This document shows, piece after piece, positions 1 to 64,000 of a stretch of 64,000 nucleotides of DNA (positions are counted from its first letter, which is position 1; every line of letters begins with the position of its first letter). Under the pieces are notes generated by a model. That model was not told the origin of the DNA. It saw only the letters and a list, made by a program, of their open reading frames with translations, and did no database searches. The DNA lies in the NCBI GenBank assembly GCA_963422395.1, contig OY729431.1, positions 320,001 through 384,000 of the forward strand, written 5' to 3'. Source of the stretch: Vicinamibacteria bacterium (GTDB lineage Bacteria > Acidobacteriota > Vicinamibacteria > Marinacidobacterales > Marinacidobacteraceae). Made by a program: the position numbers and the translations under genes.

Positions 1-128
1 GGAAAGTCGTTGGCGAAGGCGCAGACAGCTTCCCCGAATTTAGCGGTGTTCTTGAGCGCGGTGGTGAACTCGACGCGGTCCGACTCGCCGCCGGCCAGCA
101 GAGCGCGCAATGGCGCGTCGGTCAGCAC
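1..128 (-). CDS. AlbA_2 (Schlafen-like) DNA-binding domain protein, N-terminus only (runs off window edge)
   Basis: Manual translation from GTG 128: MLTDAPLRALLAGGESDRVEFTTALKNTAKFGEAVCAFANDF; ES-x-x-VEF and AFAN motifs are typical of AlbA_2. Confidence 0.75.
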   Translation of the reverse strand, partial: MLTDAPLRALLAGGESDRVEFTTALKNTAKFGEAVCAFANDF

Positions 129-147
129 GGCAAATGCCGGGGGCGAG

Positions 148-717
148 TCAAGGGCCGAGCTTCCGGCCGGTGATGCCGAGCTCTTCGGCGTGGGGGCGGA
201 GGGCGCCGACGATGAACTCGATGTGCTCCCCCAGGTCCGCCCCGAGGAGTTCGGCGCCGACGCGGCATTCATGGCGCTCGACCTTCGCCGCGAACGCCTT
301 GTCCCGGAGCTTCTTCTTCACGCTGCGGGCGCCGAGCGTCCGAACCCCTTCGGGCCGCACCAGGCAGCAGGCGACGATGAACCCGGTGAGCTCGTCGCAG
401 GCGAGCAGAGCCTTGTCCATCGGAGATCGCAGCGGCACGCTCCACTTCGTGTAATGCCCGGAGATCGCGTAGGCCATTTCTTCCTCACCGCGCTCGCGCA
501 GCCAGGCGACGATGCGCTTCGGGTGCTCCTCCGGCCACTTCTCGTAGTCGGCGTCGTGGAGCATCCCCGCGATTCCCCAGACTTCGACATCGGCTTCGGG
601 TCCACCGTAACGGCCGGCGGCCGCCCGCATGACGACTTCCACGGCGCGGGCGTGTTTGCGCAGCGAATCCGTCTCGCACCAGGCGGTTAGATGCGACCAG
701 GCTTCACCGCGGGTCAT
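148..717 (-). CDS. HD-domain (HDIG-type) metal-dependent phosphohydrolase
   Basis: SLRKHARAVE, GMLHDADYE and ACDELTG motifs; ATG overlaps the DoxX stop (ATGA). Confidence 0.85.
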   Translation of the reverse strand: MTRGEAWSHLTAWCETDSLRKHARAVEVVMRAAAGRYGGPEADVEVWGIAGMLHDADYEKWPEEHPKRIVAWLRERGEEEMAYAISGHYTKWSVPLRSPMDKALLACDELTGFIVACCLVRPEGVRTLGARSVKKKLRDKAFAAKVERHECRVGAELLGADLGEHIEFIVGALRPHAEELGITGRKLGP

Positions 718-1118
718 GCCGATTCCTTTCCCCGCGGCGCACAGCAGGCCGCGACGCTCCACTTCCCGGCGCCCGCCGCGGCGAGGAACAGGAACAGAAA
801 GCAGTAGAGCACGGCGGGTTCGCCGTCGTTCTGGACGGGCAGCAGGCCATCCGGCTGATGGCGGTAGAAGTAGGCCACCGCCATCTGTCCCGAAGCCAGC
901 AACGCCGCCGGACGCACCCAGTAGCCGATCAGCACCAGCCCGCCGGTGACGAATTCGACGATTCCTGCGGTGTTGTAGAGCCAAGCCGGGGAGTAGGGCG
1001 TTCCCTCGCCGAGGATGGCTGCGACCGCGATCGCTCCGTGGCAGAAGAACGAAAAGCCGACGACGATGCGCAGGAGGGCGTACGCCGTGTCGCGGTGGTG
1101 GGTGAGGAGGGTCCTCAT
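714..1118 (-). CDS. DoxX family membrane protein
   Basis: YALLRIVVG..HG, GQMAVAYF and GAGKWSV motifs; several TM segments; ATGA overlap. Confidence 0.88.
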   Translation of the reverse strand: MRTLLTHHRDTAYALLRIVVGFSFFCHGAIAVAAILGEGTPYSPAWLYNTAGIVEFVTGGLVLIGYWVRPAALLASGQMAVAYFYRHQPDGLLPVQNDGEPAVLYCFLFLFLAAAGAGKWSVAACCAPRGKESA

Positions 1119-3112
1119 GGAGAGTCTCCGCTTCGTTTTCTCGAGGGTAAGCTGTCGAGAGGGAGGGCGAGGGCCACGAATTCCCCCGGAAAGCCGCGGC
1201 CGCCGACCGCTACCACGATGACCTGCCGTCCGCCGGCGAGATAACTCATCGGCGTTCCCGACTGGTTCGCCGGCAGTTCGAACTCCCACTGGATCTCGCC
1301 GGTCGCCTTGTCGTGGGCGCGCAGCATCGGCCCGCCCGACCCGTAGGCGGCGAAGAGGCCGCTTCCTTCACCGGCGAAGAGCAGCGTCTTCGTGACCAGC
1401 AGGCCTCCGCGGTCGGGTTGGCCGGTGCGCTCCAGCTCGATACTGGAGAGTGCCGGATGTTCCCGAACCCAATCGGGGGTGTCGCTGTTCGGGACCTGCC
1501 AGCGGATCTCGCCGCGGTTCAGATCGATGGCGGTGATGAGGCCCCAGGGAGGCTTCAGCAGCGGGAGGCCCTGCGGTCCGCCGCCCTCGGGGAGCCGGAG
1601 GTCGCCCCGCCGCCCTTGGACGAAACGCATCGAAGACCGCTCGGGATCGTGGACCAGCCCCAGCACATTCACATCCAGCCCCGAGGAGACATAGAGCAAC
1701 CCGGTCTCGGGGTCGGCAGCCACGCTCGGCCAGTTGGCACCGCCGAGCGCTCCCGGAACCGTCAAGGTTCCCCGGTTGCCGCCTTTCTCGACCACTGTCG
1801 GGGGGGTGAAGAGCGGCCCGAGCGTGTAACGCTCCGCGATTCGTTCCGCCTCGGCGCGAAGCTCGGGGGTGAAATCGAGCAGGTCGGCCGGCGAAACTCC
1901 CTGCCGCTGGAAGGGCGGAGGCTTCGTGGGGAAGGGCTGGGTGGACGCGGTCTTCTCGCCGGGCACTGCGGATCCCGCGACCGGGCGCTCTTCGATGGGC
2001 CAGACCGGCTCGCCGGTGCGGCGGTCGAAGACGAAGGTGAACGCCTGTTTCGTCACCTGGGCGAGGGCGGGAATTTCGCGCCCCTCCACGGTGAGGTCGA
2101 GGAGCACCGGCGCGGTCGGCAGGTCGTAGTCCCAGATGCCGTGATGGACGGTCTGGAAGTGCCAGCGCCGCAGCCCGGTCCGTACTTCGAGAGCCACCAC
2201 GCTCTGGGTGAACAGGTTGTCGCCGGGGCGGTGACCGCCGTAGTAGTCGCCGGTGCCCGCCTCGGTGGGCAGGTACACCAGTCCGAGTTCGGGGTCGGCG
2301 CTCATCCACGACCAGACGCCGCCGTTCCCGGTGAAGCGCCAGCTGTCCGCCTCCCAGGTCTCCCAGCCGTACTCCCCCTTCCGGGGAATCGGGTGGAAGG
2401 TCCAGAGCAGCTCGCCGCTTCGCGTGTCGTACCCGCGGACCGGCGAAGGCGGACTCTCCGGCGAAGGCGGCGCTCCGCCGCTCGGAAGCGCCGCTCCCAC
2501 CACGATCACATCGCCCACCACGGTCGCCGGTGCCGAAGAGCCGATCTGCGCCCGCTCGGTATCCACTTCCCGTCCCAGATCGCGGCGGAGATCCACCATG
2601 CCGTCGAGGCCGAAACCCGGGACCGCCCGTCCGCTGGCGGCGTCCAGCGCGACCAGGTGGTACGCCGGGGTCACCAGGAAGAGCCGCGCCTCCTTTCCGT
2701 CAGACCAATAGGAGAGTCCCCGCCCCGAGGTCTGCCGCGGCGCCGAGCGGCCGCGCCGGCCCTCGTCGAGGCGGTACATCCAGAGCGTCTCTCCGGTCAG
2801 GGCGTCGATCGCCACCGCCACCCGGCGAGCTCCCGCGGTTGCGTAGAGGACGCCGTCGATCATCAGCGGGGTGGTGCGCAGGTTCCAGTCGTCTCGCGGG
2901 CCGAAGTTCCGCGAGGTCCAGCGCCAGAGGATCTCCAGCTCGCCCACATTTCCGGAGTGGATCTGATCGAGCGGCGAGTAGCGGGTAGAGGCGAGGTCGG
3001 CGGCGTAATGAGGCCATTCCCCCTCGGCCCGTTCCTGCGCGGCGGCCCCTGCGGCAACGGTCACGCAGACTGCGCCGACCGCTCCGAGCCCCGTCAGTCG
3101 CCGGAGTACCAA
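1115..3112 (-). CDS. PQQ-dependent glucose/quinate-type dehydrogenase
   Basis: RYSPLDQI, TTPLMIDGVLY, HHGIWDYD, GGANW and KPPWG motifs; signal peptide; TTG start approximate. Confidence 0.9.
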   Translation of the reverse strand: MVLRRLTGLGAVGAVCVTVAAGAAAQERAEGEWPHYAADLASTRYSPLDQIHSGNVGELEILWRWTSRNFGPRDDWNLRTTPLMIDGVLYATAGARRVAVAIDALTGETLWMYRLDEGRRGRSAPRQTSGRGLSYWSDGKEARLFLVTPAYHLVALDAASGRAVPGFGLDGMVDLRRDLGREVDTERAQIGSSAPATVVGDVIVVGAALPSGGAPPSPESPPSPVRGYDTRSGELLWTFHPIPRKGEYGWETWEADSWRFTGNGGVWSWMSADPELGLVYLPTEAGTGDYYGGHRPGDNLFTQSVVALEVRTGLRRWHFQTVHHGIWDYDLPTAPVLLDLTVEGREIPALAQVTKQAFTFVFDRRTGEPVWPIEERPVAGSAVPGEKTASTQPFPTKPPPFQRQGVSPADLLDFTPELRAEAERIAERYTLGPLFTPPTVVEKGGNRGTLTVPGALGGANWPSVAADPETGLLYVSSGLDVNVLGLVHDPERSSMRFVQGRRGDLRLPEGGGPQGLPLLKPPWGLITAIDLNRGEIRWQVPNSDTPDWVREHPALSSIELERTGQPDRGGLLVTKTLLFAGEGSGLFAAYGSGGPMLRAHDKATGEIQWEFELPANQSGTPMSYLAGGRQVIVVAVGGRGFPGEFVALALPLDSLPSRKRSGDSP

Positions 3113-4263
3113 ATTCGGTAGATCGCTCCCGCCCGGTCGTCGGAGACGAGAATGCTGCCGTCGGGCAGCTCGAGGATGTCCACCGGCCGGCCCCAGGGGC
3201 GCTCTTCGGGAGCGCCGATCCAGCCGGTGACGAAGTCCTCGTAGCCGGTGGCGGCTCCATCGGCGGTGCGGACCAGGGTGAGCCGGTAGCCGATGCGCTC
3301 GCTGCGGTTCCACGAGCCGTGTTCGGCGACGAGCGCTTGTCCGCGGTATTCCTCGGGGAACCGGTCGCCCCGATAGAAGGTCATCCCGATCGCTGCCACA
3401 TGAGGCCCGAGTTTCTGCGTCGGCGGCTCGAACTCCTCGCAGGGACGCTCCCGGCCGTACCAGGGGTCCGGGACATCGCCGGCGTGGCAATACGGATAGC
3501 CGAAGTGAAGCCCCGGTTCGGTGAGGATGTTCATCTCGCCGGGTGGGTTGTCGTCGCCGAGCCAGTCCGGATTGTTGTCGGTGAACCACATCTGCCCGGT
3601 CTCGGGGTGCCAGTCGAAACCGACCGACATCCGAACGCCGCGCGCCGCGACCTCGAGCTCGGTCCCGTCGGGCCGCATCCGGGCGATGGAGGCGAAGAGC
3701 GGGTTTGCCGAATCGCAGCGGTTGCAGGGCGCTCCGATGGGAAGATAGAGCAGCCCGTCGGGACCGAAGGCGAGGAACTTCCAGCCGTGGTGCCGCATGT
3801 CCGGAAGATCCGCGTTCACGATCTCGGGTTCGCCGGGATCTTCCAACCGAGCTTCGATGGCGGGGAAGCGGAGGATTCGGTTCACTTCGGCGACATAGAG
3901 CGCCCCGTCCCGAAACGCCACTCCATTGGGCATGAAGAGCTCCTCGGCGAGGATGTGCACTTCGTCGGCTTCGTGGTCGCCGTTGCGGTCCGCGACCGCA
4001 AAGACGCTGCCGGCGGCGTCCCGGGTGCCGACGAAGACGGTGCCCCGGTCGCCGAGAGTCAGCGAGCGGGCACCGGGGACCCGTCCCCAGACCGAGATCT
4101 GGAAACCCGGCGGCAAGTGGAGTCGGTCGAGCGGGAGGGCGCTGCTCGCGGCCGCGCTTTCGGAGAGGGGGATCGTCTCGGTGCGAGGCGCCTCCCCGGT
4201 CCCGCAACCGAGCACCGCCAGCGCGGCGACGGCGGCTGCGGCAGTTCGGAGCGAAGCGGTCAA
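3094..4263 (-). CDS. PQQ-dependent sugar/sorbosone dehydrogenase family lipoprotein
   Basis: HHGWKFLAFGPDG, IGAPCN, EHGSWNR and GRPVD motifs; lipobox VLGC; TTG overlaps upstream stop. Confidence 0.87.
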   Translation of the reverse strand: MTASLRTAAAAVAALAVLGCGTGEAPRTETIPLSESAAASSALPLDRLHLPPGFQISVWGRVPGARSLTLGDRGTVFVGTRDAAGSVFAVADRNGDHEADEVHILAEELFMPNGVAFRDGALYVAEVNRILRFPAIEARLEDPGEPEIVNADLPDMRHHGWKFLAFGPDGLLYLPIGAPCNRCDSANPLFASIARMRPDGTELEVAARGVRMSVGFDWHPETGQMWFTDNNPDWLGDDNPPGEMNILTEPGLHFGYPYCHAGDVPDPWYGRERPCEEFEPPTQKLGPHVAAIGMTFYRGDRFPEEYRGQALVAEHGSWNRSERIGYRLTLVRTADGAATGYEDFVTGWIGAPEERPWGRPVDILELPDGSILVSDDRAGAIYRIWYSGD

Positions 4264-5873
4264 TTCGCCGTGTCGGCCCGCGGGACCGCCTCTGCCAGCA
4301 GTGCGAGCGCGTTCTGCAAGGCCCGGTTGGCGCTTCCGTCGAGCGAGCCCTGGTAGAGACCCAGCCGGGCGATCACCATCTCGTGTTCCGGCACGATGAT
4401 CGTGCTCTGTCCGCCCGCACCGGCCATGCTGTAGGTGCTGTTCGGCAGCGCGGGGAATCGCTTTTCTCCGCCGCGCGGCGGGTTGTTGATCCAGAAGAGC
4501 CCGCCGTAGATCGGGCGGCCGTCGGCCTCCCACGAGGGAGCGACAGTTCTCACGAACTCGGCGAAACCCTCGGCGAGCACCCGCTCGCCGGCGGGAGACA
4601 CTCCGTCGTCGAGATAGAGCTGGCCGAGACGCGCCCAGGTGCGCCCGCTGCCGAACCCGTAACCGTTCAGCAGGAAGTTGCCGTAGGGGTCTCCCTCGGC
4701 AACGAAGCGGTTCGCTCCGATCTCGTCGAAGAGATGCTTCTGCGCGAATTGGTGGTAGTTCTCCTGCAGAACTCCCTCGACCCCCATCCGCACGAGGTGG
4801 TTCGTCAGTACTGGATCGCAGTTGCGGTAGCGGCCCACCGTGTTGGGCGGCCACTGCGCGGGCCGCTCGGTCGCCCAGACATGGGAGTTCACGGTGCCGG
4901 TGTAGAGGTAGAGATGGTCGGGGTACCCCATCGTCTCCTCGTCGTACTCGGGGTCGCCGGCGTTGACGCAGCGGAGGCCGCTCGACATCTGGAGGATGTC
5001 CCGGATACGGATCGTGCCCCGCACATCGTCAGGATCCTGGTGCCAGGAATCGATCGGGGCCAGCTGGTCCAGTTCGTAGACCTCCTTCTCGATGAGCACT
5101 CCCATCAGGGTGGCTGAAAGACTTTTGTTCATGGACCAGCTCTCGAGCGGGGTGTCTTTGGTGATTCCGTCTTCGTCGCGGTAACGCTCGGCGATCAGAT
5201 GTCCCCGGTGCAAGACCACGAAGGCGAGGGTCATCGCTTCCGGCTCGAAGGCCGCCGCTACCGCCCGCTGCAGCTTCTCGGCGTCCACATCCTCGGGGAG
5301 CGGCTCGTCTTCGAGCACATCGCCCATCGGCCAGGGATCATCCTGATCGACCATCGAAGATACCGGAACGGCCTCGTAGAAGGGTGCTTCTTCCCCCTGA
5401 GGAAGCGCGACGCATCCCTGGTCGCCGTGGAGGACCGCAGTGCGTGTGATCCCGGTGTCGGTGGTGATGTGGACGCGCTCGTTCTCCATGTCGATCTCGC
5501 GGCCGGGGAGTCGCGGGCGGTACTGGTACCGAGCGGTGAATCCCCCGATCTGCTCCTGGGCGGCTTCGAAGTCGAGTCCGGTCAGAAAGACCGCCGAGCA
5601 GAGCACCTTGGCGAATCCGGCGGCTTCGTGCTCGATGAAGCCGTTCGGATCCATGCCGCCGGGAGGCGGTATCCGCTCGGTGTCCTGCTCGTACTGGGCC
5701 GCGCGGAAGATCAGGCATTCCCCTGGGCTCATCTCCTCGGAGCAGGGCTGTTCCAGCGACAGGTCGTCCCCGTCGTTTCCGGCGCTGCCGCAGCCGAAGA
5801 GCGCGGCGGCGAACCCGAGAGCGAGCCCCGCGGCGAATCGCTGTCGGAGCCGGTGGAGCCGGTGATTTCTCAT
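4260..5873 (-). CDS. Serine hydrolase, beta-lactamase family lipoprotein
   Basis: SxxK (SWSMNKS), YRN and GAGGQ motifs; lipobox LFGC. Confidence 0.85.
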   Translation of the reverse strand: MRNHRLHRLRQRFAAGLALGFAAALFGCGSAGNDGDDLSLEQPCSEEMSPGECLIFRAAQYEQDTERIPPPGGMDPNGFIEHEAAGFAKVLCSAVFLTGLDFEAAQEQIGGFTARYQYRPRLPGREIDMENERVHITTDTGITRTAVLHGDQGCVALPQGEEAPFYEAVPVSSMVDQDDPWPMGDVLEDEPLPEDVDAEKLQRAVAAAFEPEAMTLAFVVLHRGHLIAERYRDEDGITKDTPLESWSMNKSLSATLMGVLIEKEVYELDQLAPIDSWHQDPDDVRGTIRIRDILQMSSGLRCVNAGDPEYDEETMGYPDHLYLYTGTVNSHVWATERPAQWPPNTVGRYRNCDPVLTNHLVRMGVEGVLQENYHQFAQKHLFDEIGANRFVAEGDPYGNFLLNGYGFGSGRTWARLGQLYLDDGVSPAGERVLAEGFAEFVRTVAPSWEADGRPIYGGLFWINNPPRGGEKRFPALPNSTYSMAGAGGQSTIIVPEHEMVIARLGLYQGSLDGSANRALQNALALLAEAVPRADTAN

Positions 5874-6007
5874 GGTGTCTCCTTCCGCCGCGCCCGCGCT
5901 GCGCCAGGGTTCGGCGGCTCGTTCGCGGGCGAGATTCAGGCTGACGATTCTATGGGTGCCGAGCCGGCGGCGGAGAACCGTTCCCGGCGTCCCGCAAAAG
6001 CGGGCTG

Positions 6008-6203
6008 CTAACAGCCTGTGGACGAAGTCACACGGCCAAAGGCCGGCGATGCCCAGTCCTCCCGGTGGGGCCCCGCCTGAATGCTTCGCTCGGCGTTGTT
6101 GCGATTCCGTCGGAATACACCCGGTATGCCCCCGAATCGCGCCTTGTCCGCCGGGCGCCTCCCCGATCTTGGGGCTCGCGCCACTTCATCCACAGACTGC
6201 TAG
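6008..6203. mobile_element. MITE-like non-autonomous element, complete copy
   Basis: 17-bp imperfect terminal inverted repeats cagcctgtggacgaagt (6012-6028) and acttcatccacagactg (6183-6199), flanked by CTAA/CTAG; the ends recur at 9491 and 57221-57280. Confidence 0.7.
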
Positions 6204-6304
6204 GGTTGCGTTGTCATGCCGGCGGCCGGGGCCACGACCCGGGATGGGGACGCCGGTTCGGGAGCGAGCCCCGCCGCCTGCAACGCCGAGCCCCTTCCGT
6301 CCGG

Positions 6305-8584
6305 ATGAAGAGGAGCCGGCGCCCCGCTGGCGCGCGGGTAGTGCTCGTCGGGGGAGGGCACTCGCATGTGCAGGTACTCCGGCGGATGGCGATGCGCCCC
6401 TGGCCGGAAGCGCAGGTCACCGTGATCCTCGACACTCCGGTGGCGATCTATTCCGGGATGGTTCCCGGGTTCGTGGCCGGGCAGTACCGGGGATCCGAGC
6501 TGGAGATCGATGTCGTGCCGCTCGCGCGGCTCGCCGGCGCCGAAGTGGTGCTCAGCCCGGCGATCGGGGTGGACCCGGACGCCCGGCGAGTGCACCTCGA
6601 AGGAAGGGCGCCGCTCGGCTTCGACTTCGCTTCCTTCGATATCGGGAGCACCGTAGCCGGGCTCGATCTTCCCGGGGTGCGCGAGCGGGCCCGCGCCACC
6701 CGGCCGATCTCCCGCCTGGTGCGCGAGATCGGCAGCCTCTCCGAATCGTTTCTCGCCCACCGCGCCGACCGGCCCTTCGAAGTGCTGATCGCCGGAGGGG
6801 GCGCCGGGGGCGTCGAACTGGCCTTCACCGTGCGAGAGCGGCTGCTCGCAGCGGCTCGCCAAGCCGGAGTCGAGCCGCGGCTTCGGGTCACCCTGCTCCA
6901 GGCGCTTCCCGAGATCCTCCCGGGGTTTCCGGCGTCGCTCGCGGTTCGGGCGCGGCGAAACGCGGCCGCCCGCGGGATCGCGATCCGCACCGGCGACGCG
7001 GTGGAGGCAGCCGAGGACGGCGGCGTCCGGCTCGAAAGCGGCGAAAAGCTCCCGGCGGACTCCCTGATCTGGGCGGTCGGCGCCGGGAGCCTCGAGGTCT
7101 TCCGCGATTCGGGATTGCCGCTCGAGAGCAGGGGGTTCGTGCTCACCCGGCCAACGCTCCAGACGGTGGGCGATCCGAGGATATTCGCCGTTGGGGATTG
7201 CGCCACACTCGAAGACTGGCCGGGAACGCCGAAGGCGGGTGTATATGCGGTGCGCCAGGGGCCGGTGCTGGCCGAAAACCTGCGCCGGGCGGTTTCCGGC
7301 CGAACCCTTCGCCGCTACCGCCCGCAGTTCGATTTCCTGACCCTGCTGAATCTGGGTGACGGCGCCGCGCTCGGCGCCAAGTGGGGGCGCTCCTTCGAAG
7401 GCCGCTGGGTGATGCGCTGGAAGGACCGGATAGACCGTCGCTTCATGCGGAAGTTCCAGGTGCTCGACGAGAGTGGCGCCGCCACGCGGGAATTCTCCCG
7501 GATGGACACCGCCGCGATGGAGTCCATGCTCTGCGGCGGCTGCGCGGCCAAGGCCGGACAGACGACCCTCGACCGTGCGCTTCACCGCCTTCGGTCCGAA
7601 CTCGGCCCCGGACCGCGCGGGAGCGGCGATCGGGTTCGGCTCGGGCTCGACCAGTCCGACGACGCCGCTGCCTATGCGACCGCGGGCGGAGAGGTGGTGG
7701 TGTCGAGCGTGGACTGGTTCCGGGCGTTCAGCGGCGACCGCTGGCTGGTCGGCAAGGCGGCGGCGGCCAACGCGCTTTCCGACCTCTTCGCTACCGGCGC
7801 CGCGCCGCGCTACGCCATGGCGCTGGTCAACCTGCCCGAGGAGGAATCCCCGGATCAGCAGGAGGAGATCCTGTACCAGGTGCTCGCCGGCGCCCGTTCG
7901 TTGCTCGACGCCCGCGGCGTTCTACTGCTCGGCGGCCACACCACCGTGGGCCCGGAGCTCACCGTCGGGTTTTCGGTGGACGGACACCCGATCGGAGAAC
8001 GACTCCTGACCCTCGACGGCCTCCGGGCCGGCGATGGGCTCTACCTCACGAAGCGGCTTGGAACTGGAGTCGTGCTGCGCGGAGTCATGCTGGGGAGGGG
8101 GCGCGGCGCGTGGCTCGAGGCTGCAACCGCCCAGATGGTGTGCCCCAACGAAAGGGCGGCTGGCGCTGCGGTCGCCGCCGGCCTCCGGGCTGCCACCGAC
8201 ATCACCGGATTCGGCTTCCTGACGCATCTCGCCGAGATGCTGCGGGCGAGCGGGGTGTCCGCCGAGATCGAGGCCGCTGCGCTCCCCGCGCTTCCCGGCG
8301 CGGAGGAACTCTTCGCCGCCGGCCTCCGGAGCACCGCCCACCAGCAGAACCGGAAGATCGTCAAAGCGGTGCGGGTCGAGCCCGGCGCCTCGCAGGAACC
8401 TCGCTTCGAACTGCTCTTCGATCCCCAGACCGGCGGCGGCTTCCTCGCCGGAGTGCCGGAGTCGCACGCGGAGGATTTCCTCGGCCGGCTCCGCGAAGCG
8501 GATGTCGGAGCGGTCCGGGTGGGAACGGTGATCCCCCGTCCGGACGACGGTGCGGCGGCCGTGATTCGCCGCCGGCGGTCGTGA
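6305..8584 (+). CDS. selD: FAD-dependent oxidoreductase (NDH-2-like) fused to selenide,water dikinase
   Basis: N-terminal VLVGGGHSH, YSGMVPG and PKAGVYAVRQG; C-terminal CGGCAAK, DDAA, NALSD, GGHT, TDITGFG and DPQTGGG. Confidence 0.9.
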   Translation: MKRSRRPAGARVVLVGGGHSHVQVLRRMAMRPWPEAQVTVILDTPVAIYSGMVPGFVAGQYRGSELEIDVVPLARLAGAEVVLSPAIGVDPDARRVHLEGRAPLGFDFASFDIGSTVAGLDLPGVRERARATRPISRLVREIGSLSESFLAHRADRPFEVLIAGGGAGGVELAFTVRERLLAAARQAGVEPRLRVTLLQALPEILPGFPASLAVRARRNAAARGIAIRTGDAVEAAEDGGVRLESGEKLPADSLIWAVGAGSLEVFRDSGLPLESRGFVLTRPTLQTVGDPRIFAVGDCATLEDWPGTPKAGVYAVRQGPVLAENLRRAVSGRTLRRYRPQFDFLTLLNLGDGAALGAKWGRSFEGRWVMRWKDRIDRRFMRKFQVLDESGAATREFSRMDTAAMESMLCGGCAAKAGQTTLDRALHRLRSELGPGPRGSGDRVRLGLDQSDDAAAYATAGGEVVVSSVDWFRAFSGDRWLVGKAAAANALSDLFATGAAPRYAMALVNLPEEESPDQQEEILYQVLAGARSLLDARGVLLLGGHTTVGPELTVGFSVDGHPIGERLLTLDGLRAGDGLYLTKRLGTGVVLRGVMLGRGRGAWLEAATAQMVCPNERAAGAAVAAGLRAATDITGFGFLTHLAEMLRASGVSAEIEAAALPALPGAEELFAAGLRSTAHQQNRKIVKAVRVEPGASQEPRFELLFDPQTGGGFLAGVPESHAEDFLGRLREADVGAVRVGTVIPRPDDGAAAVIRRRRS

Positions 8585-9468
8585 GTTCCGTCCGAGCCGG
8601 GCTTCTCCGGTTCGTGAAGATGTCGGGCGCCGGCAACGATTTCGTGCTGGTGGACAACCGGGGAGCGGAGGTTCGGGAATCGGCGAAGCCGGCGCTGGCC
8701 CGCGGGGTCTGCCGCCGCCGGCTCGGGGTGGGCGCCGACGGGCTCATCCTGATCGAGCCGTTGGGTGGTCTTCCGAGAAATGAGTTGCTGGGGACGACCG
8801 GCGGCGCAGACTTCGTGATGCGTTACTTCAACGCCGATGGCAGCGAAGGCGAGCTGTGCGGCAACGGGGCACGGTGCGCCGCGGTGTTCGCCTGCGAAAT
8901 CGGTGCGGGTGCTGCCCGGCAGACGATCTCCACTCCGGCGGGGGTCCTGCGCGCGGAAATCCTGTCCCCCGGTCCGGCAGCGGCGGGGACCTCCACCGTG
9001 GAAGTGGAGATGCCGGAGCCTGGGGCGATTCGCCGGCTGCAGCTGCACGGCCTCTCCGGTGAGGACGGCGAGGTTTTCGCCCTGCGGGTCGGGGTGCCGC
9101 ACGCGGTCGAGGTCGTGCCGGATCTCGCGGCGGTGGATGGGGAGGGCCGCGGCGCGGAGATTCGCCGGCACCCGGCCTTTCCGGCGGGGACGAACGCGAA
9201 CTTCATCACGATCGAGGAAGACACCGGCGAGATCGGCCTCCGAACTTTCGAGCGCGGGGTGGAAGCGGAAACGCTGGCGTGCGGGACGGGAGCGATCGCT
9301 GCGGCCTCGGTGGCGCATCGTTTCTTCCATCGGCCCCCGGTCGCGGCCGTCCGAGTGCGCAGCGGCGATGTCCTCCACATCGGGGTCGGATCCGGAGCGC
9401 CCTGGATGCGGGGCCCCGTCCGGCGGATCTACGAAGGCGTGTATGAGGTGCCGTCGGGTCTCGCCTGA
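8581..9468 (+). CDS. dapF: Diaminopimelate epimerase
   Basis: KMSGAGNDF, NADGS..LCGNG and ERGVEAETLACGTG; GTGA overlap with selD. Confidence 0.95.
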   Translation: MSSVRAGLLRFVKMSGAGNDFVLVDNRGAEVRESAKPALARGVCRRRLGVGADGLILIEPLGGLPRNELLGTTGGADFVMRYFNADGSEGELCGNGARCAAVFACEIGAGAARQTISTPAGVLRAEILSPGPAAAGTSTVEVEMPEPGAIRRLQLHGLSGEDGEVFALRVGVPHAVEVVPDLAAVDGEGRGAEIRRHPAFPAGTNANFITIEEDTGEIGLRTFERGVEAETLACGTGAIAAASVAHRFFHRPPVAAVRVRSGDVLHIGVGSGAPWMRGPVRRIYEGVYEVPSGLA

Positions 9469-9490
9469 CTGGCTTGCCGGTTTGCGTTGG

Positions 9491-9538
9491 CAGTCGGTGG
9501 ATGAAGTGGCGCGAGCACCGAGAGTGGGAGGTGCTCGA
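9491..9538. repeat. Isolated end of the MITE-like element
   Basis: cagtcggtggatgaagtggcgcgagc matches the reverse complement of 6174-6199 at 25/26 positions. Confidence 0.7.
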
Positions 9539-9687
9539 GGGAGCAGCTTCCGTTCCCGCTTTCTGTCAGACGCTCCGGCTGGCGGCGGGACGAGCGAACG
9601 GAACGGTCGCTGCTACCTTCGGATCGCTGTCCGTGCTCTACTACTTCGACGAATCGGTTTTCCCTCCGAATTCAGGAGTCGCCACCC

Positions 9688-11805
9688 ATGCAACGAGTCA
9701 TTGCCCGGAAAACGGGCTTCGTAGCCCGAACGGCCCCGCTCGGTTTCCCTGCCGCGCGGGCACTCTCCGCCCTCCTGGTACTCCCCGCTGCGGCGGCGGT
9801 CTTCGCCGCGCCCGCTGACGCCGTGCCCCTGGCGGCTGCAGCGGCCGGCCCGTCGCGGACTCATTTCGAGCCGATGGATGTCTTCCAGCTCGAATACGCG
9901 TCGGACCCGCAGATCTCTCCGGACGGCACCCGGGTCATCTATGTGCGCGCCTCGATGGACATCATGCGCGACCGCCTCCGTTCCGAGTTGTGGCTCGTGA
10001 ACGCCGACGGCTCAGGCCACCGCCGTCTGAGCGATGGCGGCTCGCCGCGCTGGTCTCCGGACGGCACCCGGATCGCCTACACCGCGAACGGACAGATCCA
10101 TGTTCGCTGGATGGACACCGGCGAGAGTGCCACCCTCACCCAGCTCCTCGAACCACCGAGCGGGATCCGCTGGTCCCCCGACGGCCGCCGCCTCGCTTTC
10201 AACATGCTCGTCCCCTATCCGCCTCCGCGCCTGACCGACCCGCCCCAACCGCCAGCGGGAGCCGAGTGGGCCGCTCCTCCGATCATGGAGGATCGCTTCA
10301 AGAACCGGCAGGACGGGGTTGGCTATCTGGATTTCGGCTTCCACCACATTTTCGTCATCCCCCTCGAAGGCGGAACGCCGTTCCAGGTCACCTCGGGCGA
10401 CTACCAGCATGCGAGCACCGCCGCCTGGACGCCGGACAGCCGCCACCTCGTGTTCTCCGCGAACCGCAATTCGGACTGGGTGCGGGACCACCGGAATTCG
10501 GAGATCTATATCGCGCCGATCGCAGGCGGGGAGATCCGAGCGTTGACCGACCGGACCGGACCGGACGAAAGCCCTGTCGTGTCTCCCGACGGGCGGCAAA
10601 TCGCGTTCGTCGGCTACGAAGACCGGCGGCGGACCTACCAGATCAGCCGGCTGCAGCTGATGGATGCCGACGGGAGCGGTCAGCGCGTCGTGACCGTCGG
10701 GCTCGACCGCAGCGTGGTGAACCCCGTGTGGGCTGCCGACGGGAGCGGTCTCTACTTCCAGTACGACGACGAGGGCAACACGAAGCTCGGTTTCGCGACG
10801 CGGGACGGTGAGGTCACGGTGCTCGCGGGGAACCTCGGTGCCGAGTACGCCCGTCCCTACGGCCGTGGTTCGTTCTCGGTCGCGAGAGACGGCGCCTTTG
10901 CCGTCAACCAGACCCGTCCGGACCAGCCGGGCGATGTGGCGGTGGGCGCTTCGGAAAGCGCAGCCCGACGGATCACCTCGCTCAACGAGGATCTCTTCAC
11001 CGGCAAGACCCTCGGTGCGGTCGAGGAGATCTGGTGGGATTCGTCCTTCGACGGCATGCCGATCCAAGGCTGGATCGTCAAGCCGCCGGACTTCGATCCG
11101 GACCGCCGCTATCCGCTCCTCCTCGAGATCCACGGCGGACCGGTATCGAACTACGGTGACCGCTTCTCGGCGGAGATGCAGCTGTTCGCGGCCGCCGGAT
11201 ATGTCGTCCTGTACGCCAACCCCCGCGGCAGCACCAGTTACGGCGAAGAGTTCGCCGACCTGCTCTACCACAACTACCCCGGCGAGGACTACGACGACCT
11301 CATGTCCGGCGTCGACGCAGTGATCGCGCTCGGCTACATCGATGAGGACGCTCTCTTCGTGACCGGGGGCAGTGCCGGCGGGATCATGACCGCGTGGATC
11401 GTCGGGAAGACGGACCGTTTCCGCGCTGCGGTGTCGCAAAAACCCGTCGTCAACTGGATCAGCAAGACGCTCACTGCGGACAACTGGTACGGCTACTACG
11501 AAAGCCGCTACGAGGGCCTCCCCTGGGAAAATCCGGACGCCTACTGGAAGTTCTCGCCACTCTCACTCGTCGGGAATGTGAATACGCCGACCCTGATCGT
11601 CACCGGGGAAGCGGATCTGCGAACGCCCCTGTCGGAGTCGTACCAGTTGTTCCACGCACTCAAGATGCGCGGGATCGATACCGCGGTCGTCCGCCTGCCG
11701 GGCGCCTTCCACAACATGAGCCGCCGGCCGAGCCAGCTGATGGCCAAGATCGCCAATGTGTTGGCCTGGTTCGACAAGTACCGGGCTCCTTCCGGCACGA
11801 ACTGA
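9688..11805 (+). CDS. S9 family (DPP IV/acylaminoacyl) peptidase with beta-propeller
   Basis: SPDG propeller repeats, IHGGP, NPRGS, nucleophile GGSAGG, catalytic D (DLRTP) and H. Confidence 0.92.
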   Translation: MQRVIARKTGFVARTAPLGFPAARALSALLVLPAAAAVFAAPADAVPLAAAAAGPSRTHFEPMDVFQLEYASDPQISPDGTRVIYVRASMDIMRDRLRSELWLVNADGSGHRRLSDGGSPRWSPDGTRIAYTANGQIHVRWMDTGESATLTQLLEPPSGIRWSPDGRRLAFNMLVPYPPPRLTDPPQPPAGAEWAAPPIMEDRFKNRQDGVGYLDFGFHHIFVIPLEGGTPFQVTSGDYQHASTAAWTPDSRHLVFSANRNSDWVRDHRNSEIYIAPIAGGEIRALTDRTGPDESPVVSPDGRQIAFVGYEDRRRTYQISRLQLMDADGSGQRVVTVGLDRSVVNPVWAADGSGLYFQYDDEGNTKLGFATRDGEVTVLAGNLGAEYARPYGRGSFSVARDGAFAVNQTRPDQPGDVAVGASESAARRITSLNEDLFTGKTLGAVEEIWWDSSFDGMPIQGWIVKPPDFDPDRRYPLLLEIHGGPVSNYGDRFSAEMQLFAAAGYVVLYANPRGSTSYGEEFADLLYHNYPGEDYDDLMSGVDAVIALGYIDEDALFVTGGSAGGIMTAWIVGKTDRFRAAVSQKPVVNWISKTLTADNWYGYYESRYEGLPWENPDAYWKFSPLSLVGNVNTPTLIVTGEADLRTPLSESYQLFHALKMRGIDTAVVRLPGAFHNMSRRPSQLMAKIANVLAWFDKYRAPSGTN

Positions 11806-11920
11806 TTCGCGCTGCCGCGGCCGAACTGCCGAAAACAGCCTCGGAGGCGGCACCGTCGAGCAGCAGCCAGCGCTCGACATGGGGGTCCGGGACAGCGTGA
11901 ATCAGCAAATGGCAGTCTCA
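11806..11920 (-). pseudogene. Fragment resembling a DUF4276/TOPRIM-like partner of ABC-ATPases
   Basis: Minus strand reads HAVPDPHVERWLLLDGAASEAVFG, like the (A)VPDPHxERWLLxD motif; no complete gene. Confidence 0.45.
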
Positions 11921-12066
11921 CGCATCGAAGCTGCCGCGCAGGAGTCGTTCCGAGATCGGTACTCGGCCGGACAGGTTCTCTGTCGTCCGGCGCCGCTTTG
12001 CATCGAACCACAGGTGAGTGACTCCATTTCTCCACTTTTGCTGAACGAACTGGTGGATTTGCACAG

Positions 12067-13107
12067 CTAGCCGCAGGCTCGGCGGAGCGTTTCGAGCCCC
12101 CCGTCGGCAGGTTGGCCGTACTCGTTCACCGGCGGCGCCACGATCAGGGTCGTGGCCCCGGCCTCGCGGTAGGCGGCGATCCGTTCGGCGATCCTGGCTT
12201 CGCTCCCGAAGATGCAGACCTCGTCGAGGAGTGCGTCGGGGACCGCGGCGGCCGCTTCCCGTTTCCGCCCGTCGAGGTAGAGGTCCTGGATCCGCCGGGC
12301 CTCCGTCGGGTACCCGTAGCTGCACGCGAGGTCGCAATAGAAGTTGCGCGAGCGCGCACCCATCCCCCCGACATAGAGTGCGATCCTCGGCCGCAGCTGA
12401 TCCCGCAGGCGTGGGAGGTCGCCGCCGAGGGCGCACTCGAGCATCGGGGCCACCTCGAGGGAGGCCGCGCGGGCCCGCTTCGTTCCACCGGCGGCGAGTG
12501 CCGGACCGAAGACATCCGCCGCCCGCTCCGGGGAAAAGAGAATCGGTAGCCAGCCGTCCGCGATTTCGGCGGCGAGTTCCGTGTTCCGGGGACCGATGGA
12601 GGCGATGTGGATCGGAATCTCCGCCCGGCGGGGCCGCAGCATGAGCCGCAGGGGTTTTCCGAGTCCGGTTCCCCCGGGCAGGGGTAGCCGCTCGGTCTCT
12701 CCTTCGTATTCGAGCGGCGCCTCCCGGAGCAGGGCTTGCCGGATGATGTCCACGGTTTCGCGGGTGCGCGTCACCGGGCGGGCGAACGGAACCCCGTGCC
12801 AACCCTCCATGACCTGCGGTCCGGAAACTCCGAGGCCGAGGAGGAACCGGCCCCCGCTCAGCAGGTCGAGAGTCGCTGCCGTCTGGGCGATCAGCGCCGG
12901 CGTGCGCGAGCCGATGGGCAGGATCGCGGTTCCGAGGCGGACCCGGCCGGTCCGCGCGGCGAGGAACGCGAGGACGCTCACCGCGTCGGAACCCCAGGCC
13001 TCGGACACCCACACCGAATCGAAACCGACGGCCTCCGCCTGCTGCGCGAGCGCTGCGGGATCCGGGGATCCGGCCGTCAGGTACCCGAGTTCGAGACCGA
13101 GCCTCAC
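12067..13107 (-). CDS. LLM-class F420-dependent oxidoreductase
   Basis: WVSEAWGSD, LGLGVSGPQVMEGWHG, ALYVGGMG. Confidence 0.88.
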   Translation of the reverse strand: MRLGLELGYLTAGSPDPAALAQQAEAVGFDSVWVSEAWGSDAVSVLAFLAARTGRVRLGTAILPIGSRTPALIAQTAATLDLLSGGRFLLGLGVSGPQVMEGWHGVPFARPVTRTRETVDIIRQALLREAPLEYEGETERLPLPGGTGLGKPLRLMLRPRRAEIPIHIASIGPRNTELAAEIADGWLPILFSPERAADVFGPALAAGGTKRARAASLEVAPMLECALGGDLPRLRDQLRPRIALYVGGMGARSRNFYCDLACSYGYPTEARRIQDLYLDGRKREAAAAVPDALLDEVCIFGSEARIAERIAAYREAGATTLIVAPPVNEYGQPADGGLETLRRACG

Positions 13108-13111
13108 GCTG

Positions 13112-13912
13112 TCATCCTCCCGCGGCGCCTGCTCGCCGCCGCGGCGCGTTCGCGGAGGCTGCGGGCCGTGTTCCGGAAGGTTCCACTCCGTTCTTCGGAC
13201 ACATCGTTTCGAGCGTGCAGGAACTGCAGGTGGGATTTCTGGCGGAGCAAACCGCCCGCCCGTGGTGGATGACCCGGTGGCTGAAATCCGCCCATTCGCG
13301 CCGGGGCAGGAGCGCCATCAGCCGCTTTTCGGTGAGGGCCGGGTTCTTCTTCGGTGCCAGGCCGAGGCGGTGGGCGATGCGGAACACATGGGTGTCCACC
13401 ACCACCCCCTCGTTCTTCCCGAACCAGGTGCCGAGGACTACATTGGCGGTCTTCCGCGCCACTCCGGGCAGGGTGAGGAGCTGCTCCATGGCTTCGGGCA
13501 CCTCGCCGCCGTATTCGTCGCACAGACGCTGGCCGGCTCCGATGATCGAGCGCGCCTTGTTTCGGAAGAACCCGGTGGAGTGGATGATTTCCTCCAGCTC
13601 GTCGGGGTCGGCGGCGGCGAAGTCCGCGGCGTTTCGATAGCGGGCGAAGAGCGTCGGAGTCACGAGGTTCACCCGTCGGTCGGTGCACTGGGCCGACAGG
13701 ATGGTCGCGACCAGCAGCTGGAGCGCCGAATCGTGCCGCAGCGCGCATTCGGCCCCGGAGTACTCCGCGGTGAGCGCGCGCGCGATCCTTTTCGCTCGGC
13801 GCCGGAGCGCAGCCTCGTCCGCCCGCTGATCCCCGCCGCCGGGCTTCGGAGCCTGGGACGGACTCCGGCGCGCTTCCTCGGGGCCGGCTCGCGGGGAGTG
13901 CTTCGCGCTCAG
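13112..13912 (-). CDS. nth: Endonuclease III
   Basis: [13 protein letters not shown], Hh[18 protein letters not shown] and C-x6-C-x2-C-x5-C; start probably CTG overlapping the thiG stop. Confidence 0.92.
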
Positions 13913-14694
13913 ATGAGGGGGGCGTCCGCGGGCGGGGAGGACGCAGTCGCGTAACGGCGCCGGGGCATCCGTCCGGCGAGCCAGGAGAGGCGGCCGCAGG
14001 CAACGGCGAGACGCATGGCCCGCGCCATCGAGAGCGGTTCACGGGCCGCGGCGATCGCGGTGTTCAGGAGCACGCCATCCGCCCCGAGCTCCATCGCGAC
14101 TACGGCGTCGGAGGCCGTGCCCACGCCAGCGTCCACGATGACGGGGACCGAAACCGCTTCCCGGATCAGCGCGATGTTGTTGCGGTTCTGAATCCCGAGG
14201 CCGGATCCGATGGGAGCGCCGAGGGGCATCACTGCTGCGGCCCCGGCATCTTCGAGCTTTTTGGCCACCACCACATCGTCGCTCGTGTAGGGCAGCACGA
14301 GAAAACCGTCCGCCGCCAGCTCGCGGGTGGCGAGGAGCAATTCGGCGGTGTCGGGATAGAGCGTCTTGCGGTCGCCGATGACTTCCAGTTTCACCCACTC
14401 GGAAAGGCCCGCCTCGCGGGCGAGCCGCGCGGTGCGCACCGCTTCGGCAGCGGTGAAGCAATCCGCGGTGTTCGGGAGGAGGGTCAGCCGATCCCGGGGG
14501 ATGTAGTCGAGCAGGTTTTCTCGAGCTTGGAGGTCCACCCGGCGGACCGCGACGGTGACCATTTCACAGCCGGAGGCCTCATGGCATTCCCGCATCGACG
14601 CGAAGGAGGCGTACTTGCCGGTTCCGAGGATCAGCCGGGAAGCGAAGGCGCGGCCGCCGATTCGCAGCGGCGCGTCCGAAAGGTTCGCGGGCAC
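13909..14694 (-). CDS. thiG: Thiazole synthase
   Basis: [30 protein letters not shown] and DAGVG; GGAGGT upstream of GTG. Confidence 0.96.
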
Positions 14695-14695
14695 C

Positions 14696-14956
14696 TCAGC
14701 CACCTCCCACGAAAGTGACGATCTCGATCCGGTCTCCCGGCCGGAGTGCGGTGTCCTGGTGGCGGGTGCTTCGCACCAGGCGTCCATTCAGCTCGACCGC
14801 TACCGGGCGCCCGGAAAGTCCGAGCGCATCGAGGGCGCCTCGCACTGAAGCAGGCCGCGGCAACGGGTGCTCGGAGCCGTTGACGACCAGGCTCGTCTCG
14901 GGGCTTTGCATCTCGGGGGCGGACGCGGATGCGGGGGGGCGGTCTCCTCGAGGCAT
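14696..14956 (-). CDS. thiS: Sulfur carrier protein ThiS
   Basis: VAVELNG and [13 protein letters not shown] with C-terminal GG; directly upstream of thiG. Confidence 0.92.
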
Positions 14957-14998
14957 GGTCCGGTCGTGCGTTCGGTGAAGGGTACCGTGGTGCGCTGT

Positions 14999-16396
14999 TC
15001 AGTGGTGGGTGAGCGCGCGCACCGCAACCGTCAATTCGTCCTGCTCCTCCGGACCGACGGTACGCAGGTCGAGAAGGACCGTTTCCTTCGAGACGCGGGA
15101 GACCACCGGAGGGTCGTGAGCGAGCAGTTCGGTCCGTATCTGTTCCGCGGTCCGGTCCGAATGGGACAGAGCCAGGCAGTGCGTGGGAAGTGTGGCGCCC
15201 GGAGCGGCGCCGCCGCCGATCCGGGAGGTCTCGGCGACCACTTCGAGCTGCCACCCCGCCGCCGGAACGATGTCGGCGCGAACGCTCGCGGCCGCTGCGG
15301 CGACTTCTGCGAGCGGGCGGACGATGGCGCGTACGATGGGGATCTCGTCGACAGCCCGTCCGCTCGCATGACTCCATAGCGTCGCCTGCAGCGCCGCGAC
15401 CGCCGTCTTGTCGGGTCGAAGCGCCCTCGCCAGCGGATTTCGGCGGCAGGCGGCTACCGCGGCTTCGGCGCCGATGAGGATCCCCGCCTGCGGCCCGCCG
15501 AGCAGCTTGTCGCCGGAGAACACCACGAGATCGGCGCCGGCCGCGATCCGGTCGGCAAGGGTCGGCTCGTCGTCGGCGCCGGCGACCCCGAATCCGGCGA
15601 GCGGCCACAGGTTGCCGCTGCCGAAGTCCTCGATCACCGGGACCCCGAACTCCGCCCCTAGTGCCGTGAGCTCGGCAGTGGTTGCAGCTTCGGTGAATCC
15701 GACGATGCGGAAGTTCGATTGGTGGACCTTGAGCAGCGCCCTCACCCGCCCAGAGCTCTCTGAAAGCGCGCGCCGGTAGTCCTCGAGCCGAGTGCGATTC
15801 GTGGTTCCGACCTCGACGAGTCGGGCGCCGCTTTTTTCGAGGATCTCCGGGATCCGAAAGGAGTCGCCGATCTCGACCAGCTCTCCGCGGGAGACCAGAA
15901 CGACTGCGCCGCGCGCGAGGGTGTCGAGCGCCAGCAGGATTCCGCCCGCTGCGTTGTTCGTGACGAGCGACTTCCGCCCCGGAAACATGGACTCGAGGAG
16001 TCCGGCGAGGTGATCCTGCCGGCTGCCCCGGTTGCCGCTGCCGAGGTCGAACTCGAGATCCGAATAGCCGCTCGCCACCCGGAACATCCGGGAAGCCGCG
16101 CGCTCTGAAAGCGGCGCCCGGCCGAGGTTCGTGTGCACCAGGACCCCGGTCGCGTTGATCACGCGCTGGAGAACGGGGCCTTCCTGTCGGTCCAGCCTTT
16201 CCTCGACGCTGGAAGCGAGCCAATCCTCCGGGTCGCGCGACCAGCCGGCCGGAACTGCATCGGCCCGCACCGCCCGGCGGATCTCGGCGATTTCCCCCCG
16301 GAGCGCCCTCGTCACCTGCGCCCGGCCGAAACGCTCCCCAAGCGCCCGGAAACGCTCGCGCTCGAGCAGGCGGCCTACCGCCGGCAGCTGTTCCAG
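14999..16396 (-). CDS. selA: L-seryl-tRNA(Sec) selenium transferase
   Basis: INATGVLVHTNLGRA, SRGELVEIG, EVGTTNRT and FSGDKLLGGPQAG; conserved N-terminal LPAVGRLL lies upstream of the first canonical start, so the start is uncertain. Confidence 0.92.
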   Translation of the reverse strand: MEQLPAVGRLLERERFRALGERFGRAQVTRALRGEIAEIRRAVRADAVPAGWSRDPEDWLASSVEERLDRQEGPVLQRVINATGVLVHTNLGRAPLSERAASRMFRVASGYSDLEFDLGSGNRGSRQDHLAGLLESMFPGRKSLVTNNAAGGILLALDTLARGAVVLVSRGELVEIGDSFRIPEILEKSGARLVEVGTTNRTRLEDYRRALSESSGRVRALLKVHQSNFRIVGFTEAATTAELTALGAEFGVPVIEDFGSGNLWPLAGFGVAGADDEPTLADRIAAGADLVVFSGDKLLGGPQAGILIGAEAAVAACRRNPLARALRPDKTAVAALQATLWSHASGRAVDEIPIVRAIVRPLAEVAAAAASVRADIVPAAGWQLEVVAETSRIGGGAAPGATLPTHCLALSHSDRTAEQIRTELLAHDPPVVSRVSKETVLLDLRTVGPEEQDELTVAVRALTHH

Positions 16397-16552
16397 CGCC
16401 GTCTGGGGGCTTCGAGACGCGGCAGGAGGCGGCGCCGCCTCCTTCGCCGACCTGCTTTGGAGAATGATGGCTACGAAGAATAGCCCGGCCGCCGATTGTC
16501 CTCAGGCTGCCGGGAACGACGGATCGCTGCTCGGCACTTCGTCCACGGATTC

Positions 16553-17062
16553 CTAGGCTTCCGCTTCGAGGGCGTCCGAAGCGGCTTCGGCAGCGGCGGC
16601 CTTGGCGCGGCGCCAGGCGGCGATGTTCTCGACGACCTCCGGGTCTTCGAGGGCAACGATCTGGGCGGCGTAGAAACCGGCGTTTTGCGCTCCCGGCTTC
16701 CCGATCGCCATCGTGCCCACCGGGAAGCCGCCGGGCATCTGCACGGTTGCGAGAAGCGCATCGAGTCCGGCGAGCGGAGTGGCGGCGAGCGGCACTCCGA
16801 TCACCGGGATCGTCGTCCGCGCCGCGAGGGCTCCCGCGAGATGGGCGGCGGCGCCGGCACCGGCGATGATGGCACGAACGCCCTGTTCTCGGGCACTTCC
16901 GGCGAGTGCGGCGGCGCGCTCCGGAGTGCGGTGGGCCGAATACACGCCCATCCGGCTCGAAACGCCCAGCGAATCGAGAACCTTCTTCGCTTCTCGCATC
17001 ACTTCGGTGTCGGATGGGCTGCCCATCACGATGAGTACGCGGGGGTTCTCGGCAAGGCTCAT
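16553..17062 (-). CDS. purE: N5-CAIR mutase
   Basis: IVMGSPSD, SAHRTP, AGAGAAAHLAG, VQMPGGFPV. Confidence 0.96.
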   Translation of the reverse strand: MSLAENPRVLIVMGSPSDTEVMREAKKVLDSLGVSSRMGVYSAHRTPERAAALAGSAREQGVRAIIAGAGAAAHLAGALAARTTIPVIGVPLAATPLAGLDALLATVQMPGGFPVGTMAIGKPGAQNAGFYAAQIVALEDPEVVENIAAWRRAKAAAAEAASDALEAEA

Positions 17063-18360
17063 GGATTTTCCTCCGTCAGTCGAGGGGGAGAAACGGCTTC
17101 GCGGGCGATGTCCGCGCGGTAGGCCCGTCCCTCCCAGGTGATGGAATCGGCGCGCCGGTAGGCGGCCTCGCGCGCGCTTCGCCAGTCGGGGCCCAGCCCG
17201 GTGACCGAGATCACCCGGCCGCCGGCGGTTTCGACTCCCGCAGCCCCGCAGCGGGTTCCGGCGTGGAAGACGAAGGCCGACTCTCCGATCTGAACCTCCT
17301 GGGGAAGCCCCCGGATCGGGGCGCCCTGCGGGCTGGCTCCTGGGTACTCGGCGGCCACCAGGGACACGGTGACCGCCCGTGCCGGACCGAGGCGCATCGG
17401 AGCCTCGGGCAGCCGGCCCCGGGCCGCTCCGAACAGGAACGGCAGGATGTCCGATTGGAGCCGGGGCGCGAGGGCCTGTGCCTCGGGGTCTCCGAACCGG
17501 ACATTGAACTCGAGCAGCTTCGGTCCGTCCCGGGTCAGCATCACCCCGGCATACAGGACCCCCCGATACTCCCGCCGCTCGGCGCGCAGGCCGGCGACCG
17601 CCGGTTCCACGATCTCCCGGCGAACCCGCTCCATCGTGGAGGGGCCGGCCATCCGGCCTGGGCTCAGGCAACCCATGCCGCCCGTGTTCGGTCCGCAATC
17701 GCCCTCGAAACGGCGCTTGTAGTCTCGGGCAGTTCCGCACATGGCGATCCGCGTCCCGTCGCTGATCGCAAAGACGCTCTGTTCGGTTCCCTCGAGACGC
17801 TCTTCTAGAACCACGGACTTCCCCGCCTCACCGAGTTCGCCGTCGAGCAACCGAGCTGCGTCCCGTTCTGCCGCCGCGCGGTCGTCGGGCAGGAAGACCC
17901 CCTTGCCGGCGGCGAGTCCACTCGCCTTCACGACGGGCCGCTCGCCGAGCTCCTCGGTACGAAGCACCCTCCGCGCCGCTTCCAGGTCGCGCACGACGGC
18001 GTAGCGCGCGGTGGGAATCCGGTGGCGGTCACAGAACCTCTTCGCGAATTCCTTCGAGGCTTCGAGAAGCGCGGCGTTCCGGCGGGGGCCGAAGCAGGGG
18101 ATGTCCCGCTCCGCGAGACGGTCGGCGAGGCCGCCGGCGAGCGGCGCCTCGGGGCCGGCGACCACCAGGTCCACGGCCTCGTTCGCCGCGAGTTCGGTGA
18201 GCGCCCCGATGTCCTCCGCTACCACGGGGGCCAAGCGGGCGATCCTCGCGATCCCCGGGTTTCCGGGGGCGGCGATCAGTTCCTCGAGTTCCGGACTCCG
18301 AGAGATCGCCCACGCCAGAGCGTGTTCTCGGCCACCGCCGCCGACGAGCAGAACCCGCAT
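17059..18360 (-). CDS. purD: Phosphoribosylamine--glycine ligase
   Basis: GGGGREHAL, KASGLAAGKGV, GPNTGGMG, EFNVRFGDPE. Confidence 0.97.
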   Translation of the reverse strand: MRVLLVGGGGREHALAWAISRSPELEELIAAPGNPGIARIARLAPVVAEDIGALTELAANEAVDLVVAGPEAPLAGGLADRLAERDIPCFGPRRNAALLEASKEFAKRFCDRHRIPTARYAVVRDLEAARRVLRTEELGERPVVKASGLAAGKGVFLPDDRAAAERDAARLLDGELGEAGKSVVLEERLEGTEQSVFAISDGTRIAMCGTARDYKRRFEGDCGPNTGGMGCLSPGRMAGPSTMERVRREIVEPAVAGLRAERREYRGVLYAGVMLTRDGPKLLEFNVRFGDPEAQALAPRLQSDILPFLFGAARGRLPEAPMRLGPARAVTVSLVAAEYPGASPQGAPIRGLPQEVQIGESAFVFHAGTRCGAAGVETAGGRVISVTGLGPDWRSAREAAYRRADSITWEGRAYRADIAREAVSPPRLTEENP

Positions 18361-18378
18361 CGTGGCGCGGGATCGGAA

Positions 18379-18573
18379 TCAGCGGGTGCGGCGCCGGCGC
18401 TTGCGAGCCCGCTTGCGGGCTGCGGCTCGTTTGGCGCGCAGCTTGTCGCCGGGCTTCACATAGAAGGAGTGGCGCTTGATCTCCTTGATGATGTCCTCGG
18501 CCTGCACCCGCCGCTTGAAACGGCGAAGCGCTGCATCGATCGCCTCGCCTTCCTGAACGACGATTTCCGCCAA
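18379..18573 (-). CDS. rpsU: 30S ribosomal protein S21
   Basis: EGEAIDAALRRFKR and FYVKPG; basic C-terminus; TTG start. Confidence 0.95.
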   Translation of the reverse strand: MAEIVVQEGEAIDAALRRFKRRVQAEDIIKEIKRHSFYVKPGDKLRAKRAAARKRARKRRRRTR

Positions 18574-18660
18574 GTGAACCTCGATGCGATGGTGTTGCGA
18601 TTCGTGGGGTTGCGCTACGGAATCGGAAAACTCCGAAATCTCAAGCCCCGGGAGGCGCGA

Positions 18661-18689
18661 ACGCTAAGCCGTGATCTCCCTGGTGTCAA
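18661..18689 (-). promoter_or_regulatory. Sigma70-type promoter of the rpsU-purD-purE operon
   Basis: TTGACA (18689-18684), 17-bp spacer, TAGCGT (18666-18661). Confidence 0.6.
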
Positions 18690-18710
18690 GAACCGTTCCG
18701 AGATCTCCAC

Positions 18711-20383
18711 TCATTCCCCCCCGTCCGGCAGGTCGGGCAGCAGCCCCGCGTAGGCGTAGAGGACGGTCGCCACCGACTTCTCGCCGCCGGCCATCCCGTA
18801 CACCTCACCCGCTCCCTCGATCACCCAGAACTCGTTCGCCGCGTGGGCGCCCCCGCCGTGTCCGACGGCTCCGCCCACGATCGGCATGGCGAGATCCGTC
18901 CCGCCGGGGAGCGAGCCGTCTCTCCCGCTGAACAGATACGCCGGCCAGTAGCCCCCGAGGATGGATTCGTCCTCGATCGGCTGCCGGTAACGGATGTCGA
19001 AGATGTCGAACATCCGGGTCACCGAGTCGGCCAGCCGGTTGTCGTAGTTGGATTTCGACCAGGGGACATCGCCGACGATCGTCATCTCCACATCCTCGTA
19101 TCCCTGCTCGTCGAGGTAGTCGCGGACCTTCTGCACCATGGCCAGCCCGTCCTGGTCCGGCACATAGCGGATGTTGTGCTTGGAGGTGATCCGGTTCGGC
19201 AGGATCGCGCCGGCCCCGCCGGGGTACATGTTCCCGGCCCAGACCCCGTCCATGTTGAAGGAGATCCCGTAGCGCGCGTTCTTCAGATGCTGCAGCGGAT
19301 CGTCGGTCATGAAGCGGGCCACCCCGATGTTCTCGGCGGCGACCGTGAGGTCCAGGTTTTCCGCCGCACTTCGGAACATCGCCTCCTCGGCGGGGGTCAG
19401 CGGGGCGGCGCCGTCGTAGAAGCCGGGCACCAACACCCGGTTTCCGTCGTCGGAGATCAGGGTGGACAGCATCTTGATGTGCCGCAGCGCGGGAGCGTCG
19501 GTGGAGCGCTTGTGGGCGCCGTGGATGTTCGAGGCCAGCGGCCCCCGGCCCCAGCTCGCCCCGCTCGTCGTCAACTCGATGTACACGCACCCCTCCGAGC
19601 CGCCGGAAAAGCCGGCCGCCCCGCTCCGCGCCTGGCGCCCGGTGCGGTACATGGCCTCGGCCTCCCGGAAGAGCTCGGGGTTCTCGCGCACGAACTGGCG
19701 CAGGCCGATGGACATCCGCTCCTCGTCCCCCTCGGCGACGAAGATCAGGTTCACCGGCATCGAGCCCGTCACCTCGTAGATCGAGTGGAAGGCGTTCACT
19801 GGGTCATCTGCGGCCCCTTCGAGTTCGTGGCACCCCGCCCGACCATCACCTTCTGGAACGGACCGAACTCGGTCAGCTCGCCGTCGAACGGCGGCAGCAC
19901 CCAGGCCTCGGGCTGGGTGATCGGCATCGTGTCGTACATCCAGTAGATGAGCAGCGTCCGCTCCTGTCCGTAGTCGCAGTTGGCATAGACGACCGGGTTG
20001 CCGGGCTGCCCCCACTCGGTCATGGGAATGTCGTACACCTGCGACTGCTGGCAGCCGAGCTGGTCGAAGAAGCCCTTGACCATCTGGGCGGACTCGGGAA
20101 TGCCCTCGCCGGAGTTGGAAATGCTGGGCTGCTGGATCCAGCGGCGGAGGTTCGTCACATGGCGGTCCACGTTCTCGTCGATGTGGGCGAACACCTGCCG
20201 CAGTTCCTCGGGGAGCTGTTCCAGGTCGGGGGCGATCTCGGTGTCGCCCTGCGCCCGAATCCCGAGAGTTCCCCCGGCGGCCGAGCCCGCCTCGTCCTCC
20301 GCCTCCGGCGCCCCGCAGCCGTAAATGGCCAACCCGGAAAGGGCCAGCGCCAACACACCGCATCGAAACGCTTCGGGCATCAT
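18711..20383 (-). pseudogene. M20 family metallopeptidase lipoprotein, frameshifted copy (paralog of 48657-50357)
   Basis: Split into ORFs 19796-20383 and 18711-~19800; gcgttcactggg here versus gcgttccactggg in the intact copy (1-bp loss at ~19797). Confidence 0.85.
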
Positions 20384-20454
20384 CGAAAACTCCTCAGAAA
20401 ATCGAGACCGGGGAATCGGAACCAAGCCGCAAGATCCCCACGGGCCGCCAACGG

Positions 20455-20484
20455 AACATACGCGGCCCCCGGCTACGCTGTCAA
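20455..20484 (-). promoter_or_regulatory. Putative sigma70 promoter of M20 copy 1
   Basis: TTGACA-18 bp-TATGTT on the minus strand. Confidence 0.45.
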
Positions 20485-20747
20485 AGGAATTGGAAAGTCC
20501 CGGGACATCGCGCGCTTCCTCCCCCGGAGGGCGCCGAACGGATAGGATTCCCGGTGACTACAGCGCTCGATCCTCCCGGAGTTGCCGTACTGGCCCCGAG
20601 GGAGATTGCTCCGGTTTTGGAGCGAGTGCTTTGCAGGTCTCCGCTCCGGTACGACTTCGGGTCGCTCCGCGATTTTCCGCGGAGCTCGATACCGCCTGCG
20701 GAGGCCCGGAGAAGCCCCATACGAGGCCCCAACAAGGAAGGAAGCGA

Positions 20748-21083
20748 ATGAAGATCACGGAACGCAGCGTGGGCGGAGTGACCGTCCTCGATCTGGAAGG
20801 CAAGATCGTTCTCGGCGAAGGTGACGATGTCCTGCGGGACAAGGTGCGCGAGGTCATCGCGGCCGGGCGCCGCAAGGTACTGCTCAACCTGGCTGCGGTG
20901 CCCTATGTGGACAGCGCCGGCCTGGGGGAACTGGTCCGATGCCACACCCGCATGGTGCGCACGGATGGGAACATCAAGTTGTTGCATCTGACCAGCCGCA
21001 TGCGGGACCTTCTGCAGATCACGAAACTGGTCACCGTTTTCGAAACCTTCGAATCGGAGGACTCGGCTATCGCGAGCTTCTGA
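20748..21083 (+). CDS. STAS-domain anti-sigma factor antagonist
   Basis: VPYVDSAGLGELV phosphoacceptor Ser motif; AAGGAAGG RBS. Confidence 0.92.
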   Translation: MKITERSVGGVTVLDLEGKIVLGEGDDVLRDKVREVIAAGRRKVLLNLAAVPYVDSAGLGELVRCHTRMVRTDGNIKLLHLTSRMRDLLQITKLVTVFETFESEDSAIASF

Positions 21084-21413
21084 GGGTGGCGCGGCAGGCG
21101 TCCGCGTCGGCGGGGCGCATCCGGTCGGAAGATCCGGATCGGCCTCCCCGTCAGACTGCTACCTGAGCGCCTGTCCGTCCCGCCTCTCTGTCGGCCGTCG
21201 GCCGTTCCGGCTGCGGCCCTGCGGAGCAGAAAGTGGGCTTCGGCGATCGCAAGGAGACAGAGGGGAGGGGTGTGTCCTCCCGGCTCCGGCAGCTCCGTGC
21301 GAGACGTGCGGTTTCGCCGATCCTCTGGTCGGGACGCACTTGCGCGTTCCCCCGCCGCTTTCGTCTCCGCGTCAACCCAAGTCCCGCGATTCCAGCGGGC
21401 ACCGAGGAGACTC

Positions 21414-22148
21414 ATGTCGATTTCCGGCTCCATCGGAGCGTCGCGACCCCAGGCGGCTCCCGAAGAGAACAGAACGACCAAGCCGGATGTCGAGGCCATC
21501 ATGGCCGGCATCCGCAAGACCGTCCGCGAACGGGCCGAGGAGGGTGGCAAGACCGAGCGTGAGTTCAAAGCCGATCTGCGCAAGCGGATGATGCAGCCCT
21601 TCGGCGCGCGAGGCTTCAGCGAAGGTTTCATCGAGCGGGTCCGCTCGCGAGATCAGGCCCGCTGGAACCTCGAGCTGAAGCTGCGGCAGCTGAGCGACGC
21701 GCCGTCCGCTCCGATGCGGATGCTCCGCCGGCTCCTCTCGCCGATCGCGCGGCTCTTCGTGAATCTCCAGCCCGTCTTCGAACTCACGGCGCGCCAGGCT
21801 GAGATCAACGAATACCACCGGCGGCTCCTCTGGGCGATGAATCGGGATCTCGAACTCGCCCGGCTGGAACTGGATCTGGTCAAGCGTGAGCTCCGGCGGC
21901 TCGGAGTGAACGCGGAGTTTTCGTTCAGTCGCGTGTCCGGTTCCGGGGAAATTTCGTCGAAAGGAAAAGTGTCAGGCGGACGACACGAGGGCCGGGGCGG
22001 GCGGCAGGACCGCGGCCGCACCGGCGGGCGGCGCAGCAGTGGGGGCCGGTCGGATCGGGAAGGCGGAGGCCGTCGCGACCGACAGGGATCGCGCCCGCCC
22101 CGCAGCGCGCCGGGCGGAGAGAAAGGCAGCGGTCCCGGGGGCAGATAG
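21414..22148 (+). CDS. Hypothetical coiled-coil protein with RG-rich tail
   Basis: GAGGAG RBS, ordered helical core (DVEAIMAGIRK...), directly upstream of the GT4 gene. Confidence 0.7.
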   Translation: MSISGSIGASRPQAAPEENRTTKPDVEAIMAGIRKTVRERAEEGGKTEREFKADLRKRMMQPFGARGFSEGFIERVRSRDQARWNLELKLRQLSDAPSAPMRMLRRLLSPIARLFVNLQPVFELTARQAEINEYHRRLLWAMNRDLELARLELDLVKRELRRLGVNAEFSFSRVSGSGEISSKGKVSGGRHEGRGGRQDRGRTGGRRSSGGRSDREGGGRRDRQGSRPPRSAPGGEKGSGPGGR

Positions 22149-22150
22149 CC

Positions 22151-23611
22151 ATGCACCTCGCTTTCGTGACACCCCGCTTCCTGGCCGAGGACGCCTGTCG
22201 CTCCGAGCGTCTTGCTGCGGCGCTCGCGAAGAGAGCATCCGGCCGCTGGCGGGTCACCGTTCTCACGACCACTGCGGGCAAAAGCTCCGGCGGCCCCTTC
22301 GAAGTCGGACAGGTTCAGGACGAACGCGCCCGGATCCATCGTTTCGCCGAAGCCCCCGAGACAGCGTCCGGGGAGGGAGTGCGGGCGCCTCCCGATGCAC
22401 TGACTTCGTCGCCGCTTCTGAACCACCTGCGGGAGCGTCAGGCGGACTACGACCTGATCGTGGTGTTCGGCTCACGTTTCGCTCTCTGCCGCGAAGCGGC
22501 GCGGATCGAGCCCGAGCGCACCGTTCTCGTGCCCTTCGCCGACGAAGGGGGACTGGATGCTGCCGCGCGCGCCAAGGTGTTCGACCAGCTGGCCGGCTTC
22601 CTCTTCGAGAGCGAGGCCGAAGAGGTCGAGGTGCTGGATCGCTACGGAGTCCATCGCCGCATGCGCGAGACGATCGGAGGAAGCCTACTGTTGCCGCGTT
22701 CGGCCGACGCCGCTGCCTTCCGGCAGCTCTCGGGCCTGGACAGCCCGTATCTGATCCACACCGGCCCCCTGGAGCCGGGCCGCGGCCTCGAAGAATTCGT
22801 CCGTTACTTCGCGACCTTTCGGGAACGCCACTCCGACGCCTCCCTCGATCTGGTGCTGATCGGCTCATCACTCTCGATCCGCATTCCCGGCCGATCGGAC
22901 ATCCGGGTTCTCGACCTTCCCGAGGCCCAGCAGCGTCTCGATGCGGTCGCCGGCGCGCTGATGGCGGTGATTCCCGAACGACTCGCCGGATCCGCCGCGG
23001 CGGCGGAGCCGTTCTCGCTCGGAACGCCCATCCTCGCTAACGCATCCGCGGTCGAGCTGGTCCGCCACTGCAATGCTTCGAGCGGCGGTCTCTACTACCA
23101 AGGCTATGAGGAATTCGAGTTGATTCTCGAGATTGCGCTCGGAGAGCCGTCCCTCATCGGGCGGATGGGGGAGGCCGGACGCGCCTTCCTGGAATCGGAG
23201 AACGACTGGGACGCGTTGATCGCCCGCTACGACCGGGCCTTCCGCAGCTTCACCCGCCCTTCCCGCGCCGGACAGCACCAGCAACCGGCAGCGCCGCGGC
23301 TGGCCGCGGAGCCTCCGCCAGAGGAATCTGCAGCGGCTGCGGAGGGGGTGGAGCCGCAAGGCCCCGTGCCGGCGGCAGACGCCGCCCCTGGATCTCCGGA
23401 ACTGGCGGACGCGGATTCGGAGAACGCCGATTCAGGATCGGCGCCGGAGACCGGACTCCTGCCGGTGGAGCGCGGCGGCTCCGCCGCTCCGGGGAGTCCC
23501 GCCGACGAAGAAACGGTTGCCCGGGAAACCGAAGCGGTGGCTCCTGCTTCGGATCCGGATCCGAAGCAGGCTTCGCTGCCGAACTTTTTTCAGGGCTCCC
23601 TCCGGGACTGA
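22151..23611 (+). CDS. Glycosyltransferase family 4-like protein with acidic/Pro-rich tail
   Basis: LAFVTPRF, VTVLTT, GTPILAN and GGLYY; GT-B layout. Confidence 0.75.
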   Translation: MHLAFVTPRFLAEDACRSERLAAALAKRASGRWRVTVLTTTAGKSSGGPFEVGQVQDERARIHRFAEAPETASGEGVRAPPDALTSSPLLNHLRERQADYDLIVVFGSRFALCREAARIEPERTVLVPFADEGGLDAAARAKVFDQLAGFLFESEAEEVEVLDRYGVHRRMRETIGGSLLLPRSADAAAFRQLSGLDSPYLIHTGPLEPGRGLEEFVRYFATFRERHSDASLDLVLIGSSLSIRIPGRSDIRVLDLPEAQQRLDAVAGALMAVIPERLAGSAAAAEPFSLGTPILANASAVELVRHCNASSGGLYYQGYEEFELILEIALGEPSLIGRMGEAGRAFLESENDWDALIARYDRAFRSFTRPSRAGQHQQPAAPRLAAEPPPEESAAAAEGVEPQGPVPAADAAPGSPELADADSENADSGSAPETGLLPVERGGSAAPGSPADEETVARETEAVAPASDPDPKQASLPNFFQGSLRD

Positions 23612-25473
23612 TCCCGCCGCAGCGAGCGGGCGGCGCGGCGGAGAGCGGCGACGGCGTTCCGGTGCAGCCGGACAGCGGTATCTATGCCTTCGGGGCGGTT
23701 CGTCAGCAGCCAGAGGCGTCGAAATCTCCTCGCAAGGCGGAGCTGGCGATCGGCGAGGCGGGTCAACTCGTCCGCCAGCTGGTGTTTCCCATCGGGGTTC
23801 GCCCTGGGGGCCGATCGGTACCGGAGCGCCGCGAGACCCCGCTCCGCGGCGAAGAGCGAGGCGTCGAGCGCGTAGCGCCATTCGAGGCCGGGTTGCCCCG
23901 GGGGCAGACCTCGTTCCTCCACCTCGGCCGCCAGTCGGCGCAGCTTTCCGAGGGTCCTCCCGAGCGCCTCCGGCCTCGGAATCCGCCGGCCCGCGCGCAG
24001 CTTCGTTTCGAAGAACACCGTCTTCAGCGGCGAGTGGTTGAAGTGTTGGAATCCGGCGTCGTGGAGCCGTCCGAGCCGAGCCGCGAACTCCCCCGCGAAC
24101 CCCCGAGGGTCTCCGGCGACCTGCTCCGAAAACGCTGCCCGGAGTTCGTCCTCCGGCCGCTCTTCGTTGCCCCAGGCGGCTTCGGCGCCCACCGCGAGCG
24201 GATAGAGAGAGCCGCCGAAGAGGTTGAAGTGCCCGCCGTCACCCCAATCGGTGACGATCAGCCCCGAGGCGCCGAATCGTCGGGCAGCTCGGGCGTGCCC
24301 CCGGATGTTGGGGAGTGCGGTGTCGAGCCTCGGGAACAGACTGCTCCAACCCGAAGTTCCGGCCACGGTGAGGAAGTCCCGGCCGGCGCGCCGGAACCGC
24401 TCGACCCGGTCGAAGTCGTGATCGGGCTCGTACCACCAGTCCGCGAGCACGATGTCGGAGTCGAGCAGGTCGAGCGCCTCGGGATGTTCGGCGAGCACAT
24501 CGGCCCAGATCATCGGACGCTTTCCCAGCGCTCGCGCGATCGCCGCCACCCGGTTCCCATGACCCGCGAAGAGCGCGGCAGGGCCCTCTCGGGCCGCGCG
24601 CGCAGCGGACTGTCCCTCGCCGAGATCCACCGGTTCATCGCAGTTGAGGTGCGCCCAACCGGAAGTGAAACAGGGCAGATATTCGCCGAGGAGATCGCGG
24701 AGGAGCGGATAGGTTCCAGGAGCTTCGGGAGATACCGACCAGAGCCGGTCCGACTCGGCCAATCCGCGGTAGCGGTCCTTTTCGAGAATCCGGCGCAGGT
24801 GTCCGAAGGTCTGGAGGCAGGGGACGAGTTCCACCTGATGTGAGCGAGCGTGCTCGTCGAGTTCGTGGATGTCCCCGGCGGAGAACCCTCCCGACCCGGC
24901 GCCGATCTCGGGGTGTTTCTCGAACAGGAAGGTGTGCTCGGTGTAGAGCATCAGTTCGTTGTAGCGGAGCCGGGCGAGAAGCTCGATCAGCCGCTTCACC
25001 GTTTCGACCCGGGGAACCCGGCCTCGGGAGATGTCGAGCAGGAACCCGCGGCGCCGGAGAGCGGGGGTGTCCCGGATCAGCCCGGCGGGAATCTCTCTCC
25101 CGTTGACGACGAGCTGGGCTATCGCCTCGGCTCCGTAGCGGAGTCCGGCGCTCCCCGCCGCGGCCAGCAGCACGCCGCAACGATCCACCCGGATCTCGAA
25201 GCCCTCCGCGCCCGACGCGGATTCGGCCTCCTGGACTTCAGCCAGGGTGATTTCTCCGACCGCTCCGGCGGGTGCTGCCCGGTCGCTGATACCGGGCCGC
25301 CGCCCGGCACGCTCGCCGAGCCGCGAGACCAGGAAGTCTGCCGCCATCCGTTCCGCCGGCGAGCCGCTTCGGAGCCGGGTTCGGGTCGCTGGTGAAAGCG
25401 GAAAGACGCCGTCTCCGGATTCGGCGAGGCGCGGAGAGGGAAGCATCCGCGCGGCGAGATTCCGGCTGGCCAC
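23590..25473 (-). CDS. Glycoside hydrolase family 20 (beta-N-acetylhexosaminidase-like)
   Basis: RRGFLLDISRG, QTFGH, catalytic HLNCDE, TDWGDGGH. Confidence 0.85.
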   Translation of the reverse strand: MASRNLAARMLPSPRLAESGDGVFPLSPATRTRLRSGSPAERMAADFLVSRLGERAGRRPGISDRAAPAGAVGEITLAEVQEAESASGAEGFEIRVDRCGVLLAAAGSAGLRYGAEAIAQLVVNGREIPAGLIRDTPALRRRGFLLDISRGRVPRVETVKRLIELLARLRYNELMLYTEHTFLFEKHPEIGAGSGGFSAGDIHELDEHARSHQVELVPCLQTFGHLRRILEKDRYRGLAESDRLWSVSPEAPGTYPLLRDLLGEYLPCFTSGWAHLNCDEPVDLGEGQSAARAAREGPAALFAGHGNRVAAIARALGKRPMIWADVLAEHPEALDLLDSDIVLADWWYEPDHDFDRVERFRRAGRDFLTVAGTSGWSSLFPRLDTALPNIRGHARAARRFGASGLIVTDWGDGGHFNLFGGSLYPLAVGAEAAWGNEERPEDELRAAFSEQVAGDPRGFAGEFAARLGRLHDAGFQHFNHSPLKTVFFETKLRAGRRIPRPEALGRTLGKLRRLAAEVEERGLPPGQPGLEWRYALDASLFAAERGLAALRYRSAPRANPDGKHQLADELTRLADRQLRLARRFRRLWLLTNRPEGIDTAVRLHRNAVAALRRAARSLRRDQSRREP

Positions 25474-25527
25474 GATCTCACTCTATCCGCTGGTATCCTC
25501 ACTCCCGGAGCGCTTTGCGCGGCGGAA

Positions 25528-26232
25528 TTGGGCCAGACGGGGATCGCCGCTCTCGCTGTTTCCTGGGTCGAGCCGGATACGGTGGTCGGGCTCGGAACCG
25601 GGCGGGCCGCGTCGGCTTTCGTACGCGGACTCGGGGTCCGCATTCGCGCCGGCCTGCGGGTCCGGGGGGTTCCGACCTCGCGCGCCACCGCGCGGCTGGC
25701 CGGTTCCCTGGGGATCCCGCTCGTGGGGTTCGATGAAGTGAGCTCGGTGGATCTGGCGGTGGACGGAGCTGACGAGGTGGACCCGGACCATCACCTCATC
25801 AAGGGACACGGCGGGGCGCTGGCGCGCGAACGGGTGGTTGCGGCGGCAGCAGCCCGGTTCGTGGTTCTGGTGGGTCCGGAAAAGCTCTCGCCGCGCCTCG
25901 GCGCGAAGCGATCGGTACCGGTGGAAGCGATTCCCTTCGCCGCGCCGCAAGCCCGCAGGGCGCTCGAACGGCTCGGCGCCGAGGCCAGGATACGGACGGA
26001 GGCTGATGGAAAGCCTTTCGTGACCGACAACGGCAACTTCCTGCTGGCCGCTTCCTTCGGCGGGATCGCCGATCCGTCGAGCCTGCACCGGCGCATCCGG
26101 GAAATCCCGGGGGTTCTCGATTCGGGCATCTTCACCGGGATGGCCGGGCAGGTTCTCGTGGAAGGGCGGGACGGTCTTTCCGGGACCCGCACGGCGGCGG
26201 TAGGAGTTTCGGCAGGGGTGCCGGGTCGGTGA
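25528..26232 (+). CDS. rpiA: Ribose-5-phosphate isomerase A
   Basis: GLGTG, DGADEVD, IKGHGGAL, TDNGN. Confidence 0.93.
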   Translation: MGQTGIAALAVSWVEPDTVVGLGTGRAASAFVRGLGVRIRAGLRVRGVPTSRATARLAGSLGIPLVGFDEVSSVDLAVDGADEVDPDHHLIKGHGGALARERVVAAAAARFVVLVGPEKLSPRLGAKRSVPVEAIPFAAPQARRALERLGAEARIRTEADGKPFVTDNGNFLLAASFGGIADPSSLHRRIREIPGVLDSGIFTGMAGQVLVEGRDGLSGTRTAAVGVSAGVPGR

Positions 26233-26978
26233 GCGGGGTCGCGATCTCGTTTCGGGAGGTCGTGAAGAGTTTCGACGGAAAGCGGGTGCTGCGCGGCGTC
26301 TCGCTCACGGTCGCTCCGGGCGAGATCGTGGTGTTTCTCGGCCGAAGCGGATGCGGCAAGACCACCCTGCTGCGCCTCGTGAACCGGTTGGTCGCTGCAG
26401 ATTCCGGCGAGGTCGCCGTTGGCGGCCGCAAAGTGACGGAGTGGGACCTGGTCGAGCTGCGGCGGAGTATCGGGTACGCGATCCAAGGAGTCGGCCTCCT
26501 GCCCCACCTGAGCGTCCGCGAGAATGTGGCCCTCGTGCCGAGGCTCCGCGGATGGAGTCCGGAGCGCCGCCGGACGCGGGCCGCCGAGATGCTGCACCTC
26601 GTGGGGCTCGATCCAGCGGAGTACGGCTGCCGTCGCCCGGCCGAACTCTCGGGCGGGCAACAGCAGCGGGTGGGGGTAGCGCGCGCACTCGCCGCCGATC
26701 CGCAGGCTCTCCTCATGGACGAGCCGTTCGGGGCGGTGGATCCGATCGGGCGGCGGAGCCTGCAGGAGGAGTTCCGCTCACTCGCCAGCGATCTCGGGAA
26801 GACCGTCCTCTTCGTGACTCATGATGCGGCGGAGGCGTTTCGACTGGCCGACCGGATCGCGGTGATGGCGGATGGAGAAGTTCGGCAGGCGGCTTCGCCC
26901 CGAGAGATCCGGGAGTCGCCCGCCGACGGGCTGGTGCGGGGTCTGATCCAGGACATTCCGCTGGGGGACCTCCGATGA
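26229..26978 (+). CDS. Osmoprotectant (OpuC/OsmV-type) ABC transporter ATP-binding subunit
   Basis: GRSGCGKT, LSGGQQQRVG, MDEPFGAVDP. Confidence 0.9.
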   Translation: MSGVAISFREVVKSFDGKRVLRGVSLTVAPGEIVVFLGRSGCGKTTLLRLVNRLVAADSGEVAVGGRKVTEWDLVELRRSIGYAIQGVGLLPHLSVRENVALVPRLRGWSPERRRTRAAEMLHLVGLDPAEYGCRRPAELSGGQQQRVGVARALAADPQALLMDEPFGAVDPIGRRSLQEEFRSLASDLGKTVLFVTHDAAEAFRLADRIAVMADGEVRQAASPREIRESPADGLVRGLIQDIPLGDLR

Positions 26979-27625
26979 GTTTCCTGGAATTCCTCAGCGG
27001 GCGCTGGCCCGAGCTCGTCGAACTGACCATCCAGCACATCGTGCTCGTGACCGCCTCGGTGGGGGCTGCGATCGCGATCGCCGTTCCCCTGGGGCTCGCC
27101 ATCACCCGGATTCCCGCTCTGGGGCGTCCGCTGCTCGGTTTCGCCAGCGTTATCCAGACGGTTCCCTCGCTCGCCCTGTTCGGCCTGCTGATCCCCCTGC
27201 CGCTGATCGGAGGCATCGGCAGCCGGACCGCGATCATCGCCCTGATCCTCTATGCTCTGCTGCCGATCCTGCGGAACACGGTGACCGGAGTGAAGCAGCT
27301 CGACCCCGCGATCCTCGACGCCGCCGACGGTATGGGGATGACCGATTGGCAGCGGCTGACGCTGGTTGAGATCCCGCTGGCGCTGCCTTCGATCTTCGCC
27401 GGGATCCGGATCGCCGCCGTGGTCGGCGTCGGGCTGGTGACGATCGCCGCCGCGGTGGGCGCCGGCGGGCTCGGCTCGTTCATCTTCCGGGGGCTGGCGA
27501 TGCTCGATTCCCGATTGCTCTTCGCCGGAGCGATCCCTTCGGCGCTCCTCGCGCTGGCTGCCGACGGCGGGCTCGCCCTGCTCGAATCCCGCCTCGCCTT
27601 CTCCCGCGGAGTGCGCGTGCGATGA
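26975..27625 (+). CDS. Osmoprotectant ABC transporter permease
   Basis: IQTVPSLAL, LPILRNT, EAA-like DAADGMGM, GAGGLG. Confidence 0.9.
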   Translation: MSFLEFLSGRWPELVELTIQHIVLVTASVGAAIAIAVPLGLAITRIPALGRPLLGFASVIQTVPSLALFGLLIPLPLIGGIGSRTAIIALILYALLPILRNTVTGVKQLDPAILDAADGMGMTDWQRLTLVEIPLALPSIFAGIRIAAVVGVGLVTIAAAVGAGGLGSFIFRGLAMLDSRLLFAGAIPSALLALAADGGLALLESRLAFSRGVRVR

Positions 27626-28677
27626 AGCGGGGCGAGTCGAACCGGAGACCGGCACCCTGGCAGGCGATGTCCGATCAGGCGATGTGCCGGCAATCGGAAC
27701 GGCAGGCGGTCTCCCGGCGGAGCTTTCTCCGCCGCGCCCTCGGCGCCCCGAGCGCCCTGCTCGCGCCCGGCCTCGCTACCGGGCTCTCCGGGGTGCGCTG
27801 TAATCCCGGAGGGCCTTCGTCGATCGTGGGCGCGAAGACCTATTCCGAGCAGCTGATCCTGGGCGAAATCATCGCGCGTCTCGTCGAGGCCGAAGGGGTG
27901 CCGGTCACCCGGCGCTTCCAGATGCAGACCTTTCTGCTGCACTCCGCCCTCGGGACCGGAGATCTCGATTGTTATGTGGAGTACACCGGGACCGCCTATT
28001 CCGCGATCCTGCGCGAAACCTTCGTGGCCGGGCAGACCGCCGCGGCGGTGTACCAGCGGGTGAAGCAGCTCTACGAGGAGCGGTACGACCTCCGTCTCGG
28101 GCCGCCGATCGGCTTCTCGAACGACTATGTGGTGGCCATCCGCCGGGACCATGCGGCGGAGGCCGGACTCGCTTCCCTTTCCGATCTGGCACGCACCGAG
28201 GGATTTCGCCTAGTGGCGGGGTATCCATTCTTCGAACGCGCCGATGGATTTCGGGGGATGATCGACTTCTACGGTTTCACGTCGCCGCCGGAAACCATCC
28301 AGGTGGATATGGACATGGTCTGGCAGGTGATCGAGGCGGGGGAGGCGGATGTCGCGATCGGCAACTCCACCGACGGCAGGATCTCGAAACTGGATCTCGT
28401 CCTCCTCGAGGACGACCGCTCCTGGTTCCCTCCCTACCAGTCGGCCGTCGCGTACCGCCCGGGTGCGGTCCCCGCAGTCCGGGAAGTCGCCGAACGGCTC
28501 GGCGGCGCCATCGACACCGAGACGATGCGCGCGCTCAACCTCCGGGTGGATGTGGACGGCGAGCAGCCCGACGAGGTCGCCGCCGACTTCCTCGCAAGCA
28601 GCGGCCTCATCGACCCTTTTCCCGCGCGAGGCGCCGCCGCCCTTCGGCGACTACCAGCCAGAGCCCTGCCGCAGTGA
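27622..28677 (+). CDS. Glycine betaine/osmoprotectant ABC substrate-binding protein (Tat signal)
   Basis: SRRSFL twin-arginine motif, EQLILG, YVEYTGT, FPPY. Confidence 0.88.
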   Translation: MKRGESNRRPAPWQAMSDQAMCRQSERQAVSRRSFLRRALGAPSALLAPGLATGLSGVRCNPGGPSSIVGAKTYSEQLILGEIIARLVEAEGVPVTRRFQMQTFLLHSALGTGDLDCYVEYTGTAYSAILRETFVAGQTAAAVYQRVKQLYEERYDLRLGPPIGFSNDYVVAIRRDHAAEAGLASLSDLARTEGFRLVAGYPFFERADGFRGMIDFYGFTSPPETIQVDMDMVWQVIEAGEADVAIGNSTDGRISKLDLVLLEDDRSWFPPYQSAVAYRPGAVPAVREVAERLGGAIDTETMRALNLRVDVDGEQPDEVAADFLASSGLIDPFPARGAAALRRLPARALPQ

Positions 28678-29368
28678 TGAGCAGCGCGATCAGCGCGCTC
28701 CTGCCGACAGTCCGCGCGGTGTAGGCGAACACGCTCGTTCCATCGGCAACCACGCGGAGTGTGCCGTCGTCCCCGAGGTCCGCAAGATCCGGTGTCCGCT
28801 TCCAGGCCAGCACATTGCCCCGCCCGATCGGCCCCTCGCTGTTGTGTTCGAGGATTCGTCCTTCGGTCTGGATCCGGATCTCGACCGCCGGCGGCGCATC
28901 CGTGCCGGTCGGACCGGTGGTCGGACCGCCGGGCGAGCCCGTCGGCACGGAGATTTTCATCGAAAGCTCGAAGCCGCCTTCGGCGGTACGCTGGAAGCGG
29001 CACTCGCGCCGGAGAAGCGGCGCCCCGCAGAGGGCGCTCGGCGAGTCGAAGGTCAACGCGCCCTCGATCCGGGAATCGCGCCGCTCCCGGGTCCGTTCCA
29101 CCGTCCGTCCGGGGCCCGAGAGCAGCTCCCGCATCGCGGCCTCCGCCCCCGCGCCCCCGAGATCGGGCACGAGGCGCGGAGCGGCCCGGATCACCGATTC
29201 CCCCGAGCCATCGAGCGAAAAACGGTGGTGTTCTTCCCAGTCGGCCGGGGAGCATCCCGACAGGGTGAGGAGCAGCAGCAGCGAGAAGCGCGCCGCCGAT
29301 CGGTTGCCTGCGTTCGGCTGGCGCCGGGACTCTCGGATTTTCGGCGTGGCTGCAGCTGCTGGCCGCAG
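28607..29368 (-). CDS. Hypothetical lipoprotein with C-terminal membrane anchor
   Basis: Lipobox LLLLLTLSGC and C-terminal TM helix; no canonical start nearby (CTG assumed). Confidence 0.55.
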   Translation of the reverse strand: MRPAAAATPKIRESRRQPNAGNRSAARFSLLLLLTLSGCSPADWEEHHRFSLDGSGESVIRAAPRLVPDLGGAGAEAAMRELLSGPGRTVERTRERRDSRIEGALTFDSPSALCGAPLLRRECRFQRTAEGGFELSMKISVPTGSPGGPTTGPTGTDAPPAVEIRIQTEGRILEHNSEGPIGRGNVLAWKRTPDLADLGDDGTLRVVADGTSVFAYTARTVGRSALIALLITAAGLWLVVAEGRRRLAREKGR

Positions 29369-29425
29369 CGTGCTCTCTTCGCTCGGTGCTCGGGTCGCCC
29401 CGTAGAATCGGAGCTGCTTCCCTCG

Positions 29426-32056
29426 ATGGCCGAAACGACGCTGCTGCTGGTGGATGGCAACAACCTGCTGTTCCGCTCTTTCTACGCCATGCCGCGGCTG
29501 ACCCGCTCGGACGGCCAGCCGAATGGCGCCCTGCACGGCTTCGCCGCCACCCTCAAGAAGATCCTCCGCGAGGAGGCGCCCCAGTTCGCCGCTGTCGCCT
29601 TCGACGCCCCCGGCCCCACTTTTCGTCACGAAGCGTTCTCGGAATACAAGGCGAACCGCCCCGAGATGCCCGCCGAGTTGGCGCGGCAGGTCCCTTTCAC
29701 TCGAGATCTTTCACGGGTGCTCGGGGTGGCGGTCCTCGAAGTCGCCGGCGTCGAGGCCGACGATGTCATCGGAACCCTCGCGCGCGCCGGGAGCGGCAGA
29801 GGGTACCGGGTGGTGATCGTCTCGGGGGACAAGGACCTGCTCCAGTTGGTGGACGACCGGGTCCTCGTCGTGCCCCCCGGTGATCCGGATGCCCGGCTCG
29901 ATACCGCCGCTGTCGAACGGAAATTGCAGGTGCCGCCCCGGATGGTGGCGGACTACCTGGGGCTGATCGGCGATGCGGTGGACAACATCCCCGGAGTCCC
30001 CGGGATCGGGCCCAAGACCGCCGCCGGCCTCATCGCCTCTTTCGGCGGGATCGAGGAAATCCTCGCCCGCACTGGAGAGATCGCCCGCAAGCGCATCGCG
30101 GCGCTCCTCGTCGAACACGCGGCCGCGGCGCGGATGTCCCGCGACCTCGCCGTCCTCCGGCTCGATGTCCCGGTAGCAGGCGCCGGGGAGGGGCTGGAAG
30201 GTCTTCGCTATCGGGGGCATCGAATCGAGGAGGCGCGCAGTTTCTTCGAGCAACACGAGCTTCGCACCCACGCGCGCGAACTGGCGCCGGCGGCGCCGGC
30301 GCGGCTGCCGCGGTCGATCCCCGCCGCCGGGGCGGCCGAAGCAGTGGCCCGCGTCGTCGCGGATGCGAGCGAAGGCGGCGCCCTCTCGCTGCACGCCGGG
30401 TTCGCCCCGCGCAAGGGCCGCGAGGCCGCGCCGCTCGCCGCCCTCGGACTCGCTTCTGCGGAAGCGGAGGGCGTGCTGGTGGCCGTCGGCCCCGAGACTT
30501 CGGAGAGCCGGGTGATCGAGGCCCTGGAGCCCGTGTTCACCGCCTCCGGAGGCCTCATCGGTCACGGCCTCGGGCCGCTCGTCCGCTGGTGGATCGAGCA
30601 CGGCGGCGAGGCGCCGCAGGTACGCCACGATTCGCAGATCGCGGCGTACCTGCTGAACACCACCCGTCGAGCGCAAGGGTTCGCCGAAGTTCTCCGGGAC
30701 TACACCGGCCTCGCATTTCCCGAATCGCCCTCGGGGCAGCAGAGGCTGTTCGGAGGAGCACCGCCCGCCGAGAGTCTGGCGATCTCGGCGGCGTGGCAGC
30801 ATACCCTGCGGGACGCTCTGGAGCCGCTGCTGGATCGCCAAGGATTGCGGCGGATCTTTTCGGATATCGAGATGCCGCTGCTGCCGATTCTCGCGGCGAT
30901 CGAAAGCCGCGGTATCTGTCTCGACGGCGGCGCGCTTCGCCGGCTCGGCAGCGATCTCGACCGGCGCCTTTCCGACCTGGCATCCCGGATCCACGAGTTG
31001 GCAGGCGCCCCCTTCGATATCCAGAGCCCGAAACAGCTCGGGGAGATCCTCTTCGACAAGCTGCAGCTGCCGCTGACCTCGAGAACCCGGAAGCTGCGGC
31101 AGGCATCGACCCGCGCCGCGGTTCTCGAAGAACTGGCCCTCCACCACGAAATGCCCCGCCTGGTGCTGGAGTACCGCGAGCTCGCCAAGTTGAAGAGCAC
31201 CTATGTGGACCCGCTGCCGGAACTGGTGTCGGAGACCACCGGCCGCTTGCACACCCGGCTCCATCAGGCGGTGGCCTCGACCGGACGCTTGTCGAGTTCC
31301 GATCCCAATCTGCAGAACATCCCGGTTCGCAGCGAACTGGGAAAGTGGGTGCGGTCCGCTTTCGTCGCCGCGCCGGGGAAGCGGCTCATCTCCGCGGACT
31401 ATTCTCAGATCGAGCTGCGCATCCTCGCGCACCTGAGCGGCGATCCGGCCCTCCTCGAGGCGTTCCGCCGCGGGGAAGACATCCACGCCCGTACCGCCGA
31501 GGAGGTCTTCGGCGGGTTAGGCCTGATCCCGGCCGAGGCCCGGAGGCGTGCCAAGATCGTCAACTTCTCGATCCTCTACGGAAAGACGGCGTTCACTCTG
31601 GCGAAGGAGATCGGCGTCTCGACCCGCGAAGCGCGGCAGTTCATCGAGGCGTATTTCGAGCGCTATTCCCGGGTCCGGGAACTGATCGAAACCATCAAGA
31701 GCGAGGCGCGGGAATCCGGCAGGGTCACCACCCTGTTCGGGAGACAACGGCACCTTCCCGAAATTCGCGCCACCCAGCGGGCGCGGCGCGAAGCGGCCGA
31801 GCGGATGGCGGTGAACGCTCCGATCCAGGGGGCTGCCGCCGATCTCATCAAGATCGCCATGCTCGGGGTGGAACGGACACTCGAGCCCACCTCGGGCGTA
31901 CTCCTGCTCCAGGTCCACGACGAACTCCTCGTCGAGGCCGACGCCGACGAAGCGGAAACGGTCGGCGAGCTCGTCCGCGCCGAGATGGAATCCGCCGCCG
32001 CGCTCCGGGTGCCGCTCGCCGCAGAAGTCGCCATCTCCGACTGCTGGGAACACTGA
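29426..32056 (+). CDS. polA: DNA polymerase I
   Basis: 5'-3' exonuclease (LLVDG, EADDVIG, GDKD) and polymerase motifs (TGRLSS, DYSQIELR, QVHDEL); 3'-5' exonuclease motifs degenerate. Confidence 0.97.
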   Translation: MAETTLLLVDGNNLLFRSFYAMPRLTRSDGQPNGALHGFAATLKKILREEAPQFAAVAFDAPGPTFRHEAFSEYKANRPEMPAELARQVPFTRDLSRVLGVAVLEVAGVEADDVIGTLARAGSGRGYRVVIVSGDKDLLQLVDDRVLVVPPGDPDARLDTAAVERKLQVPPRMVADYLGLIGDAVDNIPGVPGIGPKTAAGLIASFGGIEEILARTGEIARKRIAALLVEHAAAARMSRDLAVLRLDVPVAGAGEGLEGLRYRGHRIEEARSFFEQHELRTHARELAPAAPARLPRSIPAAGAAEAVARVVADASEGGALSLHAGFAPRKGREAAPLAALGLASAEAEGVLVAVGPETSESRVIEALEPVFTASGGLIGHGLGPLVRWWIEHGGEAPQVRHDSQIAAYLLNTTRRAQGFAEVLRDYTGLAFPESPSGQQRLFGGAPPAESLAISAAWQHTLRDALEPLLDRQGLRRIFSDIEMPLLPILAAIESRGICLDGGALRRLGSDLDRRLSDLASRIHELAGAPFDIQSPKQLGEILFDKLQLPLTSRTRKLRQASTRAAVLEELALHHEMPRLVLEYRELAKLKSTYVDPLPELVSETTGRLHTRLHQAVASTGRLSSSDPNLQNIPVRSELGKWVRSAFVAAPGKRLISADYSQIELRILAHLSGDPALLEAFRRGEDIHARTAEEVFGGLGLIPAEARRRAKIVNFSILYGKTAFTLAKEIGVSTREARQFIEAYFERYSRVRELIETIKSEARESGRVTTLFGRQRHLPEIRATQRARREAAERMAVNAPIQGAAADLIKIAMLGVERTLEPTSGVLLLQVHDELLVEADADEAETVGELVRAEMESAAALRVPLAAEVAISDCWEH

Positions 32057-32121
32057 TCCCGCCGCGAAGCTCGGACCCGAGCCGGGGGTACGCTCCCGGA
32101 ACCAGCCAAGACGGCGCCCCC

Positions 32122-33387
32122 ATGATTCGACGCATTCAGGCCCTGAACTACCGCTGCCTCCGGTATGTGGATTTGGAACTGGATCGGTTCCACCTCGCGG
32201 TGGGCCCCAACGCGAGCGGCAAGAGCACGCTCTTCGATGGGGTCGCGTTCCTCGGGGACTTGGTGCGCGACGGAGTGGATGCCGCGGTCGAGAAGCGGAC
32301 CCGGAACTTCCAGGACCTGGTGTGGGGCCGTCCCGACCACGATCTCCGCTTCGAACTGGCGGTCGAGTTCGAAATCCCGGACGAGATTCGGAAAACGCTG
32401 CCCAGAGATCGCGGGTTTCGGCTCTTTCGGTACGAAGTCGCGGTCGAAGAACGCGACCGGGAAGTGCGGATCGACTCCGAACGGGGCCTCCTGATCAGCA
32501 AATCGCGCGACCTCGAGCCGCAGCCGCGTTCGCTGTTCCCCTCGCCGCCGCCGCCGGCGGCGTCGATTCTCCTGGGTGGAGGAAAACACGGATCCCGAAC
32601 CATCCTGAGCAAATCGCGCGGAGGGCGGGACAACTTCAACATCGAGGTTTCCCCGGAGTCCGGGAAGGGCTGGGCGGTCAGCGTGTCCTTCGGTCCCCAC
32701 CGATCGGCTCTCGGAAACCTGCCGGAATCCCAGCAGAAGTTCCCCGCCGCGACTTATGCCAAGCGCATCTTGACGGAGGGAGTGAAGCCGCTGTTCCTGG
32801 ATGCCGAGAGGATGCGGGCGGCGAGTCCTCCGGGTCAGCGGCTGGGCGGTTTCGCTCTCGACGGCTCGAATCTGCCGTGGGCCGTCCAGTCGCTCCGGGA
32901 GGAGCATCCGAAGGACTACGAGGAGTGGATGGCCCATGTCCGGACGGCGCTCCAGGATCTGAAAGAGGTGTCGGTGATCGAACGCGAGGACGACCGGCAC
33001 GCCTATCTCACCCTCGCCTACCAGAGCGGGTTGACGGTCCCCTCATGGGCCGCGTCCGACGGCACGATGCGATTCCTGGCCCTCACCCTGCTCGGGTATC
33101 TGCCGTCTTCCGGCGTCTATCTCATCGAGGAGCCGGAAAATGGACTCCATCCCTTCGCTCTCGATGCGGTGTACGGCGCGCTTTCCTCGGTCCCGGATTC
33201 TCAGGTCCTGTCGGCGACCCACTCGCCGGCGTTCCTGAAGTTGGCCGCCCCCGAGGAGGCTCTGTGCTTCGCCAAGAACGCCGAGGGGGCCACCGACATC
33301 GTGCGGGGCGACCGGCATCCCCACCTGAGGGACTGGAAGGAAAAGGCCGACATGGATCTTCTCTTCGCCACCGGCGTGATCGGCTGA
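32122..33387 (+). CDS. ABC/AAA_21 ATPase, MAD3-like (methylation-associated defence system)
   Basis: MIRRIQALNYRCLRYV, Walker A GPNASGKS, SDGT signature, IEEPENGLHP and ATHSP; followed by a MAD4-like ORF. Confidence 0.8.
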   Translation: MIRRIQALNYRCLRYVDLELDRFHLAVGPNASGKSTLFDGVAFLGDLVRDGVDAAVEKRTRNFQDLVWGRPDHDLRFELAVEFEIPDEIRKTLPRDRGFRLFRYEVAVEERDREVRIDSERGLLISKSRDLEPQPRSLFPSPPPPAASILLGGGKHGSRTILSKSRGGRDNFNIEVSPESGKGWAVSVSFGPHRSALGNLPESQQKFPAATYAKRILTEGVKPLFLDAERMRAASPPGQRLGGFALDGSNLPWAVQSLREEHPKDYEEWMAHVRTALQDLKEVSVIEREDDRHAYLTLAYQSGLTVPSWAASDGTMRFLALTLLGYLPSSGVYLIEEPENGLHPFALDAVYGALSSVPDSQVLSATHSPAFLKLAAPEEALCFAKNAEGATDIVRGDRHPHLRDWKEKADMDLLFATGVIG

Positions 33388-33406
33388 TCGGCCGGTGGAC
33401 CGGGCG

Positions 33407-33547
33407 ATGCGGTCCGAAACCCGGAATCTGATCGTGCTGGTTCCCGATGCGGACATCGAGCAGACGATTCGCGGCCTGCTTTCGAGAACGGACTTCGGAT
33501 TTCGTCCCATCCCCCATGAGGTGAGGCGCCATCCCGGCCGGTTCTGA
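33407..33547 (+). pseudogene. Truncated MAD4-like protein (46 aa)
   Basis: MRSETRNLIVLVPDADIEQTIRGLLSRTDFGFRPIPHEVRRHPGRF*, ending at the convergent CoA-transferase gene. Confidence 0.6.
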
Positions 33548-33548
33548 G

Positions 33549-34325
33549 TCAGCCGCTGCCCAGATAGATCCCCTGTGGGTCGAGGTCTTCGCGGAGCAGG
33601 CGGAGCGTCTCGGCATCGGGCGCATCGGTTTCGCCGAGCGGGGACGCGGTGCGCAGGTTCCAGCCGGTGTTCTCGCGCACCTGATCGAGGCTGATTCCCG
33701 GATGGAGGGATTCGAGGGTCATCTCGCGGCTCGAATCGTCGAATCCATACACTCCGAGGTCGGTGATGACGCGCGACGGGCCGCCTCCCGGAGCGCCCAT
33801 CGCTTCGCGGCTTCGCCCTCCTTCGGCCCAGCCGACGGTGGTGCGGAAGTCCAGCCGTTCGACGAACCTCCGCCGGTCCTGGCGGACGATGATCACCGTG
33901 CGCCTCGCATTCCAGGCGATGTCCGGCGCGCCCCCGGCGCCTGGCAGCCGCACTCGCGGGCGGTCGTACTCCGCCCCGACCACGGTGGTGTTCAGATTCC
34001 CGAAACGGTCGATCTGCGCCGCCCCGAGGAAGCCCAGATCGGTTCGGCCGCCCTGGAGGAAGTAGAGGAAGGTCTCGGTCATCGGGAGAATCTGAGCGGA
34101 CCCGGAGACGAGACAGGGATCACCGATGGAGATCGGGAGCCGGGCCGGACGCGCTCCGAACACTCCGGATTCGTAGATGAGATGCGCGCGGGGAGCGTGG
34201 GTCCGGCGCGCGAGCTGCACCGCGAGGTTCGGGAGTCCGATGCCGACGAACACGCAGGCTCGGTCGTGCACTTCGCGGGAAGCGGCGAAGACCATCCTCT
34301 CCGCCCGGGTGGGTCCCCGACTCAC
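33549..34325 (-). CDS. CoA-transferase beta subunit (GctB/PcaJ-like)
   Basis: FVGIGLP, IYESG, GAAQIDRFGNLNTT, LPGAGG. Confidence 0.9.
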   Translation of the reverse strand: MSRGPTRAERMVFAASREVHDRACVFVGIGLPNLAVQLARRTHAPRAHLIYESGVFGARPARLPISIGDPCLVSGSAQILPMTETFLYFLQGGRTDLGFLGAAQIDRFGNLNTTVVGAEYDRPRVRLPGAGGAPDIAWNARRTVIIVRQDRRRFVERLDFRTTVGWAEGGRSREAMGAPGGGPSRVITDLGVYGFDDSSREMTLESLHPGISLDQVRENTGWNLRTASPLGETDAPDAETLRLLREDLDPQGIYLGSG

Positions 34326-35218
34326 CGGTAATCTCCGTAGTCCACCGGCCCCGCGAGTCGGCGGCCGGGACGAAGTCGTTTTCGGGTCTCGTTCGGAAGC
34401 CGCGCGAGATACGCGGCCCGGTCCGCGAGTCCGTGGACCCATTCCTCGAGGTAGCGGTCGAGTTCGGCGGGATCGCGGGTGATGCGGTCCCAGGCGAGAT
34501 AGGCGTCGTTGTCCCGGTCGTAGTACCCCTGCGCGAAGCTCGGATGGGCGCCGAACGGCTCCTCCACCACCGCATCCACGATCGTGCCGGGGATCTGGGT
34601 GCGGTTGGGATCGGCCCGCACCACGCTATCCGCCACGATTTCCTCGACCACCACGATCACCTTGCGGGCGGCGAAGGCGGCTTCCTTCTGCGCGCCCAGC
34701 AGCCCCCAGATCTGGGTGTTGCCTTCCCGGTCGGCCCGTTGCGCGTGCAGCAAGGCGACATCGGCAGGGAGTGCCGACACCGCGTCGAGCCGTTCGCCGG
34801 TGAAGGGGCAGGACACCTCACGGAGGTTCGGGTTCACCCGGGGCAGGTCGGTGCCTCGGTAGCCGCGGAGCGGGAAGAAAGGGAGCCCCGAGGCAGCCGC
34901 CTGGTAACGGCAGAGGAGGCCGAAGTGGGAGTACTCCTCGATTTCGAGCGGCGCCGGCGAGCCCCGCTCCACCGCGCGGCGGACTGCGTGGAGCGAGCCG
35001 ACTCCCGGGTTGCCGAGCCAGCCGAAAATCAGCTTCCGCGCAGTTCCGGCACTCACCATCTGGTCCATGAGGAGATCGGGCGTCAGCCGGACGAGAGTGA
35101 GGCCGCGGCGGCGCTGCCGGATGATCTCGTGCCCGGCAGCGAAGGGGATCAGGTGGGTGAATCCTTCCAGCACCACCGTGTCTCCGTCCCGGACGAAGCG
35201 ATCCACGGCCTCGCGCAT
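34322..35218 (-). CDS. CoA-transferase alpha subunit (GctA/PcaI-like)
   Basis: EGFTHLIPFAAGHEIIRQ, GNPGVGSL, HAQRADREGN. Confidence 0.9.
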   Translation of the reverse strand: MREAVDRFVRDGDTVVLEGFTHLIPFAAGHEIIRQRRRGLTLVRLTPDLLMDQMVSAGTARKLIFGWLGNPGVGSLHAVRRAVERGSPAPLEIEEYSHFGLLCRYQAAASGLPFFPLRGYRGTDLPRVNPNLREVSCPFTGERLDAVSALPADVALLHAQRADREGNTQIWGLLGAQKEAAFAARKVIVVVEEIVADSVVRADPNRTQIPGTIVDAVVEEPFGAHPSFAQGYYDRDNDAYLAWDRITRDPAELDRYLEEWVHGLADRAAYLARLPNETRKRLRPGRRLAGPVDYGDYR

Positions 35219-35346
35219 GGTGAGGATCTTGGAGTCGGACAGGATCGAGAGCCTCTTCGAGGTGAAGGATTATCGGCGAGCGCAGGGGAGCGGCATGTGC
35301 TTTGGCCCGCTCCATCGCATGAGCAGCGTCCAGATGGAGCAGACGG

Positions 35347-36684
35347 CTATGGAGCCGGAGCCAGCCCCTGCAGGGCGGCGAGGAATCGTCGGCCGATTTC
35401 GACGATCTCCCCTCGGGTGACGGTGAGGGGAGGGGCGAGGAGAACGAGGTCCCCCTGTTGTCTGCCGGAAACGCCGACCGGATAGACGAGGAGGCCTTCT
35501 TCCCATGCTGCCGCGGCGAGACCGCGGGCGCTGACGCCGCCGCTCTCCGGTGGGCGGAGCGCAACCCCCGCCAGCAGGCCGCGCCCCCAGACCCCTTCGA
35601 CCGGAGCGAGGCCGGCGAGCGGCCGCAGCGCGTTCTGCATGTCTTCTTCGAGCGCTGCTGCGCGGCCCACCAGTTTCTCTTCCTCGATCAGTCGGAGCAC
35701 TTCCCCGACGACTGCTGCCGCCACTGGATGGTGCGAGAAGGTGAATCCGTGCCGAAATACCGGCGCGGCGGCTTCCACGACTTCCGCCTTGGCGACCACG
35801 GCGCCGCCGGGCAGGAATCCGGAGGTGAGCCCCTTGCCCAGCACCACCAGGTCCGCCGCAACACCGGCGTACTCCGAGGCGAGAAAGCGTCCGGTCCGGC
35901 CGCAGCCGGTCAGCACCTCGTCGGCGATGAGCAGCAGACCCCGCTCGTCGGCAGTGCGGCGAAGACGCCGCAGGTATTCCTCGGGCGGAGCGAATCCGCC
36001 CGCCGAGGCGCCCAGAATCGGCTCCACGAGGATCGCGGCGACGGTTTCCCCGGATTCGTCGAGCAACCGCTGTACTTCGTCGGCGCATGCGACTTCGCAT
36101 CCCGGAAAGGTGCGCTGCAAGGGGCAGCGGGGACACCACGGCGCCGGCACCAGCGGCATTTCGGCGAGCAGCGGGGCGTACGGAGTCCGGAGCGCCGCCC
36201 GGCCGGAAACGGCGAGCGCGCCCAAGGTGTTGCCGTGGTATCCGGGAGTTTGCGAGATGACCCGAAACCGCTCCGGATGGTCCGTCGCCACTGCGTGCGC
36301 GCGAGCCAGCTTGATCGCGGTTTCGACTGCTTCCGTCCCCCCGGGCGTCAGATAGACCTTGGCGTCCCGATAGCCGGACGGAAGGGCGCGGACCAGCCGC
36401 GCTGCTGCGTCTTCCATGGCGAGGGTGGTGAACTGGGTTCCGTGGACATAGGCGGCCGCTTCGAGCTGGGCGGCCGCTGCCCGGGCCACCTCCCGCCGGC
36501 CGTGGCCGACGCTGATCGCGAGGGCGCCGCCGCAGGCGTCGAGCCAGCGGCTTCCATCCGGGGTCTCGATCCAGCTGCCTTCGGCGCGTGCTGCGACGCG
36601 GTAATCGCGCTCGAGATCACGATAGAAGACCGGGCTTTCGGGGTAGCGGAGGGGAGAGGAGCCGCCGGGTTCGTGCCCCGGCAT
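35347..36684 (-). CDS. Class III PLP-dependent aminotransferase
   Basis: GGTEAVE, YHGNT, ADEVLTGCGRTG, GKG, HGFTF. Confidence 0.9.
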   Translation of the reverse strand: MPGHEPGGSSPLRYPESPVFYRDLERDYRVAARAEGSWIETPDGSRWLDACGGALAISVGHGRREVARAAAAQLEAAAYVHGTQFTTLAMEDAAARLVRALPSGYRDAKVYLTPGGTEAVETAIKLARAHAVATDHPERFRVISQTPGYHGNTLGALAVSGRAALRTPYAPLLAEMPLVPAPWCPRCPLQRTFPGCEVACADEVQRLLDESGETVAAILVEPILGASAGGFAPPEEYLRRLRRTADERGLLLIADEVLTGCGRTGRFLASEYAGVAADLVVLGKGLTSGFLPGGAVVAKAEVVEAAAPVFRHGFTFSHHPVAAAVVGEVLRLIEEEKLVGRAAALEEDMQNALRPLAGLAPVEGVWGRGLLAGVALRPPESGGVSARGLAAAAWEEGLLVYPVGVSGRQQGDLVLLAPPLTVTRGEIVEIGRRFLAALQGLAPAP

Positions 36685-36690
36685 CTCCTG

Positions 36691-37365
36691 TCAGCAGCCT
36701 CTCCCGGTTTCGCTCGCGGCGGCCTTTCCCGCAAGCGCCCCGGGCAGTTCCCCGATGCCGCGGAGCAGGAAGTCCGGCTCTGCCGTGCGCAGCATCGCCT
36801 GGCCGCTGAAGCGGCTGACCACGGCAGCGGTCAGTGTCCCGGCCTGTTTCCCCATCGCCACATCCTCTGGCCGGTCGCCTGCATAGAGTGCCTCGGAAGA
36901 CTTCATCCCGAGGCGGCCGAGTGCGAGCAGCAGGGCTTCCGGGTGGGGTTTCTTGCGGCGGGCATCTTCGAAGGCCACTACGGCCCCGAATCTGCCGCTG
37001 AGCCCGCAGCGGTCGAGATCTTCGAGAAAGCGATCCCGGTCCGCGGTGGTCACCACGCCGAGCCGCGCGCCGGCCTCCGCAAGAGTCGTCAACACTGCGA
37101 GCGCTCCCGGAAAGAGGGCTACCTCCCGGCTTCGCTCGTCGTATTTCTTTCGCCACAACGCTCCCGCTTCCGTCCAGCGGTCTTCGGGAATACCGAGCTG
37201 ACGGTAGGTCTCGTGCCAGTCCGGGCGGTAGGTGCTGCGATAGAGCTCCTCGTCCATCGCGATGCCGAAGTGCCGGAACACCGCGAGCGAGGCGTGCTGG
37301 ATCACCGCGAAGCTGTCCGCGAGCGTCCCGTCCCAATCGAAGAGGAAGGCGGAAGGAGAAGGCAA
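36691..37365 (-). CDS. HAD-IA family hydrolase (phosphoglycolate phosphatase-like)
   Basis: FDWDGTL, KPHP, GDRPED. Confidence 0.88.
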   Translation of the reverse strand: MPSPSAFLFDWDGTLADSFAVIQHASLAVFRHFGIAMDEELYRSTYRPDWHETYRQLGIPEDRWTEAGALWRKKYDERSREVALFPGALAVLTTLAEAGARLGVVTTADRDRFLEDLDRCGLSGRFGAVVAFEDARRKKPHPEALLLALGRLGMKSSEALYAGDRPEDVAMGKQAGTLTAAVVSRFSGQAMLRTAEPDFLLRGIGELPGALAGKAAASETGRGC

Positions 37366-37467
37366 AGGGACCGGGCAGCGCAGCGCGGCTTCACGCTGGA
37401 TCGAAGCGTACCGCCGGAAACCGCACTGCGAGCGGGAATTCGACTGCTGCCGACTAGAATGTGCCCG

Positions 37468-38034
37468 ATGATGGATTGCCGTGCTTCTTCGCTGGATACC
37501 GGGGTCCCCGCGATCGGGCGTCTCGAATTGCTGAGCACCAGTCACGGACTGGCCGCGGTCCTGTTCTGCGGCAGCCGGCGTTCGCCGGCCGCCGAGCGGT
37601 GGCTGGAACGCGAAGTTCGTTCGCTCGTTCCCGCGCCCCCGGGGGAACACGAACGCTTCAGTCGTCAGATTCTCGATTTCCTCGTTGGGGAGCGCCGCGA
37701 GTTCCAGTTCCCGATCCACCGGACCGGCACCCCGTTCCAGCGCGCCGTCCTCGACGCGGTGGCGCGGGTCCCCTACGGCAGCCGCGCCAGCTACGGGGAA
37801 ATCGCCCGCGCCGTCGGGAATCCGGCGGCGAGCCGCGCGGTGGGGGCGGCGAACGGCGCGAATCCGCTGCCGCTGGTCCTCCCCTGCCATCGGATCGTGG
37901 GTGCTTCGGCCGGTCCGATCGGGTCCGAATCGGTCGAATCCAAATCCAGATTGGTCGGGTACGGTGGGGGCCTCGACGCGAAGCGCTGGCTGCTGGCCAG
38001 GGAAGCGTCGGCGGCGCTGGCGCTCGCCTCGTGA
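37468..38034 (+). CDS. ogt: Methylated-DNA--protein-cysteine methyltransferase
   Basis: GTPFQ, PYG, SRAVG and active site PCHR. Confidence 0.9.
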   Translation: MMDCRASSLDTGVPAIGRLELLSTSHGLAAVLFCGSRRSPAAERWLEREVRSLVPAPPGEHERFSRQILDFLVGERREFQFPIHRTGTPFQRAVLDAVARVPYGSRASYGEIARAVGNPAASRAVGAANGANPLPLVLPCHRIVGASAGPIGSESVESKSRLVGYGGGLDAKRWLLAREASAALALAS

Positions 38035-38042
38035 GCGGAGAG

Positions 38043-38792
38043 ATGTCCGGGCGGCTCGTCAGCCGCGCAGAGAGGCCCTTCTCCGGATTCCAGGCCGCGA
38101 TTGCGGCGCTGCTGGCGTTCGGGCTGTGCGCTGGGTGCGGAGGAAGCGACTCTTCGGATACGACCGAAGTCGAATCTCCCGCCGAAGAAACCGGGGGAAG
38201 CCCCGGAGAAGAGGAAACGACTTCCAGCGAAATGACCGAAGCAACGAAAGACCCAACAGCAGACCCGGCAGACCTGGCGACACCCGGAGCGCCGGTCGTT
38301 CTGATGCGAACCACTCTCGGGGATCTCCGGATCGAGCTCTACCCGCAGGAGGCACCGGTGACGGTGGAGAACTTCCTGCGTTATGTGGAGGACGGACATT
38401 ACGACGGCACGATCTTCCACCGGGTCGTGCGCGGGTTCGTGATCCAGGGTGGGGGCTTCAGCGCGGAGATGGAAGAAAAGGAGACGCGCGATCCGGTCCT
38501 CAACGAGGCGCAGAACGGTCTTCGGAACCTCCGCGGCACCCTTTCCATGGCTCGCACTTCCGATCCGCACAGCGCGACCTCGCAGTTCTTCGTGAACACC
38601 ACGGACAACGCCATGCTCGACCACACCGGGACTTCGATGCGAGGTTGGGGCTATGCGGTCTTCGGCAAGGTGATCGCGGGGATGGAAGCTGTGGAGCGCA
38701 TCGAGGCGACTCCGGTGGTGAGCCGCGCGGGACACAACGATGTTCCCGAGACCCCGGTCGTCATCGAATCGGCTTCCGTCGTGTCGCGTTAG
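38043..38792 (+). CDS. Cyclophilin-type peptidyl-prolyl isomerase (lipoprotein)
   Basis: FHRVVRGFVIQGGG, MART, SATSQFF and GYAVFG; lipobox CAGC. Confidence 0.93.
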   Translation: MSGRLVSRAERPFSGFQAAIAALLAFGLCAGCGGSDSSDTTEVESPAEETGGSPGEEETTSSEMTEATKDPTADPADLATPGAPVVLMRTTLGDLRIELYPQEAPVTVENFLRYVEDGHYDGTIFHRVVRGFVIQGGGFSAEMEEKETRDPVLNEAQNGLRNLRGTLSMARTSDPHSATSQFFVNTTDNAMLDHTGTSMRGWGYAVFGKVIAGMEAVERIEATPVVSRAGHNDVPETPVVIESASVVSR

Positions 38793-38803
38793 GCGGGATC
38801 GCG

Positions 38804-39532
38804 TCAGGCGGGGCCGCACACCGCGAGCAGTACTTCCGGCCAGCCTCGCGCCTCCGCGAGGGGGTAGGGCGCATGGCGTGCCTCGCGTTCGGCGGGAAGC
38901 CGGACGATGTTCCGCAGTCCGTGCAGTCCCCGCGCCGCCGCCGGAGAGAGCCGGGCGAGAGCGGTGAGACTTCGCTGGTGTCCTTCGGAACACGGCGTCT
39001 GGCCGTACCACTCGATGGCGGCGAACTGCGAACGCAGCAACGCATCGAACTCCCGGAGCGAGTATTCCCGCTCGTGATAGGGGTTGTCCGGCCGATCCGC
39101 GATGGTTCGTCCGGGGCTCGTGACTTCGCGCTCCGGAGTGGAGCAGAGGAACATGCCTCCGGGCGCGAGCACTCGCCGCGCTTCCCGCACCACCCCGTGG
39201 TCGTCCCGCACATGTTCGATCGTCTCGAACGACACATAGAGATCGAAGCTGGCGTCCCGGAACGGGAGCCGCGCCGCGTCCGCGAGGACGCCGCGAATTG
39301 CACCGGCGCCCGACCCGGGAATCGCCGCCTCCCGGAAGGCGTCTGCCGAGCGGTCGGCGGACACCACCGAGCGCGCGCCGCCGGCGCGCAGCATCGCCGA
39401 TCCGTAGCCAGCCCCCGAAGCGAGGTCGAGCACGCGCTTCCCCCCGGCGCGGCCCGCTGCAAAGCGGTAGCGCGCTACATGCTGATGGCGGAGCCATGGG
39501 GAGGCGAAACGGTGGAGGGCGAGGCGTTCCAG
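38804..39532 (-). CDS. Class I SAM-dependent methyltransferase
   Basis: ER..HVARYRFA, VLDLASGAGYG, FETIEH and NPYH; start non-canonical or uncertain. Confidence 0.85.
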   Translation of the reverse strand: MERLALHRFASPWLRHQHVARYRFAAGRAGGKRVLDLASGAGYGSAMLRAGGARSVVSADRSADAFREAAIPGSGAGAIRGVLADAARLPFRDASFDLYVSFETIEHVRDDHGVVREARRVLAPGGMFLCSTPEREVTSPGRTIADRPDNPYHEREYSLREFDALLRSQFAAIEWYGQTPCSEGHQRSLTALARLSPAAARGLHGLRNIVRLPAEREARHAPYPLAEARGWPEVLLAVCGPA

Positions 39533-39591
39533 AAGCGAGGGGCCGGGGCCGCCGGACGGGGTATCTTCGCCGAGTCGCCCCTCGCTCCGTC

Positions 39592-40368
39592 GTGATTCCC
39601 GTGGATGCGATCCGTCCGGGGGCCGTCCGGAGGCCCGGCGGGCCCCCGGGGGTCAGCGCCTGCTTCCCGGCCTTCAACGACGCCGGCGCGATCGGCTGGG
39701 TCGTGCGGCGGGCGCTCGATGCGCTCCGCGGCACCGGCCTCGAATTCGAGATTCTCGTCCTCGACGACGGCAGCACCGACCGAACCGCCGAAGTCCTCGC
39801 CGCCCTGGCGGTCGAAATCTCCGCCCTGCGAGTGCTCCGCCACGAGACGAATCGGGGGTACGGCGCCGCCCTGCGCGATCTGTTCGCCGCCGCCCGCCTC
39901 CCGCTCGTCTTCTACACCGACGGGGACGGGCAGTTCGACCCCCAGGAGTTTCCCCGTCTGCTCGACGCCGCGGCGCCCGACATCGGGCTCGTGAACGGCT
40001 ACCGCCGCCGGCGGGCCGACGGTCCCCTGCGGCGGCTCCTCGGCCCCCGCTTCCACCGGCTGGTGGGCGCCACCTTCGGTTTCCCGAGTCTGAGCGACTG
40101 GGACTGCGACTTCCGGCTCTTTCGTCGGGAACTGCTTCGAGACGCTCCGCTGCGCTTCGACGACGGCACCGCGGTGGTCGAGTTCCTGGCGGCGCTCGGG
40201 GAGCGTGGAGTCCGCACCGCCGAAGTCGAAGTGAGCCACCGCGTCCGGCGCGCCGGCGGCAGCCAGTACTTCCGCCTCGGTCCGGTCCTCGCCGGCCACC
40301 GCAACCTGCTCCGCCTCTATCGGCAGTGCGGTTCGCCGCCCATCCGCTGGCGGGCGTGGTTTCAGTAG
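39592..40368 (+). CDS. Glycosyltransferase family 2
   Basis: PAFND, DDGSTD, NRGYGAA, DGDGQFD. Confidence 0.88.
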   Translation: MIPVDAIRPGAVRRPGGPPGVSACFPAFNDAGAIGWVVRRALDALRGTGLEFEILVLDDGSTDRTAEVLAALAVEISALRVLRHETNRGYGAALRDLFAAARLPLVFYTDGDGQFDPQEFPRLLDAAAPDIGLVNGYRRRRADGPLRRLLGPRFHRLVGATFGFPSLSDWDCDFRLFRRELLRDAPLRFDDGTAVVEFLAALGERGVRTAEVEVSHRVRRAGGSQYFRLGPVLAGHRNLLRLYRQCGSPPIRWRAWFQ

Positions 40369-42014
40369 CGTCGGGACGCTACTACTCCGGCGCCTTCCCG
40401 GACCACGACGATTCCCCCGGCGGCAGGGAGCTCACCGAGGCTTTCGGCGGTTCCACCGGACCAGCGGACGATGACCTCCCGGACCGACCCGCTTCCCCCG
40501 GCGCCGAGGTGCACTCGCGGATCGCTCGAGGAGAGGAAGCTGCCGCTGCGGTGCGCCTGGCGCCGGCGCCTCGTTCCGTCAGCGGTCGAAAATTCCACTT
40601 GCGTTCCGCTTCCGTCTCGCGGGGCCCGGGTCCCGACGAGCCGCAGCGTCACCCCGCTTCCCGAACTCCGGTTGCGCAGCAGCGCGGCCTGGTCGTCCAC
40701 ATTCACCACCACCATGTCGGGGAGCGCGTCGCCGTCGAGGTCTCCGAAGCCGACGCCCCGGCTCGAGCGCAGCGGCGACTCCCACTCCACCTCTTCGTAG
40801 GCTCCGCCGCCGAGGTTGCGGAAGATCTGGTTCGCCATGCGGTACTTCGTGCCGCTGCCTGCCGATGCGGCTTCCGGATAGACATGGCCGTTCGCGACGA
40901 ACAGATCGAGCCAGCCGTCCGCGTCGAGATCGAGGAATCGGGTTCCCCAGCCGAGATAGAACCAGCCCGGCATCCGCAGCGCGTTTTCGGTGGTGCTGTC
41001 CTCGAAGAAGCCGTTTCCGGCGTTCCGGTAGGCGGTGTTCGTGTCGTGGGAGAAGTTCGTCACGAAGAGGTCGATCCGGCCGTCCTCGTCGAAATCGCCG
41101 GCGTCCACTCCCATGCCCGCCTGCGCGAGGCCGTCCATGTTGTAGGCGTTGCCGGCGAGCAGCGCCCGCTCGCTGAAATGTCCCGAGCCGTCGTTGATCC
41201 AGAGGTGGTTCGGTGAGGAGTCGTTCGCCACATAGAGATCGGTGTCGTCGTCGCCGTCCAGATCACCCGCCACCACTCCGAGGCCGTACCCCGGATCCAC
41301 CACGGAGAACCCCGCCGCCTCGCCCGCCGCCTCGAAGGTCCCGTCCCCCCGGTTCCGGAAGTACCCATCGGGCGCCGGAATCAGACCCGAGGGACCGCAG
41401 AAGACCGGCAGACCGAACCAGACACAGCTCCCCCCCGCTCCCGGAAGCGGCAACGACTCGATGGAATCGGCCGTGTAACCGAGCACGATGAGGTCGGAAT
41501 CGCCGTCGTTTTCGGCATCGAAGAAGGCAGCCGAAGTGGAAAACCCCGAGTGCGCCGCTCCGCCGGCTCCGGGCGACCGCACGAAGCTTCCGTCCCCCCG
41601 GTTCCGGTACAGGACATTCGGCCCGAGGTTCGTCACATAGAGATCCGGAAAGCCGTCGTTGTCCAGATCGGACACCGCGACTCCGAACGCCCAGCCGGTA
41701 TCCCCGACCCCGGCGGCGGAAGTCACCTCGGTGAACCGGAATCCGCCGTCGTTGCGGAAGAGCTGGTTCGGCCGCCCGGTGCCCGGCGTCCGTCCTTCGA
41801 GCGGCGCCCCGTTCATCAGGTACAGGTCGAGGTCGCCGTCCTGGTCGTAGTCGAGGAGTCCGACCCCGGCGCCGAGCGAAGAGACGATGAACCGCTTCTC
41901 CGGCTCTCCGCTCACATTGAGGTAGCGGACACCGCTCGTCCCGGTGACCTCCTCGATCCGGATTTCCTGCCCGCCCGGAGGGGTGAGCATCGCCAGCAGA
42001 ACTGCGGCGATCAC
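40362..42014 (-). CDS. CRTAC1 family protein (FG-GAP/VCBS repeats plus ASPIC/UnbV)
   Basis: Repeated D-x-D-x-D-G-x-x-D motifs; C-terminal GSFLSSSDPRVHLG. Confidence 0.9.
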   Translation of the reverse strand: MIAAVLLAMLTPPGGQEIRIEEVTGTSGVRYLNVSGEPEKRFIVSSLGAGVGLLDYDQDGDLDLYLMNGAPLEGRTPGTGRPNQLFRNDGGFRFTEVTSAAGVGDTGWAFGVAVSDLDNDGFPDLYVTNLGPNVLYRNRGDGSFVRSPGAGGAAHSGFSTSAAFFDAENDGDSDLIVLGYTADSIESLPLPGAGGSCVWFGLPVFCGPSGLIPAPDGYFRNRGDGTFEAAGEAAGFSVVDPGYGLGVVAGDLDGDDDTDLYVANDSSPNHLWINDGSGHFSERALLAGNAYNMDGLAQAGMGVDAGDFDEDGRIDLFVTNFSHDTNTAYRNAGNGFFEDSTTENALRMPGWFYLGWGTRFLDLDADGWLDLFVANGHVYPEAASAGSGTKYRMANQIFRNLGGGAYEEVEWESPLRSSRGVGFGDLDGDALPDMVVVNVDDQAALLRNRSSGSGVTLRLVGTRAPRDGSGTQVEFSTADGTRRRRQAHRSGSFLSSSDPRVHLGAGGSGSVREVIVRWSGGTAESLGELPAAGGIVVVREGAGVVASRRY

Positions 42015-43597
42015 GGCTCGCGGGCCAGGCGGGCGGCTGCGGAACGGAGTTCCGTGTTCTCCGGCCAGTCGGCGAGCGCAGCTTCGAGAATCGACTGCGC
42101 CTCCTGCGGCCGGCTGAGCGCGGCGAGCGATTCCGCGTAGAGGAGGTGGTGGAGCGGCTCGGCGGCCGCGAGGGTGAGGAGCCGATCCGACTCGCGAAGT
42201 GCGAGCTGCGCTGCGCCGCCCTGGATCAGGTGCGCCACCAGCGCCCTCTTGGGTTCCGGTGCCGCCGGATTGGCCCCCATTGCCACCTTCAGCTCGTTCG
42301 TCCGGTCCGAAAACCGCTTCAGCTCGCTGAATCGGGTCAGGTATTCCCGGCCCCGTTCCGCTTCCTCCGGATCCTCGCTGCGCGCCAGCAGATTCCCGAG
42401 GTGGAGGTGTGGTTCAGGCCGGGTCGGCGCCGCTCGGATCGCGGCTTCGAAGCGGAGGATCGCGGCCTCGGGATCTGCTGCCGCCGCGAGCGCCTGTCCC
42501 AGGGTGGTGAAGCCGCTGGCGAGCTGTTCCGGATCGGTGGCCGCCGCGGGCCCATCCACCGCTGGCGTCAGCACCGGGACCGCCTCGGTGCTTCTCCCGG
42601 TCTCGTGGAGCAGCAGCCCCAGCCGGAGATGGGCACTGACATGCCCCGGGTCGAGTCGGAGAGCCTCCCGGTAGGCTCGTTCGGCGGCTTCTTCTTCTTG
42701 AAGATAGTGGAGTACATCGCCGAGCCGGAATTGCGCCTCTGGGTTTTCCGGGGCGGCGGCGGCGGCGCGCTCACAGGCGTCCCGCGCCGCTTCGAGCCGG
42801 TCTTCGCGGGATTGCAACAGGCAGATCTCCAGGAGTGCTGCCGGATCTTCGGGGCGAAGCGCAAGAGCCGCTTCCAGCCGCCTCTCCGCGGGCTCGAACT
42901 GTCCGAGTTCGGACCAGAGCGCCCCGAGGTGGTACTGAGCCTCGAAGGAGGATGGCTCCCGCTGCGCCGCCTGCTGCAGCGCTGCCAGCCCCGCCGCTCC
43001 CCGTCCCTGTTGTACATACAGAACACCGAGCGGCACGAGTACCTCGGCCCGTCCGGGATATTCGGCGTGGAGTGCTTGGAGGATCGCTTGCGCCTCTTCG
43101 CGCTCGCCCCGCCGAGTGAGCAGGGTTGCGAGTTCCCGCCGCGCCTCGGGGTGCCCCGGGTCGCGGGCCAGCGCCTCACGGAAAGAGCCTTCGGCTTCCT
43201 CGATCCGGCCCAGGGCGGTGAGCGCTGTCGCTCGCAGCAGCAGCCCGTTGGGTTCGTCGGGGACCAGCGCGGCGAAAGCCGCCGCGAGTTCGGCGGTTTC
43301 CTCGTGCCGCCCGAGCCGGAGGTGGGCGACTGCCAGCATCCAGAGCGCATCGGGGTCCCCCGGATCGGCGAGTCGAGCCCGTTCGAGGAGAGGGATCGCC
43401 TCCCCGAAACGATCTTCGCCGAGCAGCCGCCGTGCGATCTCGATCGCATCCGGCTGCCGCGGTGCGGCGACCCCGCTCGTCATGAGGAGGGGCGTCGCGA
43501 CGAGGGTTGCCGCGAGGGCGGTCCACAGCAGCGCGGACGCGCCGCCCGGCGGGCCGGGAGACGGCGGGTGCGGTGCGGTTTCCAACGGGGATCTCAT
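42011..43597 (-). CDS. Tetratricopeptide repeat protein, exported
   Basis: Multiple 34-aa TPR helix pairs and an N-terminal hydrophobic signal. Confidence 0.85.
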   Translation of the reverse strand: MRSPLETAPHPPSPGPPGGASALLWTALAATLVATPLLMTSGVAAPRQPDAIEIARRLLGEDRFGEAIPLLERARLADPGDPDALWMLAVAHLRLGRHEETAELAAAFAALVPDEPNGLLLRATALTALGRIEEAEGSFREALARDPGHPEARRELATLLTRRGEREEAQAILQALHAEYPGRAEVLVPLGVLYVQQGRGAAGLAALQQAAQREPSSFEAQYHLGALWSELGQFEPAERRLEAALALRPEDPAALLEICLLQSREDRLEAARDACERAAAAAPENPEAQFRLGDVLHYLQEEEAAERAYREALRLDPGHVSAHLRLGLLLHETGRSTEAVPVLTPAVDGPAAATDPEQLASGFTTLGQALAAAADPEAAILRFEAAIRAAPTRPEPHLHLGNLLARSEDPEEAERGREYLTRFSELKRFSDRTNELKVAMGANPAAPEPKRALVAHLIQGGAAQLALRESDRLLTLAAAEPLHHLLYAESLAALSRPQEAQSILEAALADWPENTELRSAAARLAREP

Positions 43598-43713
43598 GAC
43601 GCGGGGACTTGCCAGTATCGCCGGAGCACCGGCGAACGAGGGCGCCGGCCCACGAACCGGTGCCGCCGCTTTCTTTGCGCGCCGGTTTTGCGGGCACTAC
43701 CATCTTATGCGCG

Positions 43714-45930
43714 ATGTTCCTGCGATCCGGGCTGGCAGTGCTGACCTTTGCGGCGATCTGCTCCCCCGGAGCAGGTGCCGCGAATTCTGCCGGGAACCTG
43801 CGGGCGCCCCGGCAGGAACCGAACGAGAAGGAGCAGATCGAAGCCCTTCCCGAACATCACCGGGTCTGGCTCGTCGAAGAGGTCCCGTATCTCATCACCG
43901 ACCGCGAAAAGCGGGTCTTTCTGACCCTGACTTCCGAGCGCCAGCGCGACTCGTTCGTTTCCGCCTTCTGGCGCAAGCGGGATCTCAACCCCTCGACTCC
44001 GGAGAACGAGTTCCGAGACGAGCACTACGAACGGCTGGACTATGCGAACAACTGGCTCGGGCGCGACACCTTCCGGGAGGGCTGGGAAACGGACCGCGGC
44101 CGGTATTACATCCTGCTCGGCAAGCCGCGTTCGATCCAGAACTACGAAGCCCGCGACGAGATCTATCCGACGGAACTGTGGTTCTACAACAACTCCGAAC
44201 TGAAGCGTTTCGGCCTGCCGGCGTTCTTCTACCTGCTGTTCTGGCGCCGCCACGGGGTGGGGGAGCTGCAGCTCTACGACCCCATCTCGGACGGTCCGCC
44301 GGCGCTGCTGACCGGCTACCAGCCCGAGCGGCAGGACTTCCGCAACGAGGTGGAGCGAGCCTACGAGATCCTCTACGAGTTCGACCCCGAGGTCGCGAAC
44401 GCGGCGATGTCCTTCCGCACCGACGAGCAGGACATCACCCGCTTCCAGGCGGTGCCCTTCGGCACCCTTTCCCTGCTCCAGGACATCCATGAGGTGCCCT
44501 TCCGGGGTCTCGACGACAGCTACGCCGACCGGCTCGATTTCGAGAAGGGAGCGATCGAAGCCGACTACCTCTTCACCTATGTCCCCGGCCACGGAGCGAT
44601 GGCGGTCCTCCCCGGGCCCGAGGGGGCTTCGTTCCTCCACTGGGTCATCCAACTGGATGCCCAGCACACTGCCTTCGTGCGGAACGAGGATCGCGGCACC
44701 TTCGACACCGCTTTCATCGGGACCGTGGATATCGTCCTCCGCGACTCCCCGGAGCAGGTGGTCACCGAATTCCGCAAGGAATCCTTCGTCTCGCTGGACG
44801 ACGAGCAGCGCGCCGCGCTCCAGCGCCCGTTCTCCTGGGCCGGGGTGGTTCCGCTCATTCCGGGGGACCACACCGTCCGGATCGTGCTCCGGAACCGGGC
44901 CTGCGGTTCGCGCTCCGAAACGGACTGCTCCAAGAGTTACACCCTCGTCGAGGCGGAGGTGAGCGCTCCGCCGGCGGACGGCGCGCCGCGGCTCAGCGAC
45001 CTGGTGCTCGGGCGGCGCATCGAACCCCAGCGTCCGCAGTACCGCCCTTTCCGGCTCGGCTCCGCCGGCGTGGTCCCCAACCCGCAGGCGGTATATGCGA
45101 TAGGTGAGAATTTCGTTGCCGCCGCCGTGCCCGAGGGCGCCCCGGAAGGCGCGCGGGTCCGCTTCCGGATCGTGAGCCGCGAGCCGCTCACCGACGGCGA
45201 GCTGGCCTACGAGAGCGAGGCGCCGGCGGCGGCGGACGAGGCGAGCGGTTTCGTGGCGCTCGATTTTCCGCTGCTGGACATCGGGGCCGGCCGCTACGAG
45301 CTGGGTGCCGAGCTGCTCGACCGCGCGGGGGGTGTCCTGTCTTCGAGACGCGCCGGGTTCACGGTGTCCCCCCGAGGCAACCTCCTCGAGGCCGGTTTCC
45401 ACGGCACGATGCTTCCTTTTCCGCCGGAGAATTCGGGGTTCACGAGTCTCGCGATCGGCGAGCAGTGGATGGGTCTCGACCGCGGGGAGGAAGCCGGGCC
45501 GGTGCTCGAACGAGCGCTCGCCCTGGCCCCTCGGCTCGGGCGCGCCCGGGAACTGCTCGCCCGTCTCGAGATGGAGGCGGGGCGGGCCGACCGGGTGGTC
45601 GAGCTGCTCGAACCGGTGTACGCCGAGGTCCAGGATCGCTACGACCTGGTGCGGGTCCTCGGAGAGGCGTACTTTCAGCTGGCCCGCTACGAGGACGCCG
45701 AGGACCTGCTCGGCAAGGCCGTCCTTCTCGAAAATCCCGACCCCAGGAGCCTCAACCTGCTCGGCCTCGCCCGCTTCCAGGTCTCCGATTTCGCCGGCGC
45801 CCGCGAAGCGTTCCAACGCTCGCTCGCGCTCGATGGCGAACAGCCGGAAGTCGAAGAGGCCCTGGCCCGCGTCGGCGAAGCCGAACGAGCCCAGCCCTCC
45901 TCCCGCCCGCCGGGTGCAGGGGCACGATGA
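43714..45930 (+). CDS. GWxTD domain protein with C-terminal TPRs
   Basis: WLVEEVPYLIT, FWRKRD, EGWETDRG; TPR tail. Confidence 0.9.
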   Translation: MFLRSGLAVLTFAAICSPGAGAANSAGNLRAPRQEPNEKEQIEALPEHHRVWLVEEVPYLITDREKRVFLTLTSERQRDSFVSAFWRKRDLNPSTPENEFRDEHYERLDYANNWLGRDTFREGWETDRGRYYILLGKPRSIQNYEARDEIYPTELWFYNNSELKRFGLPAFFYLLFWRRHGVGELQLYDPISDGPPALLTGYQPERQDFRNEVERAYEILYEFDPEVANAAMSFRTDEQDITRFQAVPFGTLSLLQDIHEVPFRGLDDSYADRLDFEKGAIEADYLFTYVPGHGAMAVLPGPEGASFLHWVIQLDAQHTAFVRNEDRGTFDTAFIGTVDIVLRDSPEQVVTEFRKESFVSLDDEQRAALQRPFSWAGVVPLIPGDHTVRIVLRNRACGSRSETDCSKSYTLVEAEVSAPPADGAPRLSDLVLGRRIEPQRPQYRPFRLGSAGVVPNPQAVYAIGENFVAAAVPEGAPEGARVRFRIVSREPLTDGELAYESEAPAAADEASGFVALDFPLLDIGAGRYELGAELLDRAGGVLSSRRAGFTVSPRGNLLEAGFHGTMLPFPPENSGFTSLAIGEQWMGLDRGEEAGPVLERALALAPRLGRARELLARLEMEAGRADRVVELLEPVYAEVQDRYDLVRVLGEAYFQLARYEDAEDLLGKAVLLENPDPRSLNLLGLARFQVSDFAGAREAFQRSLALDGEQPEVEEALARVGEAERAQPSSRPPGAGAR

Positions 45931-46124
45931 GGAACTGGCTGTCGAGCAGCGCGGTGGAGGCCGAGGCGAACCGTTTGGCTGCCGACACTCTCATGCCCCG
46001 GCATCTGGTCGTCGACGCGGAAATGGAGCAGGGAGCCGCTTCCGTCGAAGAGCTGGCGAGGCGCTTCCTGGTTTCTCCCTGCGCGATGTCCATCCGTCTG
46101 GGGTGGGGGTTCCCGGCGGGATGA
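45927..46124 (+). pseudogene. C-terminal fragment of an ImmA/IrrE family metallo-endopeptidase
   Basis: EAEANRLAADTLMP...LARRFLVSPCAMSIRLG; HExxH region absent. Confidence 0.65.
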
Positions 46125-46279
46125 CCGAGACGGAAGAGTCCGCCCTGAGTCAGCAGCACCAGGGGCCGGTCACCAACGCCCCGCAGCGGTCGATGGGGAT
46201 CGGCCGGCCGAAGCGGCTTCGATTCCACAGTCGACGGGGTGGAATCCGAGGCTGGATCAGGCAGCCCGGCTGCTGATCG

Positions 46280-47848
46280 CTACTCCGAACCGAGAGCGAC
46301 GATCGGATCCAGCCGCGCCGCACGCCGCGCCGGTACCAGCCCGGCGACCACTCCGGTCGCGAGCGCTACCACGAAGGCGAGCCCCCCGGCTCCTGCCGAG
46401 ATTTCGACCCGCAGCCCGAAAGCGTCCTGGACCAGAAGCGCGGCTGCCGCTCCCAGTGCGACCCCGAAGAGCCCGCCGGCTGCGCCCAGCAGCACTGATT
46501 CCGTGAGGAACTGGCTCCCCACATCCCCGGTCCGCGCCCCCACTGCCATCCGCAACCCGATTTCCCGGATCCGTTCCCGGACGGAGAGCAGCATCACATT
46601 CGAGATCCCGATGGCGCCTACCAGCAGCGAAACCAGGGCGATGGAGAGGAGCAGCGCCGACATGGTCCGGCTCGACTGTTCCAGAGTGGCCGCCAGCTGG
46701 CGCAGCGTCGTTCGTTCGAGGTTCGGGATGTTTCCGGCGAGCGTCTGGGCCACTTTCGGATGGAGTCCCTTCCCGAGCACTTCGGATGCCTGGGTCGAGA
46801 CGGTGAAATCGTCGGCCTGCGCTTCGCCGATCCCATGCCGTTCACGCAGCAGCTCGGTGATCTCCCGAGCGACCTCGGTGACTCGGCCCGAGGAAGCGGC
46901 GGTCACCGTGATGGTGTTCAGGTTCGTCAGATTCAACAGCCGGTGGACGGTGGTGAAGGGGGTGTACACCGCGTCGAATTCATCGTCCCCCGGCACCCCC
47001 GGGTTCAGCCAGTTCGAGCTCGCCACCACCCCGACGACTTCGAAGGTCTGGTTCCAGATGGTGACCTCGCGGCCCACCGGGTCTTCTTCCTGGCCGAACA
47101 GCTGGTCGCGGGCCACGCTCCCGAGCACCGCCACCTGCTCCGCTCGGCGCAGCTCGCGGGCGCTGAAGAACCGCCCGTGCTGGATCGCGAACGAGCGGCG
47201 GATCTGCACCAGATCCACCGCGGTACCGTGCAGCCGGGTGAACCATCGGCGCTCGCCGCGAAAGACCCGCACGCTTTCGTGGACTCCGGGGGCTGCCTGG
47301 GCCACCCCGGCGAGCGCGCCGAGCGCGTCGGCGTCGTCCCGGGTCAGGGTGGCTGCGGCGCCGAGTCCGGCGGCCGAATCCCCGAGGCGTTCGGCAGCGG
47401 TCGGATGGTCGTGCTTCTCCATCGGATCGTTTTCGGGATGGGCGCGCGCCACCGGCTCGAGGCGCCGCCACAGTTTCCGCAGCATCTCCGACGGGAGCAG
47501 CCGGCCGTGCCGGATGGGAGCATCGATGCCGCCGATCGGCCGTTCCCCGCGGGCGCGGTAGTTGCCGGCCGTCACCTGGATCACATTCAGCCCCGCCGCC
47601 TGCACCTGCTCGCTGATCGCTGCCTGCGCTCCCCGCCCGAGCGCGATCGTCGCCATCAGCGCTGCCACTCCGAAGGCGAGGCCGATCAGGGTCAGTGCGG
47701 TGCGCAGGGGATAGCGCCGCAGGCTCTGGAGAGCCGTTTCCCCGGCGGTCCGCCGCTCGATGACGAGTTCCGGACGGGAGAGCCGCCGGAGCAATCTCGA
47801 AAAACGCCCGGCAGGCGGCTTTCGGTTGGGCATCTTTCGGTTGGGCAT
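46280..47848 (-). CDS. MacB/FtsX-type ABC permease with periplasmic insertions
   Basis: LRTALT, GISNVMLLSVRERIREIGLRMAVGA, LDPIVAL. Confidence 0.9.
   Translation of the reverse strand: MPNRKMPNRKPPAGRFSRLLRRLSRPELVIERRTAGETALQSLRRYPLRTALTLIGLAFGVAALMATIALGRGAQAAISEQVQAAGLNVIQVTAGNYRARGERPIGGIDAPIRHGRLLPSEMLRKLWRRLEPVARAHPENDPMEKHDHPTAAERLGDSAAGLGAAATLTRDDADALGALAGVAQAAPGVHESVRVFRGERRWFTRLHGTAVDLVQIRRSFAIQHGRFFSARELRRAEQVAVLGSVARDQLFGQEEDPVGREVTIWNQTFEVVGVVASSNWLNPGVPGDDEFDAVYTPFTTVHRLLNLTNLNTITVTAASSGRVTEVAREITELLRERHGIGEAQADDFTVSTQASEVLGKGLHPKVAQTLAGNIPNLERTTLRQLAATLEQSSRTMSALLLSIALVSLLVGAIGISNVMLLSVRERIREIGLRMAVGARTGDVGSQFLTESVLLGAAGGLFGVALGAAAALLVQDAFGLRVEISAGAGGLAFVVALATGVVAGLVPARRAARLDPIVALGSE
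47819..47848. repeat. Perfect 15-bp tandem duplication including the start codon
   Basis: ctttcggttgggcat x2, encoding MPNRK-MPNRK. Confidence 0.85.
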
Positions 47849-47855
47849 CTTCCGC

Positions 47856-48563
47856 TCAGCAGCCGGAGCTCTCTCCTGCGTTCTCCTCGAGGATCCGCCC
47901 GTCCCGCAATTCGACGCTCCGAGAGGCGTACTGCGCCACCTGCCGGTCGTGGGTGATCATCACCACAGTGAGCCCCCGTTCGGAGTTGAGGCGTGCGAAG
48001 GTGTCGAGGATCTCGCCCCCGGTCTGGGTATCCAGGTTGCCGGTGGGTTCGTCGGCGAGGAGAAGGCGCGGCCGGTTGGCGAGCGCCCTGGCGATGGCGA
48101 CCCGCTGCTGCTGTCCGCCCGAGAGCTGGCTCGGTGCGTGGGCCGCGCGGTCGGACAGCCGGACCGCGGCGAGCGCTTCTGCGGCCTGCTGACGCCGTTC
48201 GACCCGCCCTGGCCGGCGGGTTCCGTAGAGCATCGGAAGCTCCACGTTCTCGAGGGCGCTCGCCCGGGCGAGCAGGTGGAAGCTCTGGAAGACGAAGCCG
48301 ATCTCCTCGTTACGGATGCGCGCCCGTTCGTCGTTGTCCAGCCGGGACACATCGCGTCCCATGAGTCGGTATTCCCCGGAAGTGGGCTGATCGAGACAGC
48401 CGAGGATATGCATCAGGGTGCTCTTTCCCGATCCCGAAGGGCCGAGAACGGAAAGGAAGTCCCCCTCCTCCACCGAGAGGGAGAGCCCTCGCAGCGCCTC
48501 CACCCGGTGGTCTTCGCCGAGGACATAGGTCTTCACCAGATCCCGGACTTCGATCGCGTCCAT
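47856..48563 (-). CDS. MacB/LolD-type ABC ATP-binding protein
   Basis: GPSGSGKST, LSGGQQQRVAIARA, ADEPTGNLD. Confidence 0.93.
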   Translation of the reverse strand: MDAIEVRDLVKTYVLGEDHRVEALRGLSLSVEEGDFLSVLGPSGSGKSTLMHILGCLDQPTSGEYRLMGRDVSRLDNDERARIRNEEIGFVFQSFHLLARASALENVELPMLYGTRRPGRVERRQQAAEALAAVRLSDRAAHAPSQLSGGQQQRVAIARALANRPRLLLADEPTGNLDTQTGGEILDTFARLNSERGLTVVMITHDRQVAQYASRSVELRDGRILEENAGESSGC

Positions 48564-48656
48564 CGACAATCCTCCGCGCGGCTTCGTTCCGGAACCCGAT
48601 GAGCCAGAAACCATCGGGTCAGGAGGCCGGGTCGGAAAATCGGAAAGGGAGTCTGG

Positions 48657-50357
48657 TCAAGGAGCGGGTTCGGAAACCTCTTCTTGCTCTTCCTCCGCAG
48701 GGGCGTCGGGCAGCAGTCCCGCGTAGGCGTAGAGGAAGGTCGCCACCGTCTTCTCGCCGCCGGCCATCCCGTACACCTCACCCGCTCCCTCGATCACCCA
48801 GAACTCGTTCGCCGCGTGGGCGCCCCCGCCGTGTCCCCCGGCTCCGCCCACGATCGGCATGGCGAGATCCGTCCCGTCCGGGAGCGAGCCGTCTCTCCCG
48901 CTGAACAGATATGCCGGCCAGTAGCCCCCGAGGATGGATTCGCCCTCGATCGGCTGCCGGTAACGGATGTCGAAGATGTCGTAGGTACGCAAGAGCGACT
49001 CCGCCGCACGGTTGTCGTAGTTGGATTTCGACCACGGGACATCGCCGACGATCGTCATCTCCACATCCTCGTATCCCTGCTCGTCGAGGTAGTCGCGGAC
49101 CTTCTGCACCATGGCCAGCCCGTCCTGGCCCGGCACATAGCGGATGTTGTGCTTGGAGGTGATCCGGTTCGGCAGGATCGCGCCGGCCCCGCCGGGGTAC
49201 ATGTTCCCGGCCCAGACCCCGTCCATGTTGAAGGAGATCCCGTAGCGCGCGTTCTTCAGATGCTGCAGCGGATCGTCGGTCATGAAGCGGGCCACCCCGA
49301 TGTTCTCGGCGGCGACCGTGAGGTCCAGGTTTTCCGCCGCGCTTCGGAACATCGCCTCCTCGGCGGGGGTCAGCGGGGCGGCGCCGTCGTAGAAGCCGGG
49401 CACCAGCACCCGGTTTCCGTCGTCGGAGATCAGGGTGGACAGCATCTTGATGTGCCGCAGCGCGGGAGCGTCGGTGGAGCGCTTGTGGGCGCCGTGGATG
49501 TTCGAGGCCAGCGGACCCCGGCCCCAGCTCGCCCCGCTCGTCGTCAACTCGATGTACACGCACCCCTCCGAACCGCCGCCGATCCCGGCGGCCCCGGAGC
49601 GCGACTGCGACCCGAAGCGGTACATGGCCTCGGCCTCTCGGAAGAGCTCGGGGTTCTCCCGCACGAACTGGCGCAGGCCGATGGACATCCGCTCCTCGTC
49701 CCCCTCGGCGACGAAGATCAGGTTCACCGGCATCGAGCCCGTCACCTCGTAGATCGAGTGGAAGGCGTTCCACTGGGTCATCTGCGGCCCCTTCGAGTTC
49801 GTGGCACCCCGCCCAACCATCACTTTCTGGAACGGACCGAACTCGGTCAGCTCGCCGTCGAACGGCGGCAGCACCCAGGCCTCGGGCTGGGTGATCGGCA
49901 TCGTGTCGTACATCCAGTAGATGAGCAGCGTCCGCTCCTGTCCGTAGTCGCAGTTGGCATAGACGACCGGGTTGCCCGGCTGCCCCCACTCGGTCATGGG
50001 AATGTCGTACACCTGCGACTGCTGGCAGCCGAGCTGGTCGAAGAAGCCCTTGACCATCTGGGCGGACTCGGGGATGCCCTCGCCGGAGTTGGAAATGCTG
50101 GGCTGCTGGATCCAGCGGCGGAGGTTCGTCACATGGCGGTCCACGTTCTCGTCGATGTGGGCGAACACCTGCCGCAGTTCCTCGGGGAGCTGTTCGAGGT
50201 CGGGGGCGATCTCGGTGTCGCCCTGCGCCCGGATCCCGAGAGTCTCCCCGGCGGCTGAGCCCGCCTCGTCCTCCGCCTCCGGCGCCCCGCAGCCGTAAAT
50301 GGCCAACCCGGAAAGGGCCAGCGCCAACACACCGCATCGAAACGCTTCGGGCATCAT
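48657..50357 (-). CDS. M20 family metallopeptidase/amidohydrolase lipoprotein (intact copy)
   Basis: GRGATNSKG, EGDEE and GAHAANE; lipobox IYGC; the usual HxD reads MYD. Confidence 0.85.
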   Translation of the reverse strand: MMPEAFRCGVLALALSGLAIYGCGAPEAEDEAGSAAGETLGIRAQGDTEIAPDLEQLPEELRQVFAHIDENVDRHVTNLRRWIQQPSISNSGEGIPESAQMVKGFFDQLGCQQSQVYDIPMTEWGQPGNPVVYANCDYGQERTLLIYWMYDTMPITQPEAWVLPPFDGELTEFGPFQKVMVGRGATNSKGPQMTQWNAFHSIYEVTGSMPVNLIFVAEGDEERMSIGLRQFVRENPELFREAEAMYRFGSQSRSGAAGIGGGSEGCVYIELTTSGASWGRGPLASNIHGAHKRSTDAPALRHIKMLSTLISDDGNRVLVPGFYDGAAPLTPAEEAMFRSAAENLDLTVAAENIGVARFMTDDPLQHLKNARYGISFNMDGVWAGNMYPGGAGAILPNRITSKHNIRYVPGQDGLAMVQKVRDYLDEQGYEDVEMTIVGDVPWSKSNYDNRAAESLLRTYDIFDIRYRQPIEGESILGGYWPAYLFSGRDGSLPDGTDLAMPIVGGAGGHGGGAHAANEFWVIEGAGEVYGMAGGEKTVATFLYAYAGLLPDAPAEEEQEEVSEPAP

Positions 50358-50458
50358 CGGAAATCTCCTCAGAAAATCGAGACCGGAGTGCGGCCGTTCG
50401 TAACTTCCAGCACCATCGGCGCCAGCAGACCAGACGACACGCCGGACGACAGAGGGAG

Positions 50459-50488
50459 AAGATATGCGGGCGTCCTCCGCCGTGTCAA
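50459..50488 (-). promoter_or_regulatory. Putative sigma70 promoter of the M20-ATPase-permease unit
   Basis: TTGACA-18 bp-TATCTT on the minus strand. Confidence 0.45.
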
Positions 50489-51738
50489 AGATACGAGCCG
50501 TCTTCTGGTGCTGGGCCTTCGCTGCGGCGTTCGCCTGCGGTCCGCCTGCCCGGGCTCCCGCGGACGCCTCTCCCCGGACCGCCGACGCCCTCGCGGAACG
50601 CTACGTCCGGTTGGCGTTCGCGCTCGACGCCCTCGATCCTCTGTTCCTCGATCTGGTCTTCGTTTCCGCACCAGCCGGCCTGCGAGGTAGCGACGGAAGC
50701 CCGGCGCTCTCGCTCGCCGAAATCGCGGAACGCGCCGGTCGCCTCGCCGAGGCTGCGGGAGGCATCGCGCGCACCGAGGACGAATTCCGCGTGCGCCGGA
50801 TCACCGCTTCGATTCGGGCGTTGGGCTTTCGCGCCCGCGCGCTGCTCGGCGAACGCCGAACGGTTCGGGAGGAGTTGCGCGAGGTGTTCGGCCTCGACTG
50901 GACCGAGCCGGCCATCGCCCTCGAACGCCTCCACTTCCGGGTGGACCGCGCCCTTCCCGGAGTGGGGCCGCTCCGGGTGCGGGTCCGCCGGCACTACGAA
51001 CGGGCCGGCGTTTCCAGCGAGAGCGCTTCTTCCTCCCTCGCCGAGGCCCTCGCCCGGTGCCGCGCGCGGATGCTCCCGGAGCCGGCGCCGCTCGCGCTCG
51101 AACCGCTGCGCCTCGCGTGGGTCCCTCCTGCCGCTGCGTCGCGGCTGCCGACCGGACCGGCACCCTTCTACCGCTATGAGGGGGCGGGGCGCGGGGTGCT
51201 CCGGTTGCCTGCCGGCCTCGCTTTCCGGCCTGGGGAATTCGACCGGCTCGCCTGCCACGAGGGGGTCCCCGGCCACCATTTGCAGGCAGTGGTCGCCGAT
51301 CGGCACTTCCGCGCCACCGGCTGGCCGGAACTGGGGATCGTCCCACTCTACGGGCCGCGCACTGCGGTGTTCGAGGGCCTCGCCGCGACCTTCGAGCGGT
51401 TGGCGCCCGCCGATGCTGCGGACGAAGCTCTCCGGGATCTCGAACCGGTCGTCACCGGGGTGCTCGCCCGCTACCTCGACGGCGAACTCGGCCGTCTCGA
51501 GGCGCTGCGGGCTCTCGATTTCGAAGCGCTCGTTCCCGATCCGCATGCTCTCCTCGACCACGCCGACCGCTTCGGGGGGTACGCTTTGGTTCGGCCCCCG
51601 GCCGATCCCGTGTTCCGCGCCGCTCTCGAAACCCTGCTCGACCCCGGCCTCAGTCGGGATGACCGCTTCCGAACCACCGTGCGGGTTATCCGGGAGGCGA
51701 TGAGCCCGCGGGAACTCGTGGAGGTGCTGGGGCGATGA
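50464..51738 (+). CDS. DUF885-like putative zinc metalloprotein (lipoprotein)
   Basis: CHEGVPGHHLQ and downstream FEGLA; lipobox AFAC. Confidence 0.65.
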   Translation: MRASSAVSKIRAVFWCWAFAAAFACGPPARAPADASPRTADALAERYVRLAFALDALDPLFLDLVFVSAPAGLRGSDGSPALSLAEIAERAGRLAEAAGGIARTEDEFRVRRITASIRALGFRARALLGERRTVREELREVFGLDWTEPAIALERLHFRVDRALPGVGPLRVRVRRHYERAGVSSESASSSLAEALARCRARMLPEPAPLALEPLRLAWVPPAAASRLPTGPAPFYRYEGAGRGVLRLPAGLAFRPGEFDRLACHEGVPGHHLQAVVADRHFRATGWPELGIVPLYGPRTAVFEGLAATFERLAPADAADEALRDLEPVVTGVLARYLDGELGRLEALRALDFEALVPDPHALLDHADRFGGYALVRPPADPVFRAALETLLDPGLSRDDRFRTTVRVIREAMSPRELVEVLGR

Positions 51739-52283
51739 GACGCCTCGCTGCCCTCCCTGCGATTTGCCTGTTCTCCTGTTGTCTGTTCGCCTGCGGAGTG
51801 CCGGGTGAAGATCCAGACGCCGCCGGTGGCATGGATGGGACGGCTGGGATGGGCGGTATGGCGATGGCACACGGCGACCATTCTCCCCGCTATGGCGGCC
51901 ATGTGTTCATGCACGGCGATCTCCACTTCGAGGTCGTGCTCGGCGATAGCGGCGAACACCGCATCTACTTTTCGGACGCGATGCGGAGTGAGTTGCCGGC
52001 GGCAGTCGCCGAAGATGTACGGATCACCTTGCGGCGTGGTGGAGAAGGCGGGGAACTCGAACCACTCCGTCCCGAGATCGACGAGTTCGGCGAAGCCTGG
52101 GTGGCGCGCAGCCGCCCCATCGAGAGTGAAGACACTGCGGCCATCGTGTACTTCCGCTTCGAAGGCTCTCCTTACGAAATCGAAGTCCCCTACCTCATGG
52201 CGCCGCCCACGGTGGACCCGCATACCGGCAGGCTGCTTCCGGCGGCGCCCCCTCCGGATCCCCGCGGCGGTTCGGCGCCCTGA
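51735..52283 (+). CDS. His/Met-rich hypothetical lipoprotein (putative metal-binding)
   Basis: Lipobox LFAC; GMDGTAGMGGMAMAHGDHSPRYGGHVFMHGDLHFE; ATGA overlap. Confidence 0.75.
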   Translation: MRRLAALPAICLFSCCLFACGVPGEDPDAAGGMDGTAGMGGMAMAHGDHSPRYGGHVFMHGDLHFEVVLGDSGEHRIYFSDAMRSELPAAVAEDVRITLRRGGEGGELEPLRPEIDEFGEAWVARSRPIESEDTAAIVYFRFEGSPYEIEVPYLMAPPTVDPHTGRLLPAAPPPDPRGGSAP

Positions 52284-52418
52284 TCGCCGGCAAATCCGGA
52301 CGGTGGACTCGATGAAGTGATTCGCCGGCGGATCCTGGCTCGTGACCGGCGGAACCCGCTTGTCCCGATGGAGCCGAGCGCCGCGGAGTAGGGCCGAAAA
52401 CTCCGCCCCGAAGCGGGC

Positions 52419-53765
52419 CTACTCGGAGCGCAGCGCCACGATCGGATCGAGTCTCGACGCTCGCCGGGCGGGGTACCAGCCGAAAAAGACTCCGACCCCC
52501 GCTGCCAGCGTTGCGGCTCCCGCGACCGCGAGCGCCGGGATCAGCGTGCGCCAGCCGAGCAGCGCCTCGACCACCGAGGAGGAAAGCCCGCCGATCGCGA
52601 CCCCGAAGATTCCGCCCAGTACCGAAAGCCCCACCGCCTCGGCGAGGAACTGCCACATGACATCGCGCCGCCGCGCCCCCACCGCGAGCCGCAGTCCGAT
52701 CTCGCGGGTCCGCTCGGTGACTGCGAGCAGCATCACATTCATGATTCCGACGCCGCCCACGATCAGCGAGACGCCGGCGAGCGCTCCGAGCAGGAGCGTC
52801 ATCGTCGAGGTCGCCCGGTTCAGTGTGCCCACCATCTCTTCCGAGGTCACTTCGTCCAGTTTCGGCATCGAGGCGAGTACGAAGGCCGCCGCAGTGGTGT
52901 AGAGCCCCTGGGTCAGCGCCGAAGTGGCTTCGGTTCGTACCACGAAGTCGTCCGGCAGCCGCGCCCCGCGCCGGAAGGCGTGCGGTGCGTCGGACTCCGG
53001 AGGCGGTGCGGAGCGAGTCAGTTCGTGCCGTTCGCGCAACAGGTTCGACACGGCCCGCGCTACCCGAGAAGCGTCGCCGGCGCGCTCGGTTGCGATCGCC
53101 ACCGCCTGCAGATAGTCCCTGCCCACGAGTTCGAGCAACACCGGATAGGGGACCATGACCGCCTCGGCGAGCCGCCGGTCCGCCGACTGATAGACCCCGG
53201 CCACCTCGAATTCCCTCCCCCGGATCACCACCGTGCGCCCCACTGCAGATCCGCCGGGAAACAGTTCGGTCTCCACCGGGCCGGAGAGGAGCGCCGCCGG
53301 GCGCGCCTGCCGGACCGCTGCCGCGCCGAAGCTCCCCCCGTCGAGGAACCGCACCTGGTGGATCGAGGCGGCCTCGGCCGAGACTCCGAGGATCTGCGCG
53401 AACGATTCCCCGCTTTCCGACAGCAGCGCGGTTCGCTCCTCGACCACCGGGCTCACCATCGCCACTTCGGCGACCCCGCGGATCGCCTCGGCGTCTTCCA
53501 CGGTCAGAGTGTCGGCCCGTCCGAACCCCGAGGGGATGTTGACCGCGTCGCCGCCGCGGATGTAGTTGCCGGCGCGGACCACGATGATGTTCGTGCCGGC
53601 GGACCGGACTTCGTCCGCCACCGCCGCTCGCGCTCCCGAACCGAGAGCTGCCATCGTGATCACCGAGGCGACCCCGATGACCAGCCCGGTCAGCGCCAGC
53701 GCAGTCCGCAGCGGGTTCGCGGCGAGAGCCGCTCCTGCGGTTCGCAGCGGGAGGGGCGCTTCCAT
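52419..53765 (-). CDS. MacB/FtsX-type ABC permease
   Basis: GGVGIMNVMLLAVTERTREIGLRLAVGA, LDPIVALRSE. Confidence 0.9.
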   Translation of the reverse strand: MEAPLPLRTAGAALAANPLRTALALTGLVIGVASVITMAALGSGARAAVADEVRSAGTNIIVVRAGNYIRGGDAVNIPSGFGRADTLTVEDAEAIRGVAEVAMVSPVVEERTALLSESGESFAQILGVSAEAASIHQVRFLDGGSFGAAAVRQARPAALLSGPVETELFPGGSAVGRTVVIRGREFEVAGVYQSADRRLAEAVMVPYPVLLELVGRDYLQAVAIATERAGDASRVARAVSNLLRERHELTRSAPPPESDAPHAFRRGARLPDDFVVRTEATSALTQGLYTTAAAFVLASMPKLDEVTSEEMVGTLNRATSTMTLLLGALAGVSLIVGGVGIMNVMLLAVTERTREIGLRLAVGARRRDVMWQFLAEAVGLSVLGGIFGVAIGGLSSSVVEALLGWRTLIPALAVAGAATLAAGVGVFFGWYPARRASRLDPIVALRSE

Positions 53766-53862
53766 GGGGATGTGGAGTCTATGGATCTCTTCCGCCGCCC
53801 GAAAAGCCGCGGGCGCCTGCGGCGAGAGCTGCCGACGGCCGAATCCACGGCGGTGCGGCTCA

Positions 53863-53919
53863 TTGACAAGGGCCGACCCGATTCAAGATACTCGCCGATT
53901 CGGTTTCAAAAAACCGAAT
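53863..53919 (+). promoter_or_regulatory. Putative promoter and palindromic operator/5' hairpin of the TonB receptor gene
   Basis: TTGACA-18-GATACT followed by the inverted repeat attcggttt-caaa-aaaccgaat. Confidence 0.5.
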
Positions 53920-54101
53920 TCTCTCCTCTGTCCTTGATCCGACGGCGGGCGAGAACTCCGCGATGGACACCGTAACCCCATGATTTTTAGTCTTCGCGGA
54001 GTGAATCGGGCATGTTTTGCAGAGCGCGGCCCACTTGTTGCGGTTCTGCTCACATCTTTCCCCAGTTCCATGCTTCCGACCCCACAGGAGGACCAAACAG
54101 C

Positions 54102-57005
54102 ATGAGAAAATCGATTCTCTTCAGCCTGCTGTTGGCTTGGCCGGCCTCGGCCTTCAGCCAGCAGATCTACGGGCGCCTCGAAGGCGCTGCCAACGACGCG
54201 CAGGGCCTCGTTCTCCCCGGAGTGACGGTCACCCTCGAATCCGAGGAACTCGTTGCCCCGCGGACGGCCACCACCGATGTGGACGGCTCCTACCGGTTCG
54301 CCCAGCTCGTCGCTGGCAGCTACGACCTGACCTTCGAGCTCGGCGGTTTCCAGACGGTCGTCTTCGAAGACGTCATCGTGGTCGGCGGTTCGACCTTCGA
54401 GATCAACGCCTCGATGGACATCGCTACGGTCGCCGAGACAGTGACCGTGACCGGCGAGTCGCCGGTGGTGGATGTGAAGACCACCGGGGTGTCGGCGACT
54501 TTCGACACCACCCAGCTCGAGGATGTCCCATCGGCTACCGACATGTGGGCGGTTCTTCAGCAGAGCCCCGGCGTCCGGATGCGCGGCTACGATGTGGGGG
54601 GATCCCACAAGAGCCAGCAGTCCGGCTACGAGACCTTCGGCGTCCGCGGCCAGAACCGGATCATCAACGATGGGGTGAACACCACCGAGGGCACTGGCGG
54701 CGCCGGCGGCTACTACGACTTCTACGCCATCGGCGAGTTCCAGGTGTCGGCACAAGGTGCCGATGTGGAGATGTCGACCCCAGGCGCGCAGGTGAACGCA
54801 GTGTGGAAGAGCGGCGGCAACGACTTCTCCGGCACTCAGCACGGGGCTTGGGAGCCTGCCGATTGGATCGCCGACAACATCACCTCTGACCTTTCTTCCC
54901 GCGGCGGGACATCGGCTCCGGTCGTCGAGTTCTACGAATATCACCTCGATCTGGGCGGTCCGATCGTGCGGGACAAGGCGTGGTTCTACGCGGCGTACAA
55001 CCGCTTCGTCATCGACCGGATCATCTCCGGACAGGATCCGAGTGTTGCCACCGATCTCGGTGACTTCGACATGTTCACCGTCAAGGCCAACGTGCAGCTG
55101 ACCGAGCGGGATCAATTCATAACCTTCCATCATTGGTCCTTGAAACAAAAGCCGTTCCGTGGGTTGTCTGCCAATGTTCCGGCCGAATCCATCCGCGCCC
55201 AGGATTCCTGGACTTGGTTGCACAAGGCCGAGTGGCAGCGCGTGTGGAGCGATCGGCTCTACTCGAACATCCAGGTGAACCATTTCGGCTTCGGCTGGCC
55301 GATGGTCCCTGCGGTGGACCCGGCCTCTGCTCCCCCTCGTATCGATCTCGGGACGGACAAGTTGACCGGTGCCGGTTGGGGAGTCTTCACCTGGTATCGC
55401 TGGAAACCGCATTCCACCGGCCAGTTCAACTACTACCTGCCCACGGATGCAGGTAGCCACGACTTGAAGTTCGGATGGGATTGGCAGATCGACGAATCGC
55501 AGTTCGGTTGGAATTCGAATTCCGGTGCTATTCGATACCGCGATGACAGCAACCAGGATCCAGCGAGGCCTCACAATGTGAGGGAAGTGGATTTCTGGAG
55601 TGTTCCCAACCTGAATTACGACCGGAACACCCATCTGGATTTCTTTCTCCAGGATGTGTGGACCATCAACGATCGACTGACACTGAATGCAGGTGTCCGA
55701 GTCGGAAGCCAGTTCATGGCGTACCTCGATTCCGACAATGTTCCTGGCGGACCTTGCGTCGATGGTCTCGGGTGTGTTCGTGAGATCGCCGATATCGATC
55801 CGAATGTGGCAGCTGCGCTTCCGCAGTTGTTCGGGCCTGGTGCTCCGGTGTCGGGAGACTCCGTCATCAACTGGTGGAATATCGCTCCGCGAGTGGGCTT
55901 CACCTACGATCTCACCGGCGAAGGGCGGTCCGTTCTCAAGGGTTACTGGGGCCGTTACTACAGCAACATGGGAACAGGGATCGACGATGCCAATCCAGGA
56001 AGCAACAAAAATGTTCGGTACGAATTCCTCGACCACAATGAGAACGGTTTGTTCGACGGCGTCGGAGAGCTCGGAGCGCGGCTCTCGGGCAGTACGGGGG
56101 CAGGTTTGGGCGTGGAGCGTCCCGAACCTGTGGGGGATCCTGTCGACTCCGGTCTCTGGGTGCCTCATGTGGATGAACTGAGCCTTTCTGGTGAGCACCA
56201 GCTCGGTGCCGATCTCGGATTGCGTGCCTCTTTCGTGCACAAGCGCCAGACGGGTGGCTGGGACAACCTGAATATCGCCAGGATAGGAACGCTCACGAAC
56301 ACGCAGAATGTTCCGTGCCCGGCAGCCTGCGACACGGCCGGATTCGGCGGCACCACTCTTGCTGTGAATGGCTTGCCCGACGGCGCCCCGACCAGCGAGA
56401 ATCTGTATACGAACACTCCGGACGGAGAGTCCGATTTCCGATGGAGTACGGTATCCCTCGGGGTCAATCGCCGCTTCCGGAACAACTTCTTCTGGAATGC
56501 CTACTTCGACTATCAGTGGCGGCATGAAGGCCGGACTCCGGGCCAATCCACCAGCCCCCTGACTACCGACCCGGTGGGCGTCGGTTGGAGCTATCCGTAC
56601 GGTCCGATCTCCCTGATTCAGGATGTAACGAACTGGCAGTTCAAATCCGCCGGACGGTATGTCATGCCATACGACATCGGTACAGCAGGTACTCTTCGTT
56701 TCGTCAGCGGCTTTCCGTGGGCACCCTTGCTCTCGATCGGCGTTCCGAATGTCGGCAATCAGACGATTTTCCTCGACGATATCGGTAACCGCAGGTCCGA
56801 TAATGTGATGATTCTGGACTTCCGTCTCGACAAGACTTTCCCCATCGGAAACACGGCGGAGATTCAGCTGATCGCAGACGTTTTCAACGCACTGAACAAC
56901 GCTTCCGAAACGAACTTCAACATGAGTGCCGGCAGTGCGTTCCGGGAGCCCATCGAATGGATCCAGGGGCGCACGATCGGATTCAGCGCGAGGTTGACTT
57001 TCTAA
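54102..57005 (+). CDS. Oar-like TonB-dependent receptor with carboxypeptidase-regulatory N-terminal domain
   Basis: LPGVTVT, ETVTVTGESPVVD, LGGPIVRDKAWF, APRVGFTYD and C-terminal F; AGGAGG RBS. Confidence 0.92.
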   Translation: MRKSILFSLLLAWPASAFSQQIYGRLEGAANDAQGLVLPGVTVTLESEELVAPRTATTDVDGSYRFAQLVAGSYDLTFELGGFQTVVFEDVIVVGGSTFEINASMDIATVAETVTVTGESPVVDVKTTGVSATFDTTQLEDVPSATDMWAVLQQSPGVRMRGYDVGGSHKSQQSGYETFGVRGQNRIINDGVNTTEGTGGAGGYYDFYAIGEFQVSAQGADVEMSTPGAQVNAVWKSGGNDFSGTQHGAWEPADWIADNITSDLSSRGGTSAPVVEFYEYHLDLGGPIVRDKAWFYAAYNRFVIDRIISGQDPSVATDLGDFDMFTVKANVQLTERDQFITFHHWSLKQKPFRGLSANVPAESIRAQDSWTWLHKAEWQRVWSDRLYSNIQVNHFGFGWPMVPAVDPASAPPRIDLGTDKLTGAGWGVFTWYRWKPHSTGQFNYYLPTDAGSHDLKFGWDWQIDESQFGWNSNSGAIRYRDDSNQDPARPHNVREVDFWSVPNLNYDRNTHLDFFLQDVWTINDRLTLNAGVRVGSQFMAYLDSDNVPGGPCVDGLGCVREIADIDPNVAAALPQLFGPGAPVSGDSVINWWNIAPRVGFTYDLTGEGRSVLKGYWGRYYSNMGTGIDDANPGSNKNVRYEFLDHNENGLFDGVGELGARLSGSTGAGLGVERPEPVGDPVDSGLWVPHVDELSLSGEHQLGADLGLRASFVHKRQTGGWDNLNIARIGTLTNTQNVPCPAACDTAGFGGTTLAVNGLPDGAPTSENLYTNTPDGESDFRWSTVSLGVNRRFRNNFFWNAYFDYQWRHEGRTPGQSTSPLTTDPVGVGWSYPYGPISLIQDVTNWQFKSAGRYVMPYDIGTAGTLRFVSGFPWAPLLSIGVPNVGNQTIFLDDIGNRRSDNVMILDFRLDKTFPIGNTAEIQLIADVFNALNNASETNFNMSAGSAFREPIEWIQGRTIGFSARLTF

Positions 57006-57038
57006 GCCGCCTTTCTAAAAAACCAAACGCGATACCCG

Positions 57039-57073
57039 AAGCCCGTCGCCTCCTGGAGAGGCGGCGGGCTTTC
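57039..57073 (+). terminator. Intrinsic terminator hairpin
   Basis: aagcccgtcgcctc-ctgga-gaggcggcgggctt followed by a short T run. Confidence 0.7.
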
Positions 57074-57220
57074 TCGATGTTGCCCGTGAACCTCGAGACG
57101 TCGCGGGTTCGACAGATGCTTGCCCGATCGGATCTGAGCGCGACCGAGGAAGATGGCGGGGTGCACTGGATCGTCGAGACGAAAGGCCGAAACGCAACGA
57201 TTAGCCCCGTGAAACGGGGC

Positions 57221-57280
57221 GGTTCAGCCGGGGCCCCACCGGGAGAACTGGGCCGCGTGACTTCATCCACAGGCTGCTAG
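57221..57280 (-). repeat. Left-end copy of the MITE-like element
   Basis: Reverse complement ctagcagcctgtggatgaagtcacgcggcccagttctcccggtggggccccggctgaa matches 6008-6082 apart from an internal indel. Confidence 0.75.
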
Positions 57281-57409
57281 CTGTGACCTTGCGGTAGGTT
57301 GTTCACGCGAGCCCGATGCCCGGAACTCATGGGTATCCACGATCTCTCAGCAGGAGGAGGCCGAGCGGGTCGGGCATCCTCGCGGGAGCGGGTCTCGTAC
57401 CCTTGCCGA

Positions 57410-58846
57410 ATGGGGCCTTCCGATCCGGGCTCTTCGCCTGCGAAACCTGCGAAACATCGGGAGGAGGGCAGCCGGGGACTCGACATCTATGCCGTCCTCG
57501 CTGGGCTGATCGCCGCTGCGGCACTTGCGACCTGGATCCTTCCGGCGGGGCGCTACGAGCGCACGGTGCTTCCCGACGGGCGGCAAACCGTGGTGCCCGG
57601 GTCCTACCGGGTGGTCGAGTCCTCCCCCGCCGGGTTCTGGGAGGTCGTGACCGCCATTCCCGACGGCCTGGCCGACGCCGCGAGCGTAGTCTTCCTGGTC
57701 TTCCTGGTCGCCGGTTCCGTGGGGGTGATGCGCCGGGCCGGGATCCTCGATCTCGGGGTGGACCGGCTCATCGCGGCGACCGGTCGGCGCGTGGAGCTGC
57801 TGATTCCAGCGCTCATGTTCGCCTTCGCCGCGGTCTCTGGAGTCGTGGGGATGCCCGAGCTCTCCATCGCCTATCTGCCGATCGTGCTGCCGCTCTTGCT
57901 GCGGTTGGGATGCGGAAGGGCGACGGGAACGGCGGTGGCCCTGCTCCCGACGACGCTGGGTGCGGCCTTCGGAGTGACGGTGCCGGCGACGGTCGGGATC
58001 GGTCACCTGCTGGCGGAGCTACCGCTGTTCTCCGGCGCCTCCTACCGATTCCTGTTCTTCCTCATCGTGCAGACGGCGGCGGCGGTCTTCGTGGTCCGGC
58101 GGGCGCGCCGCGAGATCGCCGGTTCGCACCGAACCGGACTGCCCCCCGGCCCGATGCGGGCGCGGGAGGAGGGGGAAGCGGCGGCGCCGGCGGGTTTCAG
58201 CCGCCGGCAGCAGGCGGCGGGCTTCCTCGCGCTCGGATCGTTCTCTGCTCTGGTGGTTTCGGTCCTCACTCTCGGCTTCGGGTTCGCGGAGATCTCCGGG
58301 GCCTTCGTCGCCATGGCGGTCGTCGTTTCGCTGGTGGCCGGCCGCGGGGTGAACCGGATCTGCTCCGACTTCAACGAGTCCTTTCGGGAAATCCTCGTCG
58401 GGGCGCTGGTCTGCGGGGTAGCTCGGGGCGTCTCGGTAGTGATGACCGAGGGGGCGGTCATGGACACGATCGTCCACGGCGCCGCGCTGCTGGTTTCCTC
58501 GCTGCCGCCCGCGCTCACCGCGGTCGGCATCCTCCTGGGGCAGACGCTCTTCAACTTCCTCGTGCCTTCGGGAAGCGGGCAGGCACTCATCACCCTGCCG
58601 ATCCTGGTGCCGGTCGGCGACCTCGCCGGAGTGACCCGGCAGGTCGTGGTGCTCGCCACCCAGTGGGGCGACGGGATCACGAATATCGTCTTCCCGACTT
58701 CCGGCTATTTCATGGCCACCCTGGTGATGGCGCGGGTGGGGCTCGGGGAGTGGCTGCGGTATTACCTTCCGCTCTTCGCCGTCGTCCTCGCCGTTGCGGC
58801 CGCCGGGCTCGCGCTGGCGCAGGCGGTGGCGCTCGGGCCGTTCTGA
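57410..58846 (+). CDS. YfcC/DcuC-like (ion transporter superfamily) membrane transporter
   Basis: TWILPAGRYER, PSGSGQA and GDGITNIVFPT; about 12 TM segments. Confidence 0.85.
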   Translation: MGPSDPGSSPAKPAKHREEGSRGLDIYAVLAGLIAAAALATWILPAGRYERTVLPDGRQTVVPGSYRVVESSPAGFWEVVTAIPDGLADAASVVFLVFLVAGSVGVMRRAGILDLGVDRLIAATGRRVELLIPALMFAFAAVSGVVGMPELSIAYLPIVLPLLLRLGCGRATGTAVALLPTTLGAAFGVTVPATVGIGHLLAELPLFSGASYRFLFFLIVQTAAAVFVVRRARREIAGSHRTGLPPGPMRAREEGEAAAPAGFSRRQQAAGFLALGSFSALVVSVLTLGFGFAEISGAFVAMAVVVSLVAGRGVNRICSDFNESFREILVGALVCGVARGVSVVMTEGAVMDTIVHGAALLVSSLPPALTAVGILLGQTLFNFLVPSGSGQALITLPILVPVGDLAGVTRQVVVLATQWGDGITNIVFPTSGYFMATLVMARVGLGEWLRYYLPLFAVVLAVAAAGLALAQAVALGPF

Positions 58847-58876
58847 GAACGGCACCTCGTCTTACGGAGACCAGAC

Positions 58877-59401
58877 ATGAAAACTCTCAGACTGCCGATC
58901 GAACCGATGACCGCGGAATCCTTCGCCCCCTACGGGGAGCTGATGGAACCGCAGGAGCGTCCCGCCGAGGGGAGGCGCTTCTTCCCGATCGACTTCCGGA
59001 TCCAGGGCCGCCTGACGGTGGATGTCATCTGGCAGCCCCTCGCGGGAAAGCGTTTTCGTCTGCTGGAACGGCATTTCGCGGTAACGCAGGCGTTCGTTCC
59101 CCTCGAGGGAGCGCCGGCGGTGGTGGCGGTAGCGCCGCCGACCGACCCGGACGACCCGGAAGCCGTCCCGAAGCCGGAAGCGGTGCGCGCGTTCCGGATC
59201 GACCCCGGGAAGGGATACGCCTACCGGATCGGCACCTGGCATTCGCTCGACCGCTACCTCCTCGAAGCGCCCGGAGCCAGTTTCTTGATCCTGAATGTGG
59301 ATCCGAATCCGACGCAGGTGGTGGACTACGCCGAGCGCTTCGGCGTCGAGTTCGAGATCGGGCCAGCGCTCAGCCGTCCGGAAGCGGCTTCCGGCGGGTG
59401 A
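58877..59401 (+). CDS. Ureidoglycolate lyase-like protein
   Basis: FAPYGEL, LERH...TQAFVP, GTWH. Confidence 0.8.
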   Translation: MKTLRLPIEPMTAESFAPYGELMEPQERPAEGRRFFPIDFRIQGRLTVDVIWQPLAGKRFRLLERHFAVTQAFVPLEGAPAVVAVAPPTDPDDPEAVPKPEAVRAFRIDPGKGYAYRIGTWHSLDRYLLEAPGASFLILNVDPNPTQVVDYAERFGVEFEIGPALSRPEAASGG

Positions 59402-60077
59402 GCGCGTCGAGTTCGCGCCCGATCTCCTCCCGTTCGGTGCGGAGGCGGGCGGCGTCGAGGGCGCTCTCGAACCGGTTCGGATGGCGCGGCGCCACCGGAA
59501 GGCCGCTCGCGCCGATCGCCGCGAGCGAGGCTTCGATGTCCAGGAGTCGTTCCCGCAGCTCGGCGGCCCGTTCTGCCTGCTCCGTCGGGCCGGCTGCCGG
59601 CGGTTCGGGATCGAAAGTGCTGTCTGCTTCCTCTTCTCCCACTTCGTCTTCCAGGTCCACTTCGCCTCTCCCCGAGTCGTCTTCTCCCGTATCCGCTTCC
59701 CAGCCTGCCCCCTCTTCCGGCGGCCAGAGATCGCGGCTCGGGAGAACGGCTGCCCCGAAGGGGTCCGGGGAGGGCCCCCGAGAGCGGTCCGGGCGATGGA
59801 ATCCGGCGAGGTCGGTATCGGTGAAGAGCGGCGCCGGGCCGCGCTCCCGGCGGCTCGCCGCCACCCGGGCGCGGTTTCGCTGCGCGGCCTCGACGAGGAT
59901 GGTCTGAAGACGGCCTTCTCGTTCTTCGGCCGGTAGCAGGGCCCTTTCCTCGGGGTCCCAGACAGCGGTCTCACCGAGACCGCCGGCAGCGAGAAACGCC
60001 GTGAAGGCGGTGACGGCGAGAACCGCAGGGCGCGGTTCAGCCGATGGCCGGATCGCCGAAACGGTTCCGGAGGACAT
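59370..60077 (-). CDS. Hypothetical protein (signal/TM segment, acidic linker, coiled-coil C-terminus)
   Basis: Fills the gap downstream of the Tat protein; hydrophobic N-terminal segment; start uncertain. Confidence 0.55.
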   Translation of the reverse strand: MSSGTVSAIRPSAEPRPAVLAVTAFTAFLAAGGLGETAVWDPEERALLPAEEREGRLQTILVEAAQRNRARVAASRRERGPAPLFTDTDLAGFHRPDRSRGPSPDPFGAAVLPSRDLWPPEEGAGWEADTGEDDSGRGEVDLEDEVGEEEADSTFDPEPPAAGPTEQAERAAELRERLLDIEASLAAIGASGLPVAPRHPNRFESALDAARLRTEREEIGRELDALTRRKPLPDG

Positions 60078-61275
60078 ACGGTGGCAGCCGGTACTCCTCG
60101 CGGAACATCTGGGTGCGGACGGAGCCTGTGACATGGTGCGCGATGTCCCTCCCGGTGAGCAGATAGACGACGGTGGGGCAAAGGTCGCGCCGCATCACCT
60201 TTTCCGGGAACACCGCGCCGCGGCGGAAGTCGGGGCCGACCCCGAGCGTCCAGACATGGTGGGCGTAGTAGTTCCCCTGCGAATGATGGAGCTGTCCGTA
60301 CACATTGACCTCGTCGTCGCGCCCGCACTCGGGCCGGAGCAGGATCGAAGTCGTGTCGCGGAGGTACGGGTCGTTCTGGATGAAATCGTGGAGGTTGCCG
60401 ATCAGCTCGTCGGTCGCCGCGATGTGCCGCCGGTACTGCTCGTAGTCGGTGTCGTAATCCCAGAACCCGGCGTCGGCGTGGGCATCGTCGAGTGCCAGCA
60501 TCTGGATGGTGATGAGCCGGGGACGGAAGTCCCGGAGCAGGTGTTTCGCGATCTCGAAACACTGACCGTCGCCGAGCGGGACTTCGCGGTCCACGAGCGA
60601 AGTCCGGGTCGAGGCGGGGAGGTCGATGCGCCTCGATACGGCGTCGGCGAGCCAGTCTTCGACTTCGCGGAGCGTCCTCCGGGTGTGGCCGAGGCCGGGT
60701 TCGAGGTTCGCGGCGACGAGCTGTTTCGCCGAGCGCTGCTGGCCGTCGTGGAACAGCTTGTTCATCGTCAGTGAATTCGCGCCGAACTGCAGTCCGCCGT
60801 CGGGATGGACGCTCCAGTGCTTGCGGTCGTACACCCAGGACCGGTAGTAGCTCACTCCCTGCAGCATCCAGTAGTCGTTCGGCGAGCCACCGAGTTCCCG
60901 CCGGACCACTTCGGTCCAGGTGGGGTACCGCGGATGCTCCGAGACGGTCTCCCGGCCGGTGAGCATCTCGGTGTACATGTAGCCGTGGAGGTTCGCGGTC
61001 TCGCCGAAGTCCTCGGTGCAGACGGCGCCGGTCCGCATCATCCGCGCCATCCGAGGGGAGAGCGCCGGATCTTCCACGGTGTCCTTCTTGCGGCAGCCGT
61101 TGCCGTAGAGGATGACCACCAGGTGCCTCGTCTTGAGGCTCCGGTCGGGAACGAGTCCGGCCCGCCCCGGAACGGACGACGGCGAGTCGGCGAGCAGGCG
61201 GCCTGCCCCAACTCCGCCGAAGTGGAGAGCGGCGGCGCCGGCTGCGCCCAGAAAGCGGCGGCGGTTCACGGTCAT
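60037..61275 (-). CDS. Tat-exported alkaline phosphatase-superfamily/DUF1501-like protein
   Basis: NRRRFLG Tat signal; DDAH, ILLRPECGRD and LHH candidate metal motifs. Confidence 0.65.
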   Translation of the reverse strand: MTVNRRRFLGAAGAAALHFGGVGAGRLLADSPSSVPGRAGLVPDRSLKTRHLVVILYGNGCRKKDTVEDPALSPRMARMMRTGAVCTEDFGETANLHGYMYTEMLTGRETVSEHPRYPTWTEVVRRELGGSPNDYWMLQGVSYYRSWVYDRKHWSVHPDGGLQFGANSLTMNKLFHDGQQRSAKQLVAANLEPGLGHTRRTLREVEDWLADAVSRRIDLPASTRTSLVDREVPLGDGQCFEIAKHLLRDFRPRLITIQMLALDDAHADAGFWDYDTDYEQYRRHIAATDELIGNLHDFIQNDPYLRDTTSILLRPECGRDDEVNVYGQLHHSQGNYYAHHVWTLGVGPDFRRGAVFPEKVMRRDLCPTVVYLLTGRDIAHHVTGSVRTQMFREEYRLPPYVLRNRFGDPAIG

Positions 61276-62807
61276 GCCGGGTTCCGCGATGCCGGCCGCT
61301 CCGACGATCCCGGAGCCCCGTCGAGGAACACGACATCGAGCCCCCGGACCTCTTCGTCCCGCACCGGGTTCAGGTTGCGGTAGTTCTGCGCCCGGTCAGA
61401 AAGATTCACCCGCGAAACCCGGTAGCGCCCCCGTTCCCGCCACTTCTCGATCTTCAGTGCTCCGCGAAAGACATTCGGCTGGGGAACGAGCGAAGGGCGA
61501 TGCAGCGGAGGATTCCGGCTTTCGAGCTCGACTCGCACCAGATCGGCTCCGCTCGGGCTCTGGAAGGACACGAAGACCTCGTCCACCCCGCTCAGGTCGT
61601 CGGTAACCAGCGCGGCGACCGGGATGGATTCGCCGGCCGGCGCCTCCCGCAGGGGCAGCTCGAGGGCGAGCAGTACCGGAGCCTCGTCGTCACGCCGTTT
61701 CGGGTCTGCCTCCACCAGGACCTCCACTCCGGCGAGCACCGGCTCGGTGGCGGCGAACAGCAGCGCGGCGTTCCGGGCGGAGTCGTAGAGCTCCACTTTC
61801 AGCACCCTCCAGGCGCCGCCTTCGTACCACTCCGGAATTGAGAATGCTCCGAGGAAGCGCCCCGGCCGGCGGGAGTCCCCGATCAGGTCGGCGCGCACCC
61901 GGCGCACCCCCGACGGGCTCTCGAACACCGCCCGCGCCTGCGTCGGGCCGGCGAGGTCGTCGTCGGCGAACGCCTCCACCCGGATCGTCTCCCCGATGCC
62001 GACCTCGGGGGTCAGCACCTCGATCGAGCGCAGCGTCGGCGGCATGACATCCGCTTCCGGATTGTCCGAGACCACGAAATGGGCGGGGGTGCCGTCTTCG
62101 GCTCGCAGCAACGGGTTGAACTCGGAGGAGTACGCCTTCTTGTGACCGTGCTCGTCGGTGATCATGGTCGAGCCGATGTCGTAGCGGCCGCCGGGGTGGT
62201 GGCGGTCCACCTTGCCGCGGCCCAGGTAGAGCTTCTCGTTCTTCGCGTGCGGCTCGAAGTTCACATAGACCACCGCGGCGCGTCCGTAGTCCCGGCTCCA
62301 GAACTCGGCGACGAAGCGCCGGCCCTTCTCGAACGCCGGTTCGACGCGGGCGATCGCGCGCACCGTTTCGCCGGGATCCACCTGCCGATCGATCACCCGG
62401 AACTCGGTCAGTGCGGTCGAACGGTGCTCCCCGCTCAACTCCGCCTGGGTCCGCTGGGTGCCGCGGCGGCGGTACTGGAAGACCTCGGGAATGTAGTCGT
62501 CGTCGGAGACGCCGAGCTGGCCGGTACCGTCGGCGCTCGCGGGCTCGGTCCCGAGCGTCAGGTCCCCGGGGATCTCGAACGGGTACGCCGCCGCTGCGGA
62601 GGAACCGGGGGACTCGGCTGGCTCGGAGGAACCGGCTGATTCAGGCGGCGGCAGTTCCGGGGGAGGGTGGTCAGGCGGAGGCTGGCCGGACGCCGAGCCG
62701 AGGCCGGCGAAACCGAAAAGCGCCGCCGCCGCCGCCTGTCCGATTCGGTCGGCGGTCGGCCCGGAGAGGAGGCAGCGCGCGACCGATCCCATGAACCCAG
62801 CGAGCAT
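61272..62807 (-). CDS. Exported protein with three tandem beta-sandwich-like repeats
   Basis: Signal plus Pro-rich linker; repeats with GE-x-I/V, DDL-x-G and F-x-SPSG motifs. Confidence 0.7.
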   Translation of the reverse strand: MLAGFMGSVARCLLSGPTADRIGQAAAAALFGFAGLGSASGQPPPDHPPPELPPPESAGSSEPAESPGSSAAAAYPFEIPGDLTLGTEPASADGTGQLGVSDDDYIPEVFQYRRRGTQRTQAELSGEHRSTALTEFRVIDRQVDPGETVRAIARVEPAFEKGRRFVAEFWSRDYGRAAVVYVNFEPHAKNEKLYLGRGKVDRHHPGGRYDIGSTMITDEHGHKKAYSSEFNPLLRAEDGTPAHFVVSDNPEADVMPPTLRSIEVLTPEVGIGETIRVEAFADDDLAGPTQARAVFESPSGVRRVRADLIGDSRRPGRFLGAFSIPEWYEGGAWRVLKVELYDSARNAALLFAATEPVLAGVEVLVEADPKRRDDEAPVLLALELPLREAPAGESIPVAALVTDDLSGVDEVFVSFQSPSGADLVRVELESRNPPLHRPSLVPQPNVFRGALKIEKWRERGRYRVSRVNLSDRAQNYRNLNPVRDEEVRGLDVVFLDGAPGSSERPASRNPA

Positions 62808-62918
62808 CGACCAGCCCGCTTCCAACAGGTCCGCCAATATATCATCCGCCGCCAGTTCGCCGCTCCCGAGCAGACCGCAAGCGGCCGGCGATTTCGAACT
62901 GCGGCCCCCGAATCTCGA

Positions 62919-64000
62919 ATGCCCCTCTTTTCCCAGCGTTTCGGCCAGATGGGAACCGAGAACGCCTTCAAGATCGGGGAGGACATGGCCCGCGCCCGCG
63001 CCCGGGGCGTGCATGTCATCCCCTTCACCATCGGCGAGCCGGATTTCGACAGCGCTCCCCACATCAACGAAGCGGGGATCGCGGCCATCCGCCGAGGCGA
63101 CACCCACTACACCGATCCAGCGGGAGTCGCGCCGCTCCGCGAAGCGCTCGCCGCGCATGTGACCCGGACCCGGGGGATCGAGACGACCGCCGACCGGATC
63201 ATCGTGCTTCCAGGGGCGAAGCCCGCCATCGGCTACACCATGATGGCCTATGTGGATCCCGGCGACGAGGTGATCTACCCGAGCCCCGGGTTCCCGATCT
63301 ACGAATCGTGGGTCACCTATCTGGGCGGAGTGCCGAAACCGCTGGTGCTGCGCGAAGAGCGCGGATTTTCCTTCACCGCCGAGGATCTCGACCGGCTGCT
63401 CAGCGAAAAGACCAAGGTCCTCATGCTCTGCTCGCCCTCGAATCCCACCGGCGGCGTGCTGCCGAAGAGCCTCCTCGCCGAGGTGGCCTCGATGGTCCGG
63501 GAGCGGGCTCGGCCGGACCTCCGCATCTATTCGGATGAGATCTACGAACACATCACCTTCGACGGATTCGAGCACACCTCGATGGCCTCGCTCCCCGGAA
63601 TGGCGGAGCGCACGATCATCGCGAGCGGACATTCCAAGGGGTTCGCGATGACCGGCTGGCGCCTCGGCTGGTGCGTGCTGCCGACCACCGAGGAAGCGCT
63701 CCGTTTCAAGCAGATCAACATCAACACGGTGAGCTGCGTTCCGCCCTTCATCCAGGAGGCGGCGCGGGAAGCGCTGGAGAGCCCGAAAACGGCAGGAGTC
63801 GTCGCCAGCATGGTCGAGGAATTCCGCCGGCGGCGGGACTATGTGGTGCCCGCACTCGACGCCATCCCCGGGATCCGCTGCGCGAACCCGCTCGGGGCCT
63901 TCTACGTGTTTCCGAATGTCTCCGGTGCCTGCGAGTCGGTGGGCGCCGCCGCCGCCTTCGAGGCGATGTCCGCGGCGCAGCGGGCGAAAACCAGCCCTGC
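62919..64000 (+). CDS. Class I/II PLP-dependent aminotransferase (partial, runs off edge)
   Basis: Manual translation MPLFSQRFGQMGTENAFKI..., IGEPDF, SPSNPTG, SDEIYE, SKGFAMTGWRLG. Confidence 0.92.
   Translation, partial: MPLFSQRFGQMGTENAFKIGEDMARARARGVHVIPFTIGEPDFDSAPHINEAGIAAIRRGDTHYTDPAGVAPLREALAAHVTRTRGIETTADRIIVLPGAKPAIGYTMMAYVDPGDEVIYPSPGFPIYESWVTYLGGVPKPLVLREERGFSFTAEDLDRLLSEKTKVLMLCSPSNPTGGVLPKSLLAEVASMVRERARPDLRIYSDEIYEHITFDGFEHTSMASLPGMAERTIIASGHSKGFAMTGWRLGWCVLPTTEEALRFKQININTVSCVPPFIQEAAREALESPKTAGVVASMVEEFRRRRDYVVPALDAIPGIRCANPLGAFYVFPNVSGACESVGAAAAFEAMSAAQRAKTSP

Follow-up and report, generated by a model that had tools for sequence, protein, structure and literature searches.

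A conserved gene cluster of sister MacB-type permeases with a rare pre-TM2 insert, one separate ATPase and three exported partner proteins

FtsEX-EnvC is a type VII ABC system that works with a periplasmic hydrolase activator by mechanotransmission, and NosDFY is an ABC complex that transports no substrate but probably hands metal over from a lipoprotein chaperone to an enzyme in the periplasm. The lipoprotein NosL is described as a copper chaperone (PMC8457098), and YbbAP-TesA as a type VII ABC working with a periplasmic hydrolase partner (PMC12646458). ZrgABCDE of Vibrio cholerae and PA4063-PA4066 of Pseudomonas aeruginosa are further precedents for ABC systems with periplasmic partners (PMC9820375, PMC11481552), and pyochelin-cobalt export has been proposed for the latter (PMC11481552).

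Within a window of 64,000 nucleotides from a Vicinamibacteria bacterium (positions 320,001 to 384,000 of contig OY729431.1, assembly GCA_963422395.1), we found a conserved, previously undescribed cluster in which one ATPase is accompanied by sister MacB-type permeases (two or three across relatives) and three exported proteins. A sequence-only reading of this DNA had named these genes, and gene coordinates and domain searches located every one of them where that reading had placed it:

46280..47848, minus strand: permease A, a type VII ABC (MacB/FtsX) permease, 522 aa from the first ATG (Pfam)
46676..46813, minus strand: pre-TM2 insert of permease A, residues 346-391, DDFTVSTQASEVLGKGLHPKVAQTLAGNIPNLERTTLRQLAATLEQ (HMM derived from permease B)
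47360..47560, minus strand: periplasmic loop of permease A, residues about 97-163 (near-invariant motif)
47856..48614, minus strand: ABC ATPase, 252 aa (Pfam ABC_tran, 1.8e-34)
48657..50357, minus strand: 566-aa lipoprotein of the M20 fold, its dinuclear metal site degenerate (Pfam Peptidase_M20)
50464..51738, plus strand: DUF885-like lipoprotein, 424 aa, with CHEGVPGHH (motif; weak Pfam DUF885 match)
51735..52283, plus strand: small His-motif lipoprotein, here also Met-rich, 182 aa (family motif; predicted Ig-like beta-sandwich)
52419..53765, minus strand: permease B, a 448-aa paralogue of permease A (Pfam; BLASTP against A)
52815..52952, minus strand: pre-TM2 insert of permease B, residues 272-317 (alignment to MacB chains; spacing)
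53863..53920, plus strand: promoter-like site and inverted repeat (sequence; block conserved in related loci)
54012..57005, plus strand: outer-membrane TonB-type receptor, 997 aa (Pfam CarboxypepD_reg and OMP_b-brl_4)

The DUF885-like and His-motif genes, which have a 4-base overlap on the plus strand, are divergent from the M20 gene and convergent with permease B, and because of the strand and orientation of this pair the region comprises four transcription units rather than one operon. The earlier grouping of the genes as one system holds as conserved synteny, described below; in this window they are not a single operon.

Permease A matched the Pfam families MacB_PCD (1.2e-34) and FtsX (2.3e-19), as did permease B (6.5e-29 and 1.3e-18), and the two are 35% identical (BLASTP 2e-70). 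The best Foldseek matches of the AlphaFold model of permease A (pLDDT 81.2) were to MacB (5gko, 5nik and 5lil; E 1e-24 to 1e-22), with LolCDE chains also among the fold matches; as its relatives align only from about residue 27-39, its true start is uncertain. Both permeases scored far below the cut-offs of the MacB equivalog model (183-203 bits; cut-off 966) and of the lolCE model (19-28 bits; cut-off 362). The only ATPase gene of the cluster, whose translation shows the Walker A, signature, Walker B and H-loop motifs, came nearest among NCBIfam models to the MacB NBD (248 bits) and LolD (238 bits), under the equivalog cut-off in both cases, and permease B has no ATPase gene of its own. The cluster shares with MacAB-TolC a four-helix FtsX-type membrane domain and a MacB_PCD periplasmic domain, and MacB chains are its best sequence and fold matches; unlike MacAB-TolC, it has the ATPase as a separate gene, two or three paralogous permeases where MacB is a homodimer, no linked MacA adaptor, and an additional ~30-residue segment, modelled as a helix-turn-helix, before the TM2 stalk. 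To LolCDE it is alike in pairing paralogous permeases, presumably as a heteromer, with one LolD-like ATPase and in being adaptor-less, here with lipoproteins encoded alongside, and it differs in its lolCE scores, in an invariant His loop and the pre-TM2 insert, and in one partner that is not a lipoprotein in Gammaproteobacteria.

The insert had been proposed from the sequence to be shared by both permeases and foreign to canonical MacB, and both points stood: the two insert sequences agreed exactly with the translations, and the segment has no counterpart in the solved A. baumannii or E. coli MacB chains. Residues 249-306/310 of permease B are unmatched in these chains, which have a gap of 7 (A. 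baumannii) or 12 residues (E. coli). The likeness of the two inserts goes beyond chance: an insert HMM of 45 positions, built from B-type relatives only, matched exactly two of the genome's 15,053 six-frame ORFs, permease B (1.1e-28) and permease A (2.5e-8). The genome holds 17 FtsX-domain matches in 11 frames, and the insert was not found in its other FtsX-type permeases by the HMM over six-frame ORFs or in the six read directly, where, in the correct frame, about 20-25 residues separate the last strand from TM2. Among the best 120 relatives of permease B, down to 43% identity, the spacing from DDF to TM2 is 65 in 119, the TM2 pattern being unmatched in the remaining one. In permease A the segment is modelled (pLDDT about 64-75) as a strand (348-352) and two helices (353-360 and 364-371) leading into a stalk/TM2 helix (374-425). 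The insert is common to A, B and a third paralogous permease that many relatives of the cluster add, so that the description of the permeases as twins fits the two paralogues here but not the full set elsewhere. It is a rare, clade-specific feature, with 97 hits (E<=1e-3) in a set of 1.84 billion representatives and carried by 15 of 401 Acidobacteriota genomes, rather than common in ordinary MacB proteins. Insert-bearing permeases occur in these genomes in pairs or more, as had been predicted, with 2 copies in 10 genomes, 3 in four, 5 in one and 6 in one, and never a single copy.

Relatives of permease A are encoded in 158 species genomes, and 48 loci had enough flank for their neighbours to be read. 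The ATPase adjoins permease A in 45 of these, in 44 the gene immediately upstream of the ATPase is the M20-like one, permease B lies no more than 10 kb from A in 42, and the DUF885-like and His-motif genes are each present in 40, the co-occurrence that the sequence-only reading had expected; in four loci (L014, L017, L020 and L021) the partner genes were not within 10 kb, although B-type proteins are encoded on contigs of equal length for L020 and L021. This synteny is kept across three phyla, in Acidobacteriota, a single Longimicrobiaceae genome and marine Gammaproteobacteria. At each of the 16 gammaproteobacterial loci, those genes that are present all run in the same direction as one array, which contains the third permease. 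The reported absence of MacA was borne out, as no HlyD-type adaptor lies within the window, the nearest being at genome positions 387335-388948 as part of another ABC cluster, and a MacA-type adaptor is linked at only 1 of 80 loci.

The periplasmic loop of permease A carries a near-invariant motif, HPE[ND]DPMEKH[DN]HPTAxxRLGDxxAGLGxAATLT, in which 74 sequences, drawn from three phyla, share H137, E139, P142, H146, H148, P149, R154, L155 and G156 without exception. The loop has a pLDDT below 50 in the monomer model, found no match on its own in Pfam or PDB, is not present in permease B, and its motif is missing from the third paralogue. This His/Asp/Glu loop is a probable docking or metal-exchange site.

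The cluster's lipoproteins are assigned as such from a hydrophobic leader followed by Cys, and the lipoboxes of the M20-like and DUF885-like proteins occur in every lineage examined. The M20-like protein passed the Pfam Peptidase_M20 cut-off (32.3 bits; cut-off 24.6), with Sso-CP2, carnosinase, CNDP2 and Dug1 as its best relatives in the PDB. Family-wide, three of the five canonical metal ligands are missing: a ligand His is replaced by Met149 (79/88) or Gln (9/88), the bridging Asp by Asn187 (88/88) and the fourth ligand Asp/Glu by Arg or Gly, while the Glu-Glu pair (221/222) and the final His (514) remain in place. The protein is thus unlikely to be an ordinary metallopeptidase, and of the two metallopeptidase-type lipoproteins proposed earlier it is the DUF885-like one that keeps a zincin-type motif. 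The kinship of this CHEGVPGHH lipoprotein to DUF885 is distant (Pfam E 3.4e-4, 20.8 bits, under the cut-off of 32.4; a match at E<=0.01 in 14 of 25 family members; nearest named Atlas cluster DUF885, score 0.87), and C264, H265, E266, G270, H271, H272 and the downstream Glu E304 are invariant in its family.

The small protein, with no Pfam or NCBIfam match, has an N-terminal motif, HGDHxPxxGGxVxMxGDLHFE, and H46, H49, H64 and E66 are invariant in its family; none of its 369 relatives has a Pfam domain or a name. Its model (pLDDT 82.6) is an Ig-like beta-sandwich resembling periplasmic Cu/Fe-binding proteins (fold neighbours: DUF4426 Z 10.7, CrdA Z 9.9, HftA/FtrA-P19/Tp34 Z 8.3-9.1, CopC Z 7.4), a common fold for which a Z of 8-11 says nothing on function. 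Met/His/Asp-rich tails occur in several lineages, and the gammaproteobacterial protein has an ordinary signal peptide and no Cys. The earlier suggestion of Cu/Ni handling was a guess: the conserved ligands are His, Asp and Glu, and a Met-rich stretch is found in just 14 of 60 family members.

The divergent receptor gene passed the Pfam cut-offs for CarboxypepD_reg (2.4e-14) and OMP_b-brl_4 (5.5e-31), its Plug match (1.3e-3, 19.7 bits) falling under the cut-off of 23.9. A receptor lies within 10 kb at 20 of 80 loci, of the same type in 13 (at least 200 bits) and of another type in the other seven, all gammaproteobacterial (7/16), so the proposed place of the receptor in the system stood for gene and orientation but not for constant linkage, which extends to about a quarter of loci.

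As the permeases and ATPase travel with three exported proteins resembling metal enzymes, ATP-powered work between the two membranes is probable, and the cluster is probably something other than an ordinary drug pump, with metal or metal-bound peptide perhaps as its target. On balance we favour an adaptor-less heteromeric type VII (MacB/LolCDE-fold) ABC machine serving periplasmic partners, probably acting on metal or metal-peptide. The rarity of the insert, its presence always in several copies, the joint inheritance of the genes and the absence of a MacA-type adaptor make a heteromeric A/B complex on periplasmic partners a reasonable inference, and to that extent uphold the heterodimer with lipoprotein partners that had been put forward. 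By analogy with LolC-LolE-LolD2, A and B would most likely form a heterodimer with two ATPase copies, in which ATP binding and hydrolysis may shift the long stalk helices, preceded in this clade by the predicted extra helix-turn-helix, and so power periplasmic work instead of transport across the inner membrane. The beta-sandwich protein, with its HGDH...H.E site, could be a metal carrier, the DUF885-like lipoprotein, with its zincin-type HExxPGHH...E motif, is a likely hydrolase, and the M20-fold lipoprotein, because its dinuclear site is degenerate, would be a binding module or a non-canonical enzyme. The most likely job would be stripping, passing on or loading a metal, or a metal-bound peptide imported by a TonB-dependent receptor; we infer metal binding from residues, namely the His-rich loop of A and H46/H49/H64/E66, alongside the fold neighbours CrdA, P19/HftA/Tp34 and CopC. 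Against this stand the four transcription units here and the lack of a second ATPase for permease B, and clusters with three permeases, which cannot all fit into one dimer, count against a fixed A-B make-up.

ZrgABCDE and PA4063-PA4066 share with the cluster a MacB-type permease, a separate ATPase, an adaptor-less operon and a periplasmic His-rich metal-binding protein (PMC9820375, PMC11481552). They have one permease and neither M20 nor DUF885-like genes, ZrgA/PA4063 has a ferredoxin-like fold without sequence match to the beta-sandwich protein, and both are Zur-regulated, whereas a motif test of 16 gammaproteobacterial loci, a weak one, gave no Zur-/Fur-like box close to the cluster. This operon type lends some credit to export of a peptide, metallophore or antimicrobial from the periplasm or outer leaflet, with the peptidase-like proteins as accessories, as proposed for PA4064/PA4065 (pyochelin-cobalt) and MacB. 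MacB is the closest solved relative in fold and sequence, and relatives carry the public annotation 'antimicrobial peptide transport system permease'. We nonetheless think export improbable: with no MacA-type adaptor linked at 79 of 80 loci, no outer-membrane route is evident, as judged by adaptors, a frequent neighbour is an uptake receptor, and three co-inherited exported proteins would go unexplained. A dedicated Lol-like sorter, extracting the M20-like, DUF885-like and His-motif lipoproteins from the inner membrane to the outer membrane or cell surface, would suit the LolCDE-like make-up, the lipoboxes and the LolCDE fold matches, but is quite improbable given the low lolCE scores, the His-motif protein without Cys in Gammaproteobacteria, the unexplained His loop and other FtsX-type permease pairs in the genome that could act as Lol.

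With NosDFY-NosL, which assembles the nitrous oxide reductase copper centre, the favoured metal-handling machine would share logic only, since NosY has a different membrane fold, NosD has no counterpart in the cluster and there is no sequence relation. Like the cluster, YbbAP-TesA and FtsEX-EnvC are adaptor-less type VII ABCs beside periplasmic hydrolase-fold proteins, and it would share their logic of mechanotransmission to a periplasmic partner, although the putative partners here (M20 fold, DUF885-like, beta-sandwich) are unrelated and there are several separate permeases, paralogues with four helices each. On that model the ABC complex would bind the M20-like and/or DUF885-like lipoprotein and, by ATP-driven movement, activate or feed a hydrolase whose targets would be peptides, material of the cell envelope or compounds embedded in the membrane, without metal traffic and with the His motifs structural or catalytic. 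The M20-like gene immediately upstream of the ATPase, a catalytically degenerate peptidase fold beside a type VII ABC that recalls EnvC, and the retained zincin-type motif all speak for such regulation. YbbAP-TesA is an instance of an ABC-hydrolase complex (PMC12646458). We hold such regulation to be unlikely all the same, as it explains neither the small His-motif protein that is inherited with the cluster and has periplasmic metal binders as fold neighbours, nor the invariant His/Asp/Glu loop of A. That the genes are chance neighbours and the insert ordinary MacB-type variation, as their spread over both strands in four units might suggest, is already contradicted by the synteny, the rarity of the insert and the multi-copy rule, and has a negligible chance of being right.

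In a quick tree the 36 permeases with the insert grouped separately from 3 others of this genome (support 81), and the permease A sequences formed a single group (support 99). The gammaproteobacterial clade was nested within A and within B alike, the pattern expected had the cluster moved as one. A candidate promoter, TTGACA-18-GATACT, with an inverted repeat (ATTCGGTTT-4-AAACCGAAT) after it, precedes the receptor gene in an orientation divergent from permease B, and this block is kept in five related loci.

The window has a G+C content of ~69%, and because such a composition gives rise to many spurious ORFs, real genes were picked by domain searches. It belongs to a genome of 2.9 Mb on a single contig. 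The gene list and quoted sequences of the sequence-only reading proved to be correct, and its observation as a whole was confirmed.

Genes of the region (window coordinates, strand, product and basis of assignment)
43609-45930, plus strand: GWxTD/TPR protein of 773 aa (GWxTD domain, C-terminal TPR repeats)
46280-47848, minus strand: permease A (Pfam MacB_PCD and FtsX)
47856-48614, minus strand: ABC ATPase (domain search)
48657-50357, minus strand: M20-fold protein (Pfam Peptidase_M20)
50464-51738, plus strand: CHEGVPGHH (DUF885-like) protein (motif; distant DUF885)
51735-52283, plus strand: His/Met-rich small protein of 182 aa (4-base overlap with the CHEGVPGHH gene)
52419-53765, minus strand: permease B (Pfam MacB_PCD and FtsX)
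54012-57005, plus strand: receptor (CarboxypepD_reg/Plug/barrel)

These genes fall into four transcription units. On the minus strand, M20, the ATPase and A make up the first, in that order; the second, divergent from M20, is the plus-strand pair of the CHEGVPGHH gene and the His/Met gene; the third consists of permease B alone on the minus strand; and the fourth is the receptor, divergent from B. The GWxTD/TPR gene converges on permease A, and the same neighbour was seen in 11 of 48 related loci, all close relatives. Beyond the receptor lie two overlapping opposite-strand ORFs, neither with a Pfam match (57316-59907, plus strand, 863 aa; 58862-61336, minus strand, 824 aa).

The double match of A and B to MacB_PCD and FtsX places both in the type VII ABC (MacB/FtsX) fold, and the AlphaFold model of A (pLDDT 81.2) matched chains of MacB, LolCDE, HrtBA, YtrEF and YbbAP. 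A and B share 35% identity along their full length, and the relatives closest to A (72-83% identity) are from MAGs that carry the label Candidatus Marinacidobacterium or Vicinamibacteria. The periplasmic domain of A has a loop, placed between its first strand and first helix, whose core, HPE[ND]DPMEKH[DN]HPTAxxRLGD, showed little or no variation in 74 sequences spanning three phyla; its pLDDT was <50 in the monomer model, and the loop alone gave no meaningful match to Pfam or the PDB. These features would be in keeping with folding upon a partner or a metal. Two longer B-type relatives, P0036 (716 aa) and P0044 (750 aa), combine a single periplasmic domain with two FtsX stretches. They may be fusions of the C-terminal half of the preceding permease with B, or gene-calling errors, and were set aside as evidence for a heterodimer.

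Both permeases also share the ~30-residue insert before TM2. When compared with solved MacB chains, B residues 249-306/310 had no counterpart, the matching chain gap being 7-12 residues; ~20 of them lie ahead of the DDF motif and are specific to B, and the ~30 behind it are common to A. When a 45-position HMM built from B-type relatives only was run on the genome's 15,053 six-frame ORFs, it recovered B (1.1e-28) and A (2.5e-8) alone. FtsX-domain matches in this genome numbered 17, in 11 frames, and the six other permeases examined in frame passed from the last strand to TM2 in ~20-25 residues. The DDF-to-TM2 spacing was exactly the same in 119 of the 120 best B relatives, the remaining one being off the TM2 pattern used. 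In the A model the insert forms two short helices (353-360 and 364-371, local confidence moderate), which separate the final strand of the periplasmic domain from the long stalk/TM2 helix.

The insert is rare. A search of 1.84 billion cluster representatives with a profile made from 21 sequences of all three permease types gave 97 proteins at E<=1e-3, of which 68 reached E<=1e-10; fragments made up many of the matches. Within Acidobacteriota 15 of 401 genomes, the present one among the 401, carried it, with two copies in 10 genomes, three in 4, five in 1 and six in 1, and a single copy in none (scoring covered just 17 first-look candidates in each genome, and some copies may be missed). Given this rarity and the lack of any single-copy genome, the possibility that the insert is common in ordinary MacB proteins fails, and the prediction that insert-bearing permeases occur in pairs holds, with at least two copies always found among the 401 genomes. 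In the best 80 of the related loci, 156 permease ORFs had a DDF-to-TM2 spacing of 65 or 66. The third permease found in many relatives also carries the insert by direct alignment and spacing, by which it was recovered in the gammaproteobacterial members missed by the B-derived HMM, and has a long loop at the place of the A loop, without the motif of A.

One genome per species was scanned with two A-specific peptide patterns, giving 158 genomes with a relative, of which the best 80 loci were kept. The acidobacterial loci among these 80 belong to Marinacidobacterium-like bacteria, Vicinamibacterales and Terriglobia, and the others to one Longimicrobiaceae MAG and to the Gammaproteobacteria Pseudohongiella, Halieaceae, Congregibacter and Chromatocurvus. 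Conserved synteny, on which the sequence-only reading had made its proposal depend, was found when the proteins of the window were compared with six-frame ORFs of these loci; the counts below are for the 48 having at least 8 kb upstream and at least 6 kb downstream of A.

Partners of permease A in 48 related loci (loci with a match, score threshold)
ATPase: 45 of 48, 200 bits
M20-like protein: 44 of 48 (two copies in 18), 400 bits
Permease B: 42 of 48, 250 bits
DUF885-like protein: 40 of 48, 40 bits
His-motif protein: 40 of 48, 60 bits
Receptor of the window's type: 11 of 48, 200 bits

Some of the misses are frameshifted assemblies (loci L040, L064, L071) or sub-threshold matches (L066, L071, L075), and in four further loci (L014, L017, L020, L021) the partner genes were absent within 10 kb of A; in the case of L020 and L021, contigs of identical length do carry B-type proteins. 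All 16 gammaproteobacterial loci had those of the genes that were present on one strand in a fixed order (M20, ATPase, A, His-motif protein, third permease, B, a second M20 in some, DUF885-like protein), and no strict rule linking M20 copy number to permease number was seen across loci. In a quick tree, with very long outgroup branches and an uncertain root, 36 sampled insert-bearing permeases were separated (support 81) from three further permeases of the genome, A formed one group (99) with the third permease as its sister (99), and for A as well as B the gammaproteobacterial sequences branched from within the acidobacterial ones, as would be expected if the cluster had moved as a unit. An Amidohydro_3 protein was also seen near the cluster in one gammaproteobacterial and one Vicinamibacterales locus (L063:1690-3366 and L052:18067-19896, both minus strand; 758 bits between them) and may be a further occasional member.

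The M20-like protein scored 32.3 bits against Pfam Peptidase_M20 (gathering score 24.6), was closest to Sso-CP2, carnosinase, CNDP2 and Dug1, and had PDB relatives at 1e-27 to 1e-44 by profile. It is otherwise very conserved, with a lipobox in every lineage looked at, and retains the Glu-Glu pair and the last His (88 sequences; alignments to 4mmo, 2pok and 3dlj). At the positions that we take to be ligands from the canonical motifs HxD, GxxDxKG and xEE, three of the five residues of the M20 dinuclear site (His, bridging Asp, Glu, Asp/Glu, His) are replaced: the HxD ligand His by Met149 in 79 of 88 family members and Gln in 9, the bridging Asp of GxxDxKG by Asn187 in all 88, and the fourth ligand, Asp/Glu, by Arg or Gly. 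Judged from these alignments, the protein cannot hold a canonical dinuclear zinc site.

The CHEGVPGHH protein reached 20.8 bits over 41 residues against DUF885 (PF05960), below the gathering score of 32.4, and a DUF885 match at E<=0.01 was obtained for 14 of 25 relatives (best 9e-6). Nothing significant was found in PDB sequences with the protein alone or as a profile, 3iuk appearing only at E 0.31, and the nearest named Atlas cluster was DUF885. C264, H265, E266, G270, H271, H272 and E304 are invariant in 25 sequences, giving HExxPGHH and a downstream Glu, and by these profile and motif matches the protein is a distant DUF885 relative.

The small His-motif protein had no Pfam, NCBIfam or PDB-sequence match, and its 369 relatives are all unnamed; the residues H46, H49, H64 and E66 do not vary. 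It is modelled as a beta-sandwich (pLDDT 82.6) with fold neighbours in DUF4426 (Z 10.7), copper-resistance CrdA (Z 9.9), the Fe/Cu proteins HftA, FtrA-P19 and Tp34 (Z 8.3-9.1) and CopC (Z 7.4), and Foldseek found nothing in the PDB at E<=1e-3. As carbohydrate-binding modules fall in the same Z range, the fold alone shows no function. The Met-richness that the sequence-only reading had noted is seen in the window but is not family-wide, as it occurs in the window's clade and in loci L042 and L067, 14 of 60 members in all. The gammaproteobacterial protein has a plain signal peptide, with the His motif at or beside the predicted mature N-terminus. In two gammaproteobacterial loci (L067:11535-12125 and L072:1778-2362) its N-terminal tail has many Met, Asp and His residues, as in MDHGSMNMD...MDSMPDHG, and recalls the Met/His repeats of copper-resistance proteins. 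Prediction of the M20-like protein, the His-motif protein and the A periplasmic domain all together, with A as partner, scored 0.43, 0.42 and 0.48, against 0.27 for a control in which the M20-like protein was replaced, and speaks neither for nor against binding.

Several known type VII systems were weighed as the identity of this cluster. MacB chains were among the structural matches of A, but A (183.5 bits), B (203.4) and the ATPase (248) all missed the NCBIfam MacB equivalog cut-off of 966 bits. The sequence-only reading had noted no MacA in the window, and this was borne out: HlyD-family models matched at 8-9 places in the genome, and HlyD_D23 and HlyD_3 gave no match within genome positions 320001-384000. 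When the seven adaptors of the genome were used as queries, an MFP-like ORF was found in just one of the best 80 loci, outside the cluster, and with no adaptor in the window and one in 80 loci the cluster is not a MacAB-TolC-type pump. The nearest HlyD-family adaptor (genome positions 387335-388948) lies just past the window end and is followed by another pair of FtsX-type permeases, which lack the insert; together they make up a canonical-looking cluster (387335-392057). LolCDE is alike in gene content, having paralogous permeases and one ATPase (here 2-6 insert-bearing permeases per genome), but differs in sequence, the lolCE model giving 19.2 and 28.1 bits (cut-off 362.45) and the LolD model 237.7 (cut-off 307.75). 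The ADOP duplicated orphan permeases are similarly distant at 113 and 116 bits (cut-off 622), A and B being one module each.

The cluster is a conserved, new form of type VII ABC system, the function of which we infer. It is distinct in being adaptor-less, in its two or three paralogous permeases, in a clade-specific insert at the stalk base and an invariant His-rich periplasmic loop, and in a fixed partner set that includes a peptidase fold without the canonical metal site. To our knowledge, partners and jobs are established for just a few type VII ABC systems (MacAB-TolC, LolCDE-LolA, FtsEX-EnvC, YbbAP-TesA, HrtBA, BceAB), and this cluster would join them. The proposal, from the sequence-only reading, of a type VII ABC acting on periplasmic partners was partly supported and sharpened: it stood in respect of fold, rare shared insert, presence of the insert in several copies, single ATPase, fixed partner set and missing adaptor, while its functional side stays conditional. 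A and B would form a heteromeric type VII complex, in which ATP-driven stalk movement, suggested by the fold, would do work in the periplasm; the A loop and the HGDH protein may handle a metal, and the M20-like and DUF885-like lipoproteins may bind or cut an organic part, or receive metal.

A more specific reading, which we consider rather unlikely, is that of an ATP-driven machine of type VII ABC fold for periplasmic metal transfer or metal-centre assembly. The small HGDH protein would hand metal to the invariant His/Asp/Glu loop of A, and mechanotransmission by A-B (or A-A'-B) would insert it into, or extract it from, a target, either the non-canonical site of the M20-fold lipoprotein or a receptor-imported metal-peptide. 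The logic of NosDFY-NosL would then have arisen independently on a different ABC fold.

Should a role in metal handling be right, the cluster would bear on the question of how a periplasm that has no ATP moves metals and inserts them. For the system in general, the nearest functional precedents are the type VII ABC YbbAP-TesA (PMC12646458) and ZrgABCDE and PA4063-PA4066, in which a MacB-type ABC comes with a His-rich periplasmic metal binder and the operon lacks an adaptor (PMC9820375, PMC11481552). NosDFY-NosL (for NosL, PMC8457098) is a precedent in logic only. None of these precedents is homologous to this cluster in its partners, and ZrgA/PA4063 has a ferredoxin-like fold, in contrast to the beta-sandwich model of the small protein here, the profile of which finds no such PDB chain. 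A literature search, with subscription journals mostly outside its scope, found no published description of the cluster. Because of its conservation from Acidobacteriota to marine Gammaproteobacteria, the system is testable in any cultured Halieaceae or Pseudohongiella member found to carry it.

The receptor matched OMP_b-brl_4 (108 bits) and CarboxypepD_reg (53.8 bits) above cut-off and Plug (19.7 bits) below it (23.9). A TonB-type receptor lay within 10 kb in 20 of the best 80 loci, in 13 of them of the window's type, and in some of these inside the cluster directly upstream of M20; a different type, divergent from M20, was present in 7 of 16 gammaproteobacterial loci. The association with the cluster is recurrent but loose, and these genomes contain many such receptors. 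The G+C content of the receptor gene (55000-56999) drops to 57-58%, compared with 66-71% in the flanks, which could be a compositional oddity or a sign of later acquisition. Zur regulates the ZrgABCDE/PA4063-PA4066 system; near the cluster in the 16 gammaproteobacterial loci, no Zur- or Fur-like boxes were seen, in what was a weak test. Upstream of the receptor in the window (53863-53920, plus strand), a promoter-like TTGACA-18-GATACT precedes an inverted repeat of 9 bp, the arms of which are 4 bases apart, and this block, a candidate operator, is kept in five related loci.
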